A stretch of DNA of 64,000 nt from a virus (lineage: Duplodnaviria > Heunggongvirae > Uroviricota > Caudoviricetes). A program made the translations under genes and the position numbers. Positions within the stretch are counted from its first letter, which is position 1. Every line of letters starts with the position of its first letter. Below are positions 1-64,000 of this stretch, piece by piece. The stretch lies in IMG/VR virus record IMGVR_UViG_3300028805_000039, positions 127,852 through 191,851 of that record; one strand, given 5' to 3'. The notes beneath the pieces are model-generated. The model ran no database searches and was not told where the DNA came from. It saw nothing but the letters and a program-made list of their open reading frames with translations.

Positions 1-28
1 TGACAAATCCGGTTTTATAGTGTATAAT
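1..28 (+). promoter_or_regulatory. sigma70-type promoter; -35 truncated at the window edge, -10 TATAAT
   Basis: tgacaaatccggttttatagtgTATAAT matches the repeated early promoter seen at 259-287. Confidence 0.5.
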
Positions 29-78
29 CCTAAGTGTAAAGGGGTTAAGGAAAGCCCCAATGGGAAGGAGAAAAAACA

Positions 79-249
79 ATGTTCTTTGAAGTTATTGAAA
101 TCACTGAAACCGCATGGGGCGATGATGATATTATCCGCGGCCGCTTTGATACTCTGGCCGAAGCTGAAACCTTTATCGCTGAAACCTATGGCGAAGATGT
201 GCCAGACGTTTATGTGCAGGATTCCACTGGAGAAGTGGTCTGGGGCTAA
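79..249 (+). CDS. small acidic hypothetical protein (56 aa), not in the ORF track
   Basis: ATG 11 nt after an AAGGAG RBS, then an open frame (MFFEVIEITETAWGDDD...) to TAA; lies between two promoters. Confidence 0.45.
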   Translation: MFFEVIEITETAWGDDDIIRGRFDTLAEAETFIAETYGEDVPDVYVQDSTGEVVWG

Positions 250-258
250 AAAAAGTCC

Positions 259-287
259 TTGACAAATCTGGATTTATAGTGTATAAT
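259..287 (+). promoter_or_regulatory. early promoter TTGACA-17-TATAAT
   Basis: ttgaca at 259-264, 17-bp spacer, tataat at 282-287. Confidence 0.7.
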
Positions 288-325
288 CCTAAGTGTAAAG
301 AAGAGATACGAAAGGAAGTAAAAAA

Positions 326-544
326 ATGAAAAAGTTTGTTTATCAGGTTGGCGGTTATGAATTTGTTGGCTTTGAGGCTTTCGGCGACGCATGGAAGCAG
401 GCCAGAGCTAAGGCCACCGAACTTCACGCAGGTGTGTATCGCCTGGTGATTAAGGGCGAAACCGTCAAACAGGAAGTGCTGGTAAACGGCGGCGTGTTCC
501 TGTCCGTGAACCGCGTACAGCCTGAGCAGGTGCTCATCTTCTGA
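326..544 (+). CDS. hypothetical protein (72 aa)
   Basis: ORF track; RBS gaaaggaag upstream; followed by a terminator. Confidence 0.6.
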   Translation: MKKFVYQVGGYEFVGFEAFGDAWKQARAKATELHAGVYRLVIKGETVKQEVLVNGGVFLSVNRVQPEQVLIF

Positions 545-572
545 GGGACTTGAATAAAGTCCCATTTTTTTT
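543..572 (+). terminator. rho-independent terminator
   Basis: gggacttgaataaagtccc hairpin followed by a T8 run. Confidence 0.75.
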
Positions 573-907
573 GGCTATTTATGCATTGTATACTCATTCA
601 TTTCCAATGAAACTTTATTCATTTCGGCGCGCCGCTCCTGGCCGACGCGGCGCGTTTTCAGTATAACACACGCTGGGCAAAAAATCAATAGGCAAAATGC
701 ACAAAATTTTAACCTCGGCTGTTTCCCGAAAATTCCTTTGTGCAAAATGACGAATCGCTCAAAAATTGAAAAAAACTCTTGCAATCTGCGTTGTAGTATG
801 GTATTATAACAGTGTCAGGAGGGGTTGACTTGTCCCCCTCGAAACCGGCCCGGGCGATTTCCGGGGATGCCGACATAAGGGCAATAAAAAAAATGGAGGT
901 ACTAACT

Positions 908-1024
908 ATGTACGCTATCTGCACCACCCGCAATGGGTTTATCACCCGCCGCTACTACGGGGTTATTAACCCCTGGATGCTTTGCCGCCACTACGGCAAG
1001 GTCATCCTGACCAACGCCCTCTAA
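908..1024 (+). CDS. small hypothetical protein (38 aa; MYAICTTRNG...)
   Basis: ATG after a ggagg RBS, downstream of a promoter at about 775-800; it is the C-terminal part of track ORF 812..1024. Confidence 0.35.
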   Translation: MYAICTTRNGFITRRYYGVINPWMLCRHYGKVILTNAL

Positions 1025-1072
1025 GGTGGCGGGCTCCCTTGAAATGATATACAGGGAGCAAAAAAGTTCTTG

Positions 1073-1105
1073 ACAAACCACTACAAATCTGATATAATCC
1101 ATAGT
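1073..1105 (+). promoter_or_regulatory. early promoter (ttgacaaaccactacaaatctgatataat)
   Basis: consensus -35 and -10; drives the GC-rich non-coding transcript downstream. Confidence 0.6.
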
Positions 1106-1600
1106 GTCAGGAGGGGTTGAGAGAATCCCCCACCCGACCCGGCGGTTCTCAAGGGTTCATCCTTAAAGCCCTTCCCCAATGGCGGTTCCCGTGAGTAGCT
1201 CCGCCCTCGGCCTTCGGGCAAACAAAAGCTAACACCCCACGCAGGCGGTGGAGTTAAAAAACAGCCGCTGGTTATGGTTCCAGAGTCAACAAAAAAACCA
1301 GCCGAGTGACTGGCGTCGATACAGCCAGCGGGCCGCTACCAGCCCGAAATCCACGGAGCGCGCGGTATGCGAAATAATCCCCCTCCCCGGTGGGAAAACC
1401 GGGACAGCCCAATGGAGCCAGCTGTAAATCGCCTGTGAGCGTCGTAAGCCTGGCAAGAGCCAAGGAGCCGCACGCCGAAGTCCTACTGTGCGGGATATAA
1501 ATGTGGAGGCAACATGCGGGGAGCTTCTGGAACCCCCAGGCTGGTAGGATGGAAGCAACGGGACGGGAACAAAAAGCCCGCCCCATTTTTATTACCCTCT
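1106..1600 (+). ncRNA. candidate structured non-coding RNA (about 0.5 kb, GC-rich) transcribed from the strong promoter
   Basis: no ORF with an RBS; the only ORFs are low-complexity antisense artefacts; many GC hairpins; begins agtgtcaggaggggttga like the short leader at about 820. Confidence 0.3.
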
Positions 1601-1642
1601 GTATAATGCAACTTTATACATTTTTAATGTATAAAGCTGCAT

Positions 1643-1680
1643 TTTCGGCGGCCCGCGAACCAGCGCTGCGGGCCGTTTTT
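1643..1680 (+). terminator. GC-rich hairpin terminator
   Basis: cggcccgcgaaccagcgctgcgggccg followed by ttttt. Confidence 0.6.
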
Positions 1681-1870
1681 CGCTTTAACACGTTAAAGCG
1701 ATAAATTATTAGCGATTTAGCACGCTAAAGTGCTACCACGCTAAATCCTAAAACCTACTGGGGTAGTATACTTTAGCACGCTAAATCATTAAACCTATAT
1801 GCCCAGTAGGTATATATACTTTAATACGTTAAATCGCTAATGTGCTAAAACCTATATGGCCAGTAGGAGA
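1680..1870. repeat. iteron-like direct and inverted repeats (ttagcacgctaaatc / cctatatgcccagtagg units)
   Basis: three imperfect units of about 45 bp; the same cgctaaatcgcta motif recurs at 25470-25540. Confidence 0.5.
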
Positions 1871-2000
1871 TTACAAAGTGGTAACAATATGGAACAATGT
1901 GTATAATTAGTATTGACATGTGCAGTATATGGTGTTATACTAATACTGTAAGCGAGAGAGAGAACAAGAAACAAAGAGATTAAAAAGGAGTTACAAAATT

Positions 2001-2453
2001 ATGACAACTATGCCCGTTCCTGACATTTTTACCACCATTAAAAATAAGGGTATCCGCGCGCAGGCTAATATGACCGCCGCTTGTGGACAAAAGTACATTG
2101 CCCACGACGGCAAGGCATATAACCATGCTTCTGACATTGAGTATATGGGCTATCATATTAGCGTTAAGGCGTACCACTTCACCCTTATGAGCGGTACGCT
2201 GTGCGAAGGTAAAGACACTATCAACGACATATGGGATGTATATGCTCGCACCACCCACAGCGACCGCTTCGCATATGTTCTCGGTGAGACAGCATATGTC
2301 ATGAATATTGTTGAATTTGAGAAGTTTGTCAAGCTGTTCTGTGAGATTGAGCGTGAAAGCAATCATAGCGACAGACAGCATACTGGTAGTTTCAAGGTTC
2401 GCGCCAAGCGTTGCGAAGGCAATATGGCAAAGTGGTTTGCCTCTATGCTGTAA
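2001..2453 (+). CDS. hypothetical protein (150 aa)
   Basis: ORF track; promoter at about 1908 and RBS aaaaggag. Confidence 0.6.
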   Translation: MTTMPVPDIFTTIKNKGIRAQANMTAACGQKYIAHDGKAYNHASDIEYMGYHISVKAYHFTLMSGTLCEGKDTINDIWDVYARTTHSDRFAYVLGETAYVMNIVEFEKFVKLFCEIERESNHSDRQHTGSFKVRAKRCEGNMAKWFASML

Positions 2454-2578
2454 TCATATGCCCGGGCGGCAATATATACAAAGCCGCCCGCTCTAATTTG
2501 TATAATATGCTGACTTGACAAATATAAAAAAATTTGGTAAAATATATATACAAAAGATGAAGAAAGGAATTGATGAAA

Positions 2579-3013
2579 ATGACGATTTGGTTTGATATGG
2601 ATGGTACTCTGGCTGACCTTTATGGTGTTGAAAATTGGCTCCCCATGGTTCGAGCAAGCGACCCTACTCCCTATATAATTGCCCGTCCCCTTGTAAATCT
2701 GTCAGCTCTTGCGCGTATCCTCAATCGGCTTCGCCGCGAGGGCTACGAAATCGGCGTAATTAGCTGGACTTCTAAGACTGGCACTCCTGATTATAACGCC
2801 GCTGTGACTGCCGCCAAGTATGCATGGCTGTCTAAGCACCTGCCATCTGTGGATTTTGATGAAATCCATGTTGTCCCCTACGGCACTCCCAAGCAGGTCT
2901 TTGCCCACTCTGACGATGATATTTTGTTCGATGATGAAGCAAAAAACCGTGAAAATTGGACTGGACTGGCTCTGGATGTTACCGATATTATCGGTGCTTT
3001 GAAAGCCCTTTAA
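2579..3013 (+). CDS. HAD-superfamily hydrolase, 5'(3')-deoxyribonucleotidase-like
   Basis: N-terminal FDMDGTLAD (HAD motif I, DxDGT) plus a conserved K and a DD in motif-like positions; start refined to the ATG of MTIWFDMDG. Confidence 0.6.
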   Translation: MTIWFDMDGTLADLYGVENWLPMVRASDPTPYIIARPLVNLSALARILNRLRREGYEIGVISWTSKTGTPDYNAAVTAAKYAWLSKHLPSVDFDEIHVVPYGTPKQVFAHSDDDILFDDEAKNRENWTGLALDVTDIIGALKAL

Positions 3014-3108
3014 ATAGGGCTGAAAAGCCCGGGCATTTTTGTGCATTTTGACTAATTGACAAATCCCAAGAGTAAGAGTATAATAGAGGACAGAAAGGGG
3101 ATAGAGCA

Positions 3109-3489
3109 ATGAATAAAGAAATGCAGATTTTGAATTACATGTGGAAACTCGGTCTTTCTCGTGAAGAAGCAGAACAGCTTTATAAAGATGAAGAAGAAGA
3201 TAATCTTCCTGAATTGACTGCTGAACAAAAGAAAGTCGAAAAGGAAATGCGGCAAGCTGACCGCAAGAAAGAAACTGTCCCGCGCAAGCGTGAACGTGAA
3301 CCCGATGGGGCAAAACTTTTATTGCTTTCTATCTTGTATCACAGTATAGATGATTATTTTGAAGATACTTTACATCACGATGGATTGAATTTGACTGTTA
3401 TAAATCCTGAAAGAGAATTTGAATTCATTTTTGAGAATGTTAAATATAGAATAACACTTTCAAAACCAAGAAAGGAAAAAGAAAAATGA
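3109..3489 (+). CDS. hypothetical protein; paralog of the 19798..20217 product
   Basis: shares LTxEQKKV...RKxxxKKxT..KRERxP with the ORF at 19798. Confidence 0.55.
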   Translation: MNKEMQILNYMWKLGLSREEAEQLYKDEEEDNLPELTAEQKKVEKEMRQADRKKETVPRKREREPDGAKLLLLSILYHSIDDYFEDTLHHDGLNLTVINPEREFEFIFENVKYRITLSKPRKEKEK

Positions 3490-3752
3490 AAGTTGTTGAA
3501 GTAAGTAAAAAAGTCCGAGAAGTACCACTTTCTTCTCTAAAATTAGGAGATACATTCATTTTTGATTCGAGAATTGGTATGGTTGCTTCTCGTAATGGGC
3601 ATGATTTTCCATTGGATTTAGTTTTGGGTCGGGAATTCTGTTTGCCCTCCGAAGTAAGGCAATGGATGCCACATGATCAGTCCGCTATGCTCTCTCCTTC
3701 TACAATGGTAATCCCTGTCGATTGTGAATTACAGTATCGGCTTAAATACTAA
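3486..3752 (+). CDS. hypothetical protein (88 aa)
   Basis: ORF track; start codon overlaps the upstream stop (ATGA). Confidence 0.45.
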   Translation: MKVVEVSKKVREVPLSSLKLGDTFIFDSRIGMVASRNGHDFPLDLVLGREFCLPSEVRQWMPHDQSAMLSPSTMVIPVDCELQYRLKY

Positions 3753-3885
3753 GCCGATACATTATTTAATAAATAAAAAAAGTTAACATAATAAAGTTTT
3801 CATTTTATTATTGACAAAGCCATTTTCTTATGTTATAATTTAAATGTTCCAAAAGGAAATGAATTTTTGAAAGGAGTTTTTGAAA

Positions 3886-3960
3886 TGGATATTTGGCTGT
3901 GGGGAATCGCGGGTGGAGTTGTTTTTATTCTTCTCTATATGTGGTTGGGCGATAAGTAAG
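3886..3960 (+). CDS. small hydrophobic peptide (24 aa)
   Basis: aaaggag RBS then ATG; MDIWLWGIAGGVVFILLYMWLGDK. Confidence 0.3.
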
Positions 3961-4296
3961 CCCAGCCTAACTGCCCGGGCGATTTGTTAAGAAATTATCA
4001 AATGATTTTTTAAAATACCCCATTGACATTTTCTAAATCATTTGCTATAATATAATTGTTCCAAGGGAAAGCGAAGAGAAGCAAGAAGCCCACAGAAGCC
4101 GGCGAGATGGGTGATGCAGTCGCCATACCACTACTCTATGGAGCCAAGGGGGATTCTCTTGAATCGCGAGTCAAGCGGAGAGAGGGAAGAATGTTCCCGC
4201 CGATAAAAAGAAACCCCCTTGTTTTTCAAATGAAATTCAAAATACCCTCTTGACAGAATAAGTCAAGTATGGTATAATGAATATAGTCAAGAGAGC

Positions 4297-4372
4297 AGAG
4301 CCACCGAATCTGGTTGAAATAACCCAGTAGTTAGAGAGACTTTGAGATTGACCGAATCTGGTTGAAATAACC
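4297..4372 (+). repeat. tandem direct repeat of two units (ccgaatctggttgaaataacccagtagttagaga), each holding a small hairpin
   Basis: two near-identical copies downstream of the promoter at 4251-4290. Confidence 0.6.
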
Positions 4373-4453
4373 CAGTAGTTAGAGAATAAAAAATCAATCA
4401 AATGCTCTCTTGACAAGCCCCAAAAAGTATGCTATAATGTAAATGTAAATAAG

Positions 4454-4530
4454 GAACGATAGAAGTTAAGTGGAAAGACAGTTGAAGTGTGCGAAGCACA
4501 TAGAAGCAGTGGGCGGTTCAAGTCCCCCTC
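4454..4530 (+). ncRNA. tRNA-like element (acceptor ggaacga/tcgttcc, T-loop ggttcaagtcc; no canonical anticodon arm, no CCA)
   Basis: perfect 7-bp acceptor complementarity and a T-arm, but a GTGC-gaa-GCAC hairpin replaces the anticodon arm. Confidence 0.3.
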
Positions 4531-4726
4531 GTTCCAGTCCAACAGGAATGATTCTTCTGCCTGAAAATGTCAAAAAAGAGAAGCGAGCCCTACGTTGAAA
4601 AAGTGGGTGACTTGTGTGTGGAATACGTAACACTCGTTCAGTTGTGGGCTGAAAACAACGGAGTGCCGAGCTGACGGCCTGCCTGACATAGAGCCTTGAT
4701 GACAAGAGGCATCAGCAATTAAATAT

Positions 4727-4813
4727 GCGGGTATGGTGGAATAGGCAGACACCACAGACTTAAAATCTGTTGGCCGCAAGGCCGTGCCGGTTCAAGTCCG
4801 GCTACCCGCACCA
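4727..4813 (+). tRNA. tRNA-Leu(TAA), class II
   Basis: acceptor gcgggta/tacccgc; anticodon stem acaga/tctgt with loop cttaaaa; long variable arm ggccgcaaggcc; T-loop ttcaagt; CCA encoded. Confidence 0.8.
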
Positions 4814-4959
4814 ATAACATCCTCTCTTCTTTCTTTCTTTCTCTTTTTGTGCGGTTCCTACCCTATGGGTAGGAATTGCGCCCGGGCAAAGAAATTGTTA
4901 AATAAATAACTTTTGAAAAAGGTATTGACTTTTCGTTAAAAAAGCGTATAATAATAATT

Positions 4960-5070
4960 GTCAAGAGGACGAGCGATAATCCGCCAGCCGTAGGGCAATA
5001 GCCAACAAGCGATACAGCGTGAGAAATCAACCGACAAAATTTTCAAAGAAATTTGAAAATCCTCTTGACA
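4960..5070 (+). ncRNA. promoter-driven small RNA unit; 5' end (gtcaagagg) pairs with its 3' end (cctcttgac), which is also the -35 of the next promoter
   Basis: aattgtcaagagg ... tttcaaagaaatttgaaa ... cctcttgacaa; no ORF. Confidence 0.4.
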
Positions 5071-5249
5071 AGACCACAAATCTGTGGTACAATAAAGATG
5101 TTGATAGGGAAGAGCCGAGCAAGGACGCAATTAGGACGGTGCGCGCGTGAAAAGCTACTGCCTATGGCTCAATAAAAAAAATAAAAATATTTCCTAAACC
5201 CTATTGACAAATCCACAGATTTGTGGTATAATAAATATAGTTGAAAGGG

Positions 5250-5830
5250 AGATGGAGAAGGGCGAGGTCACGCCGCCATCATAAAAAAATCCCAATGTGA
5301 GCGCTTTGCGGGAAAACCCTTTTGACATAAATGTAAGTGTAAGGATGATAAAGACCTGTGTACACCCCAACACAAGTTGGGCCGAGGCACAAAAACTACT
5401 GGCACGAGTGTACATTAAGTGCGTAGCCGAGAGTGGTTAGGGGCTACACTAATAATTATGCCATCTACCCATCTGCGTTGGGTAGTGAGGGGGACGCAGA
5501 CCCCAAAAAGTGAGCAACTACTTTAATGAGAGTCGCTGGACACCTCGCCCATTGAGGAGGGAAGTGCTGGTAGGTTCCCACCATAACACCAGACGCCAGA
5601 ACGTAAGGGCATACGGAATGGCAACAATTGTGGGATATTTATTTGTAGGTACTGAGAAAAACCTTCCGCAGTTTTAGACTATTATAAGTTCTGCGTAAAT
5701 AAAAACTTGCATGTAATTTTTATAAAATGGGTAAAGGCGTTGAGCGTGTATGTCTACCCCATTAAAAACGCTACAAAGGGTTTTACGGCAGGAGACCTAT
5801 ATAGGGGTGAGAAACCTATTCCCCTAATTT
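5250..5830 (+). ncRNA. about 0.55-kb GC-rich non-coding transcript region between the promoter (5204-5240) and the tRNA-Lys
   Basis: no ORFs; many hairpins; ends at the tRNA 5' end. Confidence 0.25.
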
Positions 5831-5834
5831 ATAA

Positions 5835-5909
5835 GCGCGTGTAACTCAGTGGTAGAGTAATCGCCTTTTAAGCGATAAGTCGCGGGTTCAAGCCCCGCCA
5901 TGCGCACCA
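5835..5909 (+). tRNA. tRNA-Lys(TTT)
   Basis: acceptor gcgcgtg/catgcgc (one G.U); anticodon stem atcgc/gcgat with loop cttttaa; T-arm gcgggttcaagccccgc; CCA. Confidence 0.8.
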
Positions 5910-6093
5910 ATACTTTTCCTTTCTCTCTTTTCTTTCTCTTTTGGTAATTCCTACTTTTATAGGTAGGAATTACGCCCGGGCGCAAAAATAATTTTTAAAA
6001 AAGTATTGACTTTTCACAAAAAAAGAGTATAATAATAAGTGTCAAGAGGAAAAATATAATCTAAAAAAATATTATAATAAAAGGTGATAAAAA

Positions 6094-6378
6094 ATGAATA
6101 TTATTGGTGGAATTTGGCTTATGACGACAGTTTTGGCTTTCTCTTTATTTGTTTCTGTATATTTTACAGCAAGAGAGAAATTCAAAAATAGACATCCAAC
6201 AGCAAAAATAGAAAAAAGTCTACTCGGAGAAAAAATCTATGGATATGTAATGGGTTTTGTTATTATAACTATACCAATTTTTCATTTTCTTACTTTATTC
6301 ATTTTAGCTACTCAGTATGATGATATTGTAGAAAGCACGATTTCCAAAATAGAAAATAAAATTATTTCAGAGGAATAA
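6094..6378 (+). CDS. membrane protein (94 aa, 2-3 TM segments)
   Basis: ORF track; hydrophobic segments; followed by the terminator at 6381-6410. Confidence 0.55.
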   Translation: MNIIGGIWLMTTVLAFSLFVSVYFTAREKFKNRHPTAKIEKSLLGEKIYGYVMGFVIITIPIFHFLTLFILATQYDDIVESTISKIENKIISEE

Positions 6379-6380
6379 GG

Positions 6381-6410
6381 ACTATTTTATTAGTCCTTAT
6401 TCTTTTTTAT
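6381..6410 (+). terminator. rho-independent terminator
   Basis: ggactattttattagtcc followed by a T-rich run. Confidence 0.7.
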
Positions 6411-6412
6411 TT

Positions 6413-6470
6413 GAAAATTTTAAAAAAATATTATATAATTATTATAGAAAATTAAAGAAAAGGAATTGAT
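6413..6470 (+). promoter_or_regulatory. late-type AT-rich promoter (TTGAAA-17-TATAAT) located inside the early module
   Basis: tatttgaaaattttaaaaaaatattatataat, identical to the module-2 promoters. Confidence 0.55.
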
Positions 6471-6475
6471 AAAAA

Positions 6476-6727
6476 ATGATTATGACTATTATTGACCAGA
6501 AGAAAGAATTTAATGCTCACATTGATAATCTTGTGGCAAAGTGCCCGGGCGACAAGACTAAGGCTGAACTTTTTCACGAGTTTATGGCTGATGGAATGTT
6601 CAATTGCTCTGTTGATGAGAACTATTTTTATGAATTTACTCTTGCTTTTGAAGAGTTTCTGTATTTTACTTATCGTATGGATGCCGCAAATTTTAAATAT
6701 TTTGATTTGAATAGATTTTACTTCTAA
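6476..6727 (+). CDS. hypothetical protein (83 aa)
   Basis: ORF track. Confidence 0.5.
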   Translation: MIMTIIDQKKEFNAHIDNLVAKCPGDKTKAELFHEFMADGMFNCSVDENYFYEFTLAFEEFLYFTYRMDAANFKYFDLNRFYF

Positions 6728-6784
6728 AAAGACTTGACAGATACCTTTCAGTATGCTATACTATAATTGTCAGGAGGGATATTG

Positions 6785-7045
6785 ATGGAATTAAAAGAAA
6801 TGATTGAAAAACTTACTAATGCGCTTGACAAAGAAAGCGATTATTGGTGTAATTTTGCGGTAGCGAATACCACCAATCCGGATAAAATGATGTATGGTGC
6901 GGCTGTTGGCCGAGGAGCAACATATAGTGAGGTTGCAATGCTGCTTAAATTTATCCTTAATAATGATACCGATAAATTTGAAGATTTTCTGACTTGTTAT
7001 AATGATATTAAAGAAAAATATCAGAAAATAAATGAAGGGAGATAA
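6785..7045 (+). CDS. hypothetical protein
   Basis: ORF track 6767..7045, start refined to MELKEM behind a gaggga RBS. Confidence 0.5.
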   Translation: MELKEMIEKLTNALDKESDYWCNFAVANTTNPDKMMYGAAVGRGATYSEVAMLLKFILNNDTDKFEDFLTCYNDIKEKYQKINEGR

Positions 7046-7049
7046 TAAA

Positions 7050-7379
7050 ATGGATATTAGAAATGTGCCTGCGGAAGCGGCAAACTATGAATTCGTTGTG
7101 GTGATTCCTAATGCTGACCATTACACTTTCCTCGGGATGTATGCAGATTGGCACGAAGCAGAAAAGGTAGCTCTTGAATACGGCGGGATTGTAATTCACA
7201 ATGTACGTATTCATGGATACCAGCCGCCCAAACCTAAAAAGAAGCATTATGTTTTTAGCGGAGTATGGTCTTGGGATTGCTGGGCTACTAATGAAGAAGA
7301 AGCCCGCAAACAGTTCGATGATGATTTTGTGTATGTTGATCTTGACCTTGACCACATCGAAATTGAGGTAGATGAATAA
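7050..7379 (+). CDS. hypothetical protein
   Basis: ORF track 7032..7379, start refined to MDIRNV behind a gaaggga RBS. Confidence 0.55.
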   Translation: MDIRNVPAEAANYEFVVVIPNADHYTFLGMYADWHEAEKVALEYGGIVIHNVRIHGYQPPKPKKKHYVFSGVWSWDCWATNEEEARKQFDDDFVYVDLDLDHIEIEVDE

Positions 7380-7387
7380 TTTACCTC

Positions 7388-7478
7388 AGTTGCCCGGGCG
7401 CGCGTTTATAAAAAGTTCATAATTTTTTGGCAAATATCTATTGACATTCATCCCACTATCTGCTATACTATAATTGTT
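7388..7478 (+). promoter_or_regulatory. early cassette: GCCCGGGC hairpin, A/T element, TTGACA (7441-7446) -17- TATACT (7464-7469), leader aattgttccaagagg
   Basis: one of roughly 50 near-identical cassettes in module 1. Confidence 0.7.
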
Positions 7479-7511
7479 CCAAGAGGAAAACAAAAAAAGG
7501 AGAATAAAATA

Positions 7512-7742
7512 ATGAATACGCCTGACTTTAATTTACGACGCCCAGCTATTTTTTCTGAAGACGAAAAAGCTTTGCTTAAAGAAGTAACTACAAAAGTTGA
7601 AAAAGCTTGTATAAATTGTAAAGATTGTGATTGGTGTATTTTCACTAAATTTTGTAGGCAAGTAAGTCTTAATGAAGATACTACAAGCCCCGGTGAACTT
7701 CTTACAGAGATATTTTCTATGCTTGGAGTTGATTTTAATTAA
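7512..7742 (+). CDS. hypothetical Cys-containing protein (76 aa)
   Basis: ORF track; aaaaggag RBS. Confidence 0.5.
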   Translation: MNTPDFNLRRPAIFSEDEKALLKEVTTKVEKACINCKDCDWCIFTKFCRQVSLNEDTTSPGELLTEIFSMLGVDFN

Positions 7743-7851
7743 TTCCAAGCGCCCGGGCGATTTGTTAAATAAATAACTATTAAAAAAGTCTTGACATTTG
7801 CGCGCCTATCTGCTATACTATAATTGTTCCAAGAGGAAAGGAGAAAATAAA

Positions 7852-8061
7852 ATGAATAGAATGAACTATAAGGAAGTTTGTGTTTCTCTCCAGTGCCCTT
7901 TCTGCGGCAGAGGGCACGAGGTTGAAGTCAATGAAATGGACTATCTTGATTGGAAAGATGGCACTCTCGCGCAGGACGCTTTCCCATATCTTTCAGCTAC
8001 TGAGCGTGAGCAGTTGATTAGTCAGTTGTGCCCTACTTGCCAGCACAAATTTTTTGATTAA
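7852..8061 (+). CDS. zinc-ribbon protein (CPFCG...CPTCQ)
   Basis: two CxxC pairs; start refined from track ORF 7798..8061. Confidence 0.55.
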   Translation: MNRMNYKEVCVSLQCPFCGRGHEVEVNEMDYLDWKDGTLAQDAFPYLSATEREQLISQLCPTCQHKFFD

Positions 8062-8073
8062 GGAGGAATAAAA

Positions 8074-8355
8074 ATGAAAGCAACTGGAATTGTGCGACGT
8101 GTGGATGACCTTGGTCGTATCGTTATCCCTAAAGAGATTCGGCGTACTCTCCACATTAAAGAAGGCGACCCCCTTGAAATCTATGTTGATGACAACATGG
8201 TGTGCTTTAGGAACTATAAGTATCAGGCGGTTGAAGATGCTTGTAAACAAGTTCTTGCCGCTTCCGCTGAATTAGTTAATCCTGAACAGTGTAACGCTAT
8301 TGATGCACACCTTAACGCCATCCGTAAACTGGTATTTGAGTTAGCCGAGAGTTAA
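8074..8355 (+). CDS. AbrB/SpoVT-family (swapped-hairpin) DNA-binding protein
   Basis: N-terminal GIVRRVDDLGRIVIPKEIRRTLHIKEGDPLEIYVDD closely resembles the AbrB N-domain. Confidence 0.7.
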   Translation: MKATGIVRRVDDLGRIVIPKEIRRTLHIKEGDPLEIYVDDNMVCFRNYKYQAVEDACKQVLAASAELVNPEQCNAIDAHLNAIRKLVFELAES

Positions 8356-8360
8356 TCTTG

Positions 8361-8450
8361 GCTAACCGCCCGGGCGGATTGTTAAATAAATAATTATTAA
8401 AAAAGTCTTGACATTTAACTCCTTATCTGCTATACTATAATTGTTCCAAG
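8361..8450 (+). promoter_or_regulatory. early cassette: ccgcccgggcgg hairpin, gattgttaaataaataa, TTGACA (8408-8413) -17- TATACT (8431-8436)
   Basis: direct read of the sequence. Confidence 0.7.
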
Positions 8451-8478
8451 GGAAGAATAAAAAAAGGAGATAAAAAAA

Positions 8479-8784
8479 ATGAAAGTACACATTGAACATT
8501 TTGCCACTTCTTACAGCATCACTTTCCACGGCACTATCAGTTATGATGTTGAGAGCTTTAGTTCTCTTGATGACGCTCTTGCTTTTGCTGAGGAAGAGAT
8601 TGATGTACGTCAGCAGGCTACTTCTGCTACTATCTGGGATAGCAATACTGGTGAGGTCTATGCTACTTGCTCTTGGGATGATGAATCTGTCCCTGAAGAG
8701 GACTATGGAGCATGGGAAGATTGGGATTATAATGAGGATGAGGGTTTTGACCCCTATGCTGGTGAATATACTTGGGATTGCTGA
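8479..8784 (+). CDS. acidic hypothetical protein (101 aa)
   Basis: ORF track. Confidence 0.55.
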   Translation: MKVHIEHFATSYSITFHGTISYDVESFSSLDDALAFAEEEIDVRQQATSATIWDSNTGEVYATCSWDDESVPEEDYGAWEDWDYNEDEGFDPYAGEYTWDC

Positions 8785-8978
8785 AAAGTAGTCCCAACTT
8801 TTTTTGTATTCCCAGAGAATTCCAGAACGCCCGGGCGAAAAGATTGTTAGAAAAATAACTTTCTCATCATTGAAAAATAATCTTGACAAATTCGATTAGG
8901 TGTGTTATTATAATAATGCCAAGAGGAAAGAACCACTTGACAGAAAACAAAAAAATTTATAAAGGAGTAAAAAAATTA

Positions 8979-9116
8979 TGATGATGGTGTTTGGTGTGTG
9001 CGATAATGCTGTTGATGCTTACCGTATGATGGAGTATGCGATGGAGCTGATTGCCGCGTATGGTGGCGGCATTTATGATGACGATGATGATGACGATTGG
9101 AGATGCGGCACCTGAG
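8979..9116 (+). CDS. small acidic protein (45 aa) with a poly-Asp tail
   Basis: RBS aaaggag then ATG; ...GGGIYDDDDDDDW. Confidence 0.35.
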
Positions 9117-9259
9117 TCTGACGCGTGGCAAATTACCTCAAAAACTTGAGGTAATTTGCCCGGGCGGATTGTTAAAGAAATAACTTACAAAAAAGGTATT
9201 GACTAATACTGTATAATGTGTTATTATAATAATGCCAAGAGGAAAGGAGAACATGAGAA

Positions 9260-9460
9260 ATGATTGAAAGAATTACTGGCTATCACATTCATAATGATAC
9301 TAATAAAGCATGGAATATTATTGATAATGAAATTAGTTGCGTTACAAACGATATTTATATTGTAGGACAAAACTTATCTACACTCGGAGAAATCCCTGCC
9401 GATATACAATTAAGATTAAAAAATTTGATTAGAACAGCGGAGAAAGTTCTTGATAAGTAA
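9260..9460 (+). CDS. hypothetical protein (66 aa)
   Basis: ORF track. Confidence 0.45.
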   Translation: MIERITGYHIHNDTNKAWNIIDNEISCVTNDIYIVGQNLSTLGEIPADIQLRLKNLIRTAEKVLDK

Positions 9461-9475
9461 AAGGAGATAAAAAAA

Positions 9476-9655
9476 ATGGATTATGTGTACTTAATCTGGG
9501 AAGACGTTGACGATTGGCCCGAAGATGGCGGCGGCACTTATCTTGAAGCTATCTTTGCTAATAAAGAAGATGCTGATAAAGAATGTGAAAGGCTCAATAA
9601 AAATCGTCCTACTAAAGAGACCAGTTATTTTGTAGATAAAGGAGTTGTAAGATAA
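9476..9655 (+). CDS. hypothetical protein (59 aa)
   Basis: aaaggag RBS; MDYVYLIWEDVDDWPEDGGG... Confidence 0.4.
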   Translation: MDYVYLIWEDVDDWPEDGGGTYLEAIFANKEDADKECERLNKNRPTKETSYFVDKGVVR

Positions 9656-9835
9656 TGGATTTAATTTGTCCTTATTGCATTAAGCCCCTTGAATGGGATA
9701 ACACAATAGATTATGATGTTGGCATTGATCATGCTGATACTAAGGACACAGGCCATTGTCCTAAGTGTAATAGGCACTTCCACTGGTATACACATTATAT
9801 ATTTTCTCATTATGAAGACTTGACAGAAGATTAAA
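9656..9835 (+). CDS. zinc-ribbon protein (59 aa)
   Basis: CPYC...CPKC; ATG overlaps the upstream stop. Confidence 0.4.
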
Positions 9836-9880
9836 TCTATGCTATAATAAATACAGAAAATAAGAAAGGAAGTAAAAAAA

Positions 9881-10090
9881 ATGATGATTGTAATTGGACT
9901 TTTGGTTGCGTATGCTATCAGTTTTCTCATTAATGCTGGCCTTGTGTGGCTGCTGTGCTGGGGCCTGAAAGCAGTTGGTATTACCACTATCTGTGGTTGG
10001 ACTGTGGCTTTTAGTTGGCCGCTGGTGTTGATTTTCACCGTTGCCTATGTAATTCTTCATAGTATCTTCGGTGGGCAGAGTAAGAAGTAA
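9881..10090 (+). CDS. small membrane protein
   Basis: ORF track; two hydrophobic helices. Confidence 0.5.
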   Translation: MMIVIGLLVAYAISFLINAGLVWLLCWGLKAVGITTICGWTVAFSWPLVLIFTVAYVILHSIFGGQSKK

Positions 10091-10102
10091 GGAGGAATAG
10101 TT

Positions 10103-10321
10103 ATGAAAGATAAGATTACTTATAATATTGTTGAGGAAATTGCTGTTCTCTCTGTCCGTGGCGGTTGGGCTCTTGAACTTAACCGCGTAGCATGGAATGG
10201 CGGCCCGCCTAAGTATGACATCCGCTCATGGAATGAAGACCACAGCCGAATGGGCAAAGGAGTTACTCTCAATGATAATGAGATGGAAGCCCTGCTCGAT
10301 GCGATGGCGGCAAGGAATTAA
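10103..10321 (+). CDS. hypothetical protein (72 aa)
   Basis: ORF track; ggagg RBS. Confidence 0.5.
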   Translation: MKDKITYNIVEEIAVLSVRGGWALELNRVAWNGGPPKYDIRSWNEDHSRMGKGVTLNDNEMEALLDAMAARN

Positions 10322-10431
10322 CCTTGCCCAATCGCCCGGGCAGATTGTTAAATAAATAACGATTAAAATGGTATTGACAAATTTAATTAAGTATGTTATT
10401 ATAATAGTACCAAAAGGGAAGGAGATAAAAA

Positions 10432-10671
10432 ATGCGTGACCCTGAAAGAATTGATGATTTTATGTACCATCTGGCCTATTTGTGGGAAAAGTATTGCCCT
10501 GACTGGCGATTTGCACAGTTGATGTCTAACTTTTTTTCCTATTACCGATGTGACCTCTTTTATAATGAAGAAGACCTATTTATGGAAAAGTTTGAATGCT
10601 ACATTTATAATGAAGTAGCAAACAAGCCTGACCCTGATGATTTTTGTTATTACGAACCGAAGGAGGATTAA
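10432..10671 (+). CDS. hypothetical protein (79 aa)
   Basis: ORF track. Confidence 0.5.
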   Translation: MRDPERIDDFMYHLAYLWEKYCPDWRFAQLMSNFFSYYRCDLFYNEEDLFMEKFECYIYNEVANKPDPDDFCYYEPKED

Positions 10672-10676
10672 AAAAA

Positions 10677-10898
10677 ATGGATTTCACAAATATGACTATG
10701 GAAGAACTCAATCAGATAAAAGCCGAAATTTATAATGAAATAGACCGCCGTGTTAAAGCCGAAGAACAAGAAGCAATTAAAGAATTTATAAAGGCTTTTA
10801 CTAAACTTAATGAAATGGCAGTAACCGTCACTTATGAAGATTGGGAAGATACCTATACTTTAATAAACCCTGAAAGATTCCACTTTACATCTCTTTAA
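10677..10898 (+). CDS. hypothetical protein
   Basis: track ORF 10644..10898, start refined to MDFTNM after an aggagg RBS. Confidence 0.5.
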   Translation: MDFTNMTMEELNQIKAEIYNEIDRRVKAEEQEAIKEFIKAFTKLNEMAVTVTYEDWEDTYTLINPERFHFTSL

Positions 10899-10996
10899 CT
10901 CTTTCAGGGTTAAAGCCCGGGCGCGCAAAAAGGGTATTGACAAATAAAATATTGTATGTTATAATGTAGCTACAAAAAGAAAAGGAGAATAAAAAA

Positions 10997-11197
10997 ATGG
11001 ACTGGAAAGAAAAAATTGCGGCAGGCATGAAGATGATTATGGAAGGTTGCGACCAAGAAGGACTTTGGTTTGGTTGTAAAGGATGTCCTTTTGGGTCTAT
11101 TTGTGACGCAATTCTCCGTGATGAAGAAAGTATTTATACTACTCCTGACCATTGGGAAGAAGAAGGAATTTTCAAAACACCTCTTGACACATTATAA
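10997..11197 (+). CDS. Cys-rich hypothetical protein (66 aa)
   Basis: ORF track. Confidence 0.5.
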   Translation: MDWKEKIAAGMKMIMEGCDQEGLWFGCKGCPFGSICDAILRDEESIYTTPDHWEEEGIFKTPLDTL

Positions 11198-11244
11198 ATT
11201 ATGTGCTATACTATAATCACAAAGAACGAAAGGGGAACTTAAAA

Positions 11245-11391
11245 ATGGAGAACTTTGATAAACGTATGAACAAAAAGACTGGCGAGGAACTCCAGCAGTA
11301 TCTCGCTTTCCGCCGCAAGGCTGGTCGTGTGCCCGCCAAAAAGGGCAAAGGGTCGTATGACCGCAAATCTTTTAAGAAAGAGGTGGCGTAG
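11245..11391 (+). CDS. basic small protein (48 aa) that terminates at TAG
   Basis: MENFDKRMNKKTGEEL...KKEVA then TAG; the next gene starts immediately. Confidence 0.45.
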   Translation: MENFDKRMNKKTGEELQQYLAFRRKAGRVPAKKGKGSYDRKSFKKEVA

Positions 11392-11392
11392 A

Positions 11393-11581
11393 ATGAAGAG
11401 CCCAAGATGGCAGATTGAATACCATTGGATAAACGATGAGGGCATCTGTGAGACTTATCGTTTTACTAAGATTTATACTAATCTGGATGAGGCTATCAAG
11501 TCTTATGAAGATTATGTAAGACTTGAAGGCGGTGGCTGGTATAGCCTGATTGAGATTACCGAAAGAGTAATTTCTATTTAA
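11393..11581 (+). CDS. hypothetical protein
   Basis: ATG right after the TAG stop; C-terminal part of track ORF 11327..11581. Confidence 0.45.
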   Translation: MKSPRWQIEYHWINDEGICETYRFTKIYTNLDEAIKSYEDYVRLEGGGWYSLIEITERVISI

Positions 11582-11596
11582 GAAGGAGGAAAAATT

Positions 11597-11887
11597 ATGA
11601 ATGAAATGATTAAACTTGTTGCTCTTTTAGAGCAGTCCCATGTCCCCTATGAAGTGCGTGACCATTGGTCTAATACCAAGCAGATTTGTTATCCGAACTG
11701 CGAAAATGTAGTTTGTGATGCCGTCTGCTTCCCCGGCTCCTATGGTTATTCAGATGGACTTCTGGAAATTATGGGGCTTGTAGATGAAGAGGAAGTTGGC
11801 GATACTGTTGAGGGCTGGCTTACTGCCGTTGAAGTCTTCCAGCGTATCTATAAGCATTACAGATACGAATTATATAGCATGATTTAA
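11597..11887 (+). CDS. hypothetical protein (96 aa)
   Basis: ORF track; aaggagg RBS. Confidence 0.55.
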   Translation: MNEMIKLVALLEQSHVPYEVRDHWSNTKQICYPNCENVVCDAVCFPGSYGYSDGLLEIMGLVDEEEVGDTVEGWLTAVEVFQRIYKHYRYELYSMI

Positions 11888-11981
11888 GCCCTACGGGGCT
11901 TAATCGCCCGGGCGAATTGTTAAATAAATAACTTTTGAAAAAGGTATTGACTTTTCCGCAAAAGAGAGTATAATAATAATT

Positions 11982-12076
11982 GTCAAGGGGAGAAAGAAAA
12001 CAACCTCTCTCAGGCGCGTAACCTGATGTAAGTAAAATCAAATCTCTTCAAAAAAATGGAAAAAACCCCTTGACAA
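11982..12076 (+). ncRNA. small RNA unit whose 5' (gtcaagggg) and 3' (ccccttgac, also the next -35) ends are complementary
   Basis: same architecture as 4960-5070. Confidence 0.4.
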
Positions 12077-12099
12077 ATCGCTCAACCTATGTTATAATA

Positions 12100-12190
12100 A
12101 GTATGTAAGATAAAGGAAAAGAAACGGAGCCTTGTCCTACTAAAAGGCTTTAGAATCTGGTAGGTAAATCTTTTGAAAGAGGTAGATACT
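12100..12190 (+). promoter_or_regulatory. conserved structured 5' leader of the family-X genes (ggagccttgtcctactaaaaggc...agaatctggtag...gaaagaggtagatactATG)
   Basis: near-identical leaders precede 12191, 18258 and 21521. Confidence 0.5.
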
Positions 12191-12595
12191 ATGTCTCGTA
12201 AGCTGTCCTATGTTTCCGCGATTGATTTCGCTCTGTCCATCCTGTCCCAGATTGATGCTGCTCAGGTGGCTATCCCCGCCGCCAAGGAAGAGGACACTCC
12301 GGTGTCTGTCGGTGAGGTTGTGGAGAAGCTGACCGCTCTCCGTGAGAAGCAGGCCGCTCGTTCGGCTACTAAGGCCGAGGGGCCGACCAAGGCCCAGCTT
12401 GAGCGTGCCGCCCTTGCCTCCCGCATCGGTGATGCTATGGAGCCGGGTGTGACCTACGGCAACGCCGAGATTGCCGCCCTCCTGCCGGAGCTGGCTGGTG
12501 CTACTCCCCAGCGTCTGTCTCCCCTCATGGCTCTGCTCGGTGAGCGGATTGTGACCTCTAAGGTCAAGGGCAAGAACTACTACACTCTTGCCTGA
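12191..12595 (+). CDS. family-X protein (paralog 1 of 4; C-terminus ...KGKNYYTLA)
   Basis: paralogs at 18258, 21521 and 41486 share the C-terminal block and leader; start refined to MSRKLSY. Confidence 0.6.
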   Translation: MSRKLSYVSAIDFALSILSQIDAAQVAIPAAKEEDTPVSVGEVVEKLTALREKQAARSATKAEGPTKAQLERAALASRIGDAMEPGVTYGNAEIAALLPELAGATPQRLSPLMALLGERIVTSKVKGKNYYTLA

Positions 12596-12852
12596 CCTAA
12601 AGGCTCCTAAGGGGTCGAGCCTTTCGGCCTCTTTCCAGTCAGTTTCTGGCTTTTCTGAGACAAAAAGGGCCACATAATAAAAGGTGGATAAAGGGCTTCG
12701 GCTCTCCACTATTTTTTCCTTGCGGACTGGGCCCTCTGCAAGGTTTTTTATTTATCTTCAATTAGCAAAGGCTAACCGCCCGGGCACTTTGTTAAAGAAA
12801 TAACTTTCAAAAACCTCTTGACTTTTTGCCAAAAGAGAGTATAATAATAATT

Positions 12853-12956
12853 GTCAAGGGGCAAGAGAACTGATAAAGTAGGGACAGCCCCAATGTGAGG
12901 ATTGCTGAATGACCTTGCTTGAAAAAATTTCAAAGAAATTTGAAATCCCCCTTGAC
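12853..12956 (+). ncRNA. small RNA unit with complementary ends and the tttcaaagaaatttgaaa palindrome
   Basis: gtcaagggg ... tttcaaagaaatttgaaatcccccttgacaag. Confidence 0.4.
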
Positions 12957-13015
12957 AAGAAAGAAAAAGCATGATATAATAAAATCACAAAGAAAGAAAA
13001 AAGGAGATAAAACAA

Positions 13016-14128
13016 ATGGCTACTTCTTACTCTGTCTGCAAAGACCGCAACATGATTTACTTCACCAATGATGAGGGCAAGGTGTGGAGTTTTGATGTGA
13101 ACACTGGCATTTTCCTTTCCCCCAAGGGCAATGCCGTCAAGTCTTTCCCGACTGGACTGGGCAGTTTCATTGACGGGCATGATACCAGAAATGATATTCC
13201 CGCTGTTCGTCTGATGGCCTTTATCCGCAATAACCCCTATAACTATGGCGTGCGTGATTATAAAAATTACCATATGCTGAGAAATCCCAGTTATTATGCG
13301 AAGTTGGCTGTCCTGTTTCAGGCTATTGACAAAATGGCAAGTCTGGGCTGTTCTCCTGACCGTTGGAACGCTACTGCTTCTAACCTGACTTTCATCAATG
13401 ACCATTTCAAGGCTTTTGCCAAGTGGTACAAGGATAATCAGTCTAATGAAGTTGAAGAATTTGTCCGCCGTTATGGTGTTGAAATGTATTGCCATGAACA
13501 CCACATTGACCCCGAACACCTGAGTGCAGATACTATTTCTTTCATTCAGTTTTATCTGATTAGAAATAATGCCAAATGGGCATCTCCGGAATATCTCCCC
13601 TATGTTATGTATTATCTGTCACGTGGTCTGGTTGATTTTGTTGGCGTAAATGTCGCAAGTAACCTGCTTACCAATTTCTTTGACTGGTGTGAAACCACTG
13701 GTATCAAGCCGCAGAAGTCCGACTTTTATCGGCAGTATCTTGATGTAAAGCATACTTATATTGCTAATAAAAAGCAGTATGACATGATGGCACTTGCCAA
13801 CAACTACGCAGAAAAGAAAAACGCTCTGCTGTTTGAGGATGATACTTTTAAGGTTATTATCCCCACCACTGTTGAGGAATTTCAGGCAGAGGGTGATGCA
13901 CAGCACAACTGTGTGTACAGTATGTATCTTGAAAAGTGCATTAAAAATACTACTCATGTAGTATTTGTTCGCCGCAAGGACGCACTTAATAAGAGTTACA
14001 TTACTTGCGAAGTTGACAAGCGGGGCAACATTGTCCAGTATCTCGGACAGTATAACAACTGGGTATCTGACCCTGACGCAATCGCTTTCAAAAAGCATTA
14101 CATGGAGTGGCTTGCCAATAACTGGTAA
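13016..14128 (+). CDS. PcfJ-like domain protein (370 aa)
   Basis: C-terminal ...EGDAQHNCVYSMYLEKC... resembles the PcfJ-family E-G-x-x-M-H-H-C-V core; largest early gene. Confidence 0.45.
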   Translation: MATSYSVCKDRNMIYFTNDEGKVWSFDVNTGIFLSPKGNAVKSFPTGLGSFIDGHDTRNDIPAVRLMAFIRNNPYNYGVRDYKNYHMLRNPSYYAKLAVLFQAIDKMASLGCSPDRWNATASNLTFINDHFKAFAKWYKDNQSNEVEEFVRRYGVEMYCHEHHIDPEHLSADTISFIQFYLIRNNAKWASPEYLPYVMYYLSRGLVDFVGVNVASNLLTNFFDWCETTGIKPQKSDFYRQYLDVKHTYIANKKQYDMMALANNYAEKKNALLFEDDTFKVIIPTTVEEFQAEGDAQHNCVYSMYLEKCIKNTTHVVFVRRKDALNKSYITCEVDKRGNIVQYLGQYNNWVSDPDAIAFKKHYMEWLANNW

Positions 14129-14430
14129 GCCCTCCCAAGGGGTAGGTAATTACCTACCCCTAACCGCCCGGGCGATTTGTTAAATAAATAACTTTTATTT
14201 TTCTATTGACTTTTCTAAAACATGTGCTATAATAATACTTGTAAATGAGATAACGCGGAGGGAGCCGCAAGGCGTTATGACCTCTATCTACATAAACCCT
14301 TTGCCCTTTGGGGAGAGCCTTTCGGGTTATAATAGAAAAATCTCCCCAAAATAAATTTATTTTATTCTCTTGACAAGGCACCAAGAGTATGTTATAATTA
14401 AAGTACAAAAGAGGAAAGGAAGTATAATCA

Positions 14431-14640
14431 ATGGATGAACAGCTTATAAGAGATTGCCTGCGGATGTTTCGAGACCGCAAAAATTATTATCAGAATACTA
14501 TTAAAAATGGTAAAAGTCTTAATCTTGATGCTGACTATGCCGCCGCTGGAGCTTATAGCTCTGCCGCAACTATGTTAGAGTATGCTATTAAAAAAGATAA
14601 AGAAATCCTTGCTCAATTTGACTATTATAAGGAGAACTAA
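14431..14640 (+). CDS. hypothetical protein; paralog of 14976..15188
   Basis: MDEQLIRDCLRMFRDR.. versus MNEQLIRDCLRMYRER.. Confidence 0.55.
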   Translation: MDEQLIRDCLRMFRDRKNYYQNTIKNGKSLNLDADYAAAGAYSSAATMLEYAIKKDKEILAQFDYYKEN

Positions 14641-14641
14641 A

Positions 14642-14863
14642 ATGGCAGATGTTTTAGTAGAGTATTCCACAGTTGTCAGACGCACTATCGACATCCCTGA
14701 TGAGATTTATAATCTCGCATTAAATGGTGATTATTCTGACAAAGTGGCTAATTATTTTTGGGATGAACTTTTTTGGAAGCGTGTTGCTGAAAGCGACCCA
14801 AATTTTATTGAGCCGTATGGTGTTTATACCACAGATTATCAAAATGCATTAGCCGAGTATTAA
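14642..14863 (+). CDS. hypothetical protein
   Basis: track ORF 14582..14863, start refined to MADVLVEY. Confidence 0.5.
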   Translation: MADVLVEYSTVVRRTIDIPDEIYNLALNGDYSDKVANYFWDELFWKRVAESDPNFIEPYGVYTTDYQNALAEY

Positions 14864-14975
14864 CCTCGGCTAACCGCCCGGGCGGATTGTTAAATAAATA
14901 ACTATTAAAAAACTCTTGACATTTTTCTTATCCAGTAGTATAATAAAATCACAAAAGGAAAGGGGAATAACAAAA

Positions 14976-15188
14976 ATGAATGAACAGCTTATACGCGACT
15001 GCCTTAGAATGTATCGTGAGCGCGCCGCCTATTTTGAGGAAAAATGGGCTAATACTCATGGAGCTGAATGTTTGAAGGCTATAAGCTCTTGTACTGCTTA
15101 TGAGACAGCAGCAATTATGTTAGAATATGCTTTATCAGATAATGCTGAATTATTGGCACAGTTTGATTATTATGGGGAGGAGAAATAA
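14976..15188 (+). CDS. hypothetical protein; paralog of 14431..14640
   Basis: start refined inside track ORF 14916..15188. Confidence 0.55.
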   Translation: MNEQLIRDCLRMYRERAAYFEEKWANTHGAECLKAISSCTAYETAAIMLEYALSDNAELLAQFDYYGEEK

Positions 15189-15656
15189 ATGAAAGTTTAC
15201 CTTGCGGCTCCGTTTTTTACTGATAAACAGAAGAATGAAAAGTCTACTGTTAAGGCGGCTCTCAGTTTTCGCAATGATGTAGAAATCATTGACCCACAGG
15301 ATTTTGATTTAGGGCTTTCTGGCTGGGAAATGACTAACCATCAGTGGGGAAAAAAGGTTTTTGACGCTGATGTTGAAGCTTTATTAAAAGCGGATGCGGT
15401 AGTTGCCATTGATTATGGTCTGTATAGCGACACTGGTACAGCTTGGGAAATTGGTTTTGCCTATGGGGCTTGTATTCCTACAGTTATTCTTGTACCTGAT
15501 GAAACTATTTCCACTCAGCATTCTCTCATGATAGGTAGTTCAAGTACAATCTTTTGTTCTATTAAAAGATTTTGTAATGAACTTACAGCTCAAACCTTTG
15601 AAGAGTTCCTTAAAACTGGTAATAAATATAATCTGCTTGGGGTAGAACTTAAATAA
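15189..15656 (+). CDS. nucleoside 2-deoxyribosyltransferase / Rcl (DNPH1)-like protein
   Basis: MKVYLAAPFF N-terminus and a DTGTAWEIGFAYG motif typical of the N-deoxyribosyltransferase fold. Confidence 0.55.
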   Translation: MKVYLAAPFFTDKQKNEKSTVKAALSFRNDVEIIDPQDFDLGLSGWEMTNHQWGKKVFDADVEALLKADAVVAIDYGLYSDTGTAWEIGFAYGACIPTVILVPDETISTQHSLMIGSSSTIFCSIKRFCNELTAQTFEEFLKTGNKYNLLGVELK

Positions 15657-15770
15657 GGGCTACCCCAGCCCGCCCGGGCGGATTGTTAAATAAATAACTT
15701 TCAAAAATCTATTGACATTCTCTTAATCAAGTAGTATAATAAAATCACAAAAGGAAAGGGGAATAAAAAA

Positions 15771-15959
15771 ATGACTACTTTGGAAAACAATTTTGATGAT
15801 AAAATGGTTCGTATGTTAATCATTAAAATGGGAGAACTTGCTAAAAATTATCAGATTCAATACGATGATAGAGACATGGAAGCTTATAAAAACAATGCAG
15901 AATTAAAGGCTCGCTGGAAAGTTTATGGTGAGCTTTTGGAAGAGTTAATGGAGGAATAA
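15771..15959 (+). CDS. hypothetical protein (62 aa)
   Basis: ORF track. Confidence 0.5.
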   Translation: MTTLENNFDDKMVRMLIIKMGELAKNYQIQYDDRDMEAYKNNAELKARWKVYGELLEELMEE

Positions 15960-15963
15960 AAAA

Positions 15964-16278
15964 ATGATTACAGCAAAGGACATCCGTGAAGCAGAGCAGC
16001 ACCTTATTGATGAATGGGGTGCCGAAGTTGGCGGGAAGGTTGCCAATGAAGCCTGTCTTGTGCGACATGTTGCTCCATTTGGTGGCGGTACAAAAGAATT
16101 TCTTGACCATTGCGTATGCTGTGGCGGGAACTGGTGCGGTATGTTTCTTTCTGGTATAGAGAAATTATACCCTGCCGTGTATGCGGCTATCCCTGACAGT
16201 ATGGGAGCAACTGGAAACGAAGCATTTATCAATATTATTTATGTTATGATGCTGTGCGGCGTGGACACCTCTCGGTAA
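15964..16278 (+). CDS. hypothetical protein (104 aa)
   Basis: ORF track; ggaggaataaaaaaATG. Confidence 0.5.
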   Translation: MITAKDIREAEQHLIDEWGAEVGGKVANEACLVRHVAPFGGGTKEFLDHCVCCGGNWCGMFLSGIEKLYPAVYAAIPDSMGATGNEAFINIIYVMMLCGVDTSR

Positions 16279-16427
16279 GCCACGCCTTACCGCCCGGGCG
16301 CAAGATTGTTAAATAAATAACATTGAAAACCCTTCTTGACTTTTCCAAAATTTATGCTATACTATAATTGTTGATGCGGGAAAAGAAGTTAAACCCCATC
16401 ACAGAAAGGAATAAATATATGGAAAAA

Positions 16428-17129
16428 ATGTATGTGCTTGTTCTTGATGTTGAAACCGCTGGCGATGTTGAAAGTAATCCCCTTGTTTATGATGTTGGAG
16501 CTCAGATCGTTGACCTTAATGGTAATGTTATTGAGCGTGGCAGTTGGGTGATTTATGATATTTATACCCAGCGTGACCTGATGACTTCTGCTTACTATGC
16601 CGCGAAACTGCCGCAGTATGAACACGATATGGCAAATGGCACTCGCAAAATGGCACGACTTGAAACTGTCCGTAAAATTCTTTGGAAGTGGATGTTCAAA
16701 TATAATACTTTTCTTGTCGCCGCCTATAATGCTTCTTTCGACCGCAGAGCATTAAACAACACTGTTCGCACTCTTGGCATTGGCAATTATTTCTTTCCTT
16801 TTAAGACTAAGTTTATTGACATTTGGCGAATGGCTTGTTTGTCTATCTGCATGATGAAAAGTTATCACCAGATGGCGTATGAAAATGGCTGGTATAGTAA
16901 TGCTGGTAATATCCGCACTAATGCCGAAACTGTGTACAGTTTTCTTACAAATTCGCCCAATTTTGAGGAATCGCATACCGCCCTTGAAGATGTTGACATT
17001 GAAACAGAAATTATGCTTTACTGTTGGAAAAAGGTAAAAGCCGAAGATAGAGGCATTATCGGTTTTCCGTGGCGCATCCCGCAAAAAGAATGGATTTTCC
17101 ACGAAGCAAAATTTGATGAAATTATTTAA
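16428..17129 (+). CDS. DEDD-family (DnaQ-like) 3'-5' exonuclease
   Basis: LVLDVETAGD (exo I), AYNASFD (exo II), HTALEDVDIE (exo III); start refined to MEKMYV. Confidence 0.65.
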   Translation: MYVLVLDVETAGDVESNPLVYDVGAQIVDLNGNVIERGSWVIYDIYTQRDLMTSAYYAAKLPQYEHDMANGTRKMARLETVRKILWKWMFKYNTFLVAAYNASFDRRALNNTVRTLGIGNYFFPFKTKFIDIWRMACLSICMMKSYHQMAYENGWYSNAGNIRTNAETVYSFLTNSPNFEESHTALEDVDIETEIMLYCWKKVKAEDRGIIGFPWRIPQKEWIFHEAKFDEII

Positions 17130-17160
17130 TAAAATCGCAGGGATTTTTCCCTGCGATTTT

Positions 17161-17215
17161 TTATTTGAAAATTTAAAAAAAATATTATAAAATATTTATA
17201 GAAAATAAAAAATAA
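17161..17215 (+). promoter_or_regulatory. late-type AT-rich promoter copy inside the early module
   Basis: ttatttgaaaatttaaaaaaaatattataaaatatttatagaaaataaaaaa. Confidence 0.45.
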
Positions 17216-17328
17216 ATACTGCCGAATAAATATTCACCGCCCGGGCAATCTTTTCTTAAAAATCCTATTGACAAATTCCAATAGAGGGTGTATAATAAAA
17301 GCACAAAAGGAAAAGGAGATAACACAAA

Positions 17329-17871
17329 ATGATTACTGCTAATGAACTGATGAAGATTGAAATGAACAGACAGGCCGCAATTGAAAAAAGAAAGATGGAG
17401 CGTGAGCAGTCTGCCGAAGCAACTAAGGCCGCAAGGCTTGAACGTGCGAAAATTAACTATGAGCAGGCAAAGGAAAATGTAGTTAAACTGTGCGAAGACC
17501 GCATTGGTACTTTGATTGAAGAAACCATCGAGCGGCAGGGCGTCAAAGATTTTTCTCTGCGGTTGCTGGTATCTCTTTTTACCGATGAGCTGGGTAATAG
17601 ACTTTTTAGGGTTGCAACTAAGGATGAGTTTGTTCCTGAGAAGACACAAAAGCGGAGCAGATTCAGAAATGACAACCGTGAATATTTTGTTATCAATAGC
17701 TCTGATTTTTGCTATAAGACCTTTCAGCAGTATTTAAGAAAACACGGCTTTCGAGTTGTACAAGAACGGAACAAAGAAACTGTCCCGTCGAGATGGTCTC
17801 TTAATCCTTCTATTATCTGTAATGTTATTACTATTACTTTGCTGGATTCCCCGACTAAGGATGAGAGTTAA
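17329..17871 (+). CDS. hypothetical protein (180 aa)
   Basis: ORF track; cassette promoter upstream. Confidence 0.55.
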   Translation: MITANELMKIEMNRQAAIEKRKMEREQSAEATKAARLERAKINYEQAKENVVKLCEDRIGTLIEETIERQGVKDFSLRLLVSLFTDELGNRLFRVATKDEFVPEKTQKRSRFRNDNREYFVINSSDFCYKTFQQYLRKHGFRVVQERNKETVPSRWSLNPSIICNVITITLLDSPTKDES

Positions 17872-17959
17872 TCTCTCATCCAATGCCCGGGCGGATTGTT
17901 AAATAAATAACTATTAAAAAAGGTATTGACTTTTTCGCAAAAAAGAGTATAATAATAAT

Positions 17960-18052
17960 TGTCAAGAGGGGCACACCGTTCGCGTGGCTCGCAAGAGTAA
18001 ACTCAAATAGAACAAGGAAACCACATTGAGGGTGTGAAAAACCCTCTTGACA
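17960..18052 (+). ncRNA. small RNA unit with complementary ends (gtcaagagggg / ccctcttgac)
   Basis: same architecture as 4960-5070. Confidence 0.4.
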
Positions 18053-18257
18053 AACTTTATAAAGTGTGATACAATGTAAGTGTAGTAAGGAAGAGGACAG
18101 AGGAATCAAGAACGAAATAAAAAAAATAAAATTTCCTCTTGACAAATCGCTCAACCTATGCTATAATAAGTATGTAAGGTAAAGGGAAACGAACGGAGCC
18201 TTGTCCTACTAAAAGGCGTAAGAATCTGGTAGGTAAAAAACGAAAGAGGTAGATACT

Positions 18258-18650
18258 ATGGCTAATTCTGTTGCTACTACTGACCGCAAGCCCACCAAGC
18301 GTGACCGCTTTAATCGGCTTTACACCATTGTGCAGGAGGGTTCTTACCACGATGCTGACGAGCTGATGGAGTTTATTGAGCACGAGCTGGAACTGCTCGA
18401 TAAGAAGAATACCGCTGAGCGTAAGCCCACCGCCAAGCAGGTCGCCAACGAGGGCTACAAGCAGAACATCCTTAACTGGATGGAGCCTGACCGCCTGTAC
18501 CTTGCGGCTGAGATTGCCAAGGGTGTGCCTGAGATTGTTGCCAATGGCGTGACTGCCGGCACTGTCACCGCTCTGCTGACCCAGCTTTATAAGGCGGGTA
18601 GCCTGACCCGCACTGAGGACAAGCGCAAGAACTATTACGCCCTCGCGTAA
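18258..18650 (+). CDS. family-X protein (paralog 2)
   Basis: C-terminus GVTAGTVTALLTQLYKAG..KRKNYYALA; conserved leader upstream. Confidence 0.6.
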   Translation: MANSVATTDRKPTKRDRFNRLYTIVQEGSYHDADELMEFIEHELELLDKKNTAERKPTAKQVANEGYKQNILNWMEPDRLYLAAEIAKGVPEIVANGVTAGTVTALLTQLYKAGSLTRTEDKRKNYYALA

Positions 18651-18691
18651 TCCCTACGGCTTCGGGGGTGAGCCAATCACCCCCATACTAT

Positions 18692-18767
18692 GCGGGCATA
18701 GCTCAGATGGAAGAGCACTTGACTTTTAATCAAGGGGTCGGGGGTTCAAATCCCCCTGCCCGCACCA
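18692..18767 (+). tRNA. tRNA-Lys(TTT), second copy with a different sequence
   Basis: acceptor gcgggca/tgcccgc; anticodon stem cttga/tcaag with loop cttttaa; T-arm gggggttcaaatccccc; CCA. Confidence 0.8.
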
Positions 18768-18922
18768 ATAACATCCTCTCTCCTTTCTTTCTCTCCTTTC
18801 TCTTTCGGGCTCTATCACTTTAATGTGGTAGAGTTCCCGCCCGGGCGATTTTTTATAAATAACTATTGACATTTTTAGAATTTATGTTATAATAAAATTA
18901 CCAAAAGAAAGGAAATAAAGTT

Positions 18923-19453
18923 ATGAAACAGAAAGAAATGAAGTGCATTCATCCGCGCAAGATGGTAAAAATTATGGAACGCTTTATTTATCTCGCAGGA
19001 AATGAGAAATGCGAAATTCATCGTGCGGATTCTTTTGGCACCTATGCCGCTTTTGAGGATTTTATTATTGATTATGACCCCAAAAAACTTCCTTATTGCC
19101 ATGATTACTTTACCAAAAATTTTCATAAGCGCAGTTCTATCTCTAAAGGATTCGCGGGTGTTACTATTTCTTTATTACACGAACTGGGGCATCGTAAAAC
19201 ATACGAACAATTTATCATAACTTACCCTAACTGGGATAGAATATTAGAAAGTTTGAAACTTCGTAAAAAATATCATTTCTTTGATGACCCTACTGAGCGT
19301 GATATAGAACAGGCGAATGAAGAATATTTTACTTGGCCTGAAGAAGCTATGGCTACTGAATGGGCTATAGAATGGTTGAATGACCCGGCTAATCGTAAAA
19401 TTGCAAAAAAATTTGAAAAAGAATTTTTTGCTTGTTTTGCCGCCGCTAAATAG
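18923..19453 (+). CDS. HExxH zinc-metallopeptidase-like protein; terminates at TAG
   Basis: ISLLHELGHRK motif; stop codon TAG at 19451-19453 sits inside the gccgct...agcggc terminator hairpin. Confidence 0.5.
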   Translation: MKQKEMKCIHPRKMVKIMERFIYLAGNEKCEIHRADSFGTYAAFEDFIIDYDPKKLPYCHDYFTKNFHKRSSISKGFAGVTISLLHELGHRKTYEQFIITYPNWDRILESLKLRKKYHFFDDPTERDIEQANEEYFTWPEEAMATEWAIEWLNDPANRKIAKKFEKEFFACFAAAK

Positions 19454-19549
19454 AGCGGCAAAACGCCCGGGCGCGCAAATTTACTATTGACAAGTAAAGT
19501 AATTAGTGTTATAATAATTGTGAAACCAAAAGGAAAGGAATTAAATAAA

Positions 19550-19780
19550 ATGAAGGAAAAAATTTTGGCTTGCCTTAATCGTTGGCCTGGAGCGCGCAAG
19601 CGTGAAGTTGCTACAGAAATTCATTGTCCTGTGAATGGAGCATTTCTTCATAACTTTAGCGAATTGGAAGATATTGGCTTTATTCACCGTGTCACAGTTA
19701 ATGACCCGGCTAATATGGAATTTTATGATAAATGGTACTTGACAGATGTTGGGTATCGTGCTATAATGAATGTAGATTAA
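19550..19780 (+). CDS. hypothetical protein
   Basis: start refined inside track ORF 19487..19780 (MKEKILACLN). Confidence 0.5.
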   Translation: MKEKILACLNRWPGARKREVATEIHCPVNGAFLHNFSELEDIGFIHRVTVNDPANMEFYDKWYLTDVGYRAIMNVD

Positions 19781-19797
19781 GGAAAGGAGTGTAGCAC

Positions 19798-20217
19798 ATG
19801 GCCAAGCCTGCTTTGAATGAAAAGACTATCGCGGATTACATGAAGCGTAATAAGTGTACCCGTGAAGATGCAATCGACCTTATCAAATACGATATTGCGG
19901 TTGAAGATGGCGAAGAAACCGAGTATGACCTGACCGAAGAACAGAAAAAGGTTGTACAGGATATGAACCGCAAGATTGACCACAAAAAGCCCACCACTAA
20001 GGTCAAGAGAGAACGCAAGCCGAATGAACTGAAAGAAGCCCTTGTCGCCGCTCTTGCAGATTATTTGGAAAATGTCTGTGAAATTGATATTGCTGAAAGC
20101 GGTCTTATTTACTGCGGAGATGTGGAAATTACCAATAAAAATCGTATGATTCACTTCACCTGCAAAGACAAGGAATTTGACCTGCAGCTCATTGAAAAGC
20201 GGCCCAAAAAGTCCTAA
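19798..20217 (+). CDS. hypothetical protein; paralog of 3109..3489
   Basis: shared LTEEQKKV..KRERKP block. Confidence 0.55.
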   Translation: MAKPALNEKTIADYMKRNKCTREDAIDLIKYDIAVEDGEETEYDLTEEQKKVVQDMNRKIDHKKPTTKVKRERKPNELKEALVAALADYLENVCEIDIAESGLIYCGDVEITNKNRMIHFTCKDKEFDLQLIEKRPKKS

Positions 20218-20730
20218 ACAAGCGAAACCCCGAACTTTTCGGGGCAATTCGCCCGGGCGGATTGTTAAATAAATAACTTATAAATAGATATTGACAACTA
20301 CCATCAATCCTGTTATAATATAATTGTTCCAAGGGAAAGCAAGAAAGTGACTGAGCCTGTTAAAGTCGCATCTGCGGGTGGGTGCGCAACACCTCTGAGT
20401 AGACCTTCAGCCAGTCGGTCAACCTTGTGGAAGCTTCTTACCAAGGAACATTCTCTGGGTAGGATTAGCTACCCTACTCATACAAATTTAATATAGGGAA
20501 GACAAAAGAAAGGAAATAGTAAAGCTATGGTTTTACTACTGCGGCTACCGCATCTTTAACACTTTTGCGGTAATATAAATTTTAAGACACTACCCGCCTA
20601 TTGGTACGGCGGGTGAGTGCCCGGGCGCGCATTTTTTTTTAGAAAAAACTATTGACAAACAACAAAAAGTCTGCTATAATAACAACTGTAAGGAACCAAG
20701 AGATAGATTAAAAAGAAAGGGGATAAAAAA

Positions 20731-20949
20731 ATGTTTCTTTGCGATGTACCCCGCGGGACTATTATATGTTTTGATGAGATACCCAATTATTATATCAAAG
20801 TCAAAAGATTAGATGGAGTATCTGGTGTTGTCAATTTAGAAACTGGTATATTCTATGAAGCAAAAGACTTGCGCGAGCAGGGTGTTGATCCTGATCATTT
20901 CTCTTATGTAGCGCCAAATTTTTATTCTTTTACAACAAATTGGCAGTAA
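20731..20949 (+). CDS. hypothetical protein (72 aa)
   Basis: ORF track. Confidence 0.5.
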   Translation: MFLCDVPRGTIICFDEIPNYYIKVKRLDGVSGVVNLETGIFYEAKDLREQGVDPDHFSYVAPNFYSFTTNWQ

Positions 20950-21295
20950 GTAAGCTGCCCGGGCGGATTGTTAAATAAATAACTTTTGAAAAAGGTATTG
21001 ACTTTTAGAAGAAAAAGAGTATAATAATAATTGTTAAGGGGAGGGGCTCCCAAAAAAACAAAATCGCCTGTGGGATTTAACTGGCGACCTGATAAAAAAA
21101 ATTCTTGAAACAAAGAAAAACCCCTTGACAAATTCCACTTAATGTGGTATAATGAATACAGTTAAGAGGGCGGTGGAAACCACGATACGCACCGTTTGTG
21201 CTGATGAAAGAAACAAGCCCGAAAAAAATTTCAAAGAAATTTGAAATCCCTCTTGACAAACACCACAAGCTGTGGTATAATAAGTATGTAAATAA

Positions 21296-21364
21296 GGGCG
21301 AGCAGGTTGAGTAGCCCCTCTATGGGGCAAAGTTAAATGGGGGGTTCGATTCCCCCCACGCCCC
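21296..21364 (+). tRNA. irregular tRNA-like gene with a CUA anticodon loop; candidate amber-suppressor tRNA
   Basis: own promoter (tataataagtatgtaa); acceptor gggcgag/cacgccc (6 of 7 bp); T-arm ggggg-ttcgatt-ccccc; anticodon arm gccc-cUCUAug-gggc with CTA at 21320-21322; D-arm truncated; no encoded CCA. Confidence 0.35.
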
Positions 21365-21520
21365 CAAAAAAAATAAAAAGGGTCTTGACAAAAGCCTGAA
21401 CCTATGATATAATAAGTATGTAAGCAAGAGGGAGTTGAAAATCCCCTGCTGATAAATGCCTTGCCGCTACTAAAAGGCATAAGAATCTGGTAGCACAAAT
21501 TTTAGAAAGAGGTAGATACT

Positions 21521-21898
21521 ATGGCTAATTCTGTTGAGAAGAAGGTTACTAAGCGTGACCGCTTTAACGAACTGCTCGGCATCCCCGCCGTGGCTGAGAA
21601 TGAGGGTCTGGTTGAGTTTATCAATCACGAGATTGAGCTGCTCGACAAGAAGAATACCGCGGAGCGGAAGCCCACTGCAAAGCAGGTTGCCAATGAGGGT
21701 TATAAGGAAGCCATTGTTGGCTGGATGGAGCCTGACCGCCTGTATCTGGCGGCTGAGATTGCCAAGGGCTGTCCCGCTATCGTGGAGAACGGTGTCACCG
21801 CTGGCACTGTGACCGCCCTGCTGACCCAGCTTTACAAGGCTGGCAAGATTGTCCGCACTGAGGACAAGCGGAAGAATTATTACTCCCTCGCGGAGTAA
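21521..21898 (+). CDS. family-X protein (paralog 3)
   Basis: C-terminus KAGKIVRTEDKRKNYYSLAE; conserved leader. Confidence 0.6.
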   Translation: MANSVEKKVTKRDRFNELLGIPAVAENEGLVEFINHEIELLDKKNTAERKPTAKQVANEGYKEAIVGWMEPDRLYLAAEIAKGCPAIVENGVTAGTVTALLTQLYKAGKIVRTEDKRKNYYSLAE

Positions 21899-21941
21899 TA
21901 ATTCCCCCATGGGGGATGGGTAAATCCCCCGCCCCTAAAAT

Positions 21942-22018
21942 GGCCCCTTCTACTAATTGGATAGGTAATCAGGCTTTCAACCTGAAAATGGTGAGTTCAA
22001 ACCTCCCAGGGGTCACCA
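21942..22018 (+). tRNA. tRNA-Glu(TTC)
   Basis: acceptor ggcccct/aggggtc; anticodon stem tcagg/cctga with loop ctttcaa; T-loop ttcaaac; CCA. Confidence 0.65.
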
Positions 22019-22200
22019 ATACTTTTCTTATATCTCCTTTCTTTCTCTCCTTTCTTTTTTCCCTTTGTGGGGCTCTACCACTTTAATGTGGTAGAGTTCC
22101 TGCCCGGGCAATTTGTTAAAACCTTAACAAAATAAACTACTTGACATAATTCCAATAGCGTGATATAATTTTTATAGTAAAAGATAAGGAGTGTTAAATA

Positions 22201-22407
22201 ATGGCGGATAACCCTGTATCATGGTTTTTTCTTACTGTAATTGGTATTTATTTTATTTGTCGTTTTTTCAAAAAGGTAATTGATGAAAGCGAACGCCTAA
22301 AAGCGGAAAGAGAAAAAGCCTGTCAAGAAATTTTCTTTGAAAATTCTCTTGACAAAACAAATACTATGGCGTATAATAGATACATAAACAGGAGGGAAAA
22401 CAAATGA
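22201..22407 (+). CDS. small membrane protein (68 aa)
   Basis: ORF track; N-terminal TM helix. Confidence 0.45.
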   Translation: MADNPVSWFFLTVIGIYFICRFFKKVIDESERLKAEREKACQEIFFENSLDKTNTMAYNRYINRRENK

Positions 22408-23108
22408 ATTACATGATGATTGATACTGAGACTACTAATAGTCTTGATGACCCTTTTGCCTATGATGTAGGTTTTGAAGTTTTTGACCGTGACGGCAATA
22501 CTATTGAAATTGCGTCTTTAACTAATAAGGATTTGTTCCTTGATAAAAATTTTATGTCCACTGCTTACTATGCTGAAAAAATCCCTAACTATTGGAAAGA
22601 GATTTGGGCAAAAGAGCGTGAACTTTTAACTTGGCGGGAAATCAAGTGGAGAGTGTTCGATGCTTGTAAGCGAAACGATTGTCAGATTGTAGCGGCCCAC
22701 AATGCTATGTTTGACAATCGGGCATTAAACTTAACCCAGCGTTATATTACTACCAGTCAGTACCGTTATTTTCTGCCGTATGGTGTGACTTGGTGGGACA
22801 CTTTGAAAATGGCTCGTGAAGTTCTCGGCAAAGATGAAACTTATGCACGATTTTGTGAATACTTTGGATATACTACCGTAAGGGGCAAGCCTCGCTTTAC
22901 CGCTGAGATTGTATATAAATACATTAGTGGGGATATAGATTTTGAGGAACGGCATACTGGCCTTGAAGATGTAAAGATAGAAAAAGATATTTTTCTTTAT
23001 TGTCTTGACCGCGCCCCCGACATAGATGGGCGGCTTTGGAAACCTAAGCCGGAGCCGCCCCGTAAAATGGAACCTTGGGAAATCGAATTACAAGAATTAC
23101 TTGCTTAA
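22404..23108 (+). CDS. DEDD-family 3'-5' exonuclease (second paralog)
   Basis: MMIDTETT, AAHNAMFD, HTGLEDVKIE motifs. Confidence 0.6.
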   Translation: MNYMMIDTETTNSLDDPFAYDVGFEVFDRDGNTIEIASLTNKDLFLDKNFMSTAYYAEKIPNYWKEIWAKERELLTWREIKWRVFDACKRNDCQIVAAHNAMFDNRALNLTQRYITTSQYRYFLPYGVTWWDTLKMAREVLGKDETYARFCEYFGYTTVRGKPRFTAEIVYKYISGDIDFEERHTGLEDVKIEKDIFLYCLDRAPDIDGRLWKPKPEPPRKMEPWEIELQELLA

Positions 23109-23120
23109 AGGAGAATAAAA

Positions 23121-23269
23121 AATGAAATATTCTGTAACTCTTGGTTATGAAGTTGAAGTGGAAGCCAATACCCGTGAAGAGGCCATGGACGCCGCTGTCT
23201 TGGCTTTTAGTGAAGACACGCACCCCGATGTGTATATCGCATTCATCGAGCAGCTGGAAAATGAATAAT
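23121..23269 (+). CDS. small hypothetical protein (49 aa)
   Basis: aaggaga RBS then ATG. Confidence 0.35.
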
Positions 23270-23389
23270 TTTCCAGTCGCCCGGGCGTTTTATTTCAAAA
23301 ATTTTAAATAATTTTGGCACTTGACAAATAACTCCTCTTGTGCTATACTATAATTGTTCCAAGAGATAAGAAGAAAGGAAGTAAATAAA

Positions 23390-23560
23390 ATGACACGTAA
23401 AGAAATTATTAGTTATCTGTGCGGGCATCCTGGCTCTCCTCTTGATGATTCTCCAGTTGTAAGGGAACTGGAGAAAGATGAGATGATTGAGTGTCGTAAT
23501 GGAAAATTTTATCTTACTCCTATAGGTTGGAGAATTGCTATGTGGAAATGGGAGGTATAA
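23390..23560 (+). CDS. hypothetical protein
   Basis: inside track ORF 23354..23560; RBS aaaggaag. Confidence 0.5.
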   Translation: MTRKEIISYLCGHPGSPLDDSPVVRELEKDEMIECRNGKFYLTPIGWRIAMWKWEV

Positions 23561-23565
23561 AACAA

Positions 23566-23741
23566 TGGATAAAAATAATTATCTTTTTGTTTGCGTTTTG
23601 AAGATTCTCAAGCATCGTATTGAAGTTGCTCATTCTGCGCAGACAAAGAGCGCCTTGATTTTTGCTCATAACCTTTTGGTTTATGCGCTTCGTAATGACA
23701 CCGCAGCTATTGATGCGGCAATGAAGAAAGAAGGTCTGTAA
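23566..23741 (+). CDS. hypothetical protein
   Basis: inside track ORF 23535..23741. Confidence 0.45.
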
Positions 23742-23742
23742 A

Positions 23743-24024
23743 ATGTTTATTCGTGATTGGGATGGAATGAAATTTGAATCTGAAAATGAAGCATTTGGAA
23801 ATGCTTGTACTGATATGCTTACCGATGGAGCGATTGGTGATTATCTTAAACCTTGGGTAAGCTATGATACTCTTCTTGATTGGGCGATGAAGCAAGACGG
23901 CTTTTTTGATTATTTCGCAGATGAATTTTATAAAGCCCAGCAAGATTATTTCAATGATTTCTATTTTGAAATGGAGGATGATGAAGATGAAAACAGTGAA
24001 TGTGAGGGCGAGAGTAACTTATGA
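23743..24024 (+). CDS. acidic hypothetical protein
   Basis: ORF track. Confidence 0.5.
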   Translation: MFIRDWDGMKFESENEAFGNACTDMLTDGAIGDYLKPWVSYDTLLDWAMKQDGFFDYFADEFYKAQQDYFNDFYFEMEDDEDENSECEGESNL

Positions 24025-24214
24025 TTATCAGGTAGAAATTCCTGATGATGAAGAAGAGTGTGCTATGACTGACATTGCGAGTTATTGCGATGGAAGTGAT
24101 CCAGTATATTCTGCTATGTGTAAGTTAATGGAAAATACAGGTATCCAATGGGAAGGTGAGCTTCTTTCTATTGTTGATGAGAATACTGATGAGGTATTAT
24201 GGTGCGGCGAGTAA
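23987..24214 (+). CDS. hypothetical protein
   Basis: start refined inside track ORF 23906..24214 (MKTVNVRARV). Confidence 0.45.
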   Translation: MKTVNVRARVTYDYQVEIPDDEEECAMTDIASYCDGSDPVYSAMCKLMENTGIQWEGELLSIVDENTDEVLWCGE

Positions 24215-24308
24215 GTCGCACCTAACTGCCCGGGCGCAAAATAGGTATTGACAAGTAAAATAAAATATGTTATAATCATTACAGAAAACAGAAAAGGAGA
24301 AATAAAAA

Positions 24309-24496
24309 TGGAAAAATTAACTTTGGCAAGAATGTGTGAAATTTATGATAATTGTAAAATAAATGATTGCGATAATTGTCCATTAGCTTTAGCTATGGAC
24401 ATTGATGGGAATAGTGCTTGTTCACTTATTGGGCTTCTTCAGGAGGCTATGGAAAATTATAATGATTTTATAATAAATATCTTGACAAATAGTTAA
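24309..24496 (+). CDS. Cys-rich small protein
   Basis: inside track ORF 24248..24496. Confidence 0.45.
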
Positions 24497-24542
24497 ATTT
24501 GTGATATACTAATTCCAGAAACAAAGAAAAGGAGAATAAAAA

Positions 24543-24740
24543 ATGAAAATGTACGACTTCCTTTTTGAATTTACCGAAGATAGCGATAACGAGGGTGAGC
24601 AGATTCTTGTCGAAGCATCAAGTCTTGATAGTGCTTGGGCTTGTCTGGTATTTGACAATGGCTTTGAGTTTAAGGAACTGCGTTTCATCGAGCAGATGGA
24701 GACTTGGGAAGGCGAACTTCTTGGTCTTGATACTTATTAA
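24543..24740 (+). CDS. acidic hypothetical protein
   Basis: ORF track. Confidence 0.5.
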   Translation: MKMYDFLFEFTEDSDNEGEQILVEASSLDSAWACLVFDNGFEFKELRFIEQMETWEGELLGLDTY

Positions 24741-24753
24741 GGAGAATAAAAAA

Positions 24754-24957
24754 ATGGAACCAACACCATCTTGTTCTTATTGTGGTTGTGATTTAACTCT
24801 TTTTGACCACTATGATTGTTATGACACTGAGGACAAAGTGCTTTGTTTTGCTAATGGGTATTGCCCAAAGTGTCGGCGCGAATATCGTTGGACTGATGTT
24901 TATACATTAACTGATTTTGAAGATTTGGAGGAAGTTAATAAAAATGAAAATTGTTGA
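24754..24957 (+). CDS. zinc-ribbon protein (CSYCGC...CPKC)
   Basis: start refined inside track ORF 24565..24957. Confidence 0.45.
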   Translation: MEPTPSCSYCGCDLTLFDHYDCYDTEDKVLCFANGYCPKCRREYRWTDVYTLTDFEDLEEVNKNENC

Positions 24958-25068
24958 ACGGTTTGAAGATGCTAATAAAGTTTGGCGGCTTAATTACGAT
25001 TTCTTTCAATTGCCTTGGTGGGTGTGCGTAGAAGCATACATTAGAAATTTGATAATGGGGGTTAAATA

Positions 25069-25311
25069 ATGAAAGAATACTGGATTGATTTTTCTGGCTA
25101 TGTAAAAGTAGAAGCAGAAAATGCTGATGAAGCAGAACGCAAATTTTGGGATGCCGTTAATACTAAATGTCCTTTCCTTGCTAAAGATGGATTCAATGAT
25201 GATGTGTGGGATTTGGACGCCACAGAGGAAGTGACTAATTTTCCCAGTGCTATTAACAATCCCAATGCTCCTAACTTACAGGATATAGAGGACTTTTGGA
25301 ATGACAAATAA
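25069..25311 (+). CDS. acidic hypothetical protein (80 aa)
   Basis: ORF track. Confidence 0.5.
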   Translation: MKEYWIDFSGYVKVEAENADEAERKFWDAVNTKCPFLAKDGFNDDVWDLDATEEVTNFPSAINNPNAPNLQDIEDFWNDK

Positions 25312-25329
25312 GGGGTGTATAATAATACA

Positions 25330-26400
25330 CCCCTATGAATAATGCCCGGGCAAATCGGCCCGGAGACGCTAGCGTAGGGCCGAACTTCCATTATATCATA
25401 TTTCAGGAAAATTGTCAAGTAAAATATTGCACAAAAATTGGTTTACATAATATCCCGAAACTGTGCACTTTGCTACGCTAAATCGCTAACACTTTAGCAC
25501 GCTAAATCGCTAAATCGCTACTGCGTTAAAGTCCGGCCGCTATGTCTTGACAAAAATATCACAATGTCTGGAAAAAATCTCCATATGCGGCTCGATTTTA
25601 AACAAAAGTGGGCCTAATTTTACCGGTCGGTGGCTTTCGCTAGTCACATATGCGATTGATTTTAAAACAAAAGTGGCTTTAAAACCAGTATATAAAAAAT
25701 TTTAACTAGTTTTTTATCAAAAAAAACTAGTTTTTTTGCGTTTTTAAGTAGTTTTAACTCGTTTTTACTTAGTTTTGCGGCGTTTTTGGCTAGTTTTATC
25801 TCGAAAAAATACCACTTTTTTTGCCTATTTTTGGCGAAAAAAGCCGGTCGGAAACTTGACTTTTAAAAAAAAATTTGATATAATATCAAAAAAAACCATT
25901 TTTTTTTAGGCCGCACGCCCGGATAATAGCATCATTTTATCCTATTCCAGAAGCCAAAATTAAAGGTCAAATTGCCTCACATCAAAAAAAATTAACACGA
26001 ATTCACGTTTCTACTTTTAAAAGTAGTGCGGAGGACAAGAATTATGCCTGGCATACGAGTTCCAAGAGGAACAGAGAAAGGAAAAGTAGGCATATGCGGC
26101 CTTATATTTTATTTAATAATTGACAAATATAAAATAATATGATATAATATAAAAAAAACATACTTTAAATGAGGAGCCACGGATTTAATTCTATTTGCCT
26201 CGCACAAAAATTTTCATTCTCATTTTAACACCTTTATTTTTAACTTTCATAGATAAAACAAGACTATAACTGGCAATACGACTCCAGAGCAAACGAAAAA
26301 ATTTTTGAAGCCGGTCGGTTTAACTATGTATAAAAAGTATTAATTTGAATTTTTTAAAAAAATATTATATAATATATATAGAAAATAAATAAAGGAGAAT
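25330..26400. other. about 1.1-kb non-coding control region at the boundary between modules: short iterons, gccggtcgg x3, catatgcg x3, gattttaaacaaaagtgg x2, phased A/T tracts
   Basis: no ORFs; repeats listed; '(a)ctagtttt' tracts at a 10-11 bp period over 25690-25815; two promoter-like elements. Confidence 0.5.
25470..25540. repeat. cgctaaatcgcta iterons shared with 1680-1870
   Basis: ctacgctaaatcgctaacactttagcacgctaaatcgctaaatcgctact. Confidence 0.5.
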
Positions 26401-26407
26401 TTCTTAA

Positions 26408-26800
26408 ATGAATTATAATTTTAATGATGTAGAGAAGTATCTACGTAATGGTGGAGATGCTGTTGAGTTGGCTCAGGCTTTTGCTGATACTTTGAATAAT
26501 GCACTTGCTAAGTTCCAGAAGGAAAGCAAGTTGGATGAAAAAGCTAATGGGCTTGCCGCGGCTTGGAATGCTTATATTGACGAATATTTTAAGAATCATG
26601 ATGTCCCTGAGAATTATGTCGTGGCCGATATGTATCTCAATACTAAGGATGTCAATTATGTGATGGAGCAGGTGTTGAAGTTTATTCCTCTACTTGATAA
26701 GTTGAATGGATTCTTTGAGATTGGTGCGGAACAGGTGTCCAAGAGCAAGAATAAGGTAGAAGATACAGTAGATAAGTTCTTTGATAAGTTTGGTATCTAA
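26408..26800 (+). CDS. hypothetical protein (130 aa), first gene of the AT-rich module
   Basis: ORF track; late-type promoter at 26340-26395. Confidence 0.55.
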   Translation: MNYNFNDVEKYLRNGGDAVELAQAFADTLNNALAKFQKESKLDEKANGLAAAWNAYIDEYFKNHDVPENYVVADMYLNTKDVNYVMEQVLKFIPLLDKLNGFFEIGAEQVSKSKNKVEDTVDKFFDKFGI

Positions 26801-27229
26801 TAAGTGCCGGAATTAATTTTAATTGTGTACCTTGAAATTTGACAAATTTACTTGCCGTTAAATAAGAAACGAAGATGAACTCGTATTTCTACTTATAATT
26901 GTCGTAGAGTTGAGTTGGATAAAGTGGGAATACGAGTTTTTTAGAAACGGTTGACGGCAACGATGAAAATTAAAAGTCAAGATAAACCGGGCGGAGGCCA
27001 GACCTGTAACGCAATCCAGTGTTATAACGTAACGCAATCCAACCCAACACAATACAAATATAACGTCATAATATACCATTCCAAAAACAATATTTCCTTT
27101 CACTATCTAAAAAGTGAAAGGATTTTTTATTTTCATTTCATTTTTTAAAACACCCTCCCGCCAATTTTTCATTCCATTTTCCAAAACCTCTATTTCCCCT
27201 ATTCCCAGTGGACCACTCGCCGCCAATAC

Positions 27230-27362
27230 TCCCCATTCACAAATATGATTTATAATTATAGATTTATATTACTATCTATTATATATATTATTATATACTA
27301 TATATTATATAATTAAAAATATATATTATATAATATATCTATATAAAAATATATATATTATA
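27230..27362. repeat. pure A/T low-complexity tract (candidate DNA-unwinding element)
   Basis: about 130 bp containing only A and T. Confidence 0.6.
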
Positions 27363-27364
27363 TT

Positions 27365-27840
27365 TCTCCGGAAAAATTTACCGAATCTTGGTGAAAATGC
27401 CTGTTCCAACGACCGCATCTACTAATTCCAGACCAACTTTCGGTAAATTTTACCGTTTCTCCGGTCGTAAATTCGATAAAAATTACCGTTTTTGTGATAC
27501 GTAAATGCGGTAAAATTTACCGCTTTTCCGAGTGTAAATTCGGTAAAATTTACCGAATCTAAATAAAAATGCTAAAACGGTAAAAATTACCGCTTTTACG
27601 GTCGCAAATTCGGTAAAATTTACCGAATTAATACTTTTATCACAAAAATTTAGGAAGATTCATTTAATTCGGTAAAATTTACCGTTTTTCCGTTCGTAAA
27701 TGCGGTAAAATTTACCACTTTTAATATTAACTTTCGGTAAAATTTACCGCATTTACGGTCGCAGTTTCGGTAAAAATTACCGTTTTTCCGTTCGTATAAA
27801 ACGGTAAAAATTACCGTATTTACGACCGCCCCATCTTTTA
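27365..27840. repeat. iteron array: about 14 copies of the near-palindromic 15-mer CGGTAAAATTTACCG
   Basis: units separated by ccgttcgtaaat/gcggt spacers; adjacent to an initiator-like gene; candidate replication origin. Confidence 0.65.
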
Positions 27841-27858
27841 ATAAATTACCATAATTTA

Positions 27859-28293
27859 TTAAAATGTCTAAACTCGTCTTAACTCTCCATCGCTAAGCCG
27901 CACGACATCTTTTTCTATCCATTCAGCATCTTTGTCAACCTCATAACTCAATATGACTTTCAACTTATCCTTTTCATAAGTCTGCGGCACTTCATCAAAT
28001 CTATATCCATTACCAGAAATCTAAACGAGATATCCCTTATTCTCTAATCCCTATCTGGCTTCACGCCAACTTTTATCACTACCCCCAAATTCCTCAATTA
28101 AAGCCTATGGACTAAAAGCCCAACTATCTTTAATCCTATGACAATAAATCCATAAATAAACTTCAAAAGGCTTGCACTCTTTCACAACTTTCTCAAATGC
28201 TGCCGCACTTAATCTATAATAATGATGCGTCGTATCTTTTAAAGCCTCATATCCAGGATAAATAATCTTTGAATTTCTATAAGTCGTTGCCAA
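27859..28293 (-). CDS. replication-initiator / replisome-organiser-like HTH protein; recoded, with 4 in-frame TAG and a TTG start
   Basis: minus-strand frame reads ...WAFSP-TAG-ALIEEFGG...EAR-TAG-GLENKGYLV-TAG-ISGNGYRFDEV...RRV-TAG-TF then TAA; next to the iterons. Confidence 0.45.
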
Positions 28294-28298
28294 GATTA

Positions 28299-28472
28299 TT
28301 ACCCCCTTTGCGCAAGGACTTCCGCAAATGCTTCTTCAAGAGCATCACTTTCTTCAAAAGCCCAAGCCAAATACTTTGGATTAGTAGGATTCGGGAATGA
28401 CTCTATTGGACGAAATCCTTTCTCCAATAGACCTAACATAATTTGTTTTGAAAATATAATCTTTTGTTTCAT
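28299..28472 (-). CDS. small hypothetical protein (57 aa)
   Basis: minus strand: ATG MKQKIIFSKQ... to TAA; no internal TAG. Confidence 0.4.
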   Translation of the reverse strand: MKQKIIFSKQIMLGLLEKGFRPIESFPNPTNPKYLAWAFEESDALEEAFAEVLAQRG

Positions 28473-28494
28473 TTGTTATTTGTTCTCTCTTCCT

Positions 28495-28728
28495 TTACTA
28501 CTATTTGTTAGTAGTTTTACTATTTTTACTTACTGCGGTTCTATACATACGGAAACCTTTTCTAATTATACTAGCCATAGATACATCGTGTTTATCACAA
28601 TATCGCACTAACCAGCCATACTCTTCCGTAGTTAATTTCACCGATATCTAATGCACTTTCTTATCTTCCAAAAATATTTCAATCCTTTCCATTGCGGATT
28701 TAGGTATGTCTTTAAAGGTCTTTGACAT
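28495..28728 (-). CDS. ribbon-helix-helix-like small protein; recoded (TAG at codon 27; tail TAG TAG TAA)
   Basis: MSKTFKDIPKSAMERIEIFLEDKKVH-TAG-ISVKLTTEEYGWLVRYCDKHDVSMASIIRKGF... Confidence 0.4.
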
Positions 28729-28878
28729 ACCAAAAAAGATAGGCATTTAAACTTGCCTAAAAAGTTGTAAAATTTTAATATATTTTATTTTAACAAAAAT
28801 ATACAGATTTTCATATTGAATTTTATAAAAAAATATTATATAATATATATAGAAAAAATAATAAAGGAGTAATTTATA

Positions 28879-29097
28879 ATGAATAAAAATTATAAGAGTT
28901 TTTCGCTACCCGGTGGTGGTGTTCTCCGCATTAACAAAGACAAAATTGTCGCAACAATTAGTTCCGCAACTAATAACACTATTGAAATTTATTGCAGCGA
29001 CACTGCAATTCCTTTCCGCGTTGAAGCAACTAAACACACTCCCCAGGAAATTATAGATTGTATCTGGGATAATCATGATATTGATGGAGGCATGTGA
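28879..29097 (+). CDS. hypothetical protein (72 aa)
   Basis: ORF track; late-type promoter at 28810-28865. Confidence 0.5.
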   Translation: MNKNYKSFSLPGGGVLRINKDKIVATISSATNNTIEIYCSDTAIPFRVEATKHTPQEIIDCIWDNHDIDGGM

Positions 29098-29343
29098 ATG
29101 AAACTTTTTTATTGTGAGCTTACATGGTATGATAGCTATGCTGATAAAGAGCAAGAAGATAAATTATTTATTTTTGCTCATACTTGTGAAGAGGCTTGCC
29201 GCCAGGTAAGCGTTCATTTTAATGAAATTGTAAAAATTAATCTTGAAGTAGTAAATGATAATACTGGTAATACTAGTGTTCTCTTTATCGAGGGAAATGA
29301 TGAAGACGTGGTTCAGTCAATTAAAAATTCCAATACATACTGA
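29098..29343 (+). CDS. hypothetical protein (81 aa)
   Basis: ORF track; start overlaps the upstream stop (TGAATG). Confidence 0.5.
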   Translation: MKLFYCELTWYDSYADKEQEDKLFIFAHTCEEACRQVSVHFNEIVKINLEVVNDNTGNTSVLFIEGNDEDVVQSIKNSNTY

Positions 29344-39636: not shown

Positions 39637-41277
39637 TTGTTAGAATTAATTAATGATGCAGAACAAGAACTTATTCAATACTATATTTCATCTTTTGGAC
39701 CGATTAATAATGATAGTTTAAATCGTCCAATGGCTTCTTTGGATACAATTTTTGCCGAATGGGAAAATTCAAAAACTACTCTCTTTAATATGCTCGGTAA
39801 CTAGTTAATTGTACGACGTCCATATACCTATGTTATTCCAGAACAAAATTTAATTAATACTTTTACTAGTAAAAAATATGAGAATGATTGTTGGGTATTT
39901 CTTTGTTGGTGGAATAGAGAAATTATTGCTCCTTTAACTAATCAAAAAGATATAGACCCTGATTTTCTTCAATTATGTTATGATATTGTTAAACCAGCTA
40001 CATTAGCAGAAAATAAATATTTAAATAATACCAAAGTATTCTATTTGCCGCCTGATAATGAGTCTTTTAAAGTTTCAAAAGGTATGCGGCCTATGAGAAT
40101 TATCACTAAATTAGCTCAAAAATATGGTTGTAAAGAAGAAGTGCTAGAAAAATTTCGTATTTGGCATTCTCAAATTTTAAATAATAAACATATGGATGGA
40201 GAATTGTGCTTATCAATTCACCCACTAGACTTTATGACTATGAGCGATAATGATAATGATTGGCAAAGTTGTATGAATTGGATGAATCATGGAGATTATC
40301 GCGCTGGTACTATTGAATGTATGAATTCTCCTTACGTATTGATGGCTTATTTACATAATCCTAAGCATAAAATGACATTCGGTTCTTAGAATGAATATGA
40401 GTGGAATAGTAAACATTGGCGTGAATTATTTATCATTTATCCAGAAATGATCACTGAAGTAAAAGGATACTGTTTTTAGGATGAAAATTTAACTAATACT
40501 GTTCTAATGTGGATTAAAGAATTGGCTCATAATAATTTAAATTGGGATTATGATGATGATGAAATTAATCTACAAGATAGTAATCCTATACCTTTTAACG
40601 AAGGAGATTTATATTTTCGCGTATATCCTGAAGGATATATGTATAATGATATTGGGACATTAGATAAGCATAGAGCCCGAATTAATCGAGAAAAAATTGG
40701 TAAATATGAAAATATTACTCACTGGTTTGTCCCAAATGAAGAAAAATGGCATTATATGCTTGAACTTCCTTATGGCGGTAAAGCGACTTGTATGTGGTGT
40801 GGTAGAGAATATAGTGAGCCAGATAGAGAAGAATTTGTGTTTTGCGAAAATTGTGATCCATCTACTCGTTGTTGTTATTGTGGAAATTATATAAGAGAAG
40901 AAGATGGATATTATATTGATGATTATGATGGATTAATTTGCATTGATTGTTTAGATTATGAATGTGGTATTGATGATTTAACAGATGAAACTCATATTAA
41001 TAGTAATTTAGATTATATTGAATGGTTAATTGGATATAATGAAGATAACGATCCTATCTTTTATGATGAAGGAATTTGGGTTTATCATCCAAAAGAGAAT
41101 GATAAATATAAAGAATTGTTTTCTAATCCGCCTAAAACTATGAACAATCATTATAGACATCATCAATATATTACAGTAGATGATATTATTAATAAAAGCG
41201 AGTTTGAAGATGTATTTAACTTAAATAATAATATTGAAAATATTATAGCTGAATACATGCAAAAAAATAATAACTGA
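39637..41277 (+). CDS. large hypothetical protein (about 546 aa) with a C-terminal Cys-rich zinc-finger region; recoded (TAG at 39802, 40387 and 40477)
   Basis: track ORFs 40045..40389 and 40507..41277 plus the upstream segment share frame 1 and are separated only by TAG codons; probable TTG start after an aaggaag RBS. Confidence 0.5.
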
Positions 41278-41485
41278 ATAAACTCTTAATTGATTTTTTT
41301 AAAAAAAAATTATATAATATATATGTAAGATAAAGAAAAGAAAAAAACGTCTTACAAAAGAAACAGACATACTTATTAAGAAAAAACGAAATTTAATTTG
41401 AAAATTTAAAAAAAATATTATATAATAAGTATGTAAGAAAGACAAAAATAAATAAAAAAATTAAAAAATGAAAGGTGAATGAATT

Positions 41486-41893
41486 ATGTCTGATTCTGTT
41501 GTTAAGGTTACTAAGCGTGAGCGGTATGAGGCTATTAAGACTCTTTGTAGTATGGCTGAGAATGTTGGAGATCTTGATATTGATGGAATTATCGCTTTTT
41601 GTGATAAGGAAATTGAGACTCTTGATGCTAGAGCGGAAAAGGCTAAAGAGCGTGCTGCTATTAAGCGTGCCGAGGGTGATGAACTTTTGGAGATTGTCTA
41701 TAATGCTCTTACTGATGAATTTGAAACTCGTGATGCCATTACTGAGCGCATTGGCAATGAGAATATTTCTGTTGCAAAGGTCACTTATCGTTTGACTTCT
41801 CTTGTTAAGGCTGGTCGAGCTGTAAAAGACGAGACAAATGTCACTGGGGCTGACGGAAAGAATCATCGAGTTTCAGTTTATAAGTTAGCATAA
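41486..41893 (+). CDS. family-X protein (paralog 4, in the late module)
   Basis: ...VTYRLTSLVKAGRAV...VYKLA C-terminus. Confidence 0.55.
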   Translation: MSDSVVKVTKRERYEAIKTLCSMAENVGDLDIDGIIAFCDKEIETLDARAEKAKERAAIKRAEGDELLEIVYNALTDEFETRDAITERIGNENISVAKVTYRLTSLVKAGRAVKDETNVTGADGKNHRVSVYKLA

Positions 41894-41895
41894 AA

Positions 41896-41940
41896 TAGTT
41901 AAAAATAAAAACCATCTAATTTTAGATGGTTTTTATTTTT
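41896..41940 (+). terminator. rho-independent terminator
   Basis: aaaaccatctaattttagatggttttt followed by a T run. Confidence 0.7.
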
Positions 41941-41996
41941 ATTGACATATTTAAAAAAAAATGGTAAAATAAAAAAAGAAAGAGGTGAAAATAAAT

Positions 41997-42785
41997 ATGC
42001 GTTTTTGTTTAAGTGGACGATAGACTAATGAATATTTAAAAAAAGCCAATGAACTTATGATAAATTATTTAGATCATAATTTTATTTATGATGCTGTTAA
42101 AATTAATCCAAATGCAATTATTACTTTAATAATTGATACAAATGATAATATTAATTGGGATATTTTATCTCAATATAAAATAATATGTAAATCTGGATTT
42201 AGAATTGCTAGTAATAATACTTCTATTTTATTAGACGCAAAAGAAAAAGGATATAAATTTTTCAATTTAATTCCAGCCAGATATGGATATCAATTAAATG
42301 CTTTAATAAATTTTGGAGTATGCGCTGTTCGAATAGGCGGTTAGTTAGCTCATGAAATGGATTTTTTAAGTAAAATTGATATTGAAAAAAGAATGATTGT
42401 CAATTCAACAGATTCATATTTAAATTTTAACCCTTTAATTGGTGCATGGATCCGTCCAGAAGATTTATCTTTATTAGAATCTATTGATGTTTGCGAATTT
42501 CAATACATCAATCAAAAATAGGAATAGGCTTTATATAGAATTTATGCAGAATAGAAAGAATGGCCTGGACGATTATCTGAATTAATTATTGGAATTAAAG
42601 ATAATGATATAATGAATAGAATGTTGCCTCCAGAATTTACCAAACAAAGACTAAATTGTAAATAGTCTTGTATGAATGGGGGAAGCTGTAAATATTGTGA
42701 GCATGTGTGCGATGCAGCAAAAATAGATTTCATAAAAAAATATAAAATTTTACAAGCAAAAAAAATTATTATGGAGAATAAAGTA
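41997..42785 (+). CDS. hypothetical protein of about 262 aa; recoded (6 in-frame TAG), ends at TGA
   Basis: ATG 41997 is in frame with track ORF 42057..42344 and continues through TAGs to gtaTGA at about 42783. Confidence 0.4.
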
Positions 42786-43153
42786 TGAGTAGTCCTTCAA
42801 CAGCTTTTCTTGGTTATGGTTTTATTATCAATAAATATGAAGATGCTCCTATGCCTAATCATTTAGGAGAAGATTGGGAGCCTAATCCAGAATGGGAAAA
42901 ATGGGCTGATGATTTTTGTGATAGTGAATTTTGTTGGCCTATTTATTCTTATGATGATGATGCACGATTTTTTGGTATTAAATTAACTGATAGCATTGAC
43001 CCAGGAGAATATGTAGAATTTGGAAATGATCTTCCTCATTTCGATAAAGAATGTATTCCTAAATGGAATAATTTTATGACAGAATTTGAAAAATTTTTTC
43101 CTAATTCTGATAAAAAACCGCAATATGTTTTTATAAATATATATTGGTGTTAA
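42785..43153 (+). CDS. hypothetical protein (122 aa)
   Basis: ORF track. Confidence 0.55.
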   Translation: MSSPSTAFLGYGFIINKYEDAPMPNHLGEDWEPNPEWEKWADDFCDSEFCWPIYSYDDDARFFGIKLTDSIDPGEYVEFGNDLPHFDKECIPKWNNFMTEFEKFFPNSDKKPQYVFINIYWC

Positions 43154-43167
43154 AGGAGAGATAAAAT

Positions 43168-43473
43168 ATGGCAAAAGGTGCTATTGCAAAAACAGAAGTA
43201 GAAAATAAAATTCGTAATGCTTTTGGAAAAGATTTCATTGGCGTAGATACTAGTAATAAAAAATTATACGTTTAGGCAGAAGAAGATGGCGAAATGATTC
43301 AAGTAGCAATTACTATGACTTGTCCAAAAACGCCTTTTATGCCAGAAAATGGCTTAAATTTTAATAATAATAATAGTAATTTTGGCGAACCAGATACATT
43401 TTAGCCAGCTGAAGTTTCTAGCGTAGAACTTAATAATATTCGCAAAATGATACAAGAATTAGGAATATAATAA
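43168..43473 (+). CDS. hypothetical protein (about 100 aa); recoded (2 in-frame TAG)
   Basis: aaaggagag RBS; MAKGAIAKTEVENKIR...LYV-TAG-AEEDGEMIQ...DTF-TAG-PAEVSS...ELGI then TAA. Confidence 0.5.
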
Positions 43474-43490
43474 AAAGGAGAATTTTCATT

Positions 43491-43709
43491 ATGGAAAATT
43501 TTTATATGGTATTATTTGAAGGTGATGGAGCTACTTATTTTTTCCATAATAAAAACAATGCTATAAAATTTCTTGAGGAATCATACAAAGATGATTATGG
43601 CAATAATAATAATGATGAAGCATATATTGCGGATATGACTACATTAAAGCAAGAAGGATATATTGAAGATTATGCCTGGATTGATGAGGTAAATTTTGAA
43701 GATGAATGA
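43491..43709 (+). CDS. acidic small protein
   Basis: ORF track. Confidence 0.5.
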   Translation: MENFYMVLFEGDGATYFFHNKNNAIKFLEESYKDDYGNNNNDEAYIADMTTLKQEGYIEDYAWIDEVNFEDE

Positions 43710-43947
43710 TGAAGTGTATATTGTTTATAATATGGATTCTGGAGAAATTATTAGTGTATCTAGATCTTATAATTATGCTCAAGAAATTTTAATGGATGAA
43801 TATATGGATGCTTTTTATTATCAATTTTTATGGAATATAAATTATTTTGGAATGAATGCTGCTGACGGATATTCAATGGCAAAACGAGAAATTAAAGAGT
43901 GGTTTAGAAATTATATGATGGTAACGAAAATTAGTATTGATCATTAA
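43696..43947 (+). CDS. small protein related to the LLQEI family (AQEILMDEYMDAFYY)
   Basis: ORF track. Confidence 0.5.
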   Translation: MKMNDEVYIVYNMDSGEIISVSRSYNYAQEILMDEYMDAFYYQFLWNINYFGMNAADGYSMAKREIKEWFRNYMMVTKISIDH

Positions 43948-43960
43948 GAGGTATTTAAAA

Positions 43961-44152
43961 ATGAGTTATTCTATAAATATTTATTTTGAAGACTGGAATG
44001 GCGGTCGAAATTTTGGAGTTTCTAAGAATGATGAAGATAATATTCTTCTTTCTGAGTTTAGAGACTTTTGCCGTGATGCTGGGATTGCTTATGGTTTTAC
44101 TGAAAATCAAATGAATAGTATTTTTAATTGGGATTTAACTGATGAAAACTAA
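43961..44152 (+). CDS. hypothetical protein
   Basis: inside track ORF 43937..44152. Confidence 0.45.
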   Translation: MSYSINIYFEDWNGGRNFGVSKNDEDNILLSEFRDFCRDAGIAYGFTENQMNSIFNWDLTDEN

Positions 44153-44177
44153 AATAAATTAGAAAAGAGAATTAAAT

Positions 44178-44357
44178 ATGGATTAGAAAACTAGATTTGA
44201 ATAGATTAAAGAATTTGATATTGATGATATGGCTGCTTTTTTAAGTTGGTATTTTAATTGTGATGGTTGTCCAGCAAAACGACCCAACTGTTATGATAAT
44301 GATGCTATGTGTATAGATGCCATGAAAGAATGTCTTAATGGAAAAGGGCAATTATGA
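44178..44357 (+). CDS. Cys-rich small protein; recoded (2 in-frame TAG), ends at TGA
   Basis: MD-TAG-KTRFE-TAG-IKEFDIDDMAAFLSWYFNCDGCPAKRPNCYDND... Confidence 0.4.
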
Positions 44358-44521
44358 TACCAATTAATAATATAGATGATGCTATTGAAAAATTAGAATA
44401 TGTTTTAGAGGCAGATCCTAGAACTTTTTCTAATCAAACTTGTGAAAATAAAGAAGTTTTTGATGAAGTTTATGAAGCATTAAAGCATCTCAAAAGAGCA
44501 AGATCAAAATCTTTTATTTGA
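44354..44521 (+). CDS. small hypothetical protein (55 aa)
   Basis: ATG overlaps the upstream TGA; MIPINNIDDAIEKLEY... Confidence 0.4.
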   Translation: MIPINNIDDAIEKLEYVLEADPRTFSNQTCENKEVFDEVYEALKHLKRARSKSFI

Positions 44522-44609
44522 AAATTTATAAAAAATATTATATAATATATATAGAAAATAGATAAAAGATATTTTCTATATATATTTTTTTTATAGGAGA
44601 AAATTTATA

Positions 44610-44897
44610 ATGTTTTGTAGCAGAGTGAAATATGTTGCCGTAACTGATAATTGGCATCCCAATTTCCACGATAATTTAATTAAAATTACTTTAGGTATGT
44701 ATTCTTATGATGGTGATTGTTATGTAAAACTAATGGCTTGGGGTGCTGATGATTTTGGTCTTGAAATTTGTAAAGAAAATTTAACTTTTCAGGAAGCTAT
44801 TAAACTTTATAATAATGAAATGAATATATTGTATGAATCTATCCCTAATAGAACTAATAAAGATTGGTTCTTCGATCATGGATTTGAAAGGTTTTAA
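44610..44897 (+). CDS. hypothetical protein (95 aa)
   Basis: ORF track. Confidence 0.55.
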   Translation: MFCSRVKYVAVTDNWHPNFHDNLIKITLGMYSYDGDCYVKLMAWGADDFGLEICKENLTFQEAIKLYNNEMNILYESIPNRTNKDWFFDHGFERF

Positions 44898-44899
44898 TT

Positions 44900-45214
44900 A
44901 TGGCTTGTTATATTGATCAGAGTATTTTAGAAAAAGAAATTATTGATAACCATTGTAGTTTTTGTCGTCGTCGTAAAAATTTTAATAATATCGAATGTCT
45001 TGATTGTAAAATTAGATCTATTCTTCTTCTTATAGATGATATTCCTTGTTTCGATAATTTTGTTCCAAAAGAAAAAGTAAATGGATTGGTAAATTTTTGC
45101 GCGGATCAATTAAAAAAGAATTGTCCTTTTCCCATTGGGAGTTGCCCTGATGATGATGATTGGGATTGTGAAGATTGTTGGAAAATATTTTTAGAAGGAA
45201 ATTTCCTTAGTTGA
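44900..45214 (+). CDS. Cys-rich hypothetical protein (104 aa)
   Basis: ORF track. Confidence 0.55.
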   Translation: MACYIDQSILEKEIIDNHCSFCRRRKNFNNIECLDCKIRSILLLIDDIPCFDNFVPKEKVNGLVNFCADQLKKNCPFPIGSCPDDDDWDCEDCWKIFLEGNFLS

Positions 45215-45274
45215 AAATTTTAAAAAAATATTATATAATATTTATAGAAAAATAAGAAATGAGGTTTTTAAAAA

Positions 45275-45537
45275 TGACTGTTGTTCTTGTTCACGAAGAA
45301 AATCACGGCCTTATTACTGTGGCAAAAGATTATAAATCTGCCATTAAATTTCTTATTAATAATAGATGGATTACAGAATCTATGGAAGTTTGGAATGAAG
45401 ATGACACCTATAGTCGTCTTAATGAACTTCTTGGAGAAGATGCTTTTGATATTATAACTGAAAAATGGGATATTGATTCTTTTAATGCATTTTGGAATGG
45501 AAGTTTCTTTCTTAATGAGGTAGAAGTATATGAATAA
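45275..45537 (+). CDS. hypothetical protein
   Basis: inside track ORF 45259..45537. Confidence 0.5.
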
Positions 45538-45784
45538 GTCAATTTATACTTTAATTAATACAGAAGACTTTTATCCAGAAGCACAGTATAGTTCTTATGA
45601 CAAATCTCTTTTGGAAGAGATTATGTGTGATGAATTTATGCTTGATGTTATGTATGAATTTAATTCAAGAATGAATGGAGCATTTACTACAGGAGAACCT
45701 TGTAAAATTGCGAAAGAGTCTTGGAATGATGTTCTTGATTATTATAATGCTTATGTAAATATTATAATGAGTGATATAATTTAA
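45530..45784 (+). CDS. small protein related to the LLQEI family (KSLLEEIMCDEFM)
   Basis: ORF track. Confidence 0.5.
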   Translation: MNKSIYTLINTEDFYPEAQYSSYDKSLLEEIMCDEFMLDVMYEFNSRMNGAFTTGEPCKIAKESWNDVLDYYNAYVNIIMSDII

Positions 45785-45859
45785 AGAATTTCTTATTTGA
45801 AAATTTTAAAAAAATATTATATAATATTTATAGAAAAATAAAAAAAGGAATTTTTAAAA

Positions 45860-46048
45860 ATGACTGTAAGAGAATTTATTCATAATATTTTGCTTGAAGC
45901 ACATGATTTAGATGCTACTATTTATATTAGTCATACTATTAATGAAGATACAGAAGAAATAGAATCTTTTGATGTTGACAAAATTACTTCTTGGGGAAAT
46001 AATGACATGGTTGATATTGTTCTTCGTAAATGGGAAGGCGGTCAGTAA
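45860..46048 (+). CDS. hypothetical protein
   Basis: ORF track. Confidence 0.5.
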   Translation: MTVREFIHNILLEAHDLDATIYISHTINEDTEEIESFDVDKITSWGNNDMVDIVLRKWEGGQ

Positions 46049-46233
46049 TGCATAGTTTTGATGCTGGTAATGGTTATCGTTTTCATTTTAATAGTGATTA
46101 TTCTGGAGACATAATTATCACTCATCCTGATAAAGAAGAATATGAAATTGATGGAGATGCTTTTATGGCATTTGCTCGATATGCTTTATCCGATGAGTTG
46201 GTTGAACATTTGGCAAGATTTTGGGATAGATAA
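46048..46233 (+). CDS. hypothetical protein
   Basis: inside track ORF 46030..46233 (MHSFDAGNGYRF..). Confidence 0.45.
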   Translation: MHSFDAGNGYRFHFNSDYSGDIIITHPDKEEYEIDGDAFMAFARYALSDELVEHLARFWDR

Positions 46234-46312
46234 ATAAATCTTTTATTTGAAAATTTAAAAAAAATATTATATAATATATATGTAAGATAAATAAAGATAA
46301 GGAATTTAAAAA

Positions 46313-46474
46313 ATGACTGCTTATATTATTGTTGCTCTTCAATCATTTGGTACAGATTGGGATATTCATCCTACTATTTTTCTTAATAAAGAAGAAGCTT
46401 TAGAAGAGTGTGCTAAATTAAATAATAAAATTAGCGGTTATGAATATTTTGTAAAAGAAAGAGAGCTTGTGTAA
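46313..46474 (+). CDS. small hypothetical protein (53 aa)
   Basis: late promoter then aaggaat then ATG; MTAYIIVALQSFGTDWD... Confidence 0.4.
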   Translation: MTAYIIVALQSFGTDWDIHPTIFLNKEEALEECAKLNNKISGYEYFVKERELV

Positions 46475-46479
46475 GTTTT

Positions 46480-47580
46480 CTTACTTTTCATAAAAAATCA
46501 AATGACTACTGGTTCGAGTCCTTAGTAACGGCGGCTCCGAAAGGAAAGAAGCGTAATTGCCCTTCGCCGTAGCAGTTGGTGCTTAGTATTTGATTTTTTA
46601 TGAAAGGCAAGAAAGAAAATTTATGGAAGTCGCGCTCCATAGAGAAGTATTGTCTCCTTATGCGTCCGCACTATCAAGTTCAATCGACGATAAAAACCAG
46701 GAACTTGTGACTTTTGAGATTGTTATATAGCCCTCACTGGTTTCAAGAGGAAACCAAAGATGTCCTATATTGTTGTCGTTTAGGCGTGGTTAGTCCCTAC
46801 ATTAAAAGGAAGAAAACCAGCAACTTAGCTAAGCAGTTTCGCTTAACTGCCCTGCGGGGAAATAAGCAATTTAAAATTAAGGGATGCTTTTCCTTATGAC
46901 TAATCGAGGACGTGTGCGGTGGGAATGTTTGAGAATCCAAAAGTTGGCAATGTAGATTAGTCGCTGATGTAGGTTTTATAGGCCTACGGTCGGCATGGAG
47001 ACGATAAACTCATGCAATTGAGTTGCCACCTCTCTAAAAGTGTGGATATGGTGGAAATCCTTATATCTGTGCTGGTAAGCCATAGGAGACATCCTTAAAG
47101 AGTCCCGTGCATACACGATGCCTATTTTGTTGTATGACGAATATAAACATAGGACAAAGAGATATGGCATTGAGACGTGAGGGGATGCCCGAAGTAGACG
47201 AGATGCTAAGGCCAGAGTCTTCAAGAAGTTGATAGCCTAGACTTCTATTAGTCGGTAGACAAGTATTAAAAGTCGAAAAGAAAATAAAGTCTTAATCTGG
47301 AACACATTGAGGTCCAACTCAACAGGGTGAAAAGCTGAGTCCCAGTAATAAAGGAGATAATGAAATCCAGATAGAATGCGTGTGATTGCGGCGAAGCACT
47401 CGTGGTTAAACGAGGTTAGCCTAGTTTACTGCACACCCGATTATGGGCGCCTCACCGCCCATCAAGGTGAGATTGGTGCCTAAATGACAATGGCGTAATG
47501 CAAACTCTTTAAGTCTTTGATGGTTTAAGAGAGAAAGTCCAAAGTAAGAATAGGTTAAATGGAGTTTGAAGAACAGCCAA
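46480..47580 (+). ncRNA. GC-enriched non-coding island of about 1.1 kb (large structured RNA candidate) at the head of the tRNA array
   Basis: no plausible ORFs; dense hairpins such as cataaaaaatcaaat...atttgattttttatg, ggtttcaagaggaaacc and gcaattgagttgc; flanked by tRNAs. Confidence 0.3.
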
Positions 47581-47586
47581 AAAATA

Positions 47587-47662
47587 TGCCGTTCTAGCTC
47601 AATTGGTAGAGCCCGCGACTTATAATCGCGAGGTTCCGGGTTCAATCCCCGGGGGCGGCACC
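47587..47662 (+). tRNA. tRNA-Ile(TAT)
   Basis: acceptor gccgttc/gggcggc; anticodon stem cgcga/tcgcg with loop cttataa; T-arm ccgggttcaatccccgg; CCA. Confidence 0.7.
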
Positions 47663-47752
47663 ATTAAGAAAAAAATTTTTTAGGACAAAGAAAGAAAATG
47701 TATTAAAAATTTTTTTCTTTAAAAGTAAATACCAGAAGAAAGGATGAAAGAT

Positions 47753-47872
47753 ATGGCTAATTTTTTATCTAATGTAAAAAAGGCTCTTCTTATGTATGCG
47801 GTTAGCACTAATCCTACAATGCTACGTTATATGAGCCAAGATGAAATTAGAGATATTTATGACATTCGATAA
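47753..47872 (+). CDS. small hypothetical protein (39 aa)
   Basis: aaaggatgaaagat then ATG; terminator hairpin after it. Confidence 0.3.
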   Translation: MANFLSNVKKALLMYAVSTNPTMLRYMSQDEIRDIYDIR

Positions 47873-48007
47873 GAAGTAAAAATACTTCTTATCAAAGTTG
47901 GTTGGTATTTAATTTGAAAATTTTAAAAATAATTTGAAATTTATAAAAAAATATTATATAATATATATGTAAGATAAATAAAGACAGAAACAGCAATTTT
48001 AATTTAA

Positions 48008-48115
48008 AAATGTTATGATTTGAGGAATCCGGTGTCACGGGTTCAAGTCCCGTCAATAACAAGTGAAAATCTTGCTATTGTAGCTCAGTCGGTAGAGCAC
48101 GAAAAAACTTTTTAA
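48008..48115 (+). pseudogene. degenerate or split tRNA-like fragments (T-arm/acceptor-3' piece followed by a 5' acceptor/D-arm piece)
   Basis: cacgggttcaagtcccgtc as in tRNA-Asp at 50140, then gctattgtagctcagtcggtagagcac without a matching 3' half; preceded by the conserved cagcaattt leader. Confidence 0.3.
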
Positions 48116-48144
48116 ACTGTCTTGTTTTTTAATGGAGAAAAAAT

Positions 48145-48357
48145 ATGCCAAGAGTAAGAGATGATAAATATCATTGGACACCAGAAGCAGATGAATATAT
48201 TTCAATTATTAAACCTTATATTAGTAATATGATACAATTAGGTGAGCATATGGGGTTTGATGAAGCTCAAGTATTTTATCTTATCATGTCTGAATTAGAT
48301 GACGCACAATTAATAAATATATTGAAAAAGAAAGAAAATCAATATAAAAATAAATAA
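48145..48357 (+). CDS. hypothetical protein (70 aa)
   Basis: ORF track. Confidence 0.5.
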   Translation: MPRVRDDKYHWTPEADEYISIIKPYISNMIQLGEHMGFDEAQVFYLIMSELDDAQLINILKKKENQYKNK

Positions 48358-48360
48358 TAT

Positions 48361-48437
48361 GGCCCGTTCGCCCAATTGGTTAGAGCGCTTGACTGTTAAT
48401 CAAGAGGTTCTGGGTTCAAGTCCCAGGCGGGCCGCCA
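48361..48437 (+). tRNA. tRNA-Asn(GTT)
   Basis: acceptor ggcccgt/gcgggcc; anticodon stem cttga/tcaag with loop ctgttaa; T-arm ctgggttcaagtcccag; CCA. Confidence 0.8.
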
Positions 48438-48439
48438 TA

Positions 48440-49510
48440 AGAAATAATGGTAGTAGGCTTAGAAGTAGCCATCTTTAATGAGTAGTGATATGCCGTATGT
48501 GAGTATAGATAGTTTGTTAGTAAAGCTACTATGAATGGATAGAGAGAGTCAATTCCAAAGAAAACTAACCTTAAATTAGTCAGTTAAAAACGGGAACGCG
48601 GGGAGAAGCGGCTGTATATCAACCTGCGCTACGTGAAGCTATGGAGCTAATGAAGTTATGCTTGCAAGGACGGGGCCGACCTAAATGACCAATATACTTT
48701 TAGTGTAATAACACGCCATTATATTAGGTTGCCAGTTTACCAATACATTAAAAACTGATTTTATTAGGTTTTCAGTTTACCAATACATTAAAAAACTGGC
48801 CGGTAGTATAACCGTAAGCAAGGTGCAATACTTGCGGGAAACCGCAAAAGGGTGTCGTAGGTAACGACAGCAAGGCGAGTGCAAATCCACCCTAAAATTA
48901 AAAAATGGGTCAGGTCCTATCGCCCGATTAGGTAGGCGAGGAAAGTGAGGTAGGTTTTTATTCATAATGAATAATGTAAAATCCTTCGCCTTGTAAGCGT
49001 CCAAGTGAAATATATTGGCTACCTAATCTTTTTATCTATCTATCAAGAGTAGAAAAGATTGAGGCCGATTTAAATGCGGCGGTCGTATAAAATACCGCAT
49101 ACAACGAGACCTAACTTAGGATAAGTTATGGTGTTATTTATGATTTGCGCGCAGGTCATCTTAGTGTGTAAAGCCACATTAAATTGAAGGAATCCTTCGC
49201 CCCAGCTTAGGGGAGGAATATAAGCAAAAAGATTTGGCTCTTATTGCCAATTGTCAAAAGTATAAGTATTGTAGTATGCTACACGATAGGGAACCCTAAA
49301 ACACTCGTTAGGTGGGAAGGTGAATTGAGAGTGTAATATATAACTCTATGTGGTGCCCAACATGAAGGTGGCAATGTCGAGCTGACGGCTACAGTAAAGG
49401 GTGACGCCTATCAGTTAGCAGAATATGAAAATTGAGGAGCTATGATGCCTCCGGGGCCATTAGGCTGTCTGGCCACGAAACTCAAGGAAGTTATTTCCAC
49501 CAGTCTTTTT
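48440..49510 (+). ncRNA. GC-enriched non-coding island of about 1.07 kb (large structured RNA candidate) containing a 2 x 38-bp tandem repeat
   Basis: no ORFs with RBS; stems such as gcgggaaaccgc; tandem attaggtt(g/t)(c/t)cagtttaccaatacattaaaaa(a)ctg at 48719-48797. Confidence 0.3.
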
Positions 49511-49514
49511 ATAT

Positions 49515-49604
49515 GCACGAGTGGTGGAATGGTAGACACTGCAGTTTGAGGGACTGTTGCGAAATAATAGTAGCGTGCGGGTTCAAGTCCCGCCTCGTGT
49601 ACCA
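49515..49604 (+). tRNA. tRNA-Leu(GAG), class II
   Basis: acceptor gcacgag/ctcgtgt; anticodon stem gcagt/actgt with loop ttgaggg; long variable arm; T-arm gcgggttcaagtcccgc; CCA. Confidence 0.55.
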
Positions 49605-49677
49605 TAAGAGTTCAAGACATGGTCAGTACATGTTACACCGGTTATTAGTGTAATGGTAAGCACGGAACTCTTTATAT

Positions 49678-49761
49678 GTCGATGTGGTGGAATGGTAGAC
49701 ACGCGACACCTAGGATGTCGTGTCTGATGGCGTGCAGGTTCAAGTCCTGTCATCGACACCA
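49678..49761 (+). tRNA. tRNA-Leu(TAG), class II, with an unusual C33 (loop CCUAGGA)
   Basis: acceptor gtcgatg/catcgac; anticodon stem cgaca/tgtcg; long variable arm; T-loop ttcaagt; CCA. Confidence 0.6.
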
Positions 49762-49817
49762 GCACCTGGCAAGGTGGCAAAGTCAGCCCGTTAGACTTTA
49801 AATGGCGGGACACTTAT

Positions 49818-49902
49818 GCTGAAATGATGGAATGGTAGACATGTCACACTCAAAATGTGATGCCATCACGGCGTGTGGGTTCAAGTCCCACTTTCAGTAC
49901 CA
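49818..49902 (+). tRNA. tRNA-Leu(CAA), class II
   Basis: acceptor gctgaaa/tttcagt; anticodon stem tcaca/tgtga with loop ctcaaaa; long variable arm; CCA. Confidence 0.7.
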
Positions 49903-50139
49903 GGGCTTTATGCCTTTACGATACTACAACAATTATTTCAGTAATGTATTTACTATGGTGGCTTTGAAGATTTCCCATCTAATTACTTAAAAGTAATAAA
50001 CATAAATGAAATCTTCTCTTATTTGAAAATTTAAAAAAAATATTATATAATATATATGTAAGATAAATAAAGACACAAACAGCAATTTGTTATATAACTC
50101 TTGCCGTATTGAGGGAAAATATACGTGTCTTGATTATAT

Positions 50140-50215
50140 GGCTCCGTGATGCAGATGGTTACCATGACGGCCTGTCACGCCGTATACACGGGTTCAAGTC
50201 CCGTCGGAGTCGCCA
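50140..50215 (+). tRNA. tRNA-Asp(GTC)
   Basis: acceptor ggctccg/cggagtc; anticodon stem acggc/gccgt with loop ctgtcac; T-arm acgggttcaagtcccgt; CCA; preceded by a late promoter and the cagcaattt leader. Confidence 0.75.
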
Positions 50216-50219
50216 GCCA

Positions 50220-50570
50220 CTTACTTATGCTGGGATAAGTAAGAGGAAGAAAATATAATACCAGCCGGTTGGTTTTGAAATCCTCCCGTAATTGTAGATG
50301 GAGGGAACCCACCTAGGAAAAACACATCCTAAAGTGAACGCGAGTGGGTTACCGCGTTATCTCTAGCCACAGGTAGGAGTCCTGTGATTAAAACTCCTTA
50401 AATATAATATAGTGCTACGAAGTTATATAGAAATGCGCTGGCCGAAACCAGAAGGCAGTCATATAAATTAAAGAAGCAGTAGTAAATGGAATGAAATAAA
50501 CAGCTATATTATAAACGGAGTTATGAGTTGCAAATGCTTTATCCGTATTTAATACAAAGCGGTAGACTAT
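50220..50570 (+). ncRNA. structured non-coding spacer of about 350 nt
   Basis: hairpins cacttacttatgctgggataagtaag and cctcccgtaattgtagatggagggaa; no ORF. Confidence 0.25.
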
Positions 50571-50649
50571 GGGGCACGGGACTGCTTGGAGTGGTCGCCT
50601 CCCTTGCAAGGAGGATATCAGATGGGTTCGATGCCCATGTGTTCCACCA
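50571..50649 (+). tRNA. tRNA-Ala(TGC), with a non-canonical D-arm
   Basis: acceptor ggggcac/gtgttcc with G3.U70 (the Ala identity pair); anticodon stem cctcc/ggagg with loop cttgcaa; T-arm atgggttcgatgcccat; CCA. Confidence 0.55.
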
Positions 50650-50654
50650 AGAAA

Positions 50655-51255
50655 CTTATTGGTATGGGGTTTATGTGTTTGTCTCCGCCAATAAGAAAAG
50701 AAACACTTTACGCTATAGGTTCGGTTCAAAAATTCCTAGCAAATAAACAATAGAAATCTCGCATAGTGAAAGCGTTCTAATAAGATGTTCAGCGTATAAT
50801 TTATATGGGTAGGTAGCACTCGGTAGTGCGGGACGAAGTCCACCGCGGGAAGTCAGTTCAACTCTGGCCTTATCCACCATAGGTCTACTGTTTATTAGTT
50901 TTATACGACCTCATAAACTGAATAGAAACTATAATTATATGTAGTGGCGGAATAGGTAAACGCTGCGTCGTGAGGCTAAGCTAAAAACTTAATGATTGAT
51001 TGAGGGAAACCATTGAAAATCACAAATATAGCAGAGAATTTGTAAAAGTCAGAGCGAGAAGACTTAGTCATGATAGGTGCAAATCCTATTCTACATATAA
51101 AAATGGGTAGATTCCAGATACCTCGTAGCGGGAAAATCTGGCGTGGGATAGCGAATCCGAGAGTTCACGCTTACTTTAGCTATTTAGTTCGTAGGGATGA
51201 ACAATAGCGTATGCCTGACATATGTGTGCAAAGACTAGCTGGTCAATATGTCATT
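50655..51255 (+). ncRNA. GC-enriched non-coding island of about 0.6 kb containing a tRNA-like piece (gggtagg-ta-gcactcggtagtgc...)
   Basis: no ORF; D-arm-like and acceptor-like segments without a complete cloverleaf. Confidence 0.25.
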
Positions 51256-51260
51256 TATAT

Positions 51261-51347
51261 GGGTCGGTATGCCTAGCGGCGAGGGCAGGGGACTGTAAAT
51301 CCCTAACAATGGAAACACCGGTGGTTCGAGTCCACCCCGGCCCACCA
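51261..51347 (+). tRNA. tRNA-Tyr(GTA), class II
   Basis: acceptor gggtcgg/ccggccc; anticodon stem gggga/tccct with loop ctgtaaa; long variable arm; T-arm ggtggttcgagtccacc; CCA. Confidence 0.65.
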
Positions 51348-51439
51348 AATTATCTAGTTCAATGGTAGTGCATTAATAAATTTAGAACACTGGCAGGTCT
51401 AAGTCAGAGATTCTTGTTCGATTCAAGAGATAATTGCCA
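51348..51439 (+). tRNA. irregular tRNA whose anticodon loop contains U-CUA-A (8-nt loop AGGUCUAA); candidate amber-suppressor tRNA
   Basis: acceptor aattatc/gataatt (7 of 7 bp), discriminator G, CCA; T-arm tcttg-ttcgatt-caaga; anticodon stem ctggc/gtcag; CTA at 51399-51401; oversized or degenerate D region. Confidence 0.4.
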
Positions 51440-51463
51440 TAAGACATATACAGCAATTTAATT

Positions 51464-51536
51464 TCCAGAATAGTCAAATGGTTAAGACATTTTCCTACAA
51501 AGAAAAATAATGTGCGTTCAAATCGCACTTCCGGAC
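51464..51536 (+). tRNA. tRNA-Cys(ACA)-like with A34, no encoded CCA and one acceptor mismatch
   Basis: acceptor tccagaa/ttccgga; D-arm gtc-aaatggttaa-gac; anticodon stem ttttc/gaaaa with loop ctacaaa; T-arm gtgcgttcaaatcgcac; preceded by the cagcaattt leader. Confidence 0.45.
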
Positions 51537-51572
51537 AAAAATATGTCTTGAAATTTAAATGAGGTTAAATAT

Positions 51573-52094
51573 ATGAATCCTTTAAATGTATTTAATAATC
51601 AATATTACAGTTGGAAATATCCAGAATGTTGGCATAAAAATATTCGTATGTTTTTTAGAAGTATTAAATATGCTTATCAACGAATAACAAAAGGTTTCGC
51701 TTATTGCGATACTTGGGATTTAGATGATTATTATACTCATCTTTTTGTTGATAGTCTTAAAATGTATTCAGAACATATGAATGGTTGGCCGCAAAGTAAA
51801 GAGTTTCCAGAATTTGAAGATTATAAAAAGTATATTGATAAAATAATTTATCTTTTTGATCAATCTATTGAAGGCCATGAAGATATTAAGAATAAATATG
51901 CGGAAGAATATGAAGCTAAAATTCTTAATAAGCCAGATTTTTTGGAAAATATAAATAAAGAAAGAAAACCAGAAGAAAAAGCGTTAATAGATAAATATTT
52001 TAAACGCGAAGATGAACTTTATCATTACCGTAAAGCTTGCCGAAATGAAGCATTAGATATGATGAAACATATTTATGACAGCTTATGGTGGTAA
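51573..52094 (+). CDS. hypothetical protein (173 aa)
   Basis: ORF track; RBS tgaggt. Confidence 0.55.
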   Translation: MNPLNVFNNQYYSWKYPECWHKNIRMFFRSIKYAYQRITKGFAYCDTWDLDDYYTHLFVDSLKMYSEHMNGWPQSKEFPEFEDYKKYIDKIIYLFDQSIEGHEDIKNKYAEEYEAKILNKPDFLENINKERKPEEKALIDKYFKREDELYHYRKACRNEALDMMKHIYDSLWW

Positions 52095-52099
52095 TTGTT

Positions 52100-53160
52100 T
52101 AGTTTAAGATACCTTACAGCAAAAAATGTAATAAAAAAATATGTGGGTGGTTTGGTATCTTGTTTGACAATTCAAAAAAAATTTGATATAATATATTTAG
52201 ACAGTTAGACAGCAATATAATTTAAATAACAAGTTTTATTCAAATATAAAAAGACATGTTTTATTCTCCTTATTTGATATAAAAGAGATTTGATTTTATT
52301 GTGATTCTAATTTCATCAAATCTGCCAGTTATGGAATTATAAAGAAAAGGAATTAACTGTCTAGTTTATTTAAAATTTAAATTATATATAATAAAGACAC
52401 ATGCAGCAATTGATTTACAAAAGGTTGAAATTGTAGGCTGTATACCCACGGTGAAATGGTTCGAATCCATTAAATATTAAAGTGTCTTGTTATTATTAAG
52501 TCTTAAAATATAAATACAAGTTTTGATAACTCAGTGCAGACTATAAGCGACTTATAGGCTGAGAAATACCGAAGTGAGGCTCGGCACGGAACGAAACAAG
52601 GATACTTGTGGATAGTGGACCGCACTTTATATCGTGAGATATAAAGCGAACCCATGCGGGGAAAGGAAAGGTATTGTGCTAAAGTTATCGCAATTTAAAA
52701 TACCCGAGGGCGGGCAGAGTAATAGAAAGCTTTGTTGATAAGACAAAGCCGAATCCAGAAAACCGCGACCGGTGGCACGGCGTGAGAGTCTGGAAAAGCC
52801 AAACAATCTGTTGAATGTAGTTGAATAGGAGAAATCCTAGTATAACGCCTAACCAGGGTGCGAGTAGGGGAAATCTACAAAGGCTCAAATCTTAAAGACT
52901 TGAAGATATTATATTATTGATTGGTAAATATAATTAACAATACAATTTCTGAAAGTCCCCTGAAAGTTGTGGGTAAGCAATCCCACCAAGACGAAAGTTA
53001 GCTGTAAGCTAATGTCATAGGAAGCGTCATATCGACGGGTATGAGCTCAGACCTATGGTAGCTTGTGATTGAAAAAAATTGAAGGTAATTAGTAGTAGGG
53101 GGAAGCCCCATCAAAAAATCTGTATTTATATTTTAGGACTTAAAGTTCTTATTAAGAGAA
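52100..53160 (+). ncRNA. non-coding island of about 1 kb: an AT-rich promoter zone followed by a GC-enriched structured core (52500-53100)
   Basis: no ORFs; an isolated T-arm-like atggttcgaatccat at about 52460; stems such as cccgagggcgggc, ccgcgaccggtggcacggcg and ctacaaaggctc. Confidence 0.3.
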
Positions 53161-53168
53161 AGAAAGAG

Positions 53169-53351
53169 ATGAATATGAGAATTTTATGGATTATTCCTAT
53201 TATGGGAATATTTCTTTATCTTGCTTTATTCATCGTTAATTTAAAAGTTTAGTATGAAATATATAAATTAGAAAAACATCTAAAAAAAACAGAGCAAGAT
53301 AAACCAATGTATGAAATATGGTTAGAAGAAATTGAATCTTTAAATAAATAA
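53169..53351 (+). CDS. small membrane peptide (60 aa); recoded (in-frame TAG at 53250)
   Basis: MNMRILWIIPIMGIFLYLALFIVNLKV-TAG-YEIYKLEKHLKKTEQDKPMYEIWLEEIESLNK then TAA. Confidence 0.45.
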
Positions 53352-53388
53352 CTATATTTCATCAAAAGGAGAAAAAGGTGTTTTATAT

Positions 53389-53464
53389 GCGAGCGTAATT
53401 CAGTTGGTGGAATGCACGACTGATAATCGTGTCGTCACTGGTTCAAGTCCAGTCGTTCGCACCA
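53389..53464 (+). tRNA. tRNA-Ile(GAT)
   Basis: acceptor gcgagcg/cgttcgc; anticodon stem cacga/tcgtg with loop ctgataa; T-arm ctggttcaagtccag; CCA. Confidence 0.8.
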
Positions 53465-53467
53465 TAT

Positions 53468-53543
53468 GCCGCGGTAGCTCAGTTGGTAGAGCGGAGGCCT
53501 GAAGAGCCTCGCGTCGGGGGTTCGAAGCCCTCCTGCGGCACCA
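53468..53543 (+). tRNA. tRNA-Phe(GAA)
   Basis: acceptor gccgcgg/ctgcggc; anticodon stem gaggc/gcctc with loop ctgaaga; T-arm gggggttcgaagccctc; CCA. Confidence 0.8.
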
Positions 53544-53871
53544 AGGAGTAATATCTCCGTAGAGCCGGGAGCCAGGCTCGATAATGAACAGGCTAACTGG
53601 TTGCCAAACCAATGAAAACTATGGTAGTCAATACTGCTCAGGACTAATGAGATTAGAAGCGGCGGTAGGTCTCCCAGTGCCGAAAGTGAAATTTACTAGT
53701 GATTTCCTGGATTTTTATATGGGTGAGTATCCAAATAGTAAAGGAACCGGACCGATAACTGAATCTAGTTTTAGGTTTGAGAACAGCAGCACGGACGTAA
53801 AATCCGGCGCTCAATGAGCTTCGCAGGTGCAAATCCTGTCCTCGCCCACCAAAAGAAAGGAATGGTAATTA

Positions 53872-54068
53872 TGACTTTTGAACTTAAAGATAAAGATTTA
53901 GAAAGTATAACTGGTGGTTCAATTCTTCCTTATCTTGTTGAAGCTGGAGATACTTTAGCAATGATTGCAAAGAAATTTAACTGTACTGTTGAAGAGCTTC
54001 AAAGATGGAATAAAATTGAAAATGTTGATAAGATTGACGTAGGTCAAAAATTGATAATTAAATTTTAA
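53872..54068 (+). CDS. LysM-domain protein (65 aa)
   Basis: YLVEAGDTLAMIAKKFNCTVEELQRWNKI...IDVGQKLII matches the LysM consensus; RBS aaaggaatgg. Confidence 0.65.
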
Positions 54069-54069
54069 A

Positions 54070-54480
54070 AAAAAATTGGCTTTGGTAAGAGGACCCTGTA
54101 AGTAGTTGATAGTGGAACAATAACCAATTTTTATATTACCAACAAGCTACCTGTTGAGACGACGAGGATTGGAGCAACGTCGTTATAAAAATAAATAAAG
54201 ACCCCAATATATTTGGCGGGAATAGAACAAACCGCACGGAGAGGGAAGAGTTTGTAGGTCGCTGCCTTTCGCGTAGCAATAGAGAGGACACGGTAATGAC
54301 TAGTTCGGAAATCCCTTGAAAGAACGAAAACCTACATTAAATAGAATAGTAGGGAATTGCTTTGTGGATTACTGCAAACGCATAAAAATAGCGTGACCCT
54401 ACACGCGGTGCCCCGGTTTATTGTATCGCACAGAGACACGTATAATTTATTCACCTGATGGAATATTAATTTACTGGGGC
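54070..54480 (+). ncRNA. non-coding GC-enriched island of about 0.4 kb
   Basis: no ORF; stems ggcgggaatagaacaaaccgc and gaggacacggtaatgac. Confidence 0.25.
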
Positions 54481-54557
54481 ATTTAATTTCTTATTTGAAA
54501 ATTTTAAAAAAATATTATATAATATTTATAGAAAATAAGAAATGAGGTTTTTTAAAT

Positions 54558-54809
54558 ATGTTTGGTTATCATGATAGTAATAGATGTGCTTTTGACCTTT
54601 GGGCACCTGTTCAGTATGATGATACTGCAGTACAAAACCGAGCTTTTTCTTCTTATTGTTATCATAGCCAAGAGATAGAAGATGCTATTATTGCTATTGG
54701 AAATGGTATTGATTCTCTTGATTTTGATATGGAAATGACTGATGATGATATGCGATATATTGAAGAAGAAGTAAAAAAGAGATATGGTATGACAATTCAT
54801 GTATCTTAA
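54558..54809 (+). CDS. acidic hypothetical protein (83 aa)
   Basis: ORF track; late promoter upstream. Confidence 0.55.
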   Translation: MFGYHDSNRCAFDLWAPVQYDDTAVQNRAFSSYCYHSQEIEDAIIAIGNGIDSLDFDMEMTDDDMRYIEEEVKKRYGMTIHVS

Positions 54810-54882
54810 ATAAAAGATTTCTTATTTGAAAATTTTAAAAAAATATTATATAATATTTATAGAAAAGTGAGGGGAATAAAAA

Positions 54883-55016
54883 ATGAATGATAAATTTGAT
54901 GATTTTGATATTGGCCCTCAAAGTGATGAAAATCATTTAACAGAAATTTGGGAAGAATATCAAAGAAGTATTGAATAGACTTCTGAATGGGTTAAACAGT
55001 ATTAGAAAAATAATTA
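54883..55016 (+). CDS. small acidic protein; recoded (2 in-frame TAG)
   Basis: MNDKFDDFDIGPQSDENHLTEIWEEYQRSIE-TAG-TSEWVKQY-TAG-KNN then TAA. Confidence 0.4.
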
Positions 55017-55019
55017 ATT

Positions 55020-55097
55020 GGCCTGTTCGTCTAAATAGGCAAGGATATTAGACTCTCAATCTGATGATGCTAGGTTCAAATCCTGCACAGGTCACCA
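55020..55097 (+). tRNA. tRNA-Glu(CTC)
   Basis: acceptor ggcctgt/acaggtc; anticodon stem ttaga/tctga with loop ctctcaa; T-loop ttcaaat; CCA. Confidence 0.55.
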
Positions 55098-55099
55098 GC

Positions 55100-55500
55100 A
55101 GGTAATGGCTACTCCTGGGTAAAAAAAGTTGCTAATGGGGTAAAATAAGTTGCCTTACCGGAAAAAAGACTTAAAGGGAACATTCGTCGCACAATGGTAA
55201 AGCCCATAATACGGTGATTATAGAAACTATTCCGTATATATAAGGTTTCGCTTAACCTATTGGAATAAGCTTGTATGGTTCTAATTGAATGAAATGCGAG
55301 TTCAAGACTCGTCTCGCCGTTTGGCGGGTGGTGTAAGAGGAAACAAACACACAGAAGAAATTAATTTTGGTGAAGAAAAATTATTTTGTAGTGAGATAAA
55401 ATTTCTGTAATTCCAAAGAGAACCCTGTAAAAATGATTCACTACCATTTTTACAGTAATGCCGCAAGAGCTGGTAGTGCGGAATATAAATTAATCAGCTT
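55100..55500 (+). ncRNA. non-coding structured spacer of about 0.4 kb
   Basis: no ORF with RBS; T-arm-like gcgagttcaagactcgt without a full cloverleaf. Confidence 0.2.
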
Positions 55501-55502
55501 AT

Positions 55503-55595
55503 ATGGTCTAGTAGACGAACTGGTAAAGTCCCCGCCCTTTCAAGGCGGTGTGCCCAGCGAAAGCGGGTTATGGGTTCAAACCCCATCTAGATCAC
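55503..55595 (+). tRNA. class-II (long variable arm) tRNA with anticodon UUC; identity ambiguous
   Basis: acceptor ggtctag/ctagatc; anticodon stem ccgcc/ggcgg with loop ctttcaa; 21-nt variable arm; T-arm atgggttcaaaccccat; CCA. Confidence 0.5.
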
Positions 55596-55596
55596 C

Positions 55597-55678
55597 ATTG
55601 CGGGGTAGAGGAGTCTGGTCGTCCTCGCCTGCCTCATAAGCAGGAAATCGTTGGTTCAAATCCAACCCCACGCTACCA
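55597..55678 (+). tRNA. tRNA-Met/Ile2-type (anticodon CAT); the acceptor stem has a bulge
   Basis: D-arm gagg-agtctggtcgt-cctc; anticodon stem cctgc/gcagg with loop ctcataa; T-arm gttggttcaaatccaac. Confidence 0.5.
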
Positions 55679-55829
55679 TGTCGTCCAAGCGACAGTAAAT
55701 ATTTTGGTTGGTTAATCGCGAACCTTTAATCAAAATCGCAAAGGAGATAACAGATGATGAAACGTAATAGTAATGTCAAAAACTCCAGCGAGGATAGCCC
55801 AATTGGCTGTTTGAGGTCCTAAGCAAGAC

Positions 55830-55920
55830 CTTAAAAGGCTTAATATCGCAGAGCGAAGAAGTCTTCCATCCTGGCTCATAACCAGGACTCCGCAGGAGCG
55901 TTACCTGCCTCTGCTCCCAA
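55830..55920 (+). ncRNA. tRNA-like element with a perfect CAU anticodon arm but non-canonical D and T arms; C1xU72 mismatch
   Basis: cctgg-ctcataa-ccagg; 3' end ctctgct-c-cca pairs with cgcagag. Confidence 0.3.
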
Positions 55921-55922
55921 AT

Positions 55923-55998
55923 AGCAGGGAGGTTGTTGGTTTACCGGCGAAGTCTCATAAACCTCGTTACGTGAGTTCAATTCTCACCCTTGCTACCA
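55923..55998 (+). tRNA. tRNA with anticodon CAT (third CAU species; Met, fMet or Ile2)
   Basis: acceptor agcaggg/ccttgct; anticodon stem gaagt/acctc (one mismatch) with loop ctcataa; T-arm gtgagttcaattctcac; CCA. Confidence 0.5.
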
Positions 55999-55999
55999 T

Positions 56000-56470
56000 A
56001 GGTTGACACTACCCTCAAAAGTGCCAGTGTGCGGAAAGGATGGATTCCCACTAACCTACCCTAGTTTCGTAGAGGGCTTAGTCATTTAGTAGCACGCTTT
56101 AATAAAAAAGACAACGAAAGCAAGTGGAAAAATAATAATCTTAACCAAATATCCAGAACGTATTTGAAGTCGTTTCTAAGTAGCCCGTCTGGAGGCGTAA
56201 GATTTTAAAGACCCGCCTATAGGGAACCGTATAACTGATAGCGATAGCTGAAAGGCTTGGCTTCGGGGGTGAATATGGCTAGCGGGGAGAAGCCGATATA
56301 TGAAGTTTTTAATACTAGTTATATGAGAATAATTATATATTGGCGCACTACCTTTTCTCATATATTTAAATGTATGGGAAACAAAAGAAGATTTACTATG
56401 AGGTTTCTTTTACATCCCAAGCCAAAGTATTTTGTTTGGTTTTGTTTTTCTTACCTCATATTTTTTTATA
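56000..56470 (+). ncRNA. non-coding spacer of about 0.47 kb (GC-enriched 5' part)
   Basis: only spurious short ORFs without RBS. Confidence 0.2.
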
Positions 56471-56475
56471 TGCTT

Positions 56476-56571
56476 GGTGCTCTAAGCCTAATCGGTAAGG
56501 CAGATGCCTGCTAAGCATCGAGTAAGTCGGTTTTTCCGGCTGTCCCAGTTCAAGTCTGGGGAGCATCGCCA
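56476..56571 (+). tRNA. tRNA-Ser(GCT), class II
   Basis: acceptor ggtgctc/gagcatc; anticodon stem gatgc/gcatc with loop ctgctaa; long variable arm; T-arm cccagttcaagtctggg; CCA. Confidence 0.8.
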
Positions 56572-56717
56572 TTCAAGTAGCAAGGTTTAAGCGAAAAGGG
56601 AAACGGAAAATCCCCCTTGATTTAATCAGGGCTAAATCCGAGATAACCGTGAGCCTTAATCGTAGAAAGGCATAAAGAGATACCAATAGAGATAAAATGT
56701 AATTTATCTTTTATTAT

Positions 56718-56807
56718 GGCAGCGTACTGTAATGGTAACAGCCCTGACTTGAAATCAGAGAGTAGGTCGCGAGGTCTATGCGGGTTCGAATCCTGCCGCT
56801 GTCGCCA
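56718..56807 (+). tRNA. tRNA-Ser(TGA), class II
   Basis: acceptor ggcagcg/cgctgtc; anticodon loop cttgaaa; long variable arm; T-arm gcgggttcgaatcctgc; CCA. Confidence 0.7.
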
Positions 56808-56811
56808 ATAT

Positions 56812-56894
56812 GGCCGGCTAAGCCTAATGGTAAGGCAGTGGTCTAGAAAACCGCCAGTAAGGGTGATGAGCCCTGTCTCCGTTCAAGTCGGAGG
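56812..56894 (+). tRNA. tRNA-Ser paralog with anticodon loop CUAGAAA (anticodon AGA, A34)
   Basis: D-arm almost identical to Ser(GCT); anticodon stem gtggt/accgc; long variable arm; T-arm ctccgttcaagtcggag; CCA. Confidence 0.55.
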
Positions 56895-56941
56895 CCGGTC
56901 GCCAATTTATTTTAAAAATAAGTAATAAGGAAAATGGAAAA

Positions 56942-57136
56942 ATGAAACATTCTGATAAAGAAAAAGAAATGCACGAAGCTTATGAACGGTATATTAATCA
57001 AATTGCTTATAATTATGCTGATGGAGAAGGATATTATGATTATGGTGGCATAGGAATGAAGCAAAATGCTAGGCGTGCACATCCTTTTGAAGATTATTGG
57101 CCTGGTAAAGAAGAATTTAGCCATTGGAAAGATTAA
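56942..57136 (+). CDS. hypothetical protein (64 aa)
   Basis: ORF track; RBS aaggaaaatggaaaa. Confidence 0.5.
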   Translation: MKHSDKEKEMHEAYERYINQIAYNYADGEGYYDYGGIGMKQNARRAHPFEDYWPGKEEFSHWKD

Positions 57137-57154
57137 AAAATTTAATTAAAAATA

Positions 57155-57496
57155 ATGGATGAACATGTTATTCCTCTTGTTAATTATTTTAATACACATG
57201 GATTAAAAACAGAAATGTCTTGTGAAGGGCATAATAAAACAAATATGTCAATGTTTTGGATTAGTTTTACTAATTCAGTTCAAGAACAAGATATTATAAA
57301 TTTCCAAAAGAAACATATTAATAAATATGGAAATTTTTGTTCTTGCGGTAGATTTGCTCAAAGATTATATGTTTGTGCTGTTACTAATGAAAAATATTGG
57401 TGTTATTTTGCAGCAACAATAGAAGCAGCAAATGAAGATTTAAAAAGGTGGCAACAAGATGATTCAAAATATTGTAATAGGGAAACCGCTGGTTGA
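57155..57496 (+). CDS. Cys/His-containing hypothetical protein (113 aa)
   Basis: ORF track. Confidence 0.5.
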   Translation: MDEHVIPLVNYFNTHGLKTEMSCEGHNKTNMSMFWISFTNSVQEQDIINFQKKHINKYGNFCSCGRFAQRLYVCAVTNEKYWCYFAATIEAANEDLKRWQQDDSKYCNRETAG

Positions 57497-57740
57497 GCCT
57501 TGGAGTTTAATTTCTTATAATAAAGAAGATTTTGAAAAAAACGATAAAAAATATACAATGTTTACTGAAGAAAGATTTCTTCCTACTCTTTTGGTAAATG
57601 CTGGTATTGTTAAATCCAAGAGTGAAATAAAAAGAAATAAACCTGAATTGTGGATTACGCTTGATACATTAGATTGTCTTTGGGTCAAATGGGGCAAAAA
57701 TAAAATCTACATTATTGTAGGAGAAAAATATGAATTTTAA
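57459..57740 (+). CDS. hypothetical protein (93 aa)
   Basis: ORF track. Confidence 0.5.
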   Translation: MIQNIVIGKPLVEPWSLISYNKEDFEKNDKKYTMFTEERFLPTLLVNAGIVKSKSEIKRNKPELWITLDTLDCLWVKWGKNKIYIIVGEKYEF

Positions 57741-57939
57741 TGATAAATATAATGGTGATAAGAACGCTGCATTGCGGGATGGATTGCTAATTAGCAAAGA
57801 AATTGGCCTTTGTGCTTGCGGGAAACCTACAAGATATATTGATATTTATTCCGAAAGTTATTTTTGTTCAGAAGAATGTTATAATAAATTTTATGATGAA
57901 ATGAATGAATGGGTAAATAAAAACGATGAAATATATTGA
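57730..57939 (+). CDS. zinc-ribbon small protein (CACGKPTRYIDIYSESYFCSEEC)
   Basis: ORF track. Confidence 0.5.
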   Translation: MNFNDKYNGDKNAALRDGLLISKEIGLCACGKPTRYIDIYSESYFCSEECYNKFYDEMNEWVNKNDEIY

Positions 57940-58133
57940 TATATATTAGAATTTACGACCTTTTGAACCCAAAGACGAAATAAATAATATTATTTGTGTA
58001 TCAAAATTTCAACCTTGTTGTGTATGCGGACATCCTACTTGCTATGTTGAAATTAATTATGAAGGTTATTTTTGTAGTGAAGAATGTTTGCGGCAATTTG
58101 AGGATAGTATTGACAATTTAAAAAATTTTTAAT
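57933..58133 (+). CDS. paralog of 57730 (CVCGHPTCYVEINYEGYFCSEEC); recoded (1 in-frame TAG)
   Basis: MKYIDIY-TAG-NLRPFEPKDEINNIICVSKFQPCCVCGH... Confidence 0.4.
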
Positions 58134-58174
58134 ATAATATATATGTAAAAAATAAAAAAATGGAGGTTATCCTA

Positions 58175-58798
58175 ATGGTTGGTAATTGGAATGTAAATAT
58201 TAATACTAATGGTATGCCTTAGAAGATTGCTTCTGCATTTGCAGGACTTGCTGATACTCTTATTGGGGCAGAGTATGATTTTGTTGCTTATCTCGGTTCT
58301 CAGGTTGTAAATGGCACAAATCATGCAGTTCTTGCTAAACAAACTGTTCTTTCTGGCAAGGATACAAAGAATCTTGTTGTTCTTATTTTTAATGAGAAAC
58401 CTAATGATACAGTAGCAACTCTTGTAAGTATTGAACGTGTCGTTGAAGGTGGAGAACCTTTGGGCGGCACTCAGGTAAATGTCGAGTTTGAGATTCCTGC
58501 TGAAGCTCAAAAGGCTTTTGATGATGCCTTCGATGGTCGTCTTGGTGCAAAGTGGACTCCTATGGCTCTTCTTGCTACAAAAGTAACTAAGGGTACTAAT
58601 TATGTATATCTTGTTGAAGAGACTCCTGTTGTTTGTGACCCAGTTAAAACTGCTATGCTTGTTACTGTAAATGGAATGACCCATGATGTTGCTTTCGCAG
58701 ATTTGCTTGCTAGTAAGCATGAAATGTCTCTTGGCTATGCCTTTACTTGGTTGAAGAAACCTGGCTTTGGTACTCCTCTTGGCGAGTGGCCCTAATTT
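58175..58798 (+). CDS. hypothetical protein of about 207 aa with an internal duplication; recoded (TAG at codon 15)
   Basis: ATG 58175 (RBS ggaggttatcctaATG) is in frame with track ORF 58460..58795; MVGNWNVNINTNGMP-TAG-KIASAF...; the two halves are similar (NGTNHAVLAKQ.. / KGTNYVYLVEE..). Confidence 0.5.
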
Positions 58799-58829
58799 AA
58801 AATAAAGTGAGGATTTATTCCTCACATAT

Positions 58830-58904
58830 GCTCCTATAGTATAAAGGTTATTACAAGGCACTTGTAATGCTTAGATCTCCGTTCGACTCGGAGTAGGAGC
58901 TCCA
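58830..58904 (+). tRNA. tRNA-Thr(TGT)
   Basis: acceptor gctccta/taggagc; anticodon stem aggca/tgctt with loop cttgtaa; T-arm ctccgttcgactcggag; CCA. Confidence 0.75.
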
Positions 58905-59023
58905 TTAAAAAAGCGATGAAGTGTCTATGACAAAGAGCCTTCAAAAAAATTATACTAGTCCCGCCACTTTGTCTGTATAAGGGAGATAGGTAATAAAAAG
59001 GTTTAGACGTTTTCCTTTTAAAT

Positions 59024-59099
59024 GCCAACTTAGCTCAGTTGGTAGAGCAATACACTAGTAATGTATAGGTCGTGAGTTCGAGTCTCACAGTTGGCTCCA
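59024..59099 (+). tRNA. tRNA-Thr(AGT), A34
   Basis: clean cloverleaf: acceptor gccaact/agttggc; anticodon stem ataca/tgtat with loop ctagtaa; T-arm gtgagttcgagtctcac; CCA. Confidence 0.7.
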
Positions 59100-59103
59100 A
59101 CAT

Positions 59104-59179
59104 GCGGGTATGGTGTTAGTGGTTAGCATATGTGCTTGCCAAGCATAAGGGGAGGGTTCAAGTCCCTCTACTCGCTCCA
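59104..59179 (+). tRNA. tRNA-Gly(GCC)
   Basis: acceptor gcgggta/tactcgc; anticodon stem tgtgc/gcata with loop ttgccaa; T-arm gagggttcaagtccctc; CCA. Confidence 0.75.
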
Positions 59180-59185
59180 TAAAAT

Positions 59186-59259
59186 GCGAATATAGTTTAA
59201 TGGTAGAACGCTACGTTCCCATCGTGGAAGTGAGATTTCGATTATCTTTATTCGCTCCA
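59186..59259 (+). tRNA. tRNA-Gly(CCC)
   Basis: acceptor gcgaata/tattcgc; anticodon stem ctacg/cgtgg with loop ttcccat; T-arm gagatttcgattatctt; CCA. Confidence 0.65.

Positions 59260-64000: not shown

Follow-up and report, generated by a model that had tools for sequence, protein, structure and literature searches.

Conserved tRNA genes with A34 anticodons AGU, AGA, and ACA in the tRNA array of a phage with in-frame TAG codons

The window, a 64-kb stretch of viral DNA, contains 29 tRNA genes predicted by ARAGORN, all on the + strand. Most of them form one array, in which small ORFs and a ROOL RNA are interspersed (Table 1). Past the end of the window, the array continues with tRNAs Arg(ACG), His, Arg(CCU), Trp, Lys(CUU), Val, Pro, and Gln, bringing the total to at least 37 tRNAs, a nearly complete decoding set in which all 20 amino acids are represented. 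The arrays of T4- and T5-like phages and of huge phages are likewise large clusters that cover all amino acids and are biased toward the phage's own codons (PMC7162821).

The genome is assigned to a phage by PHROG matches and 40% identity to huge phages. Its bacterial-type traits include an encoded CCA in 28 of 29 tRNAs, a class II tRNA-Tyr of 87 nt, and the ROOL RNA. A Shine-Dalgarno motif precedes 37 of 62 ORFs, compared with 5 of 62 control positions; one relative carries a tmRNA, and identical copies occur in independent assemblies. A sequence-only reading of this DNA had taken the genome to be TAG-recoding, and in-frame TAG codons are indeed present, six in the ORF at 41973-42788 and three in the ORF at 39619-41277. 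A major-vault-protein-like ORF is also present, as is a MazE-antitoxin-like ORF at 8074-8355 of the window (Pfam match on L060; L-numbers label related or comparison loci and contigs).

Table 1. Features of the tRNA array and its A34 genes (window coordinates).
Feature	Position	Strand	Evidence	Remarks
Main tRNA array	47588..62803	+	ARAGORN, Rfam	25 of 29 window tRNAs, small ORFs, ROOL RNA
tRNA-Leu(GAG)	49515..49604	+	ARAGORN	
tRNA(ACA)	51464..51536	+	ARAGORN; Rfam 55.9 bits	"Cys" by anticodon only
tRNA-Ser(GCU)	56476..56571	+		Paralogue of Ser(AGA)
tRNA-Ser(UGA)	56718..56807	+	ARAGORN	U34 partner; ends 4 nt upstream of Ser(AGA)
tRNA-Ser(AGA)	56812..56904	+	ARAGORN; MFE fold is a cloverleaf	Class II
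Sigma-70 consensus	58110..58138	+	Consensus match only	Perfect (TTGACA, 17 nt, TATAAT); possible promoter
tRNA-Thr(UGU)	58830..58904	+	ARAGORN	U34 partner of Thr(AGU)
tRNA-Thr(AGU)	59024..59099	+	ARAGORN; Rfam 72.3 bits; MFE fold is a cloverleaf	Clean cloverleaf
tRNA-Cys(GCA)	62714..62803	+	ARAGORN; Rfam 53.7 bits	U73, CCA, 90 nt, long variable arm

Three of these genes encode tRNAs with adenosine at position 34. ARAGORN and minimum-energy (MFE) folds give 7-nt anticodon loops of CUACAAA in tRNA(ACA), CUAGAAA in Ser(AGA), and CUAGUAA in Thr(AGU). The anticodon stems of the set are GUGGU/ACCGC, AUACA/UGUAU, and UUUUC/GAAAA, and because they bound 7-nt loops that each contain U33, the A is position 34 in all three tRNAs. 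Neither the MFE folds nor the ARAGORN cloverleaves offer an alternative register that would shift the anticodon. The loops are those assigned by the sequence-only reading, and the Rfam tRNA model supports two of the three, tRNA(ACA) and Thr(AGU), above its gathering score of 29 bits. The earlier coordinates are exact for these two genes, while the end given for Ser(AGA), 56894, falls 10 nt short. That reading also found it notable, in a TAG-recoding genome, that all three loops begin with CUA. The shared start is real and trivial: 24 of the 29 loops begin with CU, as anticodon loops usually do, so CUA merely restates A34. It occupies positions 32-34 rather than 34-36, and a link to TAG recoding is not supported.

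ANN tRNAs other than ACG account for 695 of 246,393 bacterial tRNAs, or 0.28% (Raval et al. 2026, bioRxiv 10.64898/2026.05.15.725136). Simple arithmetic at that rate predicts a mean of 0.08 A34 tRNAs per 29, and three or more would occur with P ~1e-4, so the observed number exceeds chance. The three A34 genes are genuine tRNAs in a phage context.

Thr(AGU) contains G1-C72, C2-G71, U73, and an encoded CCA, and its fold and Rfam score bear out its earlier description as a clean cloverleaf. A Thr pattern search with position 34 left free recovered three AGT genes and one TGT gene in viral contigs. Thr(AGU) occurs in five viral contigs, with A34 kept in L001, L002, L003, and the syntenic relative L006/L009, and its alignment contains six covarying pairs with 100% pairing. 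About 700 nt separate the sigma-70 consensus site from the downstream Thr(UGU)/Thr(AGU)/Gly cluster; promoter-like sites overall are no more numerous than shuffled expectation.

Ser(AGA) has a 22-nt variable arm, G73, and an encoded CCA. At minimum energy it folds into a perfect class II cloverleaf (-38 kcal/mol, z = -2.7); the Rfam tRNA model gives only a local, sub-threshold match of 18.7 bits to the D and anticodon arms. Ser(AGA) shares its D arm, T loop, and the start of its variable arm with Ser(GCU), which agrees with the paralogy noticed earlier and identifies Ser(GCU) as the backbone that gave rise to Ser(AGA). The gene is kept in the syntenic relative L009 (1755-1847) with a single change, U28 to C, that strengthens its pair, and L056 (3812-3901) carries a Ser(AGA) on an independent, unrelated backbone.

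tRNA(ACA) is the novel part of the finding. It contains U1-A72, an A4.C69 mismatch, and discriminator C73, and no other tRNA among the 29 in the window lacks an encoded CCA or starts with U1. Its weak points are the acceptor mismatch (two mismatches in L019) and a weak A-U anticodon stem, and its folding z-score of -1.5 is unremarkable. A D-arm pattern search with position 34 left free returned seven ACA, two GCA, and one CCA among its matches, and the tRNA occurs in three phage lineages, the third of which (L057) lies beyond the D-arm pattern matches. Across these lineages the loop sequence stays CUACAAA without exception, covariation with both sides changed affects 12 of 20 stem pairs, and 95% of cells are paired, a level reached by 0 of 500 shuffles. 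In the L023 lineage, the stem AUAGC/GCUAU permits no other anticodon register. The phage's conventional Cys decoder is the accompanying Cys(GCA), whose counterpart is conserved in L006 (9887-9976). Recurrence in related phages, together with compensatory stem changes, indicates that A34 is not a recent accident.

Two further A34 tRNAs, Leu(AAG) and Arg(ACG), occur in relatives of the phage, and in L021 and L022 the syntenic slot of Leu(GAG) is occupied by Leu(AAG). The A34 tRNAs of the phage clade fall in the Arg, Leu, Thr, and Ser boxes, exactly the four boxes of Oenococcus oeni, and neither Thr(GGU) nor Ser(GGA) is found among 352 phage-side tRNAs.

Codon usage in this AT-rich phage is biased toward U at the third position (U3). 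The overall frequency of T at this position is 48%, and it is 53% when only the 30-64 kb part is counted; ACT accounts for 63% of Thr codons, TCT for 69% of UCN codons, and TGT for 70% of Cys codons; NNC codons remain in use (ACC 15%, TCC 11%). In a both-strand count based on crude ORF calls, the U3 share is 57% for Thr and Ser versus 41% for Ala, Val, Pro, and Gly (chi-square 51, P = 9e-13). The excess is absent from control phage loci of ~100 kb without A34 tRNAs (the Ser-pattern matches, probably crAss-like), and L007, which has no visible Ser(AGA), has a milder form of the same trend. Cys is the least U-biased two-codon family, so codon supply alone cannot account for A34 in Cys but not in Phe, Ile, or Asn.

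The genes, folds, conservation, partner tRNAs, and codon bias read from this DNA tilt the balance somewhat toward three functional, selectively maintained phage tRNAs, presumably expressed, whose A34 stays unmodified and which serve as dedicated readers of ACU, UCU, and UGU. An unmodified A34 would form Watson-Crick pairs with a third-position U of the codon, and the dominant codons of the three families would thereby receive dedicated, high-specificity tRNAs. For both Thr and Ser(UCN), the phage combines a U34 tRNA with an A34 tRNA and lacks a G34 tRNA, whereas in the Cys box tRNA(ACA) is added to the conventional Cys(GCA).

Similar arrangements are known in bacteria, and the earlier statement that bacterial A34 is normally confined to tRNA-Arg(ACG) was too strong: native Thr(AGU) is found in 28 species of Lactobacillales and Mollicutes, checked with ARAGORN. 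O. oeni natively encodes Arg(ACG), Leu(AAG), Thr(AGU), and Ser(AGA), of which Thr and Ser are unmodified and Arg and Leu are converted to I34 (PMC8072771; PMC8007984). Like the phage, O. oeni and other Leuconostocaceae use A34 in place of G34 in these boxes and keep the U34 tRNA. The O. oeni set is bacterial, whereas the A34 genes described here are phage-borne, and its reported members do not include the ACA tRNA. Bacterial Thr(AGU) genes match the phage gene in the D arm and variable loop; however, identity to any of them is only 66-78%, position 73 is U in the phage and A in bacteria, and the exact anticodon arm of the phage gene is absent from 185,579 species genomes.

Mollicutes also encode a Thr(AGU) with unmodified A34, the state proposed for the phage tRNA, and the phage Thr(AGU) pattern recovers genes of Mesoplasma, Mycoplasma, and Spiroplasma. 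The Mollicutes tRNA is described as a reader of all four ACN codons within a minimal tRNA set. The phage, by contrast, has a Thr(UGU) gene as well and favors ACU, so a U3-specialist role fits it better than Mollicutes-type reading. Engineered ANN tRNAs in E. coli offer a third comparison, as the same three anticodons are unedited and U3-specific there; Ser(AGA) and Thr(AGU) are tolerated and overexpression of Cys(ACA) is deleterious (Schmitt et al. 2024; Raval et al. 2026). Those tRNAs are laboratory constructs, whereas the phage tRNAs are natural, conserved, and carried by a virus free of the need for host fitness.

Alternatively, A34 could be deaminated to I34 by a broadened host TadA or a phage ADAT-like enzyme, in which case I34 would read U, C, and A while U34 reads A and G. 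This is unlikely. The A34 boxes of the clade all belong to ADAT substrates in eukaryotes; eukaryotic ADAT2/3 acts on the same Ser(AGA) and Thr(AGU) anticodons, with A34 replacing G34 except in Gly, which keeps G34 in the phage clade as well (PMC8007984). The phage differs from eukaryotes in its encoded CCA, class II Tyr, and Shine-Dalgarno use. Known TadA loop motifs are YUACGAA in E. coli and YUAMGRA in Streptococcus pyogenes (PMC11472039). The latter accommodates both CUAAGGA, the loop of Leu(AAG) in the relatives, and CUACGGA, that of the phage Arg(ACG), and CUACAAA agrees with the former at six of seven positions. In addition, the NNC codons need some reader, inosine resembles G and might restore CysRS recognition at position 34, and tRNA-modification genes are reported in huge phages (PMC7162821).

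None of the three A34 loops matches a known TadA motif, however; positions 35 and 36 set those of Ser and Thr apart from both motifs. When AGA, AGU, or ACA is carried in E. coli by an orthogonal M. jannaschii tRNA whose loop is of the tRNA-Arg2 type, no inosine forms; U-ending codons are read at 19.7%, 10.7%, and 3.6%, respectively, and the corresponding values for C-ending codons are 1.4%, 1.4%, and below detection (PMC11066159). Alleles of Ser(AGA) and Thr(AGU) in the E. coli genome are likewise unmodified (bioRxiv 10.64898/2026.05.15.725136), as are the Thr and Ser tRNAs of O. oeni. No cytidine/adenosine-deaminase zinc motif or ADAT-like gene is seen in the window, in ~80 kb of a probably much larger phage genome, or, for the motif, in the relatives' loci examined. 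Finally, an ICA anticodon would also read UGA, yet termination at UGA is still common here (17 of 67 long ORFs) and phage ORFs give no sign of in-frame TGA. Of the two options raised by the sequence-only reading, unmodified A34 is favored over editing by analogy with these systems.

The amino acid carried by tRNA(ACA) is a separate question, and a role other than Cys decoding appears quite unlikely. In such a case the tRNA would carry another amino acid, act as a decoy, regulator, or primer, or be edited to read UGA in stop-recoded phages. U73 is the main CysRS identity element. Of 10 phage Cys(GCA) genes, 9 have it, compared with none of the three ACA lineages, where position 73 is C in two and A in one (Fisher-type P ~0.014, simple arithmetic). 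Cys charging is therefore doubtful or would need a non-standard enzyme. The missing CCA and U1 set tRNA(ACA) further apart, the same backbone family holds Trp(CCA) in L026 and an opal-suppressor UCA in L056, and suppressor tRNAs accompany ACA tRNAs in L057 and L056-type phages. Conversely, a radical-SAM ORF encodes all nine of its Cys residues with TGT, including its CxxxCxxC cluster motif, so UGU must mean Cys and another residue at UGU would be harmful. In a comparison of 431 tRNAs, the nearest neighbors without an ACA anticodon are Cys(GCA) genes, and A13.A22 with A46 presumably resembles E. coli tRNA-Cys. The lack of an in-frame TGA signal also counts against reading of UGA. A phage-encoded aminoacyl-tRNA synthetase, as reported for huge phages (PMC7162821), would suit a non-Cys role.

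Evasion of defense seems improbable as the main selective reason for A34. Here, A34 or replaced isoacceptors would escape a host anticodon nuclease or tRNA-depleting defense so that translation goes on, and escape from tRNA-targeting defenses has been proposed for phage tRNAs with altered anticodon loops (PMC10264068). The full private tRNA set, the coexistence of G34 and A34 Cys decoders, and the MazE-antitoxin-like ORF fit such a role. This explanation names no nuclease, target, or cleavage site, and it is unnecessary given that the A34 set mirrors a native bacterial pattern; it is also compatible with dedicated reading by unmodified A34. Very improbable, and already largely refuted, is an artefact of mis-folded predictions, decaying pseudogenes, or a eukaryotic virus with ordinary A34 tRNAs, for although Ser(AGA) scores below the Rfam threshold, tRNA(ACA) has an acceptor mismatch, and the genome has a vault-protein-like ORF and a close Thr tRNA relative in L004, a contig labeled as a giant-virus MAG, the compensatory evolution, invariant loops, synteny, identical copies in independent assemblies, and bacterial hallmarks, including PHROG matches and the relative's tmRNA, speak against it.

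Published surveys and reviews describe phage tRNA sets as devoid of those ANN anticodons that are also missing from bacteria (PMC8007984; bioRxiv 10.64898/2026.05.15.725136). The array described here and its relatives contradict the statement that phages lack ANN tRNAs, and they include an A34 tRNA for a cysteine codon, which is almost never present in cellular life.

ARAGORN identifies 29 tRNA genes in the window, all on the plus strand, and three of them carry an adenine at the anticodon wobble position (A34): tRNA(ACA), tRNA-Ser(AGA) and tRNA-Thr(AGU). All three are real. ARAGORN draws a standard cloverleaf for each, and their anticodon stems fix 7-nt loops (CUACAAA, CUAGAAA and CUAGUAA, respectively), which places A at position 34. 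A shifted anticodon register is ruled out by the minimum-free-energy (MFE) folds and the ARAGORN cloverleaves, neither of which offers an alternative. The sequence-only reading had placed tRNA(ACA) and Thr(AGU) correctly but ended the Ser(AGA) gene at 56894 instead of 56904.

Coordinates of tRNA genes and other features in the window and in related or overlapping loci
Feature	Sequence	Position	Strand	Basis
tRNA(ACA), called Cys(aca)	window	51464-51536	+	ARAGORN
tRNA-Ser(AGA), called Ser(aga)	window	56812-56904	+	ARAGORN
tRNA-Thr(AGU), called Thr(agt)	window	59024-59099	+	ARAGORN
tRNA-Ile(UAU)	window	47588-47663	+	
tRNA-Glu(CUC)	window	55020-55097	+	
tRNA-Gly(CCC)	window	59186-59259	+	
tRNA-Glu(UUC), 93 nt	window	55505-55597	+	
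tRNA-Cys(GCA), 90 nt	window	62714-62803	+	
tRNA-Cys(GCA), long variable arm	L006	9887-9976		
ROOL RNA, full length	window	52506-53129	+	Rfam RF03087, 292 bits
Sigma-70 consensus	window	52164-52192		perfect match, extended -10 TG
Vault-like ORF, 780 aa	window	30884-33226	+	Pfam, 6.7e-19 and 1.3e-8
ORF with 6 in-frame TAG	window	41973-42788	+	
ORF with 3 in-frame TAG	window	39619-41277	+	
ORF with 2 in-frame TAG	window	38632-39564	+	
MazE/AbrB-type antitoxin-like ORF	window	8074-8355	+	
PcfJ-like ORF	window	13016-14128	+	
Exonuclease-like ORF	window	16368-17129	+	PHROG
Exonuclease-like ORF, paralog	window	22404-23108	+	PHROG
nSTAND3/AAA ATPase	L058	9180-10286		
N6-methyltransferase/Eco57I-like gene	L058	12719-14071		
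tRNA-Leu(AAG)	L021	7856-7940		
tRNA-Leu(AAG)	L022	1752-1836		
tRNA of the GTCAAATGGTTAAGAC family	L056	5078-5151		
tRNA of the GTCAAATGGTTAAGAC family	L026	163-234		
tmRNA	L023	2936-3226		
tmRNA	L025	2710-3000		
tRNA-Ser(ACU)	L004	1321-1405		

Canonical form was assessed against the Rfam tRNA model RF00005 (gathering threshold 29 bits) as a 7-bp acceptor stem, D arm, 5-bp anticodon stem, 7-nt loop, U33 and a T arm with GTTC. Thr(AGU) scores 72.3 bits and tRNA(ACA) 55.9 bits, and both have the features of a canonical elongator, the latter with a single A4.C69 mismatch. The MFE fold of Thr(AGU) is a complete cloverleaf. Ser(AGA) gives only a local match of 18.7 bits at model positions 10-42, which span the D and anticodon arms, and forms a complete class II cloverleaf both in ARAGORN and in the MFE fold.

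Threonyl-tRNA synthetase of E. coli recognizes G1-C72, C2-G71, G35 and U36, and all four are present in Thr(AGU) (GCCAACU...AGUUGGC, anticodon AGU). Seryl-tRNA synthetase does not use the anticodon as an identity element; class II tRNA-Ser is marked by a long stem-bearing variable arm and G73. Ser(AGA), a paralog of the adjacent Ser(GCU), has the bacterial class II features: a variable arm of 22 nt whose stem is 4-5 bp long, and a G73 that precedes CCA. tRNAs with ANN anticodons (any anticodon starting with A) other than ACG account for 695 of 246,393 bacterial tRNAs (Raval et al. 2026, bioRxiv 10.64898/2026.05.15.725136). By our arithmetic from that frequency, three in a set of 29 would arise by chance with P ~1e-4.

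Conservation searches kept position 34 free. The Thr anticodon-arm pattern recovered four viral contigs, of which three have AGT and the fourth TGT. A 241-kb contig, Ga0310695_10000082, is closely related to the window's phage. A syntenic relative (L006/L009), whose radical-SAM protein is 81% identical, retains the window's gene order Ser(GCU), Ser(UGA), Ser(AGA), Thr(UGU), Thr(AGU), Gly(GCC). In the aligned Thr genes, six stem pairs are changed on both sides with 100% pairing, and Ser(AGA) of L009 differs from that of the window by a single substitution, which replaces a G.U pair with G-C. A second Ser(AGA) with a wholly different backbone occurs on phage contig L056, adjoining an opal-suppressor tRNA. 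Two relatives (L021 and L022) carry Leu(AAG) at the array position where the window has Leu(GAG), on a different backbone. Neither Thr(GGU) nor Ser(GGA) occurs among the 352 tRNAs of all phage-side sequences or the at least 37 tRNAs of the window's phage. A contig labelled as a giant-virus MAG (L004) encodes tRNA-Ser(ACU), an A34 tRNA of the two-codon AGY box. Its neighbour is a Thr(UGU) with the same anticodon arm, which has 83% overall identity to the window's Thr(AGU).

Strict ACA and AGA anticodon-arm patterns had no matches in IMG/VR and were replaced by patterns anchored in the D arm. With N at position 34, the D-arm pattern matched seven metagenome loci with ACA, two loci with GCA (one metagenomic, one viral) and one with CCA; a looser version added a third ACA lineage (L057, beside an amber-suppressor tRNA), one GCA and one UCA. 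When seven distinct ACA sequences representing three lineages are aligned, compensatory changes mark 12 of the 20 pairs, 95% of cells are paired and the loop CUACAAA is invariant; this level of covariation was reached in none of 500 shuffles. The 173-aa ORF beside tRNA(ACA) led to no relatives. BLAST against GenBank phages gave no match for tRNA(ACA), and only generic tRNA similarity to unrelated phages for Thr(AGU) and for 8 kb of the array.

One tRNA backbone family (D arm GTCAAATGGTTAAGAC, loop CUNCAAA) carries all four bases at position 34 across different phages, as ACA, GCA (Cys), CCA (Trp) and UCA (opal suppressor), with members in L056, L026, L017, L008 and L055; the whole UGN box is thus served by a single scaffold. 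A phage contig with 28 tRNAs (L023; L025), among them ACA, Cys(GCA) and Arg(ACG), also encodes a tmRNA with the tag peptide ANNYAYAA.

The sequence-only reading left two readings of these tRNAs, unmodified A34 or editing, and the former is favoured: A34 would be left as adenine and would act as a Watson-Crick reader of U-ending codons. The main rival holds that A34 is edited to inosine. Known loop motifs of the bacterial deaminase TadA are YUACGAA in E. coli and YUAMGRA in S. pyogenes (PMC11472039). Both CUACGGA, the loop of the phage's Arg(ACG), and CUAAGGA, that of Leu(AAG) in its relatives, fit the S. pyogenes motif. The Ser and Thr loops depart from both motifs at two positions (35 and 36) and the ACA loop at one (36). 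In E. coli, the anticodons AGA, AGU and ACA acquired no inosine when placed in an orthogonal M. jannaschii tRNA with the loop of tRNA-Arg2; there, U-ending and C-ending codons were read at 19.7% and 1.4% by AGA, 10.7% and 1.4% by AGU, and 3.6% and below detection by ACA (Schmitt et al. 2024, PMC11066159). Genomic Ser(AGA) and Thr(AGU) in E. coli were likewise detected unmodified (Raval et al. 2026). Motif scans of ~80 kb of this phage, from a genome that is probably much larger, and of all relatives' loci examined revealed no deaminase zinc motif. The motif misfit, the unedited E. coli analogues and the lack of a deaminase motif in this DNA together argue for unmodified A34.

Codon usage is strongly skewed towards U at the third position. 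T occupies codon position 3 in 48% of codons overall and 53% in the 30-64 kb part, and U-ending codons make up 63% of Thr (ACT), 69% of UCN (TCT) and 70% of Cys (TGT) codons. In a second ORF count covering both strands, the U3 share was 57% in the A34 boxes Thr and Ser vs 41% in Ala/Val/Pro/Gly (chi-square 51); as the ORFs were called crudely, this excess is no more than suggestive. Control phage loci of ~100 kb that lack A34 tRNAs, probably crAss-like, show no U3 excess. The native A34 set of Oenococcus oeni covers the same four boxes as that of the phage clade (Arg, Leu, Thr and Ser), and the phage follows the O. oeni pattern, in which the A34 tRNA of a four-codon box takes the place of the G34 tRNA beside a U34 tRNA: it has Thr(UGU) with Thr(AGU) and Ser(UGA) with Ser(AGA), and no Thr(GGU) or Ser(GGA).

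tRNA(ACA) stands apart as the only one of the 29 window tRNAs that starts with U1 and the only one without an encoded CCA. Cysteinyl-tRNA synthetase recognizes the anticodon GCA together with U73, and U73 is the key determinant. tRNA(ACA) retains C35 and A36 but has A34 for G34 and no U73; its discriminator is C73 in the window and L057 lineages and A73 in the L023 lineage. U73 is found in nine of ten phage Cys(GCA) genes, including the window's own. Among the tRNAs compared, the closest relatives of tRNA(ACA) outside the ACA anticodon are Cys(GCA) genes, which, together with the phage's need for Cys at UGU, argues for charging with Cys. TGT is used for all nine cysteines of the radical-SAM ORF, cluster motif included, so UGU must encode Cys. 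Charging by a phage-encoded synthetase is conceivable, because huge phages carry up to 15 aminoacyl-tRNA synthetases (PMC7162821).

A bolder reading, which we regard as improbable, is that tRNA(ACA) is a selected A34 tRNA of a two-codon box and serves as a private decoder, through a phage synthetase or editing to ICA, by which the phage would control reading of the UGN box during infection. Among ~27 ORFs scanned against Pfam, NCBIfam and PHROG, none matched an aminoacyl-tRNA synthetase or an enzyme of tRNA modification. Nor is there support for a sense use of TGA, which would have hinted at UGA reading by ICA. Overexpression of Cys(ACA) is deleterious to E. coli (Raval et al. 2026), though such harm to the cell may be of little matter for a lytic virus. 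If the private-decoder reading were true, the absence of U73, the backbone kinship with Trp(CCA) and opal-suppressor (UCA) tRNAs and the occurrence in stop-codon-recoded phages would become meaningful, and the UGN box under phage control would comprise Cys, stop and Trp.

That the genome recodes TAG, as had been assumed, is plausible, since several ORFs span in-frame TAG codons (see table) and TAG terminates only 4 of 67 long ORFs. Read-through of TAG is also seen in minus-strand ORFs around 26-30 kb. No tRNA(CUA) is present in the window, in the overlapping or extending loci L058 and L060, or in ~17 kb of flanks; therefore, the suppressor must lie elsewhere. The three A34 tRNAs are not amber suppressors, as their CUA occupies positions 32-34 and a suppressor needs it at 34-36. 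Their loops do all begin with CUA, as had been remarked, but this merely restates C32-U33-A34 and says nothing further, because 24 of 29 loops begin with CU.

A second assembly of this phage shows the tRNA array running on past the window; the genes added there are Arg(ACG), His, Arg(CCU), Trp, Lys(CUU), Val, Pro and Gln, which brings the set to at least 37 tRNAs covering all 20 amino acids. Less common anticodons in the array include Ile(UAU), Glu(CUC) and Gly(CCC). The class II shape is normally limited in bacteria to Leu, Ser and Tyr tRNAs; the window's Cys(GCA) and Glu(UUC) both have long, stem-forming variable arms, and the Cys(GCA) form is kept in relative L006 with compensatory acceptor-stem changes. 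A ROOL RNA lies within the array, downstream of a perfect sigma-70 consensus. An nSTAND3/AAA ATPase and an N6-methyltransferase/Eco57I-like gene lie amid the continuing array just past the window's 3' end.

The window has a G+C content of 35% and contains PHROG matches. Its first 30,000 nt have a G+C of 0.37-0.47, vs 0.26-0.32 at 34-46 kb, and are densely packed with very short genes, with low long-ORF coverage under every code tested. This part includes PcfJ-like and antitoxin-like ORFs and a pair of exonuclease-like paralogs, one matching phrog_20187 and the other phrog_192 (DNA polymerase exonuclease subunit). The vault-like ORF, unusual for a phage, contains Major Vault Protein shoulder and repeat domains and shows 40% identity to ORFs from the huge phages LR756500, LR756501 and LR756503, whose genomes measure 462-735 kb.

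The host is a bacterium with Shine-Dalgarno initiation, because Shine-Dalgarno motifs precede 37 of 62 ORFs vs 5 of 62 control positions, CCA is encoded in 28 of 29 tRNA genes, and tRNA-Tyr belongs to class II. Several features point to Bacillota: Shine-Dalgarno use, the Firmicute-type Arg loop CUACGGA, the ROOL RNA, the O. oeni-like A34 set and the species carrying Thr(AGU). In 185,579 species genomes searched, Thr(AGU) with the phage's D arm occurs in 28 species, all Lactobacillales or Mollicutes, with only 66-78% identity to the phage gene; the phage's exact Thr(AGU) anticodon arm has no match in that set. The earlier statement that A34 is normally confined in bacteria to Arg(ACG) was therefore too strong. 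Counted for Bacteroidota are the vault-like protein, whose best matches are huge phages, and a Ser backbone common to crAss-like phages; the largest huge phages have been attributed to Bacteroidetes (PMC7162821). The reading as a eukaryotic virus is rejected on the strength of CCA encoded in the tRNA genes, a tRNA-Tyr of class II, the ROOL RNA, initiation at Shine-Dalgarno motifs and the tmRNA of a relative.

Phages have been said to lack these ANN anticodons (Ehrlich et al. 2021, PMC8007984; Raval et al. 2026). Against these statements, A34 anticodons recur across several phage lineages; what is new is the place of their occurrence and the degree of their conservation. With its place in the two-codon Cys box, the conserved ACA tRNA falls into a class that has been called universally absent. 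This suggests that unreported exceptions are hidden in the routine anticodon tables of metagenomic phages. The near-absence of wobble adenine in cells is a question that dates to Crick and was experimentally revisited in 2024-2026. The phage clade is an exception found in nature: it conserves Thr(AGU), Ser(AGA) and Leu(AAG) and, most strikingly, carries ACA in the Cys box. It provides natural sequences for testing whether unmodified A34 is a usable U-specific decoder, how a tRNA without canonical Cys identity is charged, and what restricts A34 in cells but not in viruses.
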